DNA of 64,000 nt, taken from positions 14,510,001 to 14,574,000 of the forward strand of contig OZ076409.1 in assembly GCA_964187785.1 (NCBI GenBank), read 5' to 3'. The position numbers and the translations under genes were made by a program. Shown here piece after piece: positions 1-64,000 of the stretch; positions within the stretch are counted from its first letter, which is position 1, and each line of letters begins with the position of its first letter. The notes under the pieces are model-generated. The model worked only from the letters and a program-made list of their open reading frames with translations. It made no database searches and had not been told where the DNA came from. The stretch comes from Amphiscolops sp. MND2022. Taxonomy: Eukaryota.

Positions 1-2
1 CT

Positions 3-629
3 AGTATCGTTAAGACAGTTTCTAATTTACCTAATGACAAAAACTAAAGTCAATTTAGTTTAGAACCTGTTACGCAAAGCGCCTTCGGTGAAGGTAATCC
101 AAATTTATTCACAATTAACCCTACTAATCCCCAACAAGTATTAATTAAAGGTTCAACGATGACTTTCCAGAATGATAACACGTATAATTTAAATGATCCC
201 GATCTTCAATATTTTATGACTAATACACAAACAGATAAAGAAATACAAAACGAGAATCTAATTCATTCTTTTCTGAATGATATGAAATATAATTTAAATT
301 ATGGAGATAAAAAATCAAAGAGATATTATTTTATTAAAGATTTGATTAATCAATATAAGTATAGTGAGATCCCTTATCGAGAGATCCCTTATCGAGACTC
401 CCCATGGGGAAGTGGATTAAATTTTGTTTTTCTTCCATCTGATCTTAATGAACTTGTAGATCAATTAAAACTACTTTATTTTGAAAAAGTAGGAGGAAAT
501 GATAACCCTATGCTTAATGAACAAATTATAGCAATTGCAGATAAATTATTACAGTACCAATGCATTACAACAAATCAACATCAAAACATTCTTTCAGCTT
601 TTACTAAAAAGGATCAGTTTGTGGATTAA
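3..629 (+). pseudogene. Polinton-associated hypothetical protein, C-terminal part (ORF track 159..629)
   Basis: C-terminal GSG-x-FLPSDxNELVDQLKLL...GN..NEQIIAIADKLL resembles a motif common in Polinton/adintovirus ORFs. The frame stays open upstream of 159 except for one TAA at 45-47. Confidence 0.6.
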
Positions 630-682
630 AGGTTTTATACTCCGGATTAGATTCATTACATATTTTTTTACCTACTCCCATT

Positions 683-1606
683 TTAATCTTCTAACCTATT
701 TATTAATAAATAGTTGTATTTTTCTTTCCATGCCTCTCTGCACAATTCCTTGAATTCGTCATAAGACATATCAAAACCAGCTATGTCTCTATAAATGTGT
801 TCTACATCTTTCAATGTTTGTTGAAATAAAATTATGATATTACTATTGTTTCTAATTGTTCTTTTAGGTAAATCAAAGTATGACTGTGATAAATAATAAA
901 CATCTAAATCGTTATGTCTTCCCCTAGTAAAAAATGGATCTATTAATTTCTGTGAAGTGTCCAACATATCATCAAATACAACACAACAATTTTGAAAATC
1001 TTGAATACTTCTGTCTTCTAGATCTTCTTCCACTGAAACATCTTCTATTTCAATTTTATTGTATTGTTCCGGACTCCTCGTAATGATACATATCTTTTGT
1101 TCAGGATTATCTAAGCGAATTAATTGTAATTTGTTTAATAACAAATGGGTCTTACCACAAAATGATGGGCCAACTATCAATGTCCTATTACAATTATTAT
1201 CAATTTGATTATTATTATCATCAATTTGATTATTATGATTTTCATTATCATCATCAATTTGATTTTCATTATCATCATCAATTTGATTATTATCAATTTG
1301 ATTATTATCATCATCAATTTGATTTTCATTATCATCGTCAATTTGATTATTATTTAAATAATATACATCTTCTAATAAATTAATACATCTTTTTAAATGT
1401 TTTGATAAATAAGTTTCATTGAATTCTTTATTACAGAATTCACATTTTACTTTTTTATTGAAACATTCTATACATGTACTATACAATTTACCATTTCTAT
1501 ATTTGTAGAAATCTGTTTTCAGTATATTGCACACTTTACATCTTTTTTTATTCTCACAATCGGAGCAGACAGATTTTTCATTACTTTTTCCACAAATTAA
1601 ACACAT
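683..1606 (-). CDS. A32/FtsK-HerA-type genome packaging ATPase with N-terminal Cys-rich (zinc-binding) region and Asn/Asp repeat linker
   Basis: Walker A GPSFCGKT, Walker B VVFDDM, FTRGRH arginine-finger motif, SQSYF, IRNN. N-terminal CxxC pairs and a CxxC...HxxxC unit. Confidence 0.9.
   Translation of the reverse strand: MCLICGKSNEKSVCSDCENKKRCKVCNILKTDFYKYRNGKLYSTCIECFNKKVKCEFCNKEFNETYLSKHLKRCINLLEDVYYLNNNQIDDDNENQIDDDNNQIDNNQIDDDNENQIDDDNENHNNQIDDNNNQIDNNCNRTLIVGPSFCGKTHLLLNKLQLIRLDNPEQKICIITRSPEQYNKIEIEDVSVEEDLEDRSIQDFQNCCVVFDDMLDTSQKLIDPFFTRGRHNDLDVYYLSQSYFDLPKRTIRNNSNIIILFQQTLKDVEHIYRDIAGFDMSYDEFKELCREAWKEKYNYLLINRLED
1187..1355 (-). repeat. Coding minisatellite (NNQIDDD-type units) inside ATPase 1
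   Basis: About 8 imperfect copies of atcatcaatttgatt on the + strand, with frame kept. Confidence 0.9.
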
Positions 1607-1629
1607 CTTTTATTTAGTAAAAAATCACT

Positions 1630-1726
1630 AAATCACTAAGCAAATTCACTAAGGGTTTATCTTTTTAAGTGTAACATGTTTGCTTAGTGACAAAAAAATG
1701 CTCTTAGTGAATTTGCTTAGTGATTT
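1630..1726. promoter_or_regulatory. Perfect 24-bp inverted repeat with CACTAAG iterons between the two ATPase genes
   Basis: aaatcactaagcaaattcactaag (1630-1653) and cttagtgaatttgcttagtgattt (1703-1726). The structure is seen directly; the regulatory role is inferred. Confidence 0.6.
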
Positions 1727-1763
1727 TACTAAGAAAATTACTAAGAAATCAAACCCATTATTT

Positions 1764-2792
1764 TTATTTTAAACTATTTGTAATGCTAGATTTACCGTAA
1801 TTAATTGCTTGTTCCATTATTATATTCTTGAAATCTTCTTTAAGTTTATCTGAAATTAGTGGTTGTTGCATTCTATCGATGTAGTTGTCTATTTTAGATT
1901 CATTTACTTTAATTTTATTTTGTTTACAATAATATACATAATAAAAAGCTACATTAAAAGGTGTTATTCCAATTGTTTGATCTGACATATCTTCTAGGAA
2001 TATTTTAAGTTTGTTGTATTCTTCACCTGTAAAGAAATAACTTTCATATTTTACATAATCCTCAGGACTCCATTTATGTTTAGTTGTATCGTAGGTTAGT
2101 TGGTATTTGTGGTTGAGTATTTTATACTTTTGTGATCTAGTATCAAATTCAATTACACCAAATTCTAACTGACTACGATATTGTTTCCATTTGAGATCTT
2201 CTTTGATTGAATAAGTTTGTATTATGGTTTCAAAGAAACTATCTGGATTATTTATTGTGATATATAATTTAAAACAATTCTCTCTCACTATTGGGAGAAC
2301 ATCCTTTGCATAGTGAGCAAGGTATATAACTTGTATATTATTGTGTCTACCAAACCGAAATAAGTCTTCTTCTTTTGTTCTGAGTTGTTTGAATGCACCT
2401 GCATCATCTAGTATAATTGTTGTATTAGCAAGTGATTCAATACCTATTTTTTCTAACTGCAACAAAGGTATATAATTATCTTTAAACTCACTTTCATCTC
2501 TACCGAATACTATAAAATCGTTTTTAGTTTGATCTAAATAATACTTAAGGAAACTAGTCTTACCTGATCCACTAGTACCATAAATTAACATATGACAGTT
2601 TGTATTTGTATTTGGTGAAGTAAGTTCTTGTTCTTCTTCTTTGTTAGTTAAATGAGAATGTTTAAATCCTTTAAATTGTTTTAGTTTTTGGTTTAATTTT
2701 TTATAATAATTAGGTCTAATATAATACCAATACACCCACAAAATTATAATAAAAATTACACACAATAAACCTATATAAAATTTTTTATTCAT
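1764..2792 (-). CDS. Second A32/FtsK-like P-loop ATPase with N-terminal transmembrane helix
   Basis: FYIGLLCVIFIIILWVYWYYI at the N-terminus; Walker A GTSGSGKT, Walker B IILDDAG, FRFGRH, VREN. Confidence 0.85.
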   Translation of the reverse strand: MNKKFYIGLLCVIFIIILWVYWYYIRPNYYKKLNQKLKQFKGFKHSHLTNKEEEQELTSPNTNTNCHMLIYGTSGSGKTSFLKYYLDQTKNDFIVFGRDESEFKDNYIPLLQLEKIGIESLANTTIILDDAGAFKQLRTKEEDLFRFGRHNNIQVIYLAHYAKDVLPIVRENCFKLYITINNPDSFFETIIQTYSIKEDLKWKQYRSQLEFGVIEFDTRSQKYKILNHKYQLTYDTTKHKWSPEDYVKYESYFFTGEEYNKLKIFLEDMSDQTIGITPFNVAFYYVYYCKQNKIKVNESKIDNYIDRMQQPLISDKLKEDFKNIIMEQAINYGKSSITNSLK

Positions 2793-2806
2793 TTATTAGG
2801 AAGTAA

Positions 2807-3667
2807 ATGAGTGAAAAGAAGAAAGAAATTGCTAAAGAAAAATTCTCTCCTGTAATTGAAAAGTTTGATCGTATTAAAATAATTCCCCATTATAAAGATG
2901 AGTGTTGGAGTATTGATTTGATAGACAGATCTAGCTTATCAAAATATAATAAAAACTACAAGTTTATTTTTACAATAATTGATTACCATACTAAATATGC
3001 ATGGGCGATTCCCCTCAAAGATAAATCAGGAAAAAGTACAACTACTGCATTAAAAGGTCTCATTGAAAAAGAGAAGAGAAAACCACACAAAATATGGAGT
3101 GATAGAGGTAAAGAATTTTACAACACAACATTTTTACACTATTTAATAGAGCAAAACATTCAAATTTATTCAACCCATTCAGATTTGAAGGCTGTTTTTG
3201 TTGAACGTTTCAAAGGAACACTTCTGGACTTAATTAAGGAACCAATGTATATTGAGGGTAAAGCTTGTTGGTTGAATCACATTAATAATGCTTTGGATAA
3301 GTATAATAATCGTGTTCATGGAACAACAAAAATGACACCATTTGAAATGGTTTCCAATACTAATAAAATTAATAATATTAAAATTAATAAAAATGAAAAA
3401 TTACCCAAATTGCAAGTGGGAGACTATGTGAGAGTTCCTGATAAACGCAATTTATATAGTAAAGTTTATACAACAAATTGGAATAGAGAATTTTTCAAAA
3501 TACATAAAATTAATCCAACTAACCCAGTTACGTATGGTTTAGTAGATGAAAACAACGAACAAATAGAAGGAAAATATTATGAACAAGAACATTTAAGAAG
3601 TATATTCAACTTTAAATCTAACAACAAAACGTTAGAAAGTATGAATATTTTCCATCGAAATGAGTAA
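2807..3667 (+). CDS. Retroviral-like (rve) Polinton integrase
   Basis: DDE core: WSIDLID, IWSDRGKEF, FVERF. Also YNNRVH..TKMTP, VGDYVR, TNW..E.F, GKYYEQE. No C-terminal chromodomain visible. Confidence 0.93.
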   Translation: MSEKKKEIAKEKFSPVIEKFDRIKIIPHYKDECWSIDLIDRSSLSKYNKNYKFIFTIIDYHTKYAWAIPLKDKSGKSTTTALKGLIEKEKRKPHKIWSDRGKEFYNTTFLHYLIEQNIQIYSTHSDLKAVFVERFKGTLLDLIKEPMYIEGKACWLNHINNALDKYNNRVHGTTKMTPFEMVSNTNKINNIKINKNEKLPKLQVGDYVRVPDKRNLYSKVYTTNWNREFFKIHKINPTNPVTYGLVDENNEQIEGKYYEQEHLRSIFNFKSNNKTLESMNIFHRNE

Positions 3668-3684
3668 TTATATTTAAATAAATA

Positions 3685-4389
3685 ATGTCAATTCATAAAT
3701 TTGGTTATAGTGCCTAAAGCTTACAAAAAGATAAGATTGAGAATTTAGAAAAAGAATTGGAATCACAAACCAAATTAATCAACATAAAACTTAATGATAT
3801 GCAAAGCACCATAAATGGTATGACTGATAACCTACAAAGTGTACAAGAAATTAATTTTGATGATGGTGAAACCAAGGTAGTAGTCAATGCAAAGTTATTC
3901 TTAGACATAAATAAAAATATAGAAGACTTGAAAATCAACCTGAAATACATAGAACAAGATGTTAAAAATAAATTTTTAGAAAAGAAAAAAGAAATAATTT
4001 TGGATGCTGCCAAGTTAGTAGAAGAACAACAAACCATTTTACGTAATCATTTTGAGAGAAACCTTATTTCAGAATTGGAAAAATGTAAAAATCAAGCAGT
4101 CAAAGATACTATTCAATTACGATACAACAAAGGATTGTTTGATTCATTTGAAAATAAAGACCAAATCTTTAATGAGTACTTATATTTTAGTGATGAAAAC
4201 CTGTTGGAAAAATACGGAAAAGAAATAAAGACATCAGATGGTGTGTATTATTTATCTGATTTAGATTATTCAACGCGAGAAGATATCGTGTATTCCTTAA
4301 AAATAGATGAATACAAAGATATTGTTGACCTTAAATACAGAATGAAACTAACCGATACTGAGATTAATTTTATACTTTTTGAACAATAA
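3685..4389 (+). pseudogene. Polinton hypothetical coiled-coil-rich protein with premature stop
   Basis: ATG at 3685 (MSIHKFGYSA) is in frame with ORF 3757..4389 (which starts on TTG), separated by TAA at 3715-3717. Confidence 0.65.
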
Positions 4390-4496
4390 ACCTTTGGTTT
4401 GGTGTTGGTAAAAGTTGGGAAACCAACTTTTCTGAAAACTAATTTGTAAAATTTAAACTAAATACTTTATAAAATTAAGTTTTTATTTAAAGTTAA

Positions 4497-5018
4497 ATGA
4501 GTGAAAAATTGTACCCATGTTTACAACCAAGTGATAATCTTGATTTGCGATTGAAAGAAATAAATAGTTTTAATAATTCAATTCAAAAAATAAAAGATAT
4601 TCAAAATTTTTATAATCATGAAGCTAAAAAGTATAAAAAGAAATCTAAAATAAATAAAATTATAAACGGTTTAATTCAATCTGTTGATGGAGTTTCAGTA
4701 CTAGCAGTATCATCAACATGTGTCACGTTGAGTGTCACAGAAGTTGGACTTATTGTTGTACCCATCGCGAGTGGTTTTGGTGCAGGTTTATGTATATTCA
4801 GTAAAATTGCTGGAGAGTATCTGAAAAGAAAAGAACAACACAATATTAAAAAATATACTCTTGCTGGTAGAACACTAAATGATTTCTGTAAACTACATTC
4901 GAAATGTTTAGAAGATAATAAAATAGATCTGAATGAATACAACAAATTAAAACAACCATACGATGTGTATAAAAACAATAAAACTAAACTAAATTCTGAG
5001 TTTACTTTTTTAGGATAA
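4497..5018 (+). CDS. Polinton hypothetical protein with central hydrophobic, Gly-rich helical hairpin (possibly membrane-active)
   Basis: TAAATG start; LYP..L..RLKEI N-terminus; hydrophobic GVSVLAVSSTCVTLSVTEVGLIVVPIASGFGAGLCIFSKIAG between Lys-rich helices. Confidence 0.7.
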   Translation: MSEKLYPCLQPSDNLDLRLKEINSFNNSIQKIKDIQNFYNHEAKKYKKKSKINKIINGLIQSVDGVSVLAVSSTCVTLSVTEVGLIVVPIASGFGAGLCIFSKIAGEYLKRKEQHNIKKYTLAGRTLNDFCKLHSKCLEDNKIDLNEYNKLKQPYDVYKNNKTKLNSEFTFLG

Positions 5019-5079
5019 ATATCTTAAGTAAAAATAGAATCAGTATAAAATTTAAATCCTAATTTTTATTCCTATTTAA

Positions 5080-6307
5080 ATGGAAATATTTTCATTGAAA
5101 AACAAACATGCTATGGATAAACCTATTCATAAAATTGATTTTATTAAATATAGTCCAAGTAGTTTAGCTACAATCAACAATAATTATTCAAATATTTCCA
5201 TCATCTTCCCAAGAGAAGATGCATATATTTGTTTACAAAACTCATATATATCATTAGAATATGAAGTTCTTAAAAATGATGATACAAGATATGCAGATGG
5301 TGATCAAATAAGCTTGGTTAACTTTGGACCCGTTGCTTTATTTAGTGAAGCTAAGTTAACTACTAGTTCGGGCAAGCATTTAGAAAAAGTTGATAATCTA
5401 CACCCCATTTCATTGATGTACAAACTTTTAACATCTAATCAACAAACAAGTCAATTGATGTATGGGTTTGAAGAATCACAAGCAACTAGAAGACAAGAAC
5501 TAACAAACAATAAAACAGAAAAAGGAACCTTTTTGTTAGAATAAAACTGAAAGACTTGTTCGGATTTGCTGATCAAGAAAAAAATTTTATGGATTGGGTT
5601 ACAGTCTCACATTAAAACGTAATAATAATAATGATCCTATTATCAGGGACAATGGTGTGGATGCTGCAAAAATAAATATAAAAGACATCTCCTGGTACAT
5701 TCCACACTACACACCATCAATGGAAAACCAACAACTCGTGATGGATCAAATAATAGACAAAGATCCAACTGAATTATATTACATGGAACGGATTGTATTT
5801 AGAAAAGATGTTAACACGAATAACAATTGGACATTTGAATTAGGTAATAGTGGCGAATCAACACCAAGTTTTATAATTGTTGCTTTTCAAGCTAGAAATA
5901 AAATTGATTCACAAACACATGATAATGCAATATTTGATCGTTTGCCTGTTTCAAATGCAGTTTGTAAAATAGTATCAGAAAAATATCCCGATGATGGAAT
6001 AGAATGTGATTATGATAGAGACAAATATGATCAAGCATACAGTGAAATTGAAAACTTCAATTTGTTAAAAAGTGAAACTAATCTACTCAATCCATTTATT
6101 GATTTACACAAATTCAGAATAAATTACAATTTTAATGTATTTGATTTATCCAAACAAAAAGATAATATTGCCAGTCAACCTATTAGATTAGAATTTAAAT
6201 TTAATGCTGCCATTGATGTAGCAGATTATATAGCTTATGCCGTAGTCCTAACACCTAAACTGATAAGTATCAATAGTGATGGACAAAGGCATTTTGATTT
6301 ATTATAA
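5080..6307 (+). pseudogene. Double-jelly-roll major capsid protein (Polinton PY/hexon), frameshifted
   Basis: ORFs 5080..5544 and 5594..6307 join through a third-frame segment VRIKLKDLFGFADQEK. Frameshifts fall at the T-run 5530-5534 and near 5578-5588. Motifs ALFSEAKL, ISWYIPH, P.FIIVAFQ, YP, VFDLSKQ resemble Polinton MCPs. Confidence 0.8.
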
Positions 6308-6465
6308 GCAAAGCTCTTTCAGTAAATAAATATAATATAAACATATTAATACAGCTTTGCTGATATGATAAATAAATTTATAAAATAATATATTTATTTT
6401 TATAAAATGATAATATAATAATATATTTATTTTTATATAATGATAATATAATAATATTTTTATTT

Positions 6466-6860
6466 TTATAAAACATGTGCTCGATCACTTATCAACTTCA
6501 CAAGTTGTTGATGGGTGAGTGCTTGTTTCCAATACCAAACAATCCAATATATTTCTTCATCTGTTTTATTTATAGTTAATTCTTTATAATACAAACCAAT
6601 TAATTTCAAACAATATATACAAGGACAATCGCCTTTTTGAGTGTAATTTTCCCATGGTAAACTTTGTATTGGATTTATATACAAACGTTTATCGTCAAAA
6701 GGATTCAAACACAACTTAGGTTGTTTTTCAACTGTAAGGTTGTGTAAATTAGATCTAATTGATATATTTGTAGAACTTGATGTTTCTGAATTAAACAATG
6801 AATTTTTGTAGTGTTCACATTTGGGAGCTTTTTGTATTCCTTTTTGTTTCGCTTTTTGAA

Positions 6861-6948
<88 letters not shown>

Positions 6949-9900
6949 GTAACTAAAAGAATATGACTTTGATCGTAATGCTGTGAAGGTATCTAACACC
7001 AAAACTGGACTTGTTTCAATTTTTATTTTTCCTATAACTTTCTTGTTAAAAGGATTATATAATTCATGCGATTTATCCAATTCACTGAAATCAAATTCAT
7101 CTTTATTTTGTTGTAAAAAGTTTATTAGTTCTTGGTGGCTTGTATCAAAACTATCAGTATCCATGTAGTGTAGTTGTACTTTATTTTGCCAATATGATTG
7201 TAATTTGTTATAATAAAATTCATACATTAATAGTTTTGATAGTTCTAAAACTGTAAAACCTAAATAAATTGGTTTATCAAAGACTGTTTTTTCTTTATCA
7301 AACTTGTACACACTAAACTTAGAATAATGATCCACAATGCCTTTGAAACTTAACTTGGATTGTCTTTTTATTATTTGATCTATTTGAGAATGATCAATGA
7401 ATTCTAGATTGGTTCTATCTCTTACATTTTCCATTGTCTTACCAAAGAAAGCATTGTTCATTAATTAATAAAGATCCTTTTCAACGTTTGATTTCGCTAC
7501 TGTGCGTTTCTGAGTATTATGATCGAAATATTTACCTAACCATGGACTTTGTTTAAACTTATAAATAGTATGTATCTTCGTTACTTTCATCCCTTGGTTA
7601 AGATAAAACTTGAACATCCTATAATGTATCATATATTTCGATTTATTGGTTACATCACACATAGGTTTTGATGTTGGTTTGTAATTAGGTTGATTTACAT
7701 TATTCATATAACCTGAGAATAAGTTTGGATCTGCTTTTGTTTGATACGGACAAAAAGGAAAGTTTTTTGTTTTTTCTTTAATTTCAACAGGATATTCTAA
7801 ATCACATTCTATGAAGAATCCATATTCATTATCGTCTGGAATAAATCTTAAATCTGCTACTATTTGTTCTAGTTCATTATCTTCTGGAAAATTTAATTTT
7901 TCAAATTCACCAATAGGAAGATATTGACTCATTGCCCATCCATACAAATTATTTGCATCGATATATAAGATTTGTTTATTCTCATCAGATTGCACATGCC
8001 TATTACCCATAACACTTGAAATTCCTCCACGTATATTGTTTTCTAAAAGTAATAATAATTCTTTACATTTTATATAATCTAATTTAATATTAGTCAACTT
8101 CAATCCTGCTTTCCATGTATAACCAGGTAGAGAGTAACTATACAAAGGATTAATTTTATATTCTCGTGTAGAACTTTCCACAAAGTTTTCAAATACATCA
8201 GCTAATTGAAGAACATCCATTTTTAAATATAACATAGTTAAATCTTGTCCGTTCTTCATATAATTTTTATCAATTATTTCTTGGGTTCTTTTTATATCAT
8301 CATCTGATGGATAAGATTGTGTTAATGTTGACCAATAATCTTCTTTGGTTAGATTTAATGGTTCCTGAAAGTTATCAATATTTAAGTATTCATATAGATA
8401 AACTAATTTCTTTTTGAATAAATCATCACTCATTCGTTCCAATTTCATGATAGGAAAATTGTCTAAACTCTTAACTAATTTATCTAAACTGGAAGAAAGA
8501 AATCGGTATGAGTCTAAGAATCTCAAACAACCTACTTGTACACTAACATAATTTTCCAGTGATTTTGGAATTATCGTTGGATTATAATTTTGATTGTATG
8601 CTTCGGTTAAAAGTTCTTCAAGTATAAGATGACAATCATACCCCGAAAAGTTGTGGAAAAATATAGGAATAAAACTTGATGACCTTTGTTTACAATTTAT
8701 GTTACATATATTATGAGCTGCTCCTCTGTATTTTCCTGTTAGATGATCATGATCTCTAACCTTAGTATTATCGAGTGGATTTTCACAAAGCCAACACTCT
8801 TCTGCAAGTTGAAATTGTACTTCTTCTTCTTGACTCATTTCTAATTCTAAATTTGTTTTAAAATATTTTGATGCAATTTTTACTAAAGTCAACATTCTAT
8901 TTACAAACCACGTGGTACAATCTATTCCAAACTATGAATAGTAATAATTTCCGAATGGTGAAATTACATAATATCCTACTGCAATTGGAATTTGTTTGAA
9001 TAACACGTTGGGGGTATTTTGAGGTTGATTGATACATTCAAAATCTGCATATACTCTTCTTGGTACAGGAACTTTCATATGATAATCTTCGAACTTTAAC
9101 TGATCCTTCCAACTGAATGTGATTTTAGTTGGTTGTTGTTTTATACATCTTTCCATATGATCAATAAGAACTGGTTGTGAACTAAATGCTGTTAAACATC
9201 TTCTACATACATGTTTCATATGTGAATCTTTATTTATTAGACAATGCAACCTTGTTATTAGACAATAGTGATTTTGATATAATAATAAATCTATTTGTGG
9301 TTGTAAGTAATTTTTGTTAACGTGGATTGGTGTTAAAACATTTCCAGTGAGTTCAAATACATTTATATTTAAATTATTTAGGTTTTCGAACTTGGGAATA
9401 TCTTTAACTTTCATAGGGAACTCTAATCCTTTCAGGTTGAGTTTATTTAAATGAATAATATATTTTGATATTCTATCTTTATGATTCTCAACTGGATACA
9501 ACTGGGCTAAAATACACCATAAAAAACAATATTGATCATTATTCTTTATATTTATGATTGATTTATTATCCCTATATTTTCCTGGTAATTCAATATATGA
9601 TGAAGCTTGAAATAACTTTATATATTTCTAAAATAACTTCATCTATTTCTTGAAACACAAAACCTGATCCTTCTAATTGTTCATCATCTAATTTCTGCAT
9701 TAATGTGTTATGAGTATCTTGTTGTGTGTTGTTATACGTTAGATTTGATTTTATCCATCTTTTAAATACTTCTTTTTCTCCATTGACTATTTTTGAAAAT
9801 TTAGCTAGATAACTCAATTGATATTTATATCGGGGAAAATAATTTTTACTAAGTAATTCATTTATATGATCTTCGAGATTACTAGTTGGATTTATTTTAA

Positions 9901-10243
9901 GTTTAATGTATGTATTTTCATTCATAATTATTTCTACTCCATTACCGAAATTTTGCATGTTTTCCCGTTGACGGTTTTGTAAATGAATTTCACTTTGGAA
10001 ATGTCTTGTTGTATCAGATATATATTTACTACAATCTTCACACCAAACACGTCGTTGTTCGGTTTTATTTTTATGTTCATCTGAACTTAAATGAGAAATT
10101 TTATCTGAGATAGGCATATATAAATTACATTTTTTACAATAATATTGATCTAATTTTTCAAGATGTTTTACTGATTTTAAATGATCAGACTTGAAAACTT
10201 TTTTATAATTTAAATTACAAATACTACAATTCTCCATTTCCAT
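6466..10243 (-). pseudogene. polB: Protein-primed family B DNA polymerase with N-terminal zinc fingers and endonuclease VII-like insert; disrupted
   Basis: Exo motifs VYADFE, FHNFSGYD, YLKMDV; pol motifs YIDANNLYG, (K>*)LMNNAFFGK, YMDTDSF; EndoVII-like CWLC...DHDHLTGKYRGAAHNICN. Frameshift near 9612, TAG at 8932-8934, TAA at 7465-7467. Confidence 0.95.
6862..6948 (-). repeat. (AAT)28 AAC microsatellite encoding 29 Asn inside polB
   Basis: 87-bp att run, in frame. Confidence 0.97.
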
Positions 10244-10249
10244 TTATTA

Positions 10250-11093
10250 AAGAAAAAATAGTTTAATTAAAAATTTTTCAATAATAATTTTTCAAAAAAT
10301 TGGTGAAAAAATAATTTAATTTTGTGGGTTCAATAAAATTTTCTATTTGTAAAATGTGTGACTTGTTATTGTCTATAACTTTGTTCTCCTGTATCATTGC
10401 GCTGCGATAAACCAGTTTCGAGAAAATTGAGAAAAACCCAATTTTTACACCTGTTTTGATAGGTGGTAATTAGTGGGTTGATTTTAGAGAAAACATTCAT
10501 TGACAAAATTTGTGTAACTTTTAATTAACTACAACTTTTGTTTCTGTGAATTTTGTCTAAAAACATTTCCCGTTGAGATATTAAACAAAATATGTTTCCC
10601 CCATGTATTAAGATTAGGAATGAACTTTTTCTATATTTAGATTTAAAAATTTTTCCGAGATATTTGTATCGGTTTTTTCAAATTTCAGATTTTTATATCG
10701 GTTTTTTCATTTGTCTCGGAAAATTCATATGTCTCGAAAAATTCAACAAGTGACGTTCCACTTGATGTTATTTCAATACCATGTGTTTCCACTTGAATGC
10801 TACTTTCATTCCAAAAATTTTTGCTTCACAAATTTTCTCTATTACCATCCATGGCAACATAGAGGTTAGTGAATTTTTGCTTCATGACAAAGTTTTCCAC
10901 TGGAAAAATTTGTGCATCGATTTTTATTTTGTTAAATTTTCAGTTGTGAAAAATAACTAATTTTAGATGATTTCCCTTGGTTATTTTTTAACAGTTAGTT
11001 GTGAAAAAAACGTTGATTTTTGTTTCAAAAAATAATCAACATTTTTTAAAAAAATATATTTGACTGGTCCGAATCGGGAATTCGTATACTACT
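10250..11093. repeat. Putative right terminal inverted repeat region of the Polinton
   Basis: Non-coding, ends in ACTACT; the next 6 bp (GACAAC) are the predicted TSD. The partner TIR is outside the window, so the inner boundary is unknown. Confidence 0.6.
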
Positions 11094-11325
11094 GACAACT
11101 CAAACTCTCAATATGAAGATGGCCAGAACGAAGACCTGAACTCACTCTCATTTTTCTCTTTTCACTCTATTCTTAAAAATGAAAAGATCTTGGGTTAGCG
11201 GCCATCTTGGCTACGAAAATTGCGAATCACGAGTTCATATCACTAAAAGTCTTGGAAACTTTCCACGACTTTTGATTTTTTTTTCAGAAAAACAAGGAAT
11301 TTCTCAGAAAAAAACAAGCTGTGTA

Positions 11326-11918
11326 TTTTTGGTCGGCGCTTCATGAATTGAAACGCGACTACAATAGTGACTCTTTTTCTTTCAATCCACACCAACTGAC
11401 CAAAATAGTTCTACAAGTTCTACAAAATTTTATGAGGCCGAATTATACCATTTGGCCTTGGGAACTGAATCATAAGAGTTGTCCCTTTTATTTAGCGTAA
11501 CATACAATACCGGACGAGAGTAAATGATACCCTTTTCATTTTTCGCCCTTGTGAGACTTTTTTTGAAAAAATATTTATTGTCTCCAAAGGGTCCTCCTTC
11601 AATTTTCTGCTATTTTGCAACAGAAGGGATGTTGAAAAAGTTCAGAGTCCTCCCTTTACATTCTTTGGCACTATGAGACTGTTCAAAATTCTCAAGTTTT
11701 GTTTCTTTCGAAAATTTTAAATTTTTTCAAAGGGTTCCCCTTCATTTTTTTGATATTTTGCAACAGAATGTACGGTAAAAAAAATCTCTGAGGGTCCGTC
11801 AATTCGGACTCTTTTCGGTTTTTCGGGTACTGTGGAAGAGAATACTTCACGCTTTGAAGTCCTTTCGCTATTTTTGGACTTTAAGTGCAGCGCCGACTTA
11901 TTGCGTTCCCGGCTTGTT
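11326..11918 (+). mobile_element. Helentron/DINE-1-like non-autonomous element
   Basis: 5' T-run + GTCGGCGC subterminal repeat; 3' GCGCCGACT followed by a degenerate hairpin and CGGCTTGTT. Confidence 0.7.
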
Positions 11919-11986
11919 ATTGTCTTAAAGTTGATTGTTTGCTTGGTATTTCTGATCAACTACGTCTGGAGTCTACTTTCATACCA

Positions 11987-12457
11987 TTTTTGGTCGGCGC
12001 TTTTCTTAAGAAAAGAGTCGACTATAGTCTTGGCTTTTCGTCAGTGTTTTTAAGACCACCTGAAGTGACCAAAATAGTCTACCAAAAGTTTGAGAAAACA
12101 AAAAAATTTTGAGAAGACGCCAAATTGTACCTGTTAGCCAAAGGAACTGAACCGAAAAGGTTTCCCGCGTAACATACAATACCGGACGAGACCAAAGGGT
12201 ACCCTTTAGTTTTTTTCGGCACTGTGCGACTTTTTTTCCCACCAAAGGATCTCCCCTTCAATTTTTTTGAGTTTTGCAACGGAATGGATGTTGAAAAATC
12301 CTAAAGGGTCCTTCTTTTCAGTTTTTTTTCGGCATTGTTAGACTTTTTTCAAATTTTGATTTTCATAAAAGGTACCAAATTCACCAATACTTTGACATTT
12401 TGAAGTCCTTTTGCTAATTTTGAGCCTTAGATATGGCGCCGACTTGGGCCGTTTGTT
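11987..12457 (+). mobile_element. Helentron/DINE-1-like non-autonomous element
   Basis: tttttGGTCGGCGC ... GGCGCCGACTTGGGCCG; interior similar to the other copies; 3' hairpin partly deleted. Confidence 0.7.
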
Positions 12458-13745
12458 TGGTTTTTAAAATTGCAGTTTTATGCCAACAAGAAAAAACTGT
12501 TGTATATCTAAGAATTTTTTCGAAAAAACCACCTGCTAAAATAATTTGAAATATCATTTATAACCCAGGAATTCCAAAAAAGTTTACAAAAACTCTACTG
12601 TCATGCCGTATAACCACAACAAAAACTGCAAAAAATTTGACACTTGGGACCTAGCATTATATCATGAAAATCATTGAAGATTTGACTTGTGTATATTGTA
12701 TGGATTTTAGTGAGGCTTTATTTTGTTCACACATTTCACAACTGTCAATAAAGAGACTTATGTACAGTTGTCGCTTTCGGTAAGCCATCCATTGCCTTTT
12801 GTTTAAAAGCTCCATTTCAGTTGACTGAACAATGTTGGTCTGAAAACTGTGCCTTAAATCCTGTACTTGAACTTACAGTTCAGAATTACAAACGGGCGTT
12901 TCTGACAACCTCTAGAATTAATGATTTAAACATTGTTGGTTCAGAAAGGCGGGAACTCCCTCAAGAGAATACAATTTAATGACAACAAGCTTGTCAGCTT
13001 TTCGACAAATATTTTTGTTTTTGCTACCGATGAAAACAAAGAGACAAAGCAAAACCAGAACAAACGTACGTTTAACATATGCAATAACAATTTTTTTGAT
13101 TGTTTTAATGCTCAAACATGCATAAATGTTCCAAATGGATGTGAAACCGCTGAAAGATGTTTGATGTCAGTGAAAACACCAAGCTTTTATGTTTTGTTTC
13201 ATTTCATGGTTTTCGTTAAGTTGGTTGAAACATTTCCGTTTTTCATGGAAGTTGATTAGTTTAGACTAGCCGTGATCAAAGTCAAGTCGTCGATTCAATC
13301 CTTTAAAAAGTATTTCAAAAATGATGAAATCTAAGGTATTTATAAGATATTTATAACGCGATAACTCGAGTTGGCGCTTTATCAATTCGGATGAAGCCTT
13401 GTAACGCGAGCACAAAATATTTCCAACCGCGAGGAGCGGCTACTTAAATCTAGACAAAGTGTCTGAACTTTTATTTTCTCGAAAATTTATGATGACTTGT
13501 GGCTCAAAAATCGACTAGACAGGCGATAAAAAGGCGTCATATCTCCAAATTCAGGTACCTTAGCAATTGTTATTGCATTGGTATTCTTCAAGTAGGGATT
13601 TTTTGACAGCGTAGTTTATTCGATCACTGTGATTCATTCCGCGTGAGTGACCAAAATTTTTCATGCTTCGGTTGTTTTTTTTTGGCGGGAAACTTTCCAG
13701 CTGATGTCAAAAATTGGATGCCTCTTTGCTGGGTGACATTTTTGA

Positions 13746-13823
13746 ATGATTGCTGAATGTTGCTGATCTGTCCACGTCGCATATATATTCAACGTGGACA
13801 GATAAGTAATATTTAGCAATCAT
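13746..13823. repeat. Imperfect 78-bp palindrome
   Basis: 39-bp arms with 6 mismatches and no loop. Confidence 0.8.
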
Positions 13824-15078
13824 ATATTTATCAATCATAGCAATCATTGATATCTCCATGACGACTCCAAAGTATCCAGTGGTATGTTTGAACAGCCAAA
13901 TCTGCCCAACAAAACTTTTTCTTTATATTTCACATAAACTTGCATAGTTTTTTTCTTTATTCTCAATATTTTCATTAAACATTGTTCGATTGTTATTTTA
14001 AACTTCAAAATTTGAAAATTCATTCTTATCAGTTTTCATCACAATCGCAAAACTTTAAACACTAGTATAAAAATTTGAACGAACGATGACTAATTGGTAC
14101 CTGGGAGGAACATTCGTTCGAGAACACAATTGCCAACTGAAAAGAAGCACCGTTGTGATCCGAATGTTTCAACAGAAAGTTGGCATTAAGTAAATGTGCT
14201 GCATGTGTCTCATATATTAGATAACCTTAATTTTTGCTTTAAAAATTGTTAATCCAAGATACTTTTTCGCTGCAAAAGTAATTATCGGATCAAACTTTCA
14301 TTTCAATCCACCAACGGTATTAGCATCAATAGATCTCAATTCATTAGCAAAAAAAATAGTTTTCTTCCAAGCGCATTGTTCTTTTTTGTTTGACTTGACA
14401 CTATCATTTTGACTCGACTAAACCTTTCAGTTTTGTTGGAAGTTTTGCTTCATGTGTATTCATTTGAAACTACAGTACTGTGATTAAGAAAACAGCCCCC
14501 GAGAGAATTTAGGCACGATTTTCTCAAAAATGGCTGAAAATTTTAAAAACCATCAGAAGTCAAAGTTTCTCAGAATTTCATCTAGTTTACATTAGAATTT
14601 TTTAAAATTTCTGGAATAAAAAATGAGAAAGTTACAAATAGCTTATTTTAAGCAAAATTGGGACGTTTCGCAGTTTTTCCAATTTTTGACCGTTTTATCC
14701 TCAGTTTTTTTGAGAAGTTTTATGCTCAGTTGACTCCAACCAATCTACTGAATCTATGGATAAATTTTGATTTTAGAAATTATCAACCGTTTTCGAAACA
14801 ACATGCTCGAAAGGTAAATCTTCGTCGATTTACATGAATTAATAGAGGAAATTAACGTTTCGCGGAGAAAAAGTGCTATTGTTGTTCCATTCAGATTGTT
14901 TTTGAAACAAAAAATACACCATTAAATTCTAGACGATATGCAGAATCAGATGAATTAAAACTTTCCAGAAAAAAATCAAAAACTTGCCCAAAACTGGGAA
15001 AATAACAGAAGCGTTCTTTCTGCGTCTGAGATTTCACTCGATGCGCTAATCAAAATTCAAAAGGAGAGCAAATAGGCA

Positions 15079-15191
15079 ATTTTAATTTGATGGTTGATAA
15101 CGACGCTCAGTGCATAGGGTGACGATTTCTCAATCATTGAGAAATCGTCACCCTATGCACTGAGCGTCGTTATCAATCATCAAATTAAAAT
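15079..15191. repeat. Near-perfect 113-bp palindrome
   Basis: 56-bp arms around C15135 with a single G/T mismatch. Confidence 0.95.
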
Positions 15192-15232
15192 ACATCAGTC
15201 CTGTATTTCAGCTGTAAAATATGATTGTTTTA

Positions 15233-15754
15233 CCCTAAATGGACCATGGTGCCATTTTGTACTTGTTAGCTCTGCAAACTTCTGAACGCACCAGCTGACC
15301 GTATGGTAGAGAAAACTCTTGAATAAGATAAGATTTTCAGACGCTAATATATAGCACACCGCTTTTTGACGGAATTTTGACATGATGACTCCGAAATCAA
15401 GATAACGGTACCAAAAAATCAAAAAAAGAGCACAGATTTTTCGTATCTCCAGTTTTCGTTTGTGGCCACTCTATCCCACTGATACCAAGATTGGGTCAAA
15501 GTGGACCTTGCATGTTTTCAAACATGCTGAAATACAGTCAAAGACACAAGGCGTGCAAAGTTTTGGCACAAAGTCCAGAGCCAGTGTCGCCCCAGCCCAG
15601 CAGTTCAAAAATTGATTTGAAAGCTTTTATTCTCTTCTTTCGAACGCGCTATTTAAATCGTTTGTCGGACTTGCATAATTTAGGAGATATTGCTGTTTAA
15701 ATTTTATGCACCATATTTTTGGATGGATCTGGAAATTTCCTGGTCAATTTAGGG
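15233..15754. mobile_element. piggyBac-type MITE
   Basis: TIRs CCCTAAATGGACCA / TGGTCAATTTAGGG; flanks TTTA / TTAA; homologous in inverted orientation to 52972-53389. Confidence 0.75.
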
Positions 15755-17347
15755 TTAAATATTTTTATTTTTTCCATCGATTTGTTTTTGACATCCCTGG
15801 TGAAATCTGGCAATGCAGTAATATTTAATTTAAGTATGTGATTTGATGAGAAATGCATATATAGTTCATCATTACTGTTAGTTTTTTATTTGAAACCGAA
15901 AAATTCCTACCAAGTTTTAGCGTGGTTCTTCTTTTCAGCAAGTTTCTCCATCTATTTCTGGATGGAACAACTGAATAGCTGGGAAAGTACTTGTTGATAG
16001 GCCCAGGGACAAAGTTTGAAAGCAGGAGGTTGAGTGTTCGCATCCCTCTCGGGCAGAAATTTTCTAATGTTTGCAAAGCTACTTGGCTAGATGATTAAAA
16101 CACAAGGCTGAGAAGCAAATGTATGAGGATTCGAATCCCCCTGGAGAATTTCAAGCTTCCAAATTGAACTATACTAATGGCGGTTTCTGAAACAACATGT
16201 AATCGAAAGAAAAAGCCTTGTAACCGGTTCATTGATGCTTTGACCGAATTATATGAGGTCTTCCGAAGAAAAGGCAAGGGATTTCGATTATGAATAGTTC
16301 CATTAGGTGTTTTTCAAAATGATTTATAACAGTCGTTGTGATATATTATATTATTCAAAAATCTCTATACCCAGAAAACAGACGTTGCACCCAAATCACC
16401 ATAAAAAGTATGGCGGGCATTCGAATCTTACATATTTCGATTTTATGTTTTTTTCCAAAGGAAATTTTGAAAAATCGTTTTTCAACAAAATAAATTTATA
16501 AAAAGGCCTAATATCCGAACTACTGACGTTATTTCCCAATTTTATTAGATCCTTTCAGGTACAGACCAAAGAAAACAGGTATTTTCAGCCAACCCTATAC
16601 AAACATTTAAGTGGAAGATGTTTTATTCAAAAAGGGCACTCCTCCAATTTTGAAAAAAAACATTCCGAAATTCCGAAATTTTGCAGTTTTTTGAAATTGA
16701 CATAAAAGCTTTGATAATAACCTTGATAATTGCTCTCTGATTAGGCTCAGAGATTTTGAAACTTCGAAGTGATAATTGAAAATGAAAAGTCATTTTCAAT
16801 TTTTGACACAGTTCTTCGTTTATTCTTCAAAACTTGACTATTGCATCTCTAAAAACACTTCAGATGACATGACAGTTTTTAGGTTCTTTATCATTCACTT
16901 TTTCACCAAAGGTTACTCAATTGCCTGATACTGTTTTTACAACAACAATGGTAAATCCTCCCAAGGTGGATTAGTTCAATCCTGAAAATTTCAAAAGATT
17001 GCGCTTCTTTTTGTAACGAAGTCAGTGGGTCTGATGTCCTCTGCAGAAATGAAAAAAAAACACCATTTAACTGAAATAATTCGCTATTTTTAGTCTTTGT
17101 GCTACTGAGACTAGAAGCTAACCCTCGAAAATTGTTTCATTGTTTGTTATCTTCCTTCCATAAAAACCATTATACTGCTGCTTTTAAAGAATTTAACAAT
17201 GAAAAATCCGTAATGGCTAGACTATATTTCGGACTGTTTTATTGATGAAAAGATGCCTTTTTCGATTGAAAACCAGGAAAAATTTGATGGCATGGCTTTG
17301 AATTAATTCATTTCGAGTAAGTTTTTGATGGTTTCAAATAAACGTTG

Positions 17348-17990
17348 AACAAGCCGGGAACGGCCCTAGTCGACGCCCAGCCGACATTCAAGGGTTAAAA
17401 AAACAAGTTTTTTTAAATAAGCAAAGGCGCACTGCTGTGACATTTTATCAAATTTACAGAGCCGGAAAATACGCTAAGGGATGCTCATGACACTGGAAAA
17501 TCGCTTTTTCCCTGACTGGAAACATCGAAAAAATTCTTCGGAAAAAAGTCTCACAGTGCCGAAAAGGCTCAAAAAACGCCGAAAAGATTTATGAAAATAT
17601 AGGGGGTACCCTTTGACCAAATGGGAATTTTTTGAAGAAAAGTCGCACAGTTCCAAAAAACGTTCGTCTTTTCCACAAGCATTGACGAAACTCGTCAGTT
17701 CCACAGGACCAAAAAACAATCAGTGAAGAGGTTACAGCCAGGACTCAGAAAAAGGAAAACCTCAAAAAATGAAAAAAAAATATTTGGGAAATTTTTTCGA
17801 TTTCAAGAATTTCTTCGATAAGTCGCAATGTGCTGAAAAAACCTAAAGTACTCTCTATGCGCGCAAAACGTTTTTTTTGTGCCAAAAATCAATGATAAGG
17901 GCGTCGGTTCTAAATCTTCAGAAAACATTTTTTTGTTCACACGTTACTTTTGAGAGCATTAAGAATTTTGGTTAAGTGCGAGACTTGAAC
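17348..17990 (-). mobile_element. Helentron-like element, partial
   Basis: AACAAGCCGGGAACGGCCCTAGTCGACGCC terminus. Other end not found, so the right boundary is approximate. Confidence 0.5.
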
Positions 17991-18411
17991 CTACACACTC
18001 CTGCTTCTCAGACCTCGTCTTTCGGAAATCAGAGTCAACTTCTAGAACCAATGGCAATGAGTGACGAAGTTATAGAAATGCTTACAAAAATTTGTCAGTT
18101 CGCTCTAGACGTGCACCGGACCGTTATAAGACAAATGGACAGGCTTGATTTGAGCTGGATACAGGCCGGAAAAACATATCTGAAAAGTCCACTTTTCGAC
18201 ATGCTTGTAGCCTAAGAACTGAAGTGTATACCCAAAGAGGCCACAGAATCTCCTCCAATGCTTTCATAATTTCAAATTTTACGGAGGGTACAAACTGGAT
18301 GAGACCAAAATGCCACTATGTAAATTTCCAGCAATATGCGGCAATTTTTGAAAGTTTTCTTCCAACCCCCCAAAAGAGCCCGCTGGTAAATTTTTGAAAG
18401 TTCCAATAAGA

Positions 18412-19160
18412 AACAAGCCGGGAACTGCCCAAGTCGGTGCAACGGTTAAGAACAGTAAAAAAATCGAATATGCAAAAGAACACTTTTGTTAAAATTTCAT
18501 CAATACAGTGCCAAAAAATACCTCAAGCGATACGCATAAGACTCGAAAACGCCAGTTGGCCCAACTGAAGACTTTCAAAAAACAAAAAAAACGAGGAAAA
18601 AAGTTCCTGAAATTTCGAAAAAATGATAAAGGTCTCCGGTAAGTCGCATAATGTCGGAAATCATAAGAAAACCTGTATGCTCGCAAAACGTTTCGTTTCT
18701 AGTAAAAATTGAGGGGCTTTGACAAGGCAAAATAGAAAAAGTCACATGGAAAAAACGTTGGCATTAAAAAAATAAAATTCGTATATAGTGTGCTGAGAAA
18801 ACCTAATTTTAAGACCGGTATTAGACATTTTAGACATTTTAAAAAATCTCACAATGCCGACAATTGTAAAAGGGAGACCCTTAGGGCTTTTTGAATATCC
18901 AATTTGATGCAAATATCAGAAAAATTAAAGGAAGGACCCTTTCGAGACATTAGTTTGCAATGCTCGAAAAAGTTTCTGGGTGAAGAAGGGACTCGAACGC
19001 GCAACCGCTGGGTTCACCCTAAACCGATTGGTAAAAATTACAAGTTAGTAAGCAAGAGCTTATAAAGCTCATGAAATCTGTCAGTTCGATGGACTTAAAA
19101 ATGAAAAAAAGCAAAGTCATTACTATAGTCAGCTTTTTCTACGGAAGCGCCAACTAAAAA
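18412..19160 (-). mobile_element. Helentron/DINE-1-like non-autonomous element
   Basis: AACAAGCCGGGAACTGCCCAAGTCGGTGC ... GAAGCGCCAACTAAAAA. Confidence 0.7.
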
Positions 19161-20599
19161 TTTTTTAAAGCCCAAAGGCCCCTCACTGATTTTTTAACAC
19201 TCTGAACCTTACTGAAAGCTTTCTTCAAGATATCGAGCTCATTTGGTAACTTTACTTCAATTTTTGACCGTTTTATCCATTTTTTTCAACTATCACTTAA
19301 TGTTTCGACTTTAAAGATTTCAACGATTAAAAAATTAGCTACTAGTATACTTTTGTAAAAAACAAAACTCGGAAGTTTTCCATCAGGAAAATGCCCGGAA
19401 TTGGGAATTTTAAACAAAAACAATTAGCGACTTAGCATGTTGAATATAAACATATTTGATATTTTACAATGCTGTCCTTGAAACATTTTAGCGGGTGTCT
19501 TGTGGTTCAATGACTCTCCGAATTAGTTTTTGTACTTCAAAGCTCAGGAAACGTTCGATGTGGAAGTTAGAGGGTTCCCTTGCATGTTTCTTTCACTGTT
19601 TTTCAATGAAGTGAAAGGGAATGTCGAGTTGACTCAGCACCTGGGAGCGCTTCTGATAGTTGCAAACTGTTAATTTCCGCCCATCTGTGAAAGGAAAATT
19701 CCAACTCCGCCACCTTTTCCCCTAAATATGATCATCATCCAAATTTATATCCAAATTCTGGTTTCTTCCGCGGAATTCAAACATCATAAATATAGTTCAG
19801 GAATGGATTTTTTTGGAAAGAACTATAAAACCCCAATATGACCCCAAATGGAAAAATTAGTCAAAAATAACCAAAGATTCCAATGTTTGACCTTTTCTAT
19901 GCATTTTTTGTAAATTTTCTATTGTTTTTGCAATTCACTGTATCGAAACAGTTCAAAACCGAACGACATAATTATCCGGTATTCTTTTTAAAAGAGAAGT
20001 TGAAAGTTTCAGTTGGAAATGCTTTGAAAAAGTCAAGAAATAGAAGAGGCCGGTTTTCGAAAGTTTATTTACAATTTTTAATATGGCACTTGAATGAATG
20101 TTTTTATCGAAAGAATTCAATGCGAAATAACTTGCCATCCAAAAGATTTTTTGTGACAATCTGCACATTTGTGGTAGAAAAGTGCCTCAAAATTACCACA
20201 GAGGTCCATTTTTAAACAATTAGCAATTAAATATGCTTTTCGAGTTGAGAATGAATGTTTTTGTCGGAAAAGTTCTCCAAATTAATTTTAAAAAAAAACA
20301 CAAAAGCGACTTTTTTGTCTATGACAGTTTTTATATAATTTGATTTTGATTTTGAAAAGTTTCGTGACTTGAGACATCCAGACTTCAGCGATGAACCAGC
20401 AAGTTATCCAGTCTGGCCTTTAGACGAATAATTGGAAGTTTCTTGCCATGAAAATGTGTCTACAAATTGTAATTTTCATTTTCCGCCCATATTTCATATG
20501 GGAAAGAAAAATAATTAAATCGAACGGTTTTTTTACAAAATTTGCAGAGCACCAAATTTATATTAACTTTAAGGGTGTTACTCGTGGAATTCAACTCAC

Positions 20600-21700
20600 A
20601 TAAACTTAGCTTCGTGCGATTTGTATTTGTGGAGATTTTTGGACTTTTTTCGTTGACCCCAAGGACCCCAGAATGGCCCAAAAATGACGCCAAAAATGAG
20701 AACATTTCTATTTTTTTGCGTTTTAAGGCAGTTTTTGTCAATTTTTTGATAGATATCGTAAATTAGAATGTTGAAAACGTTCAACAAGGCACAAACTCGT
20801 TGTCCAATAGTCTTCTATGAATAGATAATTGCTGTTTTCCAAAAAGAAAAGATCTCAAATTGACACTTAAAATGACAAAAAACCAAAAATTTCTCGATCT
20901 TTAACGTTTTTATGCAATTTTTGTCAAATTTTCGATAGACTTCGCGGATTAGAATGTGGAAAATGTGGCACTACATTAATGTCTAGTAGACTTTTCCGAA
21001 GAGATAAGTGCTCTTTTCCAAATAAAAAAATCTCAAAATGACACAAAAAATGACGAAAATCCCAAAATTTTCCAATTTTCAATGATTTTATGTTACTTTT
21101 TTTGTTAAAGTTTAGACAGACTTCGTTGATTGGATTGTTTTGAAGAGTCAACAAAGAAATGGTTGGTTGTCCAGTAGTCTTTTATCAAGCGATAATTGCA
21201 ATGTTCTGAATGAAAATTTCTAAAATTGACACCGAAATTGATAAAAAAATCCCAAAATTTTCCAATTTCAAAGATTTGATGCATTTTACCCAAACGTTTG
21301 ACAGACTTCGTCGTTTGTAACATTGAAACTGGTCAGAAAAGAAAGGATGTGTTGTCCAGTATGCTTAGAAAAGAGATCAATGCAGTTTTTCAAACGAAAA
21401 CTACTGTCCGTAATTGACAATGAAAAAGACAAAAGTTCGAAAGTTATCAGAATTTTCACTATTTTTGATTAACTTATGTCAAAATATCGATAGTCTTCGT
21501 GGACAAGAATGTTAAAACGCCCAAAGTATGGGCCAAATTGTTGTTTCGGTGAGCTTTCGTCACGAGGTTAGTTCAATTTGTAAAAAACAAATACCTCAAA
21601 TTGACCCTGAATTGTCGGAAAAACTGAAGTTTTTGACGTTTATGATGCAATTTCTATTCATTTTCCAAAGATTTTGTTCTAAGTTTCAATACAATCAACT
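20600..21700 (+). repeat. Degenerate tandem repeat, period about 180-190 bp (probably extends about 19850-22700)
   Basis: gacttcg-like words near 20938, 21118, 21304, 21492; aaattgac-like words near 20857, 21035, 21223, 21412, 21598. Confidence 0.7.
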
Positions 21701-23671
21701 CAACAGCGAAAGAACGAGCTTTGCATTACATTTTTGAAGAGAAGGTTGCAGCTTTTTGCTTCAAAAATACTTCAGAATGACTCCAAAGCAGTCCAAAAAG
21801 TTCAACATCTCCGTTTTTGTGCAACTTGGGTTTTTTGAATCGTTTTGGAGTCAGAAGGATGGCAACGTTCAACAAGGACTGATCTGATAATCCAAGAGAC
21901 TCTTTAGAGGAAATTTTGCAGACTTCAGCTGGTAAATGGCTCGAAAATGTCCGCAACAAGTCGAAAAAATCGAAATTTTTGTCGGTTCCTGACAATTTCA
22001 GTGAAATTTTGTTTGGGATTGGAATTTTTCGGAAACATAAAAACTTCAAATCTCCAGATGATAAAACTATGTCCGAAGCACGTTTTTTCAAAAAATGCTT
22101 ATTTATGGTCAAAACTTCCCTTAGCATGACCCAAATATTGGAAAATCTGAGAATTTTCAAGTTTCTTTTACATTCTTAGGCCGTTTTTTGCACAATTTTT
22201 GAGGTATTACCTTGCTTAAAACGGCGTAAAAAACTCAGTCTTGACCAATCCGGGTATCTCCCGTAGGCTATTGTGAAGATATAACTGCATGTTTCGCTGG
22301 AATTGGCCTCAAAAACACCCAAAAATCCATGGAACAACAAATTAGCTCGTGTTTGACAAACTAGTCCCAATTTTTGTCCAAATCACAAAAGTTCGATATC
22401 ATATCGAAGAGATATCAGACAGACAAGTTCATTTGCACAACTTTAAACGATTTTACTTGAAATCGTTAAGTTCGACCTCATCTGTCCAATATTTAATATT
22501 CAAAACCTCCTTGCAAAATCAATAGATTTGGAGAACACCTTCCAAAGAAAAAGGTTTACAGCTACCTCGTGGGAGAGAATTATGTAAACCTTCAGCAACA
22601 ATTAAACCCGGTGTCCAGTAGGCTTATTTTTGAAGAGACATCTGTAGATTCACGTTAGGATAATTCCTCAAATTGACCCCAAAATTGTCAAAACTAATTC
22701 CAATTTTTGACACATCTGGTGAAACTATGTGCAATGATATAACAAACCGGCATCGTTCAACATCCTTAAAATTGTAAAGGACCTAGTTACAAGCTTTTAC
22801 CATTTTATCAGTGCCAAAAATTACCTCAAGAAATACGCCTGAGACTAGGAAACCACTTTTCCCCAACAGGAATCACAAAAAAATCAATTTCTTTCATTTG
22901 TTTCCGGTAAAAATTTACGATGGCGACACGAGTTTCAGCTCGCAAAACTACTTTTCTCAAGCCAAAATCAGCTATAAAAGCAAGGGTGCACTATTTGACT
23001 AAATGAAAGTTTTGGAATGACTCACGGAGCCGAAAAAAACTGAAATGAGATAATTTCCACAATCAATAAGAAACCTCATCAGTTCCATATGATCAAAAGT
23101 AACAAAGAAGTCACCCTTAAGACTCGGGAAATTTATTTCCTAGTCAGAAAACCTCAAAAACTGAAAATTTGGGAAAATGTTTCTCGAAACTCATTTTCAA
23201 AAAAAGTTTTTGAAAACTTTCTCTTTTCTCGGTAAGTCGCTTAGTGCCGGAAAACGAAAAGTGATCAGCTATCGCAGAAATAATAAATTAGGTGTTTCCT
23301 TTAAAATGGGCTAAGATGAATCAAAGTTTTCTTTTCTTCGAACTTCCGTGCGTTTTTTAATGCATTGGCTATTCTTGAGCCTCAAATTTATGTAGTTGTA
23401 GAACAGTTTGGGGCGGAAAATATCTCGCTGCTCATCGGGCGTCTTGTTAGTAAAATTTTTCAATTTAGGTTTTTGATTGAGAAATCCGATCTTTTGTCGA
23501 GACAATGTCTAAATAGAACCAAAACAGGCCAAAAATTTCTAACGTTTTCTCTTTTGTAAAGCTTCGGGTTTTTTTGTGGGTTTCAGAGAGGTCAATAAAA
23601 TATTCAGCTACTTAGCATACGTTTGCGTTTCCAGAAAAATAGTCCTCCAATTTCCAGAATACTAATTTTAG

Positions 23672-23884
23672 AGTACTAATTTCCAGAAAAATATGTAGGT
23701 TTTTCAAAAGATAGAAAGTGAACGAAAAAAATGTAAAATTTTCGATTTATTCGAGATTTTTTTGCAAAGTTTTAGTTAACTAAAACTTTGCAAAAAATAT
23801 CTCGAATAAATCGAAAACTTTATATTTTTCGTTAACTTTATCTCTTTTAAAAAAAACCTACATATTTTTCTGGAAACGAGTACT
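23672..23884. repeat. About 210-bp palindrome / fold-back centred on GTTAAC
   Basis: Perfect core ttttttgcaaagttttagtt|aactaaaactttgcaaaaaa; outer arms ttccagaaaaatatgtaggttttt / aaaaacctacatatttttctggaa. Confidence 0.9.
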
Positions 23885-25258
23885 GTACAAATTTGTTCAT
23901 TTCAAAGTATGTGGTCACTAAAATAGTTTGGGGCGGAAAATATCGGATGCTTGGTGGGCGTCCTGTTCCCTAATCCTGAGTTGAGCTCTGATTCTAAAAT
24001 TAATGTGACTCTCATTGAATACTACTGATGTATAAGGTAGTACTTCCGTCAGCTCTAACTCTTACGGAAAAGATAGTTCTTGAAGGCTAAAGCAACACTC
24101 ACTATTCGTGAAACATAACTACAATTCTTTAAAAACCTTCAAAAGATCATTGTGAGTTTTTTTAATCATTTTTCAACGAACTCCTTAATGATAAACGACT
24201 GCATTGAATGCATCTTGATGAACAAGCAGGAAGTGAAAGTCATTTGAATGACAAGCTGTAATATTTCTCAAAACATGTGATCAACCATGGAAGCATTCTG
24301 AATTGTTTTCACGTGTTCGACTTGAGTAGACATTGCATCATAAAACATTGACCACAGAATGACGTAAGCAGAAATGGCGACAGTTTGACAGGTACTCAGC
24401 TCGTCAAAAACTTGATTGATGTATGTCTGTAAACAATGACAAGATCTTGTATGTACAGTACCTCGTTTGCACAACGAGTTTCGTTTTGTCCTCGACATAA
24501 TAAGATCTTTTGATAACACTGTTGATACCGCCAGTGGAATTCATTTTTTGGCGAGATTTGAAGGTTCAAAACGTCCAGTTTATGAATTAAAGGTAAACAC
24601 TGAAGCAGGGAAATTAATTAATTTTTTGGTGTTATGTAAATCAACTTGTTCAATATAAACGAAATAGGTTGTCTATCAACATAAAAATGAGGTGTTTTAG
24701 CCTTATATACGACGGAAGTAAAAGGTTTGCGTCATAATTGGAGCGAAACTTGAGATCTTAATATTATGGATTTCTAGCGTGGGTTCTACTTGAGTTATAC
24801 CCTAGTAATGAGAACGAAAATGGAAAACTTGCGAAAAGCTCAGTGATATCCTGCAAGAGCTTTACAAGATACTTCTTGTATAAGCAAGATTTCGAAGTTC
24901 AGAATTCACCTGGTAGTGTTTCCCAAACTTGACCCGAACCATGGAACAGAAACAAAGTTATGATGACTCTTGAAAAAAGTGATCCCTTTTGGGTTGAAAT
25001 CAATGTCTTTTGGGTAGTTCTTTATCCTATCAGAAGGAGTCATGACTTAAAAATTACCTTCTGTACAAGTCTTGCAGCCAAGCAACAAGAGCTATTTTGA
25101 ACTCATCGCTTTTTGAGGCTCGTAACTCGTTTGGACGAACCGATGCTTCGTTCCATGTTTTGCTCTACTCAGTTGATTCAATATTTTTTGCGTCATTGTT
25201 CTCAGAAGTTGGGTTTGAAATTTTGCAACTCACGAAAAAAATTACTATGAAATGTTAC

Positions 25259-25464
25259 TGTGGTAGGTGCTAACATTACATAACCTAAAGCTTATGTGAG
25301 AAAAGCAATAGTGTGAAATACTTTATTACGTAACATAGTAACAACCTGCCAAATTATGCCAAAGTGGCAAAATAACAACAATTGCCATAAATCAGAATAC
25401 CGTTGAATTTACAGTTGCTATCATATTCTTCTTTACTTCCACTCCTGAGTCGTAGACGTTTACA
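25259..25464 (+). repeat. 5' LTR
   Basis: TGTGGTAGG...GTTTACA, identical to 30441-30646. Confidence 0.98.
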
Positions 25465-27038
25465 TGGCGCTGCGAGCAGCTGACGATGATCAATCAAATG
25501 CCCCAGTCCCTGGACTGAGTTACTTCTGGCAAGATGCCGAAAAATCCCCTTCATACGACTGGGATCAATGGCTGCAACTATTTGAGGTAGCAGTGTTGGC
25601 CCGTCACTCAATTTCTGTTTCCGAATTGACAAGAAATGCAGAACAACAACCCCGGGCCCAAGCACTGATGGGAAACATGGAGGAAGCCCCTGCAGCAAGA
25701 AAGGTAATCAGCTTATTGTACATATCATTGGGAAAAACGGGCAGAAAAATGCTCATGGATAAGTTCCCCCAGATTAATATCTTACTGATCCAATTACAAC
25801 AATTCCTCCAATTTTGCAACGAGTGTTTCCAAATACGTCGAAACAGAACGATGGACAGACATACCTTCTTGTCGCGAAAACAGAAGCCATCGGAATCACT
25901 ACACCAGTACTGGAACGTCCTCAATGGATTAGCAGCCAAATGTGACTTTGGTAACCAAACAGAAGGCTTGGTGTACGATGTGTTTGTACTGAATATGGCA
26001 AATAAGCAGGTACAGGAGAAGCTGTGCACAGAGCCGAAAGAGACCCCGGCAGAGGCATTACAGTTCGCCATAGCATTTGAAGACGGATTTAAAAGACAGA
26101 GAACATATGGCTACATCGGAAACGAGACGAAAATTAAAGAAGAACCAGTTTGTGCAATAAGTGGTAATCGACAGAACACAAAAGAATGCTGGAGATGCGG
26201 TGCCGGTAATTTTACAATGGACCACTTGAAATTCTGTAAAGGACCAAATGCGACATGTAATTACTGCAGCAGAAAAGGCCACTTGGAGAAAGTTTGTAAC
26301 CAAAAGAAAAAGGATAAATTACAGCAAAGTGGTAGATTCAGAGCAAGTGGCAGTAGTGAACAAATAAACCGCCGCGTTCGATTGGTCGACCAGGGAGAAG
26401 AAGAGGATGACGATAATTTCTTGGTTTTGAATATAGATGGCCAAAGCGAAAACGTAAAACCGTACTACATGGAAGGGTTTATTAACGGAAATCGCTTCAA
26501 AACAATGATCGACTCAGGTTCGCCAGTAACCATTTTTGCGCTAGATGAAATTAAACAGATCATGCAAAGAGAAAAATTACAAGTGCGTCAAATGATCAAA
26601 GGCGAACGGTACGTGGACTTCAACGGGAAGCCGTTGAACTTACTGGGATACGTTTTCTGCGAATTACAAGTGGGGGACCAATACATTAAAAAGGCAAGAA
26701 TTCTAGTCACAAAGAGCCGTACAAAATCGATCATCGGCAGAGAATGGTTGTCAACGTTGAAATATACAATTGCCCCAGCTAACAAAGGTGAGTGTGAAGT
26801 TAATTCAATTGAAAAAGAAGAAGAACTAAGTACGGAAACCAAGCAATTTTGTAATGATTTTCCACAACTGTTCAAAAGAAATGGGAAGATAAAAGATCAT
26901 GAAATCAAAATAAAGCTAAAATCGGACGCAAAAAATCACGCAACAAAAAGGGAGACGAATCCCGATCCAACTACAAAACGCGGTAGATGCGGAAATAAAA
27001 CGATTACTAAAAGAAGGCCATATAGAAAAAATCAATGA
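25464..27038 (+). CDS. gag: Gag (two zinc knuckles) + aspartic protease; goes out of frame at about 26935
   Basis: CWRC...H...C and CNYCSRKGHLEKVC; protease MIDSGS and IIGREWL. Confidence 0.93.
   Translation: MALRAADDDQSNAPVPGLSYFWQDAEKSPSYDWDQWLQLFEVAVLARHSISVSELTRNAEQQPRAQALMGNMEEAPAARKVISLLYISLGKTGRKMLMDKFPQINILLIQLQQFLQFCNECFQIRRNRTMDRHTFLSRKQKPSESLHQYWNVLNGLAAKCDFGNQTEGLVYDVFVLNMANKQVQEKLCTEPKETPAEALQFAIAFEDGFKRQRTYGYIGNETKIKEEPVCAISGNRQNTKECWRCGAGNFTMDHLKFCKGPNATCNYCSRKGHLEKVCNQKKKDKLQQSGRFRASGSSEQINRRVRLVDQGEEEDDDNFLVLNIDGQSENVKPYYMEGFINGNRFKTMIDSGSPVTIFALDEIKQIMQREKLQVRQMIKGERYVDFNGKPLNLLGYVFCELQVGDQYIKKARILVTKSRTKSIIGREWLSTLKYTIAPANKGECEVNSIEKEEELSTETKQFCNDFPQLFKRNGKIKDHEIKIKLKSDAKNHATKRETNPDPTTKRGRCGNKTITKRRPYRKNQ
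25465..25479 (+). promoter_or_regulatory. Primer binding site, probably tRNA-Ser
   Basis: TGGCGCTGCGAGCAG directly after the LTR; complementary to a ...CTGCTCGCAGCGCCA tRNA end resembling tRNA-Ser. Confidence 0.8.
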
Positions 27039-30000
27039 AATCAAAGATGACGTATTTATACAGCCAACGGTAATAACAGTGAAGAAAGACCGTTCAGTAA
27101 AAATTGCGTTGGATGCAAGAGCGTTAAATCAAGCCATTGATAAAGATAAATACCAAATGCCGAACCTCGATAATTTGTTAGACATGGTGGCTGAAAAGCT
27201 AGACAATGAAGAAGGTGAGGCATGGTATTCATCAGTCGATATGACTTACGCATACGGTCAAATTCCACTACATTTGTTAACAGCGAAACACTGTAATTTT
27301 CAAATTATTGGCGGAGAATCGACGGGGACATACCGATTTGTAACAGGTTTTTATGGTCTGACGGTTATGCCGACAGAATTTCAAAAAGTAATGGATTTGT
27401 TATTAGCAAAATTTAGAGAAGTGTTTGTCTTTATAGATGATATTTTAATTGTAACCAAGGGAAACAAAGCTGAACATTTGAATAAAGTGCGGGAAATTCT
27501 AAAAGTGCTAGATAAAGCAGAATTACAATTAAAGGCGGGAAAATGCAAATTTGCTAAACAAGAAATCGAGTGGTTAGGGTTCAAGTTGACAAATTCGGGC
27601 ATTTCGCCAATAAATTCGAAAGTACAAGGAATTACAGAAAAACTCAGACCAACGAATTTGAAAGAATTAAGATCGTTCTTAGGCGCAGTGAATCAATTCA
27701 ACAGATTTGTCCCAGATTTGGCTACAATTTGCTTTCCATTCCGTTCAATTTTAAAAAAGGAGGCTAATTGGGAATGGAATGAAGAACACGAAAAAGCATT
27801 TAAAAGAATCAACAAAGAAGTGAGAAAAGTCGCGGAACTGACGCATTTTAAAAGAAACAAAGAACTGAGAATAATATGCGACGCCAGCAAACAAGGATTA
27901 GGTGCGGTACTTCAGCAAAAGGAAAAAGAAGGGTGGAAACCAATTTCATACGCGTCAAGATTTTTAACTGAACTAGAAGCAAAATATTCAATAAACGAAT
28001 TAGAGTTATTAGCCGTAGTCTGGTCAGTGGAACATTTTAAAAATTACGTGTACGGGATAAATTTCGGAGTAGTGTCAGATCATAAGGCGCTACAAAGCGT
28101 TCTAAAGTCGAATAAAGGAAACAAAACGTATTCAAGTAGACTCACAAGGTGGGTGGATAGACTCCTTCCTTTCGATTTCAATGTAGTGCACGAACCTGGC
28201 AGAACCTTAGGTTTAGCAGATTATTTGTCACGCCATCCTTCTGAATATAATGGTTCAATTCTAAAAGCGGAAGAATTGTTTAATAATTGGTTTACGATAA
28301 ATGTAGTGAAAGAAATCGTCCCAACATTAAATAGAAAGTCAGCAAAAGAAAATGAACCAATCAGAAGCGAGGAAAGTTTTGGAAGAACGAAATTGGCAAA
28401 CAAGAGTGTGCTAACAATTCACCAGCCTACGCAGTCGAGCGTAAATTGTGAACAAATAAACAAAACGCCAATTAACGCAGAAATGGCGAATGATCTAGTC
28501 AATTCAAAAATCAGCCAAGTTTACGTAAAGGCTAATTACGAAAATGACAAAAACATCCAAAAAATTATTCGTTTAATAAAAAAGAAAGATTCGTCCGTAA
28601 TCGCTCGACTACCGCCCCCGTGGAGGGAAAAATTCTCATCATTTAGCTTAGATTCTCAAGACTTACTTTATATGGATCAGAGATTAGTGATTCCAAAAGA
28701 TATGAGAGAGAATGTTTTACGCGCTATCCATTTCGGCCACGCAGGGAGAGACGCGATGCTACGGGAGGCGTCAGATGTATGGTGGCCAAGGATCCATAGA
28801 GAGATCATAGAAAAAGCAAAAAGTTGCGTGGACTGCCAAAATGCAGGTAAGAATCTTAAATGTTTAAAGAGTCAAAAAGATTTTGGAAAACTACCGGAAG
28901 CGAATCAGCCTAATGACGAAATATCCTTAGACTTTGCTGGCCCATTTCAAAATGCAAGAAAACAGAAAAAGTATTTGTTAGTCTCGGTCGATAATAATTC
29001 AGGTTGGCCAGATGCAATGTTTTTACCAAACCCAACAGCTGAAAAGGTAATTGAATTCCTGTTAGAGTACATTGCCAAAAATGGAATTCCGAAAAGAATA
29101 CGAACGGACCCGGGAACAGTGTTTACGGGGGACAAATTCAAAGCATTTTGTAGAGAAAAATTCATTCAACACATAGTATGCCCAAGACGTGACCATAGAG
29201 GAAATGGGAAAGTTGAGAGAATGATTCGAACGGTAAACGAAAGGCTTAGAACAAATAGAAACATAATTGTTCAAAAGGATACAACGGGAATATCAAATAT
29301 ATTATTTGCGCTAAGATCGGAAAAGGGAGCGGACAACAAATCAGCTTTTGAAAAGCAAATGGGTAGAACACCAAATACATTAAAATCTGCTATGATAAGA
29401 AAGTGTATTTTAGAAGAAGACCCAAAGCTCCAAATCGAACCCGAGGACTTCAGCGAAGAAGCCGATTCAACAATTCTCGTAAGAGAACGCGTGAGAGGTA
29501 CCAAACTCGAAGGAAATTTCAAAAAGATGAAAGGAAAGGTGACCGCTGAAAGTGAACACACCATCACAATCCAGCCGAAAGCCGGAAAAACAACAATATT
29601 GTCCAAGCGAGATGTGGCTAAAGTAAACGAAGGAGCCAGCACAAGTGCAATGAAACAAAATGAAGAAACCAGCACGAGCGCACAAAAGCCATTTAAAGCA
29701 AAGAAAGCAAAGAAGCAAAAAGTGGCAGCGGCAAAGAAAAAGCCAGTCTGGGAAGAAATGGCAGAAAGGGAATTCTTTCGAGGCAGACTCGCATCAAACG
29801 TGGGCGAAGAAAAAGAAGAACAAACTGAACCAGAACAACAAGAAGAAAGTGCTGAAGTAAACAGCGCAGACGAATCAACAATACCGGCAAATGAAGAAAA
29901 AGAAATGAAGACAACGGAAAGCATGGAAGAAGAAGAGAAGATCAAAGAAAAGAAAGTTCCCGTGAAGGGAAAGATAAAGTGGGAGAAAGTAGCGCAAAGA

Positions 30001-30126
30001 AGTTCAACGCGGACCCAGAAAAAGCCTGATTGGCTAGGAAACAACATAATGGTCACAAAGATCGAACAGGAATCCAGCGTAGGAGGAAGCCTACCGAGTG
30101 TATACGAAATACCTCCCCCTCAATAG
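26935..30126 (+). CDS. pol: Pol: reverse transcriptase, RNase H, integrase with long charged C-terminal tail (ORF track 27079..30126)
   Basis: Frame open from ITQQKGRRIP. RT VDMTYAYGQ and FIDDIL; RH CDASKQGLGAVL, ELELLAV, SDHKAL; IN H..H...CVDC, DFAGP, TDPG, ERMIRT. Confidence 0.95.
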   Translation: MTQQKGRRIPIQLQNAVDAEIKRLLKEGHIEKINEIKDDVFIQPTVITVKKDRSVKIALDARALNQAIDKDKYQMPNLDNLLDMVAEKLDNEEGEAWYSSVDMTYAYGQIPLHLLTAKHCNFQIIGGESTGTYRFVTGFYGLTVMPTEFQKVMDLLLAKFREVFVFIDDILIVTKGNKAEHLNKVREILKVLDKAELQLKAGKCKFAKQEIEWLGFKLTNSGISPINSKVQGITEKLRPTNLKELRSFLGAVNQFNRFVPDLATICFPFRSILKKEANWEWNEEHEKAFKRINKEVRKVAELTHFKRNKELRIICDASKQGLGAVLQQKEKEGWKPISYASRFLTELEAKYSINELELLAVVWSVEHFKNYVYGINFGVVSDHKALQSVLKSNKGNKTYSSRLTRWVDRLLPFDFNVVHEPGRTLGLADYLSRHPSEYNGSILKAEELFNNWFTINVVKEIVPTLNRKSAKENEPIRSEESFGRTKLANKSVLTIHQPTQSSVNCEQINKTPINAEMANDLVNSKISQVYVKANYENDKNIQKIIRLIKKKDSSVIARLPPPWREKFSSFSLDSQDLLYMDQRLVIPKDMRENVLRAIHFGHAGRDAMLREASDVWWPRIHREIIEKAKSCVDCQNAGKNLKCLKSQKDFGKLPEANQPNDEISLDFAGPFQNARKQKKYLLVSVDNNSGWPDAMFLPNPTAEKVIEFLLEYIAKNGIPKRIRTDPGTVFTGDKFKAFCREKFIQHIVCPRRDHRGNGKVERMIRTVNERLRTNRNIIVQKDTTGISNILFALRSEKGADNKSAFEKQMGRTPNTLKSAMIRKCILEEDPKLQIEPEDFSEEADSTILVRERVRGTKLEGNFKKMKGKVTAESEHTITIQPKAGKTTILSKRDVAKVNEGASTSAMKQNEETSTSAQKPFKAKKAKKQKVAAAKKKPVWEEMAEREFFRGRLASNVGEEKEEQTEPEQQEESAEVNSADESTIPANEEKEMKTTESMEEEEKIKEKKVPVKGKIKWEKVAQRSSTRTQKKPDWLGNNIMVTKIEQESSVGGSLPSVYEIPPPQ

Positions 30127-30440
30127 CAGCAAAAACTGAAAACTGAAACTCACGAAACATTCCCGAAAGCCTGATAACTCAAGGCTTACTTATAGTTATT
30201 GCCATTGTCATGTAATCTGTAATCTTGAACCCGCAGTTTGAGTTTTAAAAGAACTGGTGTTGTAGTAACATTTGTTCAAAAATTGTTTGTGTTTTTAGTT
30301 GATACGTATTATCAAGAAAATTGTAGCAATCTGTAAAAACATTGGCTAAACGATGGACCAATCACATAACAATGTTAATGTAAACGTAATTAAAGTTCAT
30401 TTGTACAAAACCCCATGACCTTCATTAATACCGAGGGAAG

Positions 30441-30646
30441 TGTGGTAGGTGCTAACATTACATAACCTAAAGCTTATGTGAGAAAAGCAATAGTGTGAAA
30501 TACTTTATTACGTAACATAGTAACAACCTGCCAAATTATGCCAAAGTGGCAAAATAACAACAATTGCCATAAATCAGAATACCGTTGAATTTACAGTTGC
30601 TATCATATTCTTCTTTACTTCCACTCCTGAGTCGTAGACGTTTACA
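30441..30646 (+). repeat. 3' LTR preceded by polypurine tract GAGGGAAG
   Basis: Identical to the 5' LTR; followed by GTTAC. Confidence 0.98.
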
Positions 30647-32938
30647 GTTACTTACACGTGTTTTTTTAGGTGTCCAATTGGTTTATGCAAACTCAAAATT
30701 TCCCTTGAAAAAAGTAATTACGATGAATTTATATTTAAAATAACAGTTAACACAAACTAAGGTTGAATTTTTATCTGGCAAATAATTTTCCAGTCGAATA
30801 TGTGCCGAAAATATATTTCCAAAACTTTTACAATCTGTTCGTCAAATCTGGGTCCAATTCTTCTGGACTTGCTTCAAGTATTGTTTCCCGGAGCTACTCT
30901 TTTGACGTGAAGTGTCGGTTCTCTGTGTATATACGACATTTGATTATTCATTAGAAGTTTTCTATAGGATCTAAAACCCGTGAGCAGGGGCCATGCCAAT
31001 AATTCTGAGTCATGAATACGAAAGGATGCCAAATAAGCCATCGATGTGTTAGAAACATGGGAAGGAGCAATTTTATCTTGTATGAAAATAATAAATTTTT
31101 TCTCGTTTGGGACTTTAATTTTCTACCATGGCTCAAACGTCTTGGCAAGAAGTTCATCATAAAAAATGCTATTCATCTTGTCACAGAACGAACCTCTGAA
31201 GGGGCCCACATTTTCAGATTCTTTAGTTCCAGCGCAAAACCTTACGTCGCCTCGGTCTAGTTATCGTGAATGGAAGAACTGATGGAAGAAGAATGAACTG
31301 ATGGAAGTAAAACTGGCAGCCGACAAGCTCCTAGAGAATCCATCTGGGCTTTCAAGCGTTGCTCTACGCACATTAGTGAAAATAACTCGCCAAAAATTAA
31401 ATTTCGTGTACGTTTTGCACAAATTACGCGTTTTTCTTCATTTTGTGTCTCCTAGTGTGGTTTTCGCAGATCATATGACCAAGTGGTCAAATTTATATCT
31501 TCATACAACATTTTTCTGGTTTGCAGGGGTCTTTTCTTCAAACATGAGGATAGATTCGACTTACCACGTTTTGTAATGTCTGAAAAGACTTGTCTTCCGT
31601 TGGTGCTTTTTTCATAGCTAGAACAAACCGCCTGATGGTCCGGTGGTCCCTTCAGGCTCTTATGATATTTTCAAAGTTGTTTTTCAATAACAAATGATAT
31701 CTTGATCACAACTTTCTTTGATGATAAAGTATCACAGGATCACTCATTGAGAATTTTAAAAAAAATTGTGTGAATAGAATAAACAGAATAAAATCATCAA
31801 GGCTTTTAGTATAGTTGCTTGAGCCTATCTGACAGTTTGAGTGTATGTTGACAAAAAGTCATTCGGTGCTTTAACTGGTATTTGATCACGTTGGATAATG
31901 TGAGAATCTTTGCTTCGACTGTGTAAAGCAAGCAAAATGAAATTTACTGAGTTTTGATGAAGGTAAGGACATTAAAACTATATACATAAACGAATATGAG
32001 GCAGCGTAATTGTTCCGGCGATTTGAAGACAGAGTTCTATATTAAAATGCAGCTAAGATTTCATCACTTTTCCGCTATTTTAAAGCTACTCAACTTCAAG
32101 CAGTTCATATCTTTCATAGCAGCATCATCCTCAGCGTGCAATTTGAATATCGTGGTTACAAGAATTGACCACTTCGGGAACAAAACGCAGAAAGATGAAG
32201 TGATAGAGATGTTAGCGAACCAAGAAAACTTTCAGGTTTAATTGAAACATTGGATGCTGCATTGTAATCCTACAAAGTTTTTCCAGGCAGGCTCCCTGAA
32301 AAATGATATGACTTGCATGCCTCTTATATGATCATTGTATGAACTAAATGTTTTTATATGGTCATTGTATGACTTGTATGTTTTCCCTAAACCTTATAAT
32401 GGAAGTGAGTTTGTTTTTAAGAAACATCTCTAGTAGTGATGGCCTTGGGCTGTTGAAGGAGGAACAGTAGATCACTCCACTTGCATTTCTGCAATCAAAA
32501 ACAGATAGATGCAAGGTCTTTGCATTCGCAAGCAAACTGTTCAACTAGATTTTTCTTCAGCATTAACTCTTTTATTACAGCTATACCCATTTTTAAAGGA
32601 ACTTCGTGTTTCATTGGAAATCAATCCTTGATAAATTAGTATTAGATATCAGAAGTTGTTGAGTGAGACGATAGAAAGGGGTTTATGGTTGAAGAGCGGT
32701 TGACAAATTCATCAACGTGAGCTTCGTTATGCTAAATTGCCATGGATGGACAACATTTAGTCCATAAATGGACCCTACTATGGTCATTATATGACTTGAA
32801 TGTTTTTTTTCTATTGTATGGTCATTGTATGACTGAACTGTTTTCATGGATTACATATATCCCTTTTTAAATCTAGATTTTATCTATGGAGGTCAACCTC
32901 CATAGTTTCTCATTTAGTTGTGAGTGTTTTTGAGATAG

Positions 32939-33405
32939 TTTTTAGTCGGCGCTTCATGAATTGAAACGCGACTATTATAGTGACTCTTCTTTTTTCCAAT
33001 CCACACGAACTGACCAAAATAGTTCTTAAAAGTTCTACGAAATTTTATGGTCCCAAATTGAATCATTTGGCCTAGCGAACTGAACCAAAAAGGTTTTTCC
33101 TCTTTTTCCGCGTAACATACCGTACCGGGAGAGCCTAAAGGGTCCCCCTTTTCAGTTTTTTTTCGGCATTGTGAGACTTTTTTTGGAATTTTTTTTTCGT
33201 CAAAGGGTTCCCATTTCAAGTTTTTGATGTTTTGAAACGATGGATGTTAAAAAAAACGAAAGGATCCCTCTTTTCACCTGGTGCGCCAGTTCCGTCGTTT
33301 GGGTTTTTCGAGAGTTTGATACTTTGAGTTTTTTGACACTTTCATGTCCTTTTGTTATTTTTGAGCCTTAGATATGGCGCTGACTTATGCCGTTCCCGGC
33401 TTGTT
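32939..33405 (+). mobile_element. Helentron/DINE-1-like non-autonomous element
   Basis: tttttAGTCGGCGCTTCATG ... GGCGCTGACTTATGCCGTTCCCGGCTTGTT; 5' part closely similar to the 11326 copy. Confidence 0.75.
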
Positions 33406-33899
33406 AAAAAGATTTCTCTAGCATTGCAAGAATCTTGTAACTTGAAATGCTCTTTTCGAGTTGGGGGACAATGTCATCTATCCCCCAGCTAGCGGACCCC
33501 GGCGCGCCACTCGGTCCATTTGTTTTGGTTTTTCGATTTTCGATTACTGTAAATTCAAACTCAGCAGGGGGGAAATAAGACACAAGGTACAAAAACCATA
33601 ATGTCGACATCGTTTGCGTTGCAATTTTGGTCCAATAAAATAACTGATGTCGACATAACCCTATCCATTACATTGACTTTCAGTTGGAATTTGCTCATTA
33701 GATTTAACAGCGGACAAACTCTGCGCTGAAACAGGGGCCTTTTTTATACGGTTTTAGCTTGTTCAAAACGTGAACTTCTGCTATTTTGGACAATAATATA
33801 AAAAAATTATGGTATTTTTCTAACCTGAAGTGTCCAAACAGTTGTAGAGATAATCCTCTAAGTATTTACATTCATATAATATTCTATTATTAGTGGAAT

Positions 33900-34312
33900 A
33901 TTTTTGTGTCCCCCCTTTCAATTTTTTTTCGGCATTTTGAGATTTTTCTTCGAAAATAAAAACTTTTTCCCCAAAGGGTCCCCTCTTCAATTTTTTGATA
34001 TTTTACTACAGAATGGGTGTTTAAAAATTACAAAAGGTCCCCCCTTTCAGTTTTTCGGCATTGTGAGACTTTTCGAAAGTTTGTTTTTCTCCAAAGGGTC
34101 CCCCCTTCAACTGCGACAAAAATGGTGACAATTTCGGAAGTGTCCGCCCCCTTTTAGCGCGCCAGGGGCTCGCGCTAGCGGACCCCGACGCGCCACTCGG
34201 TCCATTTGTTTTGGTTTTTCGATTTTCGAGTACTGTAAATTGACACTTGGAAGTTCTTTTGCTATTTTTGAGCCTTGGATATGGCGCCGACTTGGGCCGG
34301 TCCCGGCTTGTT
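33900..34312 (+). mobile_element. Helentron-like element, 5'-truncated
   Basis: Intact 3' end GGCGCCGACTTGGGCCGGTCCCGGCTTGTT; start approximate. Confidence 0.65.
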
Positions 34313-36640
34313 AACACTACTTTCGAAAATTTGACCACAAAAGAAACACATGCTAGAAATACTACCAACAGCTACAAATCTTGTTTGAAATTTTGCAAAG
34401 AAGCGCAAGTAGTGGCACATAAAAGATGTGTATCTAATAAATATTAAAAACTACGATTTCAAACTGTACTTTTTGGAACACTCCGATTAACTTTTCCAGC
34501 ATATCAATCCGAATCAGGAGAATGCTAGACGTGAAATTGCTCATTTAGACGCACTATGCTTCCCGCTATGATGCTTTTTTCTGATAATACTTGCAAATGG
34601 AACCTAATAACAGTTGACAAAAATGAATGGGATTTAAGAGGCTTATAAAAGAGGCTGATACTATTTGATTGAAATGCAGAAATGCTTCCTTCATTTTTCA
34701 TTCCCAGACATTTTGACACCTGCAGTTGCATGTTTCTCTTTAGGATAATCCCTCGACAGTTAAACAAAAACGCCAATCATGACAAAAAGGACGGTCTTGT
34801 GAAATAAGGGATGCATGGCAATGTTCTAATCTGAATTGGTCTATGAAAAGAATTTTAGTCAACTGCTAAACTTCAATGCCATATGCATGAACGAAATCGT
34901 GACAACGGTTGAACAAACGAAACATGTGAAAACTTTCGTTTGAAGCACGGATTTATGTTACTGCGTGCATCATTCAAATTAGGAAATCATAAACATTTCA
35001 GAACAGACGAAAGTAGTAACGCGGTGAAAAAGAATTCACGTTGAATAAATCAGTTATTGAAAGAGTTTTTTAAGCGCTCGTGAATGAAAGGTGTTTTTTT
35101 CAGCCTTAACTCTTTTTCAGCCTCAAACAGGGCATCGACTTGTTCCCGGTTTGTTGATTTTGAACTTTTTGAAATGTGCCATTTATTAATCCATCCCTGT
35201 AGAAGTTTCAGCTCAAATTCGTTTACGATTTGAGAGGAAATCTACGAGGAAACTGAAACTAAATGAATGTAATTAGTGGCTGATGAGTTTTTTGACTTAG
35301 TTGAAAGTTGAAAAAAAAGTTGAAAAAAAACAAGCATTTAAAACTTGAAGGTTGTGTCCTCAAACCAAACTCCTGAATACATAGAAAATTACAAATTAGA
35401 AAATTGGTTTATATTTGTGGTAGATGTTTCAAACAATATAATCTACAAATTTCAAAAAAATTTTCGTTTTGTTCATTTTTATCAAACCAATTTTTTTATT
35501 TTTCTCATGTCCAGTCTCTTTAACTTTTCACTGAATTTTCACCAAAACCTAAACTGTCGACTATTTTTAAAATTGTTCTCGCAAACCTTTGCCCCTTATT
35601 TTTCACAAAAAAATGAAATGTACATGTGTTGCCTTTTTGTCTACTTTTCTCCAACATATTTTGCCAAAAACTGAATTACTGAAAAGATAGATTCTATGAG
35701 AGTCTTCTCAAAAGACAATTGTATTTTAAAATTGTATTTTGAAATATTTTAAAATATCAATAAATTACAGCAAGTCGCCTCTCATTCATTGAGCTTTGAC
35801 TGATGAAATTCGAAATATTGGTTCCTAGATACAGCTTCGTTTTCCAGTGAAATCCATATCTTCGTTTTCCACATTTTGAACGAGCATGGATCACTGGAAA
35901 AGAAAACTTCTTGAATTCGGATATTGGAATAGGTCAGATTGGAAAATTTGTTTGTCAAAATTGTTCGATCGATTCCATCGTCATGAATCGATACCTGTCA
36001 ACACCTCCATTCATGGGCCCTTAGCTATTATTCTTGCTCGCGAGGCTTCACTTGGAATTGAAGTTTTTCAAGACAAATTTTGACATCTATTGGATAAACT
36101 CTCCCTTTTAAAAACATAGACAGTTGCCACGGGTGGAGAAAGAAATTGGAAGGAAATGACATTGAATTATTCAGTGACTTGAGTGAAGTAATTTCTCGAT
36201 TCATTCCAGATGGAGGAACATTATTTCAACCAATCGCGTTGGTCCATTCTCTGGTAGCAACAAGAATTGAAATTACGCCAAAATAGTCAAAATTTCTTCT
36301 CAGGTCTTCGAGCAGTTCAAATGTGAAGATTCGCTTTTTTGAAACCAGAGAATGAGGTTTGTTTAAAAATAGGTCAGAGAAGGTAAATTTGTTCACCTTT
36401 ATCCTTTATCCAGGAAGAAACCCAGGACATCTAATTCACAGCTATACTGACATTGAAGGGTTACTTTTTAAGGTCAGAGCAACAGTCTCAATTTAAAAAA
36501 AAAAAAAAAAAACACTGTATTTCCAGCTTGAAATAGTATTAAAAAATGCCATTCCATTTCAAGAGGCATTGTATATGTACAATATAAGTGTTAAAAAGCG
36601 TAATTAAAGGTATGTAAAAGGGGGTGATTATGGGGACAAA

Positions 36641-39600
36641 TTATGTAAAACGGTAAACACTCCAACATTTTATTCCATATTGTGGTCGGTCTATATCATT
36701 TTCGTATCTTTTGAAAAGAAAAGATTTGATTCTTTTTTTCATGGTTTCGTATGAGATTTTCTCCTTTATCATATTTTTCGGTAGAGTGTTCCACAAGGGT
36801 AATGTTCTTTTAAAGAAACAGTTGCGTAGAAATTCAGATCTTATTGTCATATCTGAGTATTCAGTTTGTGTTCTTTTATGTATCATTATCTTTGCAGTCG
36901 GTAACTGTAGTTTATTATTAAAAGCTGGAATCAGGTTATTTTTATATTTCCAAAGGTATGAAAGGCATTTGTAGTCTAAAAAATATCGGATAGGAAGGAT
37001 TTTATGTCGCATTTTGAGATTTGTTGAATGGTCAAACTTAGATCTGTTGAAACAGGCTTTGATTCCCCAATTCAACTGTTTTTCGAGAGTTGTAATCAAG
37101 TTTTCACTGATGCCAGTTAGTAAGATAGCAGAATAATGTAGGTGACTAAGAACTAAGGCATTGAGTAATAATAAACGTGTCGCAATTGGAAAAATATCAC
37201 GTATCGCATAAAGTGTTTTGATGCCGGTAGCCATTTTCCGGAGGATGTTTTTCACTTCATCTTGAAATTTCAAATTCTGGTCCAGATAAACGCCTAAGTA
37301 TTTCACAGTTGTTGATGTATTGATAATTTGATTTTTAACCTTCAAGGTATGATTTCTGGCAATATCGTTTTTAGATGGTTTACAAAAACAGATAAACTCC
37401 GTTTTGTCTGCATTGATTGTTAACTGGTGACTCTCGAAGAAATTGACAAGGCTTTCTATTGTTTGTTGTAAATTATTACGAGCTTCCGTTAGATCGTTAT
37501 GTGAACTAAAGATCATAGTATCATCAGCATATTGGATTAAGTTACAATTTTCCATGACAGATTGTTGCATGTCATTAACATAGATGTTGAAAAGAAGTGG
37601 TCCGAGAACTGTCCCTTGTGGAACACCTTGGTATAGTTGAATCCAATCTGAGTTACATGTGGATAATTTAACCATTTGACATCTTTCAGTTAAAAAACTC
37701 TTTATCATTTTGATTGCCTTTTCATCGAAATTAAGATGATGCAATTTTTCTAAAAGGATTTCATGAGACATCGAATTGAATGCTTTAGATAGGTCTAAGA
37801 AAGCAGCTGCTGTGCTTCGGTTGTCATCTAGATCCTTTCTTATATTTTCCGTAGCGAATAGTAATGCATCCGTAGTTGAATATTTTGCTCGGAACCCAAA
37901 TTGCAATGGGCCCAGTAATTTGTTCCTTTCAAGGTATTCGTTCATTTGTTCTCTTAGGATTTGTTCAAAAACTTTTGCTAGAGAAGATGTGATTGATATT
38001 GGTCTGTAATTATCAGGATCTTCATTATCACCCTTTTTATAGATCGGTATAACATGGGCTTGTTTTAGGTGCTCTGGAAATTTACCTTCTTCAATAAAGG
38101 CATTTATCATGAAGCAAAGCGGTTCAGCTAGTAAATTTAAACAATCTTTCAGCGCCCAAGCTGGGATGTCAGATGGGCCTAACGGTTTGTTCTTATTTAA
38201 ACGTTTCAAATGTTTTTTGCATTGAAATATGGAGATGGGCTGAAGGCTGAATTTTCTATTATTGTTTTTTATTTCTTTCGAGGTAGTATTCATATATTGT
38301 CTGGCCTGTCCGAAATACTCTCCTAATTTTGAGAAACGGTAGTTCAGTAAGTTTGCAATTCGTTTTTGATCAGTCACTATGTCTCCGAAACTGTTTTTCA
38401 GGCTGAATATTTCTGTTTTCATTCGCTTACTATTCCTGGTCTCGTTGATGAAATTCCATCTGTCACGTTCAGATTTCAGATTATTGAAATATTCAATTTG
38501 AAAATCTGAACGATTAGAGTTAATATTTTCTATTAGGTTATTTTGAATTTGTTGGTAAATTAACGACTGTGGTTCCATGTTAGAGTTAATTTTCTGGTAC
38601 AAGTTTTTTGTTTTCTCCTTTATCCATTTTTGTTCTATTGTTAGCTTGTTTTTATCATTTCTAATAAAAACTGTTTTCTTGGGTGCACATCGTCGCAATG
38701 CTTTTTCTATAATATTTGTGAAAACTGTAAACATCCCTTCAGCACAGGTTTGATTGTAAAACAAACACCAGTTGCTGTTACTGATCAATTTTCTTAGTTC
38801 TTCGACTCTGTAGTCTGTTTTATCGAAAATTTCTTTGAGTGTAACTTTTGGAGGTTTATGTATTTTAATATCCGTAATGATTGATGTCGCATAATGATCG
38901 CTCATTTTTCCTTTGATTGTTCTGAGAGGTGTATCGGATATATAGGTTCGTTTATATTCCGGTAGATCTGTAATGATATAGTCGAGAAGAGATTTGCAAT
39001 TGCCTGATATTCTTGTGGGTATATTTTCATTTGTGATTTTCAATCCATAAGGTATCATAATTGTGTCTAAACTTTGTTTTTCTTTTTTATTGAGATAATC
39101 CAAGTTGTAGTCTCCCATTAATGTTATGGGTTTATTTTCAGTTACCGCATAATCTATGCTTGTTGATAATTCTTCTAGAAAACTATTGAGAAGAGCTTTG
39201 TTGGGGTTATAACTCACATTTATCAGTTGTTTCTTCTTATTGGATACATCATTGTTGATATTACACTCAATCCATAAACTCTCAAAATCATGCTCATTAG
39301 TATGAACTAAGTCTTTTCTTAACTTTGGATTGAGATTTTTTGGTACAATTATCATTGCTCCACCACCTCTCATTTTTTTGGTAAGTTTTCGATCGGCTCG
39401 GAATGTTTTGAAGTGATCTTTGTTCAATTCCCAAAACGTTTCATCGTCACAATTTTTTAGCCACGTTTCGGTGAGGCCATAAATACAATTTTCTCCAAGA
39501 TCGCTAATAATGGATTCAATCTGGGTTTTTTTGTGCAGCATGCTTTGACAGTTTACATGGAAGAACTTGAGTTGTTTCATGTTTCTGGCGAATTGCTCAG

Positions 39601-39883
39601 TTAAAAACTTGAAATTAATACTTGGACCAGGATTTATTTCAACATCGCCTGATAGTAGTAGGCGTTGATTATCTCTATAACTGTTGTAACACTTCAATAG
39701 TCTTGTTTTTCTTCGTCTTGTTGTCATTTTGTATTTCAGTCCAAAAGTTTTGGAATATTTGGTTGGAGTGTTTAGCGATACATAAAAATATACAGCAATG
39801 GGATGTGGCATCTTGGTTTCATTGGACACGCTAAAAAAGGTAAAGAGGGCGAGGATCATAAGATAAGATCCTGTCCCAATCAT
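36641..39883 (-). CDS. LINE ORF2: hydrophobic leader, 2A-like peptide, AP endonuclease, reverse transcriptase
   Basis: LLLSGDVEINPGP; APE HVNCQS, LTETW, MGDYN, LDYI, SDH; RT NYRPIS, QFGFR, DLSKAFN, GVPQGTVLGP, YADDT, KYLGV. Uninterrupted 1080 aa. Confidence 0.96.
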   Translation of the reverse strand: MIGTGSYLMILALFTFFSVSNETKMPHPIAVYFYVSLNTPTKYSKTFGLKYKMTTRRRKTRLLKCYNSYRDNQRLLLSGDVEINPGPSINFKFLTEQFARNMKQLKFFHVNCQSMLHKKTQIESIISDLGENCIYGLTETWLKNCDDETFWELNKDHFKTFRADRKLTKKMRGGGAMIIVPKNLNPKLRKDLVHTNEHDFESLWIECNINNDVSNKKKQLINVSYNPNKALLNSFLEELSTSIDYAVTENKPITLMGDYNLDYLNKKEKQSLDTIMIPYGLKITNENIPTRISGNCKSLLDYIITDLPEYKRTYISDTPLRTIKGKMSDHYATSIITDIKIHKPPKVTLKEIFDKTDYRVEELRKLISNSNWCLFYNQTCAEGMFTVFTNIIEKALRRCAPKKTVFIRNDKNKLTIEQKWIKEKTKNLYQKINSNMEPQSLIYQQIQNNLIENINSNRSDFQIEYFNNLKSERDRWNFINETRNSKRMKTEIFSLKNSFGDIVTDQKRIANLLNYRFSKLGEYFGQARQYMNTTSKEIKNNNRKFSLQPISIFQCKKHLKRLNKNKPLGPSDIPAWALKDCLNLLAEPLCFMINAFIEEGKFPEHLKQAHVIPIYKKGDNEDPDNYRPISITSSLAKVFEQILREQMNEYLERNKLLGPLQFGFRAKYSTTDALLFATENIRKDLDDNRSTAAAFLDLSKAFNSMSHEILLEKLHHLNFDEKAIKMIKSFLTERCQMVKLSTCNSDWIQLYQGVPQGTVLGPLLFNIYVNDMQQSVMENCNLIQYADDTMIFSSHNDLTEARNNLQQTIESLVNFFESHQLTINADKTEFICFCKPSKNDIARNHTLKVKNQIINTSTTVKYLGVYLDQNLKFQDEVKNILRKMATGIKTLYAIRDIFPIATRLLLLNALVLSHLHYSAILLTGISENLITTLEKQLNWGIKACFNRSKFDHSTNLKMRHKILPIRYFLDYKCLSYLWKYKNNLIPAFNNKLQLPTAKIMIHKRTQTEYSDMTIRSEFLRNCFFKRTLPLWNTLPKNMIKEKISYETMKKRIKSFLFKRYENDIDRPQYGIKCWSVYRFT

Positions 39884-39917
39884 TTCAATTGATAACTATC
39901 CGTTTCGTTTGCCATTT

Positions 39918-40023
39918 GATCCTCGCCGTCTTAATTTTTGATCCTCGCCGTCTTAATTTTGATCCTCGCCGTCTTAATTTTGATCCTCGCCGTCTTAATT
40001 TTTGATCCTCGCCGTCTTAATTT
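39918..40023 (-). repeat. 5 x 21-22-bp tandem repeat at the LINE 5' end
   Basis: gatcctcgccgtcttaattt(t/tt) at 39918, 39940, 39961, 39982, 40004. Confidence 0.97.
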
Positions 40024-40643
40024 CATAGTGACTTTCGAAACATGAAAGCTTTAAGATAGACTGTAATAATTTCTGCATTTCAGCTAAAACTAATCACGAG
40101 CGTTCGAACGGACAGAACTTTTTTATAACAATGTTTACTGTAAAAAAATGGGAAAACAAAATATAAAATCTACCAAACCTTCAAAAAATGTTTTGAAATT
40201 AACTTGTTGAATCAGATTCATAACGTTGTAATTATATAGTGTTTAAGAGCATCATTTTTCCCAAAGTAATGACACTCTAAGTGCTTTCATCCATGATCAA
40301 AGATAGCATTATGGCTTTTCATCCATGATCATCCATTAATCATGGATACCTTTCCATGATCATGGAATGATTCTCGGCATGGCAAACCGATGAATCTTGA
40401 ATGTAAAGCCATGGCCTATATACCTCGGTTGCACTGTTTCTTTTTTTAGGCTCTGAGTTATGAGGTCATCAAAAACCACGTGTCAATGATATTACTAGTC
40501 TTCGAATTGCTGCGCAGACTATGAAGAAAATTAGTATTTTGAGATCGCTCAATCTAATTCAACTGGTTGATAAATTAAGTATGAAAGCAAGTGACAAAGC
40601 GGAAAAACTTTTGAAAAAAAGTATGTCTAGCAGCAATTAATTG

Positions 40644-42167
40644 AACAAGCAAGTCGGGAACGGCCCAAATCGGGAACGCCCCAAGTCGGCGCCCGCGCAA
40701 GGTTGAAACAGATTTGATTTCATTTTTCAAAATAGGGTTTTTTGATGTTTCGAGTAATGGAAAAAGCAGTTTTCGAGTCTTACGGGCATGATGTACAAAA
40801 CATATTGTATTTAAATATATTGACAATATATAAATTAAATGTAGTTATTTTTAGTTTTGTACAATACAATATATTTATTGTTTGTTCCAATGTATTTGTG
40901 TTTGGACCAATATATTTTGATATTCATTTCAATGTCGGCAAGTAAAAAAACAAATGTATTATCTTGACTTTTGCACGTGAAATACACGAAACTCATATCA
41001 ATTTCTTGGCCAACTGTTATAAAGAATTTATATTCAGTTACCAGTCGTGTAGAAAAATCGATTCAGTAAGTTTGGTAAAAATTAATGATGGTTATAAATA
41101 CAGTCCTAGAGGTGTACGAACAAAATCTCTGTTCGAACAATATCTTTTTTTTCCTCACACAATATTGTACAATATATTTAATATATTTGTTAGCCAGCAA
41201 CAAATGAAAATATTTATTTTTCAAGAAAATAATATTTAAATACAAAATTTTACATCCCTGCTTACGGGCATCCCTTTGTGTATTCACTCGAGTAAAGTGT
41301 TTTAAATATGCAAATGGACGCTACTGTGAAAATTTTCATCAAAAGTACAGTGCCAAAAATACACAAAAGAACACCCATAAGACTCAAAAACCACTTTTTC
41401 CATTACTCGAAACTTCAAAAAACCCAAATTTGAAAAACAGTATTTTTTTCGGACAAAGTTTCATTGCCGAGAAACCTAAAAGGACATCCTTCATGTTTGC
41501 GAAACGTTTTTTCCAAACCGGAAATTTTCTTAAGTGAAGGGGGTACAATTTGACCACAGGAAATTTTTCTCGAGAAACGTCGCACAGTTCCAAAACAATT
41601 GTAGGTCTCCAGCAATTATTGAGAAACTTCGTAGTCCGACATGTCCAAAAAGAACCAGAGAGGGTACCCTTAAGACTCAGAAAACAGTTCTTCTAATCAA
41701 AAAACTTGTAAAACCAAAAACCAATGTATTTGAATATTTTCGAAAAAAATGTCTTTTGTTTAAAAAATTCTACGACAACTGGCATGGTGCCAAAGAAAGC
41801 CTAAGCGCGGCTTCTATGCTCACAAAATGCTTTGTTTCAGTTAAAAACTAAACGGGGAAGTTCGTTTTTTTTTAAAGTTCAGAAAAAAGTAGTATAGTGC
41901 GTACAAAACACCAAAGAGAACTTTTGGTCTCCCCTTTTTTGTCAGCTTGAAAAATTTTTGACAAGCGCAAGTTTCGAAACCACGTAAACTGATTCCGAGC
42001 TACTGTCTCACCTGCGGTAAAAGAACTAGGCCAAGTGAGTGGATGTAGCCAATTATAGTTACTAAGTTACAACTTTTAGATTTGCTTAAAGAAACCTGTC
42101 AGTTCGTTAGTCTTTTGAGAACAGCACAATTATAGTCGCGTTTTTTATCGAAATGCGCCGACTAAAA
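40644..42167 (-). mobile_element. Helentron-like element carrying a nested hAT MITE
   Basis: AACAAG...CGGGAACG(G)CCCAAGTCGGCGCC at left (locally duplicated) and TATAGTCGCG...GCGCCGACTAAAA at right. Confidence 0.6.
40787..41260. mobile_element. hAT-type MITE
   Basis: Perfect 8-bp TSD CTTACGGG (40779-40786, 41261-41268). The right TIR reads CAGGGATGTAAAA on the - strand; the left TIR is a degenerate CATGATGTACAAAA. Confidence 0.8.
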
Positions 42168-42539
42168 GTGAAGTTAGTATCTGATTACAACTGTTTTGGT
42201 TGGAGTGATTCAACTTTTTCAAAACGATACAAAACGATTCAACCTTGATGGTCTTTTTTGAACATTTAAAGTGTGCGCAATATGCGAAGCTTTTGAATAC
42301 TTGCAAGATAATGTGTTCGATATTCTACGAACAATTGATAGCTCTAAAGTGTAAAAGTTTTTGAATAAAATTGGTGATTCAGCGCCTCACGTTCGCCTCA
42401 TCATAAATTAACGCCGAATTCATCAAATTCTAGCAATCAAATTTTCTCTGTGGAAATTGCTTTTTTGCTGGACAGAGGAATTATCCGCATTCAAATGAAG
42501 GTACTTCTTTTCTCAGACAGTATGAAGATTCCTGGATCA

Positions 42540-42830
42540 AATCCCCTTTTCATTAAGAAAAGATTAAAACGGTCCCCTTGTAACGTCCACCTAGCAGCGT
42601 ACATCATAGAAGTAGGAGAATGCCTAGGGTGGTTCAGAAGGTTGCCTCAACAGAAGTCCGGACACGTCTCACAAGCCTGTAAAAACGAATCCTAAGGTTC
42701 CTAACGTTCCTGCGACTTCCTACATACTCCCGAGGTCCGAAAACAGATGTCTAGCAAAGGCACATTCTATTAGATGAATAGTATCTAAAGTATTGACAAT
42801 AAAGATCTAGTAGATCCGGTACCATCACCA
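42540..42830 (+). repeat. Dispersed repeat, related to about 45330-45600
   Basis: Shared aagtcc.ga.acgtc.cacaagc...gttcctg.gac.tcctacatactcccgaggtcc block; boundaries approximate. Confidence 0.55.
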
Positions 42831-45800
42831 ATCTGTGAAACAACATCCAAAATAATGAAATTAATCAATTTCACATTCTGCACTCTCATGGAGTTTTCAG
42901 GGTTTTGGAGCAAACCGTCGAAGGGTTACGTTTTCTTCTCGGTTTTTTTGAGGCATTTTCCTGGGTTAGATGCCACAACACTGCGTTTTTCCGTCAGTTT
43001 TCAGCTTTTCTGGGGCCTGTGTCTGTGTCTTTTCGGTTTTCGAGGGTTTCGGGGAGGTTTTTTGGGTTCTTTTTTGGGTTCTTTTTGATTTCAGGGACCT
43101 GCTCGGTCGGCCATTTTGAATTGTCCTATTTGACATCGCACACTTTTTGAATTTCAACGAAATTTTGTTTCGATGGGTGGCGGACGTTACACCTCGAAAA
43201 ACCCATGTGAACACTAATTTTGGGTAGTTAATTCGAATTTGCTCACTCTCGCTCAAATGTATAATGTTTCCAATGTTCATTAAAAGAACGAACCTTTCAT
43301 AGCTGCAAAATATTCAAAGTTAAGATCTTTAAAAATCTTGAGGAACCCATGAAGCATTGGCCGATGTCATGAAAAGTTATAATAGATGAAACTGTAGCTA
43401 TATAGATAATGATAAATTATGGAATGGTTATCCCAAAAAATATCCATTTAACTTTTTGCAATTGCTAATTCCTTCAGTTGTTTATTTTTCCTGCTTTTGA
43501 ATTTGCAATCATTGCTTACAGTGACTTTTGACATTGTCATACTGTTGCAAATAACTCTGATCATACATACAGGTAGAACCCGGTATCATCAAAAACAATT
43601 TTGATTTTGTTGTTTTAATATTGTCAGTATGGTTTTGTTAATACCATTTTTACAGCTCACTCTAAAGGCAAACGCTGAAAAAGAAAAGCATCTCATCGAT
43701 TTCATTTCGGCGTTGGCTTTTCAAATCTATCGGACAACTGAAAAAGTCTTTTTTCCCGTTTTACGTATACTTGGTATTGATTATAACTAGCACATATCGT
43801 TCAAGTGGAAGATCTAATACAAATATCAGCTCACAAACAAAACAAAAAACCGTTTCAGATCTGAACATGAGCAGCGGGGTAAAGGTTTCAGCGTTTCGCC
43901 TTGAAATCGAGCGAACCTTTGTGTGTTTTTTGAGAAGATAAAAAAAGCTAATTGCGGAAAAAAATTAACAAAGATAGCAACAGTGCAAATTTTCGTAGTT
44001 TGGAGCGAGTCTCTTTTTGGTCCTTCCTTAATGGAATGGAAAACACACTTCTACCGTGGATTTTTAAGGGTCGTTTTGTACCATTTTTAGTTTTTTCTCA
44101 CACAAAAATTTTCAGAGAAGATAATGTTGAAGGTCCTGTTACAATCAAGTTGAATGTGAATTGACGAACGTTCCATTTCTTGCAAACGATGAGTAGTCAA
44201 CTCCATTTTTTTCAACTTAGTTTGTCTACAATAATTACTGACTTCATTGTTGTGAAACCTTTCAAAAAAATATTCGATTCCCTGAAAAAAGCAGAATAAA
44301 TTGATACATAAGGTTCATCATTCTTCGGCAATTTTGATACCGAGCTTTAAGGATATTTTTTTTTCAACTTAAATGATTTTCTGTTCAGCTGCCCGCGTTG
44401 CCGTCCAATGATTTCCATGCTTGATCATGTACATCCTATGCTTCCATGCATGCTCAGGTGAATTCCATACTTGCGATCCGTGAACATGCATGGTTAGTGC
44501 ATGGTTCATGCATGGTCCATGCATGGAATCGCTGTTTTACGAAAACCATACAAAATCAAGACATGTATTTTGCGATCCACATAGTATGAAAACCACTCAT
44601 TATTAAATGTTCTTAATTGAAAAATTCATTCAAGGAGCAATTCAACCCAAATATATGATTTGAGTTTAATTGTGGTGTCACCACAAAAAAAATCAAAAAA
44701 ATCCAGTGATTAATTAAGGGAATCTTTGACACGGATCTTTCTTCTGTTTTACTTTTTCTTCGTTTACTGAGGTTTTTGTCTCCAGTTCTAGGAGTTCAGG
44801 GATTCAATGTACAGAAAAGAAAAGTGCCAAGTTAGATGAATGCATGGACCATGTTAATATGTTGATTCCATGCATGAAATCATTGTGAGCGGACATTCTG
44901 ACAACGATATTCTTGCCAAAATATCGATTGAAAATCATGATCGGGAAACAGATCTTAAGTCTTCAACAGATTTTAAGTCTTCACCTAAGATCATTCTTTT
45001 GTGGAACAGGATCCAAAATTGCTGCATTCTAGAAGTCGCTGTATTCAACTTTTTTATTGGCTTCATTCAACCTTTTAGGCTTTATTCTAGGAAACAATAT
45101 AGTAATTTCAGTTTCTATTCTACCACAATAGTGATCATAGGCCTTTTTCCACTAAAACAGAATAATTTTGGACGCTGTTCGTCCAGGATACACTAATTTT
45201 ATGCCGTATTCCAACAGTGAAACCAAACTGAGATCTGAGGACTGTCGTTTTAGAAAATTGCTGTATTTTTCCGGTAACGTCAAGCAAGAGGCGTACATAC
45301 TAGAGCTGGAATAATGACTAGGTTGCCTTGACGGGAGGTCTTACTACAACACTAAACATCAGTTTTTGTCCCAAAAGTTGTCTCCTGGGGGGACTATTCT
45401 AACGTCGAGGAGACTCCTCATCTAGAGCTCCGAGGCGAAGTGCCGGCACACTCAAAGTCCAGATACGTCACACAAGCACGTAAAAATCCTAATGTTCCTG
45501 TGACGTCCTACATACTCCCGAGGTCCAAAAAGGCAATCATCTGAAATACATTATATTGGGGACATATGATGAAAATAAGGGATCTAACTGATCAAATATC
45601 AGCATACATCTGCAAATAACTGTCAATTAAACACCATGTATCCCAAGAAAAACATCTGAAACAGTGGTAGCGAGTTTTTGGTCTGCGGAACAGTCCCGTG
45701 AAAAGTTGCATTTTCCTTCGGAATTCCGGGTGTGTCCGCATTTCATGGGAATGTCTGCAAAACTCTCCGACTGGATGTTTATGCATGTAATTACACAACA

Positions 45801-47649
45801 CTAGGTGTTCTAGGGCATTCGGGCATTCGTTAGGGCATTCGTTAGCGAGGTGACATCTGAACTCGTTTTCTTTTCAGCTACATGTTGATTTACATCCATT
45901 ACATTAAACAATCATTAATTTTGCAAACTGTTTGAATCGTATTGCTTTATATTTGCACTTCTAAATAGAAGTGAATAAACGCAGGAAAACACAATCAACC
46001 GTAAAAAAATAACATCATCTAATAAGTGCTAAATTGTAGTTTGAGTGAATTACTGGGGCCAGTTAGAAACTAGGTCCATATTTTCATAATGGCAAAACTA
46101 CAGGCGGCGGATTCGTGTTGTCGCCGTCAGCTGGGATCTGATAATAGTTTCCATCGCAGGCGGCAGCCTGCGAGACACTGCTTTTAGGTAACTGTAAAAT
46201 TAGTTTTACCGTCAATATTACAGTTAACTAAGAACTGTGTTACATTGTTAAAAATGTTTATTCAGTTTTCGAACCATTTAACCATTGAAACTTTTTAAAG
46301 CATTATTGTCAATCCATTCTGAAAAACAAGTAGGACTGAAACCAATGGCAAATAACAATTTTGATTGCACTGAAATTGTCTGTAACTAATTGGTGAATTG
46401 ATAAAGTTTTTAAAAAATCGTGAAAAAGGTGTTTTACATGATTTAGATCACCCTTCCTTTTTCAATTTTTGAAATGTACGAAGGTTTCGTGTTCACGTTT
46501 TTCCTTGATCAGAATGTCAAATATTTTGGATTTTCTGTTCAGTTCGGAGTTTCAACAGCTTTGCATTTCTGACGGTTTTTTCCTGTGAATACCGGGTGTT
46601 AAAATTTTCATGAAATAATTTTCGGCACTGCGTCAAAAACATTTTTTTTCATCAAAGGGTCCTGTTACTCTCAGTCAAATAGTGAATTAGTTAAATAATT
46701 TGCTTACAATTGAACTCATAGTTTCCGAGGATTTGAACAAAGATATGAGTAGCGAGGGGATACTTTTGTGTAGATACGGTAAAATTACTGCTAATTTCGT
46801 CATTTTTAATTCGAAGAAGAAGTACTAGAGATGCTTTAATTTCTCTTTTTAACAAATAATATCTTTTGTCACTATATTGTTACTTTTTCATTATGTGCCA
46901 AGATTTCATCAATTGAACAATCCAACCGCGCATCTTTGTCTTCGGAATTTTTGTCTTACTGTTTATTACGATAATTAAAGCATGGCTCGCTTTCTGTTTC
47001 ACTTCCTTAATTTTGTTCCTTGTTGTTCCTTAACTTCTTGTTCCTTAAGTTGAACTTCTTCGTTTCTTCTGAGAATAGAAGTTTTTTCTTATATACAAAG
47101 GCGACATCTTGTCTATAAACATTGAAAGAATGGGCGTTGCCATGTCCTAATGATATCACTCGAGTTTCATTCATTCAACTCTTCTAGGATTCGCAGAAAT
47201 GATCATTAAGGTGGTAACAAACAGAGCTTTGCCAAAGTGATTAGTGGCAAAAGCATTTTCCAAATTTGGACTACCTTCCGAAGAATAATGTCAGAATTGG
47301 CCAAGTAGGTTTGGACTGCAATAACACGGCTTCACTCGTCTTGCAAACCCCAAAAGTCTCCGCCCTTTCTACTAATGAGCACGGTGCTTCAAATTTCAAA
47401 GTTTCGAGGGAAAAAGTATTCGAAAAGTTGTCATGGACGAATGATGACTTTAGGCTTCGAAATACTGAATGCTTGTTTTGCAATGGTGTTTTGTGAAATG
47501 TTGTTCCGGTTACTGTGAACACATTTCTGATTGAATCAAAAACGCGGATCAACGGAAACGGAATTTGAGACGCAAACGAATCGATAAGTGAAAACTTTAT
47601 ACCGTGTGTAAACGATGGACAGAGACTGCTTGTTAAAAAGATAGAATGT

Positions 47650-49976
47650 TGAGCAGTACTGTATGTATAAAGACCATATGCTGAAGGGCCCCGTTCCTTT
47701 GGTTTTTTTGAAACATATCTGCTTGTCTATATAATCAGACTATGTATGTGAACATTTATTTATATACAACTTGCTCAATTTATTGTTCTTTTTTAATTTT
47801 CCGTACGAGAGTCAAGGTCACACTCTCTCACATCCTCTCAACTAAAAATTGAGCATACTTCTTGTACAGTTAAATATATCAATACTCAAAAGTATGGTTA
47901 GCAACGACAACGTAATGTGTAATAAATGTAATAATCAATATAACGGCACTTTTCATTCCGGGTATGTTAACGCAAATATGCATTTCGGGTTACATCCTCA
48001 ATGTTTAAAAAATATTGGCAACTTGTTTTAGGGTTTGCTACTGCGGACACTCAATTCTTGATATCATGACATTCCGCCAATAAAAGTCCGTTTTGTGGTG
48101 TTGTCTTTCTCCTCTTCTTCTTGCCAGGTCTTACTCCTGCACAGTATCTCGTCTTGGTGTGCCATTGATTGATTTGTTCTTCTTCACTGTCTGCTTCTGC
48201 AATTCCTGACACGTTTTCTCGGATTCTATTGTTTTGTTGTTTTTGTTCTTCGTTTGTTGCTGTCTTGTCTTTGCCTTTTCTTTCAATTTTGCTTTTGCTG
48301 GAATTCCCTTCTTTTTGTTATGGGCCGGTTCTTCTGGCTGCTTTTCGTTCATTGGTTGATTTGGCGAGAAATTTTCAATCTCTTCTATCGACTGACTTCA
48401 ATCGCGTTGCGCTTCGCTTTGCGTTGGCTGTTCGCTCTCTTCGTGCAATTCGCTGCGACTTGCCATTAGTCGTCTGTCTGCCTCGTTTGAGCAGCCTAGT
48501 TGATCTGCATTATCTTGTCCTATATCCCGCTCCGACAGGATTGTTGGTTTTGTCTTCGCTGCAGTCAAAAATGTTGTTGTGTTATTTGTCTTTTCCAGGA
48601 GGACCCCTTTTCTCTTTTGAAAACCGCATCCTAATTTGCTTCCACGCAATCGTTCGCGTACCAAAACTGTCGAATCTTGGCCTGATTCGAAGTCGAAGTC
48701 AGTTTCTGACGGCTTGAATTCGTGTGATTCCGAAAGAGACTGTTTATGGTTTATAACCAGTTTTTTTATTGTGTTTGTTTCCATTCCGATGTATTTCTCT
48801 TATAGCGATTTTTCATTTTAATGGGTATTTCTGAAGAGCGAATAAAATTTCAGAAGATCCTGAGTCATATCGTTTCACCAACTTTTTCTTATTTGTTCTA
48901 AGCCTTTCGTTTATAGTTCTGTTCTAATTAGCCACTCGTTTCCCTGGTGATCGTGGATTGGTTACTCGATATGCTTGATTACTACTTATTACAAAACTCT
49001 TTGAAACGTTTACTTCTGAGAAGTGTTGCTGCGCCTGTTCTTATTGCTTGCGGAATCCCATGCATGGCTATGTAATTCTTAAAAAATTCGATGTCTTCTC
49101 CGTTGTCGGTTTTTTGAAAATTTTGCTTCGGGCCAGCCCATCGAATGGTCCACTGAAACTAGAAACAAATTTCGAAATGCTCCGGCAAAATCTATGGCTA
49201 CTTCTTGGTGTTTTTCCCTACAAACGAGTAAATTTCCAACTTGCTTTGAGTTAGTAACGTTTCATTGTTCTTACATGATTCGAGATACTGAGGACAGGCG
49301 CGAGCGATTGCTACCACTTCGCGATGAAGACGCGGCCAGCAAACATTGGAGACATATAGTTTTTGTACAATTTCCGTATAGTTTTCGAATAGTTTCCGAG
49401 GATTTGTAATACCCCGATTTGGTTTATTGATTAACAAACCGGTATTTTGATTGGCGGTTGCGTTAATTCTTTGATCATACTGTTGCTTGCGTCAGAAATT
49501 GGCTCGCTTAATTGAGGCGTCTGAAGTATTGCTGATATTTGCTGAAGTGGCTGTTCGTTCACTTCCACTACTTCCCTGTCACTTGATGTCACTGCGCTAT
49601 CTTGCCGCTCGCTCTAACTTGCCACCTTGTTCTCACTTGCCAACTTCGTTCCTATTGGCTGATTCTGCTTCGTCTGTGACTTCTGATTTGCTGGAACAAA
49701 TATATCGTTTCTGATTATTTAATTAACAGTAACTGAACTATTCCATAGTTCTTCTGTTTTGTTTTTCTGTTCGTTGCCATTAATTTCTGATGGGGGTTTG
49801 GACACATAGTCTGCCATTCCCAAAGTATGACCCGGAGTGTGCACTACCTCATATTGAAATGTAAAAAGTCGATCTACCCATCGCGCTATCCTTGACGAAA
49901 ACGTCCTATTTGATTGATTACCCTTCAATATAGTAATTAAAGCTTTATGGTCGTTTATAGAATGAAATCTTGGCAA
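47650..49976 (-). pseudogene. Degraded, 5'-truncated Gypsy pol relic (RNase H to integrase)
   Basis: DHKALITILKGNQSNRTFSSRIARWVDRL...MADYVS and QDSTVLVRERLRGSKL match the corresponding parts of the 25259 element; many stops. Confidence 0.85.
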
Positions 49977-52971
49977 TTTATCATGAAGTAAAAAAAAGTT
50001 TTCTCTGCGACCAAATTAATGTAAAAGTCATGGTTTTGTTGTTATGTTGTTTTGTTTGAGTTGAAATAATGAATTTTCACCTCGAAAATCATAAAGACGC
50101 AACACTAAGAAGTTCATTACGTGATATAAACTGCCATTGGAAGTCCAAGCAATCGGTCAGGGCTTGTTCATGATCCTTTCGAACATCCATGCAAACAACC
50201 ATGCATAACAAACATGCATGATTCATGGATGTTCATGGATAATCATCCATGAATCTTGGATGTTCCGTGGATTCCCATTCATGGTCTATGACAAAGTCCA
50301 CGACATGGCGAGTCATGAATCAGGGAAAGAGACCCATGATCTGACATCCTGGAAAACAAAACTTACAAAAACAGTCACAAAACGTCTCACACAGCAAAAA
50401 CTCATATCAATCCTAATGCCCTTAATTCTGTTGTTCGAGTTGCTTTGATCGCACCGACGAATCTTACGATCTGAATGCATCGAATGCAGGTAAATGGTTA
50501 CTTTTGGAAAATGAAAACGCTTCCTATTTAGTTTTATAGGCACATGGGATTCAGCTGGTACAAGTACGTTTGAAGATTTTTGAACAGCGATGCTTGTAAT
50601 AACGTAGTCATAGTAATAACGTTTGCTACTTCAAGAAATCTGTGACTTGTTTTCCACATTCGGTCGTATAATATTGCTTCCTTGATTTTGATGAGGGTTT
50701 TCTAAGGCAGTTTCAGGGTTTTTACTTTGGGTTTTATATCCTTGACAGTGATTTCGTCCTCAAATGAGGACAGCGATTTTTTTCGCAATCAATAATAAAT
50801 TACGACACGCAAAAAGCATAGAGGAAAACGAAAAATTGTCTTTCTTATCGACAATCTATTGGACTATCTGGTTTGAATTGTTATTTGTGTCAATATAGAT
50901 TTTTTCCGAGCCACTGGCAAAAAAGTAACTGAAAAAAAGTGAAAAATTGCAAAAAAGTACATTTCAGAAATTTCGTTTTTCTCAATAACTGAGCATCTGT
51001 TTGCTAAGTTACTGTCCCACTCTAGTAACAAAGTAGGCCACCATTGAAAACGCATATAGAAGTTTTTTCAATGAAGCTTCAGTTATGAGTTCGACCGACA
51101 TTTGAAAGGCCCTGCTCTCACCCCAACAAGTGGCGCCAACTCCCGACCTAACTAGTGTGCATTTAAAAGGTAAAGGGCTATCAGGAATAGAAAACCGATT
51201 GGAGCTGCGGCTATTATTTGTGGAGAAATGAAACTTTGAAAAAATTTTGCCAATATTGACTTCTCGGTGTACTGTCGAGGATATCATCTCCCCCATCAGT
51301 ACTACTCAGATAGATTTTGAGCAAATGCTCCATTCGGTAATTTGATTTTCAACCAAATGATAAAATTCACAACTTAGGCTCAATAAACACCTTTCCTTGA
51401 ACGTTTTTCGAAAAGTATGTTAGTTTCAATCAATAAATTCTTATTTCTCATTAGCTGATCGTTTAAATGTCTGACCATCAATCTTTAGACCAAAGTTTCA
51501 TAGTAGAACAATCCATGGATATCATGCCAAAATCTTGGCAAGGTCTTGCGAAGATCTCCGAACAATCTAGCCTAAGATTTTGCAATTGTAAAGATCTTGC
51601 AATGGTATACACGTTGCCGTGGTATGATCTTTTCAAGACAAGCACGTTTTCAAGACAAATCTCATTAGGAATCCCAACAGAGCAAGAAAAATCCTAGAAT
51701 CCAAAAAATAAATTAATATTAAAAAATTGCATTTCCGGAGCCCTAAAAATTCAAATCGTCTGAAGCTCATGTTCAAATGGATTCGCGAAAATAGAATTGA
51801 AGAAATAAAATTCTTGCTCTAAAAAGATATCGGTCAAAAGAGACATCTCTAAAATGCCATAAAAATAAAATTATAACACAAAATTATTTAGGAAGAAATT
51901 AAATTAAAAATTAATCAACCCCACATTCTTGAGCACATTCAGTGAACATTTTAGTGAAGCTCTCTTTAAAAAAGTGAGTTTCTAAAATTCTGAAGAGCTC
52001 ATTGGTTATTCGAAAAAGAAAGATGCAAGAAAAAGCTTTCTTGTTAAATTTTTAAAGAGTTTTTTTGGGAAGAGATCCCTAGGGACAGGTCATTCAGCGC
52101 ATATCAGGGATCTCGAAAATATTTTCAAACTTTATTAATAAATAATGAATAAAAACCTGCATCTTTCCAAATTGCAATTGAAATGATGCTTTTTTGAAGT
52201 TTTGCAATTCTGACGTTTGTAAGTAATCATGATATAGAATTCAGAACAAGGGCAGTTGAAAGTCTTCATTTTTCCAAAAAAAATGTGACAGACAAATAGA
52301 ACAATTGGTGAAAAACTTTGAACAAGACGAGAATGTCTGAAGTTGGCGCCCCGCTTAGGTTCAAAAAGCTCAGAGTCTTCTATGATCCATAAACGGTTGC
52401 TTCAAATGCAAATCTGAAAAACCTCCCAGTTCCAAAAGCTATCCAGAGGGCAATTCTTTGGACTCAAAGAAAGCTTTTTCCGACTAAAAATGCTAAAGAA
52501 TCTATTGACAAACTTTGAAAGAAACTGGAAAGTGTAAGAAAACAAAAAAGGGGATCATTTCTTTTTTTTTACATTTTTCACTACATTTTTTAAAGGATTA
52601 GGAAGACCATTTGCTTAGAAAATATTCCTAACATTACAGTGGAGCCTCGTTTTTTCATTAGTTCTTTCCCGAATAATTTTGTTCCAGTGATGCAGTCTAT
52701 TTGTTTGGGAAAAAGAATTGTTTTTCTGGCTTTTTCTGAGGAAAACGTGTCTAAAATACAATTCTAAACTGCTATTAGTCCGCGTTTCATTGAATAGAAC
52801 GGGACTTTTAAAGTGGCTTTCGTCCGTCAAGTTTCATCACTTTTATCAGTGTTTTTTACAGTCTGGTCGAAGTGACCACAAACGTTCTTGAAAACCTCTA
52901 CATAATGCCAAAATGGTTCAAAGGTTAATTGGTCCTCTTTTTCAATTTCCAATATTTTTATTCGGGTTTAA

Positions 52972-53389
52972 CCTTAAGTGGAAATTTCCCGATTCATCCA
53001 AAAATCTGGTGCCTAAACTCTAAACCGTAATATCTCCTAAACTTCGCCACACTGGCTCCGACGTTCCACGCCTCGTGTCTCTGACTGCAGTTCAGCATGT
53101 TTGTAAACATGCTAGGTCCACTTTGACCCAATCTGGATACCAGTGGGATTGAGTGGCTACAAACGAAAACTGGAAAAATGGAAAATCTACGCTCCATTTT
53201 TTTGATTTTTTGGTTCCGTTTTTTCATTTCGGAGACATCATGTCAATGTTCCGTGAAAAGGCGTGCAATGCTATGTAATATCGTCTGAAAATCTCATTCA
53301 AGAGTTTTCTTTACTATACGGTCAGCTGGTTTGTTTAGAAGTTTGCAGAAACTAGCTGGTACGAATTCGCACCAATGGTCCATTTAGGG
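52972..53389. mobile_element. piggyBac-type MITE, second copy
   Basis: TTAA on both sides (52968-52971, 53390-53393); right TIR TGGTCCATTTAGGG; interior is the reverse complement of 15233-15754. Confidence 0.75.
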
Positions 53390-54144
53390 TTAAAAACCAA
53401 TTGCGGGTTCATTTTCGACACTGGGTCTTTCTAACCTTTTAGCGAAAGAAAAAAAGCAATTTTAGGCTCAAACTGACTTGTCAGGTATTTCATCACAGCA
53501 ATCTTTGAGCATCTTCGAAAGTTAAAATGAAGCTGTTTCAAGCCCAAAAGACCCTTTTTAATTTTTTCCACACTGAGATTTTTTCAAAAACTGCGCCTTA
53601 GCGCTGCTTTGAATTAGCTTGAGGTTTTTGAGTTTTAAGCGTGGCGGCCACTGATGCCGTTCCCGGTTTGTTAACATGTCTGATGTCATTTTGGCATACA
53701 TCTGCACCAACGTATGGTTCCAAAAAGTTCTGGCGGAATCAGTGTGTTTCCTTGTTGTCTCTCATTTCAAGCTGAATTTCATGAACATACTCTTGAGAGG
53801 TCAATTTTGGCCCAAGAATTTGAACAAGGTTGAAAAGTGAGATTTTTGCACGTATTGTTTGATGCTCCCGCTCGCACAGCCCCGTGTTGGGACCACATGT
53901 TCAAGCGTCAGTCTTCTGGCATTTTCTGGCTGAATTTTCGCGTACTCCATCTTAGCGAATTGACTAAAAACAGTTATTGTCTAAAAACAGCTCAAAAAGC
54001 GCAAAATTTTTCAAATATGCTGAAAAGCTGCTTTCATAGAAATTTTGAAGTATCTCACAGCGCCAAAAAAAAACATTCTTTGGACCTAATACGTTTTTTT
54101 TCCGAACTGCAAATGTCAAAAAACCAAAAACGGCGCTTTGTCCT

Positions 54145-54326
54145 TGTTGTAATGTATAGCTACAAGAATTTAGTTTCAACAAAACTGTATTTTCTATCTA
54201 TTTCAAGCGTACTGCTTTGTAAAATAAATCATCATAAGAATGAGTAAGATTAACAGGTACTTGAGACTAATTATATAGATTAAATAGCGTCTCATAGTTT
54301 GTCCTCTAAATTCTTCTCATTCTTCA
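54145..54326 (-). repeat. 3' LTR
   Basis: TG...CA, next to the PPT at 54327-54337. Confidence 0.97.
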
Positions 54327-57300
54327 TTCCCCCCTCCATGATTGGATGGTTGCTGTCCAATTGGGGGTGAGGATTTAGTTTGTGAGCGGTAGGCCGGCCC
54401 AAGCTTGGTATTGCCACGGTTTCTCCGGTCGCGTCATTTGGTATGGTCCGGTCGTTGTAAAGTTCTTCCGGACAAGCCTGTTGTTTGGATGCCCTTACTC
54501 TGTAGTTGGGCTCGCTTCTTGGTTGAGTTTTTTGACGGTATTTCCTGTAATCAGAAGGTACTGGATTATTCAGTCTAATTATTGGGTTAGTTTTGGTTAA
54601 GCGTTTTGATCTGCGTAAGTTATGTTCTTTTGTTTCTTTTTCTATTTCAGTACTTGAGCTAAGGTTGCTCAGCAGTTCTAGTTCAGAATTCTTTAGTTCG
54701 TCTTCCTCTTCCTCCCCTTTTTTTGGGGATTTTATTTCATTATGAGAGGCCTTACCGTTAGGATCTTTGAGGTGAATTTCCGTCTCTGTTTCCCTAGCGT
54801 CTTCAATAGCGCGGTCGACAGCTTCGGATGTCATGTTTTCCGTGATTATGGTCATCGGTCCGAACATGTTTTGTGACTGGGTTGACGGTGATGGTCCCCC
54901 GGGTGAAGCCGAGCTTAACCGGTTTCTTACCAGTTTCGTGGGGCGTCCTCTTCCAAATGCACCGCTCTTCTTGGGGGTAACCACTGCCGGTGATTCCGGT
55001 TCCGTGTCTTCCGATTCGCTGTCCGAATCGTGTATGTTGAATGTTCGGGGTGATTTTGTGAATCGGCCGTCCGGTCCACGTGGCCCAGTTCCTCTGTTGT
55101 TCGGCTCCTGTGTAATTTCAGAAACTGGTTTACTTATGTTTTTTCTATGTATAATTTTGTTATCGGCCGTTGTTACTGTATGGTTTGTACCCGATATAGC
55201 TAGCTGAGTTTTTTCCGAATAAGCACTACCGAATTTTGGTTTTGTTATTTTTTTTTCGTGAAAGAGGAAGGGGTATTTACTTACTCCTTTAGCTCCTTTC
55301 TTCTGTTTCATCGGCAGCTGGTCGGAGACACCGCCAGCTCTGTTGAATGAGTACACCTGCAAAGTGTCTGGTTTGGCTGAAATACACGTTTTTGTTAATT
55401 TTTTCAAGGTGTCGGTGTTTAATAAATTGCTGATTTCCGTGTTTGGTTCCCGACCGTAATGCAGTTCAAATGCGGATTTGTTTAGTCTTGTATGGGGTGT
55501 TTTGCGCATTCCGTCTAGAGCCATGTCCAGTGCTCTTCCGAAATTTTCGCCTGCTTTTATGTTGGTCAGTAAAATTTCTTTCAGTGTTCTTACGCCCCGT
55601 TCCACCAGTCCGGTTGGGGTATGTATGTACGGCGTTCCGTATATCAATTTTATCTGGTGGTGTTTACAGAATTCTCTAAACGACCGGCTCGTGAAAGCGG
55701 TTGCTTTATCCGTTCTAATAGTTTTCGGTATGCCGTTTAGGTTTATATATTGTTCCAAAAATTTTACCGCCGTTTGGCTTTCCGTTGATTTGCAAAAGCT
55801 GGCCGCAGGCCATTTACTGAACCGGTCCATTGAAAGTAAAATGTAAAATCTACGGTTCTTTTCGGTAATTGGACCGATGAAATCCAATTGTATTTCATCG
55901 TTTGGTTTACTTAGCGGTGGTAGCTGGTTTTTTTTCGGTACTGGGTATAAAAAGGTTTAATGCTCTTACCGGCCATTTTGCAGGGGACGCAGTTGTCACA
56001 TTTCTTCTGGATCGCTTCCGTAATCCGTGGCCACCAGAAGTGTCTTGCCGCCATTGACATTTTATTTATTGCTGGATGGCCTTTGTGTAAGAGGCTAATA
56101 ATTGTTGTACTCAGATTTTTCGGCACGATGATTTTGTCTTCGAAAAAGACCAGTCCATATCTTGAAGACAATTTCTTCTTATATATGGAATATTCCTCGG
56201 GAATGTTGTCGTGTTGTTGCCGTTCGAGACACACCAGTGTTTTAAGCAGGCTCGGGTCATTGGTAGTTTCCGTCATCAATAATTGCAGATCGGTTGCAAA
56301 TTGTTTTTCCGTTTCCCTGACGGCGTTCCCCAAGTCCCAGTTGTTCTGTTCGACAGCGTCTACTCTTGGTGCGTGTCCCATTTTTATATATTGGACACTC
56401 TTCACGCCCACGTATTTGGCCCAGTTGATTGCCGGGACCTCTAGTACTGACGGGTCTTGTTCTGATCCCGATCCGATCTCGCCTTCTTCCATCGGTGTCC
56501 ATTGTTGTTGTCCTGGGGGCGGAGTGTTATCCGTTGATGTCAAGGTTTGCGGGCGTCCATTGCTCGTTTCTCCTTTCTTGTGGTTGGAAGCCTTCGGGTC
56601 GGTTTGGATTTTTGTTTTGCAGGTTTCTAATTGCAATTTGGAGTTGTTCTTCGATAATTTTTCTCTCGTTTCGTAAGAATCTCGGTTCGTGGTATTTCTT
56701 CCAACGACCACCGGACATTCTATACACTCCCGGTTTTACTATATCTCACCATCGTGCGATGAGATTTCTAGTTTCCGCGGAAGGATCGGTTCGTTCGAGG
56801 TTATCAATGGTATGTACGTCCATAATTGATTTTGAGTTGTCGAGTGCAAAGTATGCGCAGCTATTTGTCGGTTGATTAAGGCAAGCAGTGGAAGTTTGCT
56901 CACACGTTTTGGATTGTTTCGGTTTGTAACGTAATTTCTCGTTTTGTGATTGGTCAATTTGGTTGCTAAGGCAACCGAATTTGTCCATAAATTTGAGATG
57001 CGGCGCGATGTTATTGATTACGTATTCTTCGTCGTATGCGTCATCCGCTTGTGGTGGAGCGGTCGGATTTCTACTGAGATAATCTGTGAGTGCTAAGTGT
57101 TTGCCGGCTATATGGTCTACGTTAATTGAGAAGTGAGCTAATCGGTCCAGCCACCTTGTTAGCCTGGCGCTGTACGTTTTATTTGAACGGTTGCGTTTAA
57201 TTAAGGGTTCGAGTGCTTGGTGGTCCGTGAGTAATTTTATCGGTTTTCCGTATATGTATAAGCGGAAGTGTTCTAACCCCCAAACCACCGCCAATAGTTC

Positions 57301-59872
57301 CAGTTCATTGATTGCATACTTCTTTTCCGTATCCGAAAGGAAACGACTGGCGAATCCGATCGGTTTTAATTTTCCGTCCGGTTGTTCTTGCCAAAGCGTG
57401 GCTCCAAGGCCCTTTGTGCTTGCGTCTGTGGTAATTATGTTTGGATAGTCGGAATTGTAATGTGCCAGACACGGTATTTCCGTAATTTTTTGTTTTAAAT
57501 TTTCAAAGGCTTTTGTGTGTTCCGTGGTCCAGTTCCAGTTATTGTCCTTTTTTAGTAGTTGTCTCAAGATGTCTGTTTGGGCCGAGAGATTTTCGATATA
57601 TTTGGACAAATACTGAATTGCCCCTGAAAAGGATTTTAATTCCTTTTCATTTTTTGGTTCTTTCAATTCTTTTATCGCCAGTAATTTATCTTGCAGTGGT
57701 CTGATACCGTTTTGGTCGATTTTGTGGCCGATCCACTCTATTTCCGTTTTAAAAAATTTGGATTTACTTTCGCTGAGGCGGTATCCTGCGTTTTCCAATT
57801 TTGTTAGCACATCGATTAGTTCTTCCATGTGTCTTTGCTTTGAGCCTTTTGTTACTACGATTATATCGTCTAGCCACGCTGGGTGTTTATTTTCCAGTGT
57901 TTGGTCAATTTTTTCTTGAAAAATTGTGGGGATGTCTGCCAGTCCGTAAAAGCCTTTTTGGAACCGGTAGTATCCGGTGAAGTTACCACCGGTTACCGCG
58001 AATATGCACAGGTCCATTGCTCTCCTTGAGAGTTTTAGTTGACCATACGCGTAGTCAAGATCGAATTTTGAGATCCAAATTTCGTCGACTGGTCCGTCCG
58101 CTATTTTTCTGGAAATTCGGGAGCTAATTCCTCCTTGTTAGGCATTTGTGCCTTTCTTTTTATCGTAATTTCGTTTAGCTTTCTTGAGTCCAAGGCTATT
58201 TTTACCGATTTATCTTTTTTGATTGTGATCACTGCGGGGCTTACAAAACAGTTTTCGTCGATATTTTTTGCTTTTTCGATGTGGCCTTGTTTCTTCAGTT
58301 TTTCGATTTCTTTTTCTACCGCGGGTTGCAAATGAATAGGGATAGGTCTCCCTTTTTGTTGAATCAGTTTCGATCCTTCTTTAGCTGGATGTCAACTTCT
58401 ACATTTTAAACCGTATGGTTTTCTGTAAAAAGTTTATGGAACTTACCTTTGAGTGTTGCGATGTCAGTGTCGGTTTTGTTGTTCTTTTCGTCCGGTCTGC
58501 TGATGTTATTTATGGACTGGTGTGCGGTTTCCGTTTTTAGCGTTAGTCCCAGTTCCTTCATCCAGTTGAGACCAAGCAGCGGGTGTGTTTGCTTTGTGGT
58601 TATCAGTAGTTCCAGTTGTTTTGATTTGCCGTCAAATTCTACGTTTGCTAAAGTTTTACCTTCAAATTTTCTTTTGTTATCGTTTACATCCCAGTAGTCT
58701 TCTATTACCGGATTGATCTCGGTTGTTCTGTTAAATTTTAGCTTCGGTATTAGTGTTATCGGTGAGCCTGTATCGACGATGAATTTTATTGGTCGGTTGT
58801 TGACCAATAGTGTTTTTGTGTAGAACGGATTTCCGTTTTTATTCGTTGTTCCGACTGAATTTATTTTTTGTTGTATTAAATGGATCTTGTCGGGTATCCA
58901 ATCGTCTTCATCTGCACTTTCTGCTTCTTCGTCCGCGATGTGGTTTATCTTCCTCATTGATCTGCAACATTTTGCATAATGGCCCAATTTACCGCATTTT
59001 GCACATTTCTTCCCTCTAGCGGGACATTCATGTTGTTTGGACCAGTTAGGTGCACCGCATTTATTGCAGTCCAGTCGTCTCGTCTTCGGGTAACGTTCGG
59101 TTTGTTCTTTATTTTTCGCTAGTTTTCTTTTGTCTACGTGTCGAATTTTCTTTTCTTCTTCTGTTTCTGGGGACTCATTCAGTTTTTCGTACATGTACTC
59201 ATGTATTGCGTCTGTAATGGCTTCTATGGACATGTCGCTTTTTCTGATTTTCTTTTTTAGTTCATAGTCCCCTGTGGATTTCCCAATTAGTGAAATGAAT
59301 TTTGAGACGATAAGTTCGGCTGCTGTTATTGTCTCAAATTCACAGTTCTTTTCGACATCCAATATTCTCTTCCATACGTCTGCCGCCGTTTCGTTTATTT
59401 CTCTTTTTAGGTCAAAGAAGTCGGCTCGACTGTGTTGAACGTTCCTCTCTGGAGTGAAATGTAAACGAAACAGTGTGTATAGTTTGTGTAATGATAAGAT
59501 GCTGGGTTCGCGTTCTCTTACCGTTTTAGTCATCTCTGTTAGTGCACTTTGTCCGATTGCCCATAGGAAAGTGTCTTTTATGTCCATCTCCAGTTGTTCT
59601 CGGTATTGTGGCAGTATTTCTTTGGAGTTTGTCATAATTGAAAAATCAATATCTTTGGTCATTTTGATATATTGTACAAACTTCCGCCACCAGAGATTTG
59701 CACTGGAGCTATCATGTTTCTCCAGGCTTGGTATGGATAATTTCTGGGTGCACGTCCGGTCGCCCGTCCTCAATGTCTGGTCATTGGGTAGTGATCGGCT
59801 GCTTGTTGACTGATCGGTTGTCCGATTTTGCTGGCTTCCCGCTAATGGGGAGGTATTGTTGGAGTCGTCCAT
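54292..59872 (-). pseudogene. gag-pol polyprotein broken into at least 6 ORF pieces
   Basis: Gag knuckles CNKC..H.C and CAKCGKLGHYAKCC; PR VDTGS; RT WLDD; RH TDASTKGLGA; IN HKGH...CVPC, DFIGP, TDKA, ERGVRT. Lesions near 58407, 58380, 58123, 56747, 56530, 55950. Confidence 0.95.
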
Positions 59873-59908
59873 ATGTAAGCTATTGTGTTCTTTTATCAGT
59901 TAAACTGA

Positions 59909-59922
59909 TACTGACTGCGCCA
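59909..59922 (-). promoter_or_regulatory. Primer binding site, probably tRNA-Ser
   Basis: TGGCGCAGTCAGTA immediately after the 5' LTR. Confidence 0.75.
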
Positions 59923-60104
59923 TGTTGTGATGTATAGCTACAAGAATTTAGTTTCAACAAAACTGTATTTTCTATCTATTTCAAGCGTACTGCTTTGTAA
60001 AATAAATCATCATAAGAAGGAGATAGATTAACAGGTACTTGAGACTAATTATATAGATTAAATAGCGTCTCATAGTTTGTCCTCTAAATTCTTCTCATTC
60101 TTCA
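59923..60104 (-). repeat. 5' LTR
   Basis: Matches 54145-54326; followed by GTCCT. Confidence 0.97.
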
Positions 60105-61815
60105 GTCCTCTTGTAGTTTCCTAGATCCTGTGAACATGTGGAAACTTTTAACTGGGGTGTTGGTCCCCGTTAGTACTATTTAGATCTTAGGCTAGAGGAG
60201 ATTGTGGAAAAGTGGACAATTTTTAGGGAAAATTTTTGACACAGTGAAAATATGATCTACATCCTAGCGGCTCATTAGCTTTGTCAAATTAATTCCCCAG
60301 CAGTATAGGTCTCGATTCGAATGTCGCCAGGGACAAACTATTTAAACTTTTCTACGCTGCATTCTACTGGCCGTTTTTTGATCTGAATAAAATTTCCTGG
60401 TTAATTGTATATCAAGTGATTACCTCGCCATCCCTCATAGAGTGTTTGGGTTCTTGAGCAACATGTTTTTTCTCAATTCGAATGATAATGACAATAATTA
60501 TTGTCCAGATAATGGCTATTAGTTTACCCTTGGTCAAAAAACCGATCCGGATAAACAGGGTTCGGTTATAACTTTAGCTTACTGGAATGCTGGTGAACAA
60601 AAAAAATGCATTCCATCGAGAAGACAAAACAGAAAGAGCAAGAATGAGCAGTCCTAACTATTTGACCGTGAACAAAACACTTTCAAGGCACAGCTTAAAC
60701 CCAACCATTGGTTGATCTCTAGGTTACAAAGAGGTACTATTGATAGCTACAGTAAGTATCTGAAATGAACGTCGACAGAAAAACAAAAATCTGTTCATGG
60801 TGAGTAAAAGCACAAAAAGGAACTTATTTACTTCTGCTTCTCAACAAACTAGCTTCCGGAAAAATTTCAACTCTTCATTGACTCAATCTGCGATTATTCC
60901 TCTCACATACTACACCGAAAAATCTCCCAAAATGAAAACTCGGAGAATCAATTCATTCTTAGAAGAGAAGTCTTGAAAAACAATTCAAGAACTTCATCGA
61001 AAAAATCCAACAATGAACAAAAAAGAGAAGCTAGGAACACTCAAAAACTCGGGTTCTCGAAGACCTCATTTACAATATACTCACGAAACTCGAGCAAATC
61101 GATAACGGCACTCCCCTCTTACGTCAAGTGGACAGCAAAGGCCACAATAAGAAGTTAGCAGTACGAAATGAGGTCCAAAACGAGATGAACTTACAACCAC
61201 CGAACTAGAAAATATCGAGAAACATCGTCGAAAACATTCAACGTTTGGCCCATGACAATCAACCGAACCAGAAAACTGGACATTAAGTACCGCAAGGCAG
61301 CACCGCATTCTGATGCCCCAGATCATCAACTCAAACACATCGAATACTTGGTTAAAAGAAAAAAATTCTGAACGCACTCGAAAAACTGCGGTAATGGATG
61401 ACAAAAGGCATTTTACTTTGTTTGAAAGCAAAATGCATTAAGACGCAGGATTTTATTCATCAAATGAATCCAACGAGTACCTTGTTACTAAGAAACTTGG
61501 AGTCAAAGGTAATGATACGTTGCTCAGTTTCCAACAACCGCGTGAGCTGTAATTACGTGGCAGAGAAAGAAAAAAACGATGAACAAAGAACGCTTCCAGT
61601 CCTTTCTCAAGTCTCGCCTGTTACTATTTGTTGATACACAGAATGTTGGTAGTGATAACTGTGTTTTTTTTGGCCAGATTTGGCATCATCTCATTACGCA
61701 AATGACGTTCAAACTTGGTTACCTTTGGAGAAATGAGTTGCATGATTCAGGAGGCGGAGATTTGAAATAAAGGGCTCCCATTCGCCCCCAGCACGTTATG
61801 AGCGAACTGTTAATG

Positions 61816-62235
61816 CTAAATTCGAAATGAATTACTGTTACGACTATTACACGGTTCGTTATTTTGGGTAGAGGTTATTCTAACTACCCTAGTAGGAGTA
61901 TAGATACTTCTAGTTTCATTTGCGAATTCTTCATCGGGTTCCTCTCTAACATTGGTGTTTGTTTTAGCATTAAGCAATCTCAATATTTCCTTTTGGGAAT
62001 CTGTTAAAAAACTCTTGAGTTCAGACGTTATCTCATCCTTCAAAGAGGTCCTCAAACTTTCCAAGACACTACTTTCGACTCTATGAGATTTTGCCCTAGA
62101 AGGTCCCGGAGAACCAACGTCCTGGTCGACCGAGTGGTTGTTTTCCGTTACAATCGGCGAAACTAAATACTCACAAACTTTTTCAGAGTTCTCCTGTTGG
62201 TTGTTCTTTTTCTTTTGGCTTCTTGTAGTAGACAT
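61816..62235 (-). CDS. Hypothetical ORF (MSTTRSQK...), possibly a retroelement gag N-terminus within an LTR-like fragment
   Basis: MxTTRS start, disordered region, then coiled-coil LESLRTSLKDEITSELKSFL. The ORF crosses a CGTAACA word at 61836-61842 and stops shortly after. Confidence 0.45.
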   Translation of the reverse strand: MSTTRSQKKKNNQQENSEKVCEYLVSPIVTENNHSVDQDVGSPGPSRAKSHRVESSVLESLRTSLKDEITSELKSFLTDSQKEILRLLNAKTNTNVREEPDEEFANETRSIYTPTRVVRITSTQNNEPCNSRNSNSFRI

Positions 62236-64000
62236 TATGAATGAAGAGATTGAATTTGAATTTTCAATTTCGAACTGTGTTTTCCAACAAAGTTGAGAAT
62301 TAAGCTGGGAATTGAGAAATTGTAGCACAACTGATTTTCACAGATGAGAAACGACTGAGTCCCTCGGTTATAGAGAAACAACATATTTATACCCTCCACG
62401 CATCATTTGATCACGAATGATTCCCTAATTTTCCCTGAACAATTAGTCATTTCCTGTATTTTCGATGAAAAAAAATCATTTTGTTCCCAATTTAACGTCG
62501 ATATTTCGTCAAATTTTAGGAAACGACGCTTCCAACCTAGCATTAGTCATCAAGCATGATCATATCATTTCATCCCGGCGTCCTTTTGTTTCCTCCCAAG
62601 CAGGAAGTAGACATTACTTCAGTCTGTCAAACCGGATATGATTCCCTGTTTTACTGCGTTGGTTCGTAAAAAAATTGACGCTGAGATGATGCTGACGTGA
62701 ACAACTAATACCTGATTTTGAATTTTAACTTGAGCGAATGCTTTGACTAATTCTCAAGCTATGATTATTTGAGTGATGTTAGGAAGATAGTTTGAATGAA
62801 CTGGAAAAAGTGAATATCTAGAATAATAACAAAACCAACATTTGCAACTATTATCACACAAATCAATGTATGTTTAGCAGCTTTTATTCTGACGCAATGA
62901 TCACGAAAAAGTTATGAATTAGTAGAACATGCCTTGTTATAAAAGCAACAGTTTTTTGGTAAGCAAGTTTTGGGATCGTCTGCGACAAACCTTCGTAGAG
63001 TAGAATTATAATCAACTTCACGAAACACATGGCTAGGGAATTGGATATAAGAATACAAACATACCAAAAATACATCTTCAATACAATATCCATTAGGTTC
63101 AATTCGATTGTGGTTATAAACTGTGACTTTTGTTCATTTATTTTGAGGAAATTTCACTTATGTTAACTCTTAGGACGATTTTTAGTTAGTGATAATTTTT
63201 ACGACGAATTCTTGACGTTAATTTTCCAAGTCTTTATCAATTCCTCATTCAGATCGTAAGCATCCCAAACATATTCTTTAAACCAGCATAATTCAGATAT
63301 TATTTGTTTCCGCATTTCAGATGGATTAAGACAGCTATTTTGATGGATTTTGGACGTAACGCGGACGTAAATTCCTCTTTGGACTAGGTCCACTAATATA
63401 AAGGACGTAGCGTGGACATAATATTTCTTCTTAGACTTAGACTGCCAAAAGCAGTGACATAGCCATCGCGGATAATTGGAATGAGTTTCAATATGGCTGT
63501 TAGTTCAGTGACGTAGTAGAGGTGGATAATCGGAATGATTTCTTGGTATGTATAGACGAAGTTGTGATGTCAAATATATGTTTGTTCTCACCGCCGCCTT
63601 TATTCACTTAACGCAATATCGTCGTTGTAAATCACACTAATTGCTGTTCAAACGCAATTAACGAGCCTTATTTTAATGAGGCGTAACATTTTAACATTTT
63701 CATTTTAGATCTGGAAATGCTCTCTTTTTAGAGATAAATTGTATCTGTTTTCCATTTAGATTAGACTATGTTTTCGATCCTGAGACGCAGTCTTGGTTCA
63801 ATTTTCAGGTACCATATGTTTTTTAATTTGACGTAACAAGAACGCCTTGCCGGAAATGCGTGAAATCATTTTTGGCTTAATTCGTTTCCTATTTTCATTT
63901 CCATTTGAGATTTGCGTAGGATAGTTGTGCATTTTGTATTTCTAGTCACAGTTTATTTTAAGTTAGGTTTAAGTTTACCAGTTAAAATACGACCTTGGAA

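Follow-up and report, generated by a model that had tools for sequence, protein, structure and literature searches.

A decayed Polinton/Maverick copy of a divergent, Alpha-adintovirus-like lineage carrying a second A32-type ATPase with a predicted membrane anchor

Gene content and limits of the element

Positions 1–11,093 of the window (the whole 64,000-nt stretch of DNA analysed) are the right-hand part (~11 kb) of an integrated copy of a Polinton/Maverick, a known kind of virus-like transposon. The core set comprised an rve integrase, a pPolB in four ORFs, a broken double-jelly-roll capsid gene and two A32-type ATPases. A first-pass annotation had described an endogenous, capsid-encoding Polinton/adintovirus-like element in a gene-dense, intronless block, a description confirmed by these genes together with one terminus. 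The gene block (1–10,243) was 94% coding with intergenic gaps of 14–158 nt, and had a GC content of 26.7% vs. 36.7% in the remainder of the window; as judged from DNA, the reading frames seen were interrupted by stops or frameshifts and not by introns. The left window edge cuts the element inside an ORF. The flanking DNA contained only Gypsy and LINE elements, and an Rfam search returned no matches. The following features were assigned:

3..629, plus strand: 3' portion of an ORF conserved among Polintons, open to the left, with an in-frame stop at 45–47
683..1606, minus strand: ATPase 1, a canonical A32-type packaging ATPase (core, Pox_A32 E 1.4e-4)
1630..1726, no strand: inverted repeat of 35 nt in the gap between the ATPase genes, with several CACTAA/TTAGTG words
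1764..2792, minus strand: ATPase 2, an uninterrupted ORF of 342 aa (Pox_A32 E 5e-9)
2807..3667, plus strand: rve (retrovirus-like) integrase (Pfam rve E 7.7e-10, above the curated cut-off)
3685..4389, plus strand: probable fibre/spike-type minor virion protein with a coiled-coil N-terminus and an in-frame stop at 3715–3717
4497..5018, plus strand: uninterrupted membrane protein of 173 aa with a central hydrophobic segment
5080..6307, plus strand: double-jelly-roll capsid gene (PF21738), broken
6380..6478, no strand: AT-rich tandem repeat of three 33-nt copies with AATAAA words, in the gap where the capsid and polymerase genes converge
6466..10243, minus strand: pPolB with vOTU and EndoVII motifs, broken into four ORFs
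10244..11093, no strand: non-coding right terminal region, a candidate terminal inverted repeat, ending in ACTACT at 11088–11093
11094..11099, plus strand: putative right-hand copy of a target-site duplication of 6 bp, inferred from sequence

The earlier assignments of the integrase and the ATPases were borne out by the Pfam matches given above, and those of pPolB and the capsid by comparison with relatives. The pPolB pieces aligned to three full-length pPolBs from IMG/VR over 940–1069 residues (33–35% identity, E ≤ 1e-140), and the OTU Cys/His, Exo and Pol motifs were present. The C-terminal piece of the capsid matched PF21738 (E 2.5e-13). An intact natural sibling, P0183, was modelled with a pLDDT of 87.6, and the model matched the PBCV-1 capsid (Z 26.4, rmsd 3.3, 353 aligned residues), the faustovirus MCP (Z 24.6) and Sputnik (Z 22.0). 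ATPase 1 has an N-terminal zinc-finger region (zf-C2HC_2, E 1.9e-6) and an Asn/Asp-rich repeat linker, and it terminates early compared with the ATPases of its relatives.

Three ORFs listed as unknown in the first pass are indeed present, but they have counterparts in the nearest full-context relatives, the IMG/VR contigs L001, L008 and L011. In these, the homologue of the leftmost ORF, which we take to be 'PZ-like', sits just upstream of the capsid gene (phmmer E 6e-8 with L011 and 3e-6 with L008; profile E 3.9e-7); it had no Pfam match. Homologues of the membrane protein occur in the same three contigs (profile E 5.7e-10), and it had 276 database matches, with the hydrophobic segment kept in 119 of 120 among the matches listed. 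It may possibly correspond to the SLATT-like gene reported in adintoviruses, although SLATT_1 was matched at only E 0.22 in 2 of 11 family members, and its Atlas matches were nameless or weak, with recognition below threshold. Because neither this protein nor the leftmost ORF had a PDB sequence match below E 0.2, the SLATT and GasderminX labels are unproven. The first seven residues of 3685..4389 resemble the M-x-x-D/N-x-F-G starts of fibre/F5-8-lectin genes (L001, L008, L011, L013), which weakly suggests a fibre/spike-type minor virion protein; otherwise, this ORF had no significant sequence match.

The right end is of the (ACT)2 type and lies at a step in GC content, with the change point at 11,046–11,082 and ACTACT within ~10–50 nt of it. 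Polinton ends carry the motif 5'-(AGT)2//(ACT)2-3' (PMC8097293). ACTACT alone was a weak signal, with 27 matches in the window vs. 18 expected; the left end lies outside the window. The inverted repeat between the ATPase genes had a DNA fold z of −4.97, equalled in none of 200 shuffles, and is a possible regulatory site.

Most genes are broken by stops or frameshifts, and the copy in the window is dead and decayed. Sequencing error is unlikely as the only cause, since there are several in-frame stops, but is possible for the frameshifts.

The penton and cysteine protease had been noted as not in the window, either lying to the left or missing, and in agreement with this a six-frame search of the whole window (2749 peptides) gave no match to penton, protease, PLA2 or pX profiles at E ≤ 1. 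These profiles were built from 7 penton, 7 protease, 4 PLA2 and 4 pX proteins from IMG/VR, and as a control, profiles of two other genes (3 proteins each) did recover their window homologues. The absence of the four genes from 11 kb could indicate a derivative that has lost penton and protease, forms no ordinary icosahedral virions and instead uses the anchored ATPase to move DNA, naked or coated with capsid protein, across membranes; a few adintoviruses are without a detectable penton (PMC11071296). We regard this as very unlikely. The window edge cuts a gene whose upstream neighbours in L008 and L011, in line with it, include penton and pX, and typical lengths of 13–25 kb leave room for them (bioRxiv 2023.08.22.554363). 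The capsid was also full length in 93 of 120 siblings among the matches listed, and the fibre-like gene was kept. Since L001, L008 and L011 all have penton, protease, PLA2 and pX, the penton, protease and PLA2 genes probably lie to the left of the window.

Lineage, relatives and copy number

The element is group-2 (Alpha-adintovirus-like) in type and belongs to a divergent lineage. Group-2 Maverick-Polintons, or Alpha adintoviruses (Mayetiola class; family Eupolintoviridae, class Polintoviricetes), include Spodoptera Mavericks 1 and 2. They share with the element a pPolB with OTU and EndoVII-like domains, an rve integrase, an A32 ATPase and a capsid of ~400 aa; the window's nearest full-context relatives, like the Spodoptera elements, encode PLA2, a penton, a protease and an integrase with a chromodomain (PMC5803895; PMC8502044). 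In contrast to Alpha adintoviruses, the element has an anchored second ATPase, an ATPase 1 with a zinc-finger N-terminus, capsid and polymerase genes that converge, and an integrase without a chromodomain. Alphadintovirus-type membership as described by Starrett/Buck involves an Alpha PolB (pfam03175/bidnavirus-like), a Mayetiola-recognisable hexon (reciprocal BLASTP), PLA2X, a chromodomain integrase and an animal host. PF03175 was not matched by the window pieces (E ≤ 0.1) or by three relatives (E ≤ 0.001). The integrase in the window had no Chromo match and no matching C-terminal tail in three frames, and a C-terminal chromodomain is typical of adintovirus integrases (Buck et al.; PMC11071296); for this reason the element was filed as Alpha-like and not as a member of Alphadintovirus. 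The EndoVII domain is common to the window pPolB and the Spodoptera Mavericks, which are classed under Alpha, and a Beta class for the EndoVII-bearing polymerase was dropped on the basis of the Spodoptera Maverick gene table. An animal host would follow from the known host range (bioRxiv 2026.06.19.733378).

The IMG/VR contigs L001/L003, L008/L025 and L011 are unclassified Polintons with PF21738 capsids. L001, L008 and L011 share with the window the capsid, ATPase 1, pPolB (33–35%), the membrane protein and the leftmost ORF, and an integrase homologue is found in L001 and L011; however, the capsid is only 26–30% identical to these relatives, and the contigs have one ATPase each, without anchor, and a different gene order. 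Close relatives of the capsid were absent from IMG/VR (piece and alignment scans) and from JGI metagenomes, those of a pPolB piece were absent from the IMG/VR scan, and none were found in prokaryotic genomes or phage records.

Both proposed phylogenies were run. The capsid branched apart from its IMG/VR relatives with an SH-aLRT of 97 (quick tree), and the window pPolB formed a long branch and was left unplaced in a tree that left out L001 and L005 (duplicates or near-duplicates) and L023 (too short). The first pass had suggested that gene order may define a distinct lineage. Among the sequences compared, a distinct lineage was supported by the capsid tree, by the long pPolB branch and by an order unlike that of all three full-context relatives, with named adintovirus references compared by description only, but gene order is labile in these elements. 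The best marker of the lineage is the second, membrane-anchored ATPase.

Database matches indicate a high-copy family of hundreds of copies. Clusters matched numbered 276 for the membrane protein, 1162 for the capsid piece and 340 for ATPase 2; all 120 matches listed per search were ENA proteins, on contigs of 323 distinct sizes, and individual 90% clusters contain as many as 278 members. The genes travel together, as same-sized contigs were shared by membrane protein and capsid in 20 cases, by ATPase 2 and capsid in 8 and by ATPase 2 and membrane protein in 7, against a null mean of about 0.02.

The membrane-anchored second ATPase

ATPase 2 consists of a transmembrane helix (residues 7–25), a linker, an A32/FtsK-HerA core (56–234) and a helical C-terminal extension of ~100 aa. 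The core was compact and modelled with a pLDDT of 75–89, while the C-terminal 100 residues were below 50. Its best fold match was STIV2 B204 (Z 14.5, rmsd 2.9, 164 aligned residues), followed by VirB4, HerA, TcpA and FtsK (Z 11–13; TcpA 11.7, FtsK 11.1), and the fold is also shared with TrwB (Z 9.9). Among the matches listed, Walker A was kept in 110 of 120 siblings, Walker B in 110 of 120 and GRH in 116 of 120.

The anchor, scored as a 19-residue segment with a hydropathy of at least 1.8 in the best 120 of 340 clusters, was kept in 95 of the 100 siblings scorable with a full N-terminus and absent in 5; the other 20 were left unscored (11 start near Walker A and 9 were without a motif match). 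It was kept across two subfamilies whose ATPase 2 proteins are ~65% identical, the segment itself being 42% identical in the second subfamily. This conservation ruled out that the anchor arose by chance read-through. The C-flank was more positive than the N-flank in 94 of 95 siblings, and by the positive-inside rule the more positive flank faces the cytosol, which places the ATPase domain in the cytosol. FtsK and conjugative coupling proteins combine an N-terminal membrane anchor with a motor in the cytosol. The modelled ATPase 2 follows this pattern, with an N-terminal anchor, an FtsK/HerA ATPase fold and intact motifs, but differs from FtsK, TcpA/TrwB and B204 in its compact A32-type core of ~180 residues, 11–19% identity, single helix and occurrence in a eukaryotic element.

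The orthologue of the relatives' packaging ATPase is ATPase 1 and not ATPase 2: ATPase 1 matched the ATPases of L001, L007, L008 and L011 with E 1e-28 to 4e-35 and grouped with them in the tree (98/99). None of 23 related contigs carried two ATPases, and no relative of ATPase 2 was found in the IMG/VR or JGI metagenome scans. Polintons are very widespread and their accessory genes variable (PMC11131425), so that the element could represent an already catalogued family with the second ATPase as a known accessory gene. We consider this improbable, given that the best viral-structure matches to the capsid were ≤15% identical and that no transmembrane or second ATPase was described for a Polinton in the portions of the literature consulted.

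In intact copies, following established Polinton biology, the protein-primed polymerase would copy the element from its ends, the rve integrase would re-insert the copies, and ATPase 1 could package them into the jelly-roll capsid. ATPase 2 might then form an active ring motor of the FtsK/HerA type, held in a host membrane with the ATPase domain facing the cytosol. Together with the small membrane protein encoded beside the capsid gene, it would act in genome packaging or exit, either as a DNA translocase bound to the membrane or as an anchor at the assembly site. This role, drawn from sequence and the predicted fold, is put forward tentatively, at somewhat less than even chances.

Alternatively, ATPase 2 could have been captured from another virus and function as an accessory NTPase in host manipulation or regulation, without taking part in moving the genome. 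Giant viruses carry extra A32-type paralogues, and the nearest predicted-structure matches, at 12–21% identity, were giant-virus and virophage proteins described as A32-like or 'P-loop NTPase'. ATPase 2 was also not sister to ATPase 1 in the tree, where its own position was unsupported (branch 3.1), and it diverges faster between the subfamilies (about 65% identity) than the capsid (about 83%) or the membrane protein (about 82%). However, the core has a compact fold of the packaging type and keeps every catalytic motif, and ATPase 2 was retained in both subfamilies; we hold the accessory role to be unlikely, though worth considering next to that of an anchored motor.

Gene starts and the life cycle of the family

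The word TAAATG was present at 5 of 7 gene starts vs. 23 of 402 ATGs, and the other 18 of these 23 sites in the element lie away from gene starts. The enrichment was also seen against AT-matched ATGs (15 of 128; P 4e-4) and against ORFs in AT-rich IMG/VR loci (7 of 86; Fisher p 3e-4), but the pattern was noticed by eye, post hoc and in one copy, with p about 0.02 after a 64-fold correction. TAAAT occurred within 12 nt of all 7 gene starts (background 42 of 402). T-runs upstream of TAAAT (4 of 7 vs. 19 of 134) were too weak for use. The contigs L001/L003, L008/L025 and L011 had TAAATG at none of 40 ORF starts, and the parts of the literature consulted contained no report of TAAATG starts in a Polinton. 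The arrangement resembles the TAAAT initiators of vaccinia intermediate/late genes and the TAAAN initiators of yeast pGKL, in that TAAAT overlaps or just precedes the ATG; unlike those systems, the element has no RNA polymerase gene in the part seen. Whether TAAAT(G) genuinely acts in cis as the point from which compact transcripts with almost no leader start appears to us an evenly balanced question.

TAAAT is the vaccinia intermediate/late initiator (PMC6211774), and such starts could mark a helper-dependent, virophage-like Polinton in which a pox-like cytoplasmic virus RNA polymerase reads TAAAT, assembly takes place on helper factory membranes, and the anchored ATPase recruits or packages the genome. 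The starts of ATPase 2 and the integrase, on opposite strands, are separated by 14 nt; in L019, an unrelated element from IMG/VR, 5 of 5 long ORFs have TAAATG at their start; and Mavericks-related elements are described from entomopoxvirus occlusion bodies (PMC11296320). On the other hand, AATAAA words after 4 of 8 genes fit nuclear Pol II processing, integration requires nuclear access, L001 has a similarly tight head-to-head ATPase arrangement without TAAATG, and such words are common in AT-rich DNA. A helper-dependent life cycle therefore seems rather unlikely to us.

Overall, we consider it reasonably probable that the window holds a decayed copy of a high-copy Polinton/Maverick, with a family-wide anchored second ATPase in a translocase or assembly-anchor role and with genes that start at a cis-signal. 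A bolder version, to which we give little credence, is that of a massively amplified animal Polinton lineage with a membrane-coupled life cycle, in which pox-type initiators are read by a cytoplasmic helper virus and an anchored FtsK-like motor packages or exports the genome at factory or ER membranes. If true, the particles would possibly have an inner membrane, and the lineage would live in an animal germ line as an endogenous, virophage-like parasite of a pox-like virus.

Maverick-Polinton virions have yet to be observed (bioRxiv 2026.06.19.733378). The anchored motor and the candidate start signal offer two concrete handles on the transcription, assembly and cell exit of these elements, through the cellular location of ATPase 2 and the possible presence of poxvirus-style 5' poly(A) leaders; if neither handle held, the element would represent a further divergent family of Polintons whose accessory gene is unusual.

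Gene content and right end of the element

The first-pass annotation had read window positions 1–11093 as a gene-dense Polinton block with integrase, pPolB, ATPases and a DJR capsid, and all of these were recovered:

3–629, +, gene 1, homologue of the capsid-upstream gene in IMG/VR relatives, open at the window edge
683–1606, −, gene 2, ATPase 1, zinc fingers and A32 ATPase
1764–2792, −, gene 3, ATPase 2, with N-terminal hydrophobic helix
2807–3667, +, gene 4, rve integrase (E 7.7e-10)
3685–4389, +, gene 5, product probably fibre-like (N-terminal motif only)
4497–5018, +, gene 6, membrane protein
5080–6307, +, gene 7, capsid (PF21738)
6466–10243, −, gene 8, pPolB with vOTU motifs and EndoVII insertion

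The coding share was 94% over positions 1–10243, with intergenic gaps of 14–158 nt. An intact natural capsid sibling from another copy of the family (P0183) was modelled with high confidence (pLDDT 87.6), and the model fitted the PBCV-1 capsid (Z 26.4, rmsd 3.3, 353 aligned); identity of the capsid to viral structures was at most 15% in all 50 matches listed. The window copy is defective, since genes 1, 5 and 8 contained in-frame stops, gene 2 ended early, and the capsid and pPolB genes carried two frameshifts each. In this copy, a zinc-finger region (1367–1606) was joined in frame to ATPase 1, which also contained an in-frame low-complexity Asn/Asp-rich repeat (1190–1360); a similar in-frame expansion of ~30 Asn codons lay within pPolB (6865–6950).

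The left end lies beyond the window, and only the right part of the element was read. GC content was 26.7% over 1–11093 vs. 36.7% for the rest of the window, with the best change point at 11046–11082. The right terminus was ACTACT (11088–11093), a 3' end motif type known from vertebrate Mavericks (PMC8097293). The hexamer occurred 27 times within the window; it counts as an end signal through its position at the GC step, not by itself. Copies of a dispersed family of host repeats, themselves containing sub-repeats, were present in both orientations (11326–12470, 17340–18550, 32939–34314, 41350–42170 and 52400–53700); one begins ~230 nt beyond the right terminus of the Polinton. Host DNA also held a near-perfect 56-nt palindromic hairpin (15079–15191; 98%, 1-nt loop). 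A Gypsy-type LTR retrotransposon with long gag and pol ORFs (25259–30646) is a very recent insertion, as its 206-nt terminal repeats were 100% identical. A second Gypsy-type element (54142–60108, −) had 189-nt repeats 97% identical and pol in several pieces, and an unbroken 1084-aa non-LTR reverse transcriptase ORF occupied 36641–39895 (−; RVT_1 E 5e-43).

The second ATPase

ATPase 1 clustered with the packaging ATPases of relatives (support 98/99); ATPase 2 lay on a branch of length 3.1, where grouping with any neighbour lacked support. The best fold match of the ATPase 2 model (core pLDDT 75–89, C-terminal 100 residues poor) was STIV2 B204 (Z 14.5, rmsd 2.9, 164 aligned), followed by VirB4, HerA, TcpA and FtsK, and further matches, 12–21% identical, were A32-like proteins from giant viruses and virophages.

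Siblings were scored as the best 120 of 340 clusters. Walker A was matched in 111 of these, at residue 55 or later in 100, of which 95 kept an upstream 19-residue segment of hydropathy at least 1.8. Because identity of this anchor segment to that of the window copy was 75% in one subfamily (n = 33) and 42% in the other (n = 67), its hydrophobicity rather than its sequence is conserved. The C-flank was more positive in 94 of the 95 siblings with the segment, implying, by the positive-inside rule, that the ATPase domain is cytosolic. Walker A, Walker B and GRH motifs were retained in 110, 110 and 116 of the 120 listed siblings, respectively, and an invariant His held the position of the usual sensor Gln. 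That ATPase 2 is an accessory NTPase seems rather unlikely.

The comparison covered 23 IMG/VR contigs (25 loci) that carry a related pPolB or capsid, 11 of them end to end. A single ATPase was present on 19, the other four were partial and had none, and no contig had two; no ATG-based ATPase ORF on them had a membrane anchor. Pattern scans of IMG/VR and JGI, reaching close relatives only, returned no ATPase 2 relatives. Polintons as such are widespread and have been described in detail. Across open-access papers and the main texts of preprints, with Repbase outside this scope, neither an A32 ATPase that is a second one or membrane-anchored nor TAAATG starts were found in any Polinton; the literature covered includes PMC11131425, PMC11071296, PMC11296320, PMC12451622, PMC6431247 and bioRxiv 2025.02.07.637071 and 2026.10.13.758929. 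Given these negatives and their scope, an already catalogued family is improbable.

Family, relatives and genes absent from the window

Searches matched 276 (membrane protein), 1162 (capsid piece) and 340 (ATPase 2) protein clusters, from one or more assemblies. The best 120 matches per search were all ENA proteins, 61–96% identical, spread over 323 distinctly sized contigs (median 220 kb), the largest single clusters listed having up to 278 members. The three genes belong together, because their pairs had 20, 8 and 7 same-sized contigs in common vs. a null of ~0.02. Products were full-length in 93 (capsid), 92 (ATPase 2) and 108 (membrane protein) of the best 120 each, a ranked rather than random sample. 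The family comprised two subfamilies, between which capsids were ~83% and ATPase 2 ~65% identical.

The reported absence of penton and cysteine protease from the window was borne out: profiles from IMG/VR pentons (n = 7), proteases (n = 7), PLA2 (n = 4) and pX (n = 4) matched 0 of 2749 six-frame peptides of the whole window, and control profiles recovered genes 1 and 6 in the same search. All four genes were present in each of the nearest relatives with context, IMG/VR contigs L001, L008 and L011 (capsids about 26–30% identical to the element's); L008 and L011 have their penton and pX upstream of the gene 1 homologue, on the same strand. Because these relatives carry both genes, with the penton preceding gene 1 in two, we infer that penton and protease are likelier to lie left of the window than to be lost. 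A penton-less derivative is unlikely, slightly more so than dependence on a helper virus; these readings overlap with each other and with those of an accessory NTPase and a catalogued family.

Spodoptera Mavericks combine an EndoVII-bearing pPolB, PLA2 and a chromodomain integrase (PMC5803895), and Starrett et al. (PMC8502044) list them with the Alpha PolB type. Since the element's IMG/VR relatives fit the same make-up, it appears Alpha/group-2-like in type. It is not filed as an Alpha member, because, unlike in those Mavericks, the integrase of the window copy (2807–3667) lacked a chromodomain, PF03175 matched neither the window pPolB pieces nor three relatives, and the named references were compared by description only. 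The distinct lineage proposed earlier from gene order stood in a quick capsid tree (27 rows), where the family and six relatives formed a clade (SH-aLRT 97) apart from L001, L008 and L011; in the pPolB tree (21 rows) the window sequence was a long branch without placement. Among other IMG/VR Polintons, L019 encoded a protease-integrase-chromodomain fusion (2740–4251; protease E 7e-13, rve E 1.7e-14) and L015 a pPolB ORF of 1842 aa (4475–10003), ~500 aa above its relatives' length.

Candidate start signal and proposed role of ATPase 2

TAAATG stood at 5 of 7 gene starts in this one copy's DNA, and TAAAT within 12 nt of the start in all seven; the same word is the vaccinia intermediate/late initiator (PMC6211774). 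As background, 23 of the element's 402 ATGs stood in TAAATG, and so did 15 of the 128 that follow AT-rich sequence (P 4e-4). Across the other IMG/VR loci, 8 of 191 ORFs began this way, and 7 of 86 where the locus was AT-rich (Fisher p 3e-4). L001, L008 and L011 had TAAATG at 0 of 40 ORF starts; L019 had it at all 5 of its long ORFs and at 2 of its 4 short ones. Several points count against a start signal: the pattern was spotted post hoc (p about 0.02 once corrected 64-fold), 18 of the 23 sites were internal, AATAAA lay behind 4 of 8 genes, and the DNA covered was that of a single copy.

Following described Polinton biology (PMC11071308; bioRxiv 2023.08.22.554363), pPolB would replicate the element, the integrase would insert it and ATPase 1 would package the genome. 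ATPase 2 may, as a tentative reading with somewhat less than an even chance, be a ring motor tethered to a membrane, with the layout of FtsK or conjugative coupling proteins; it would hold or move the genome at a membrane during assembly or exit.
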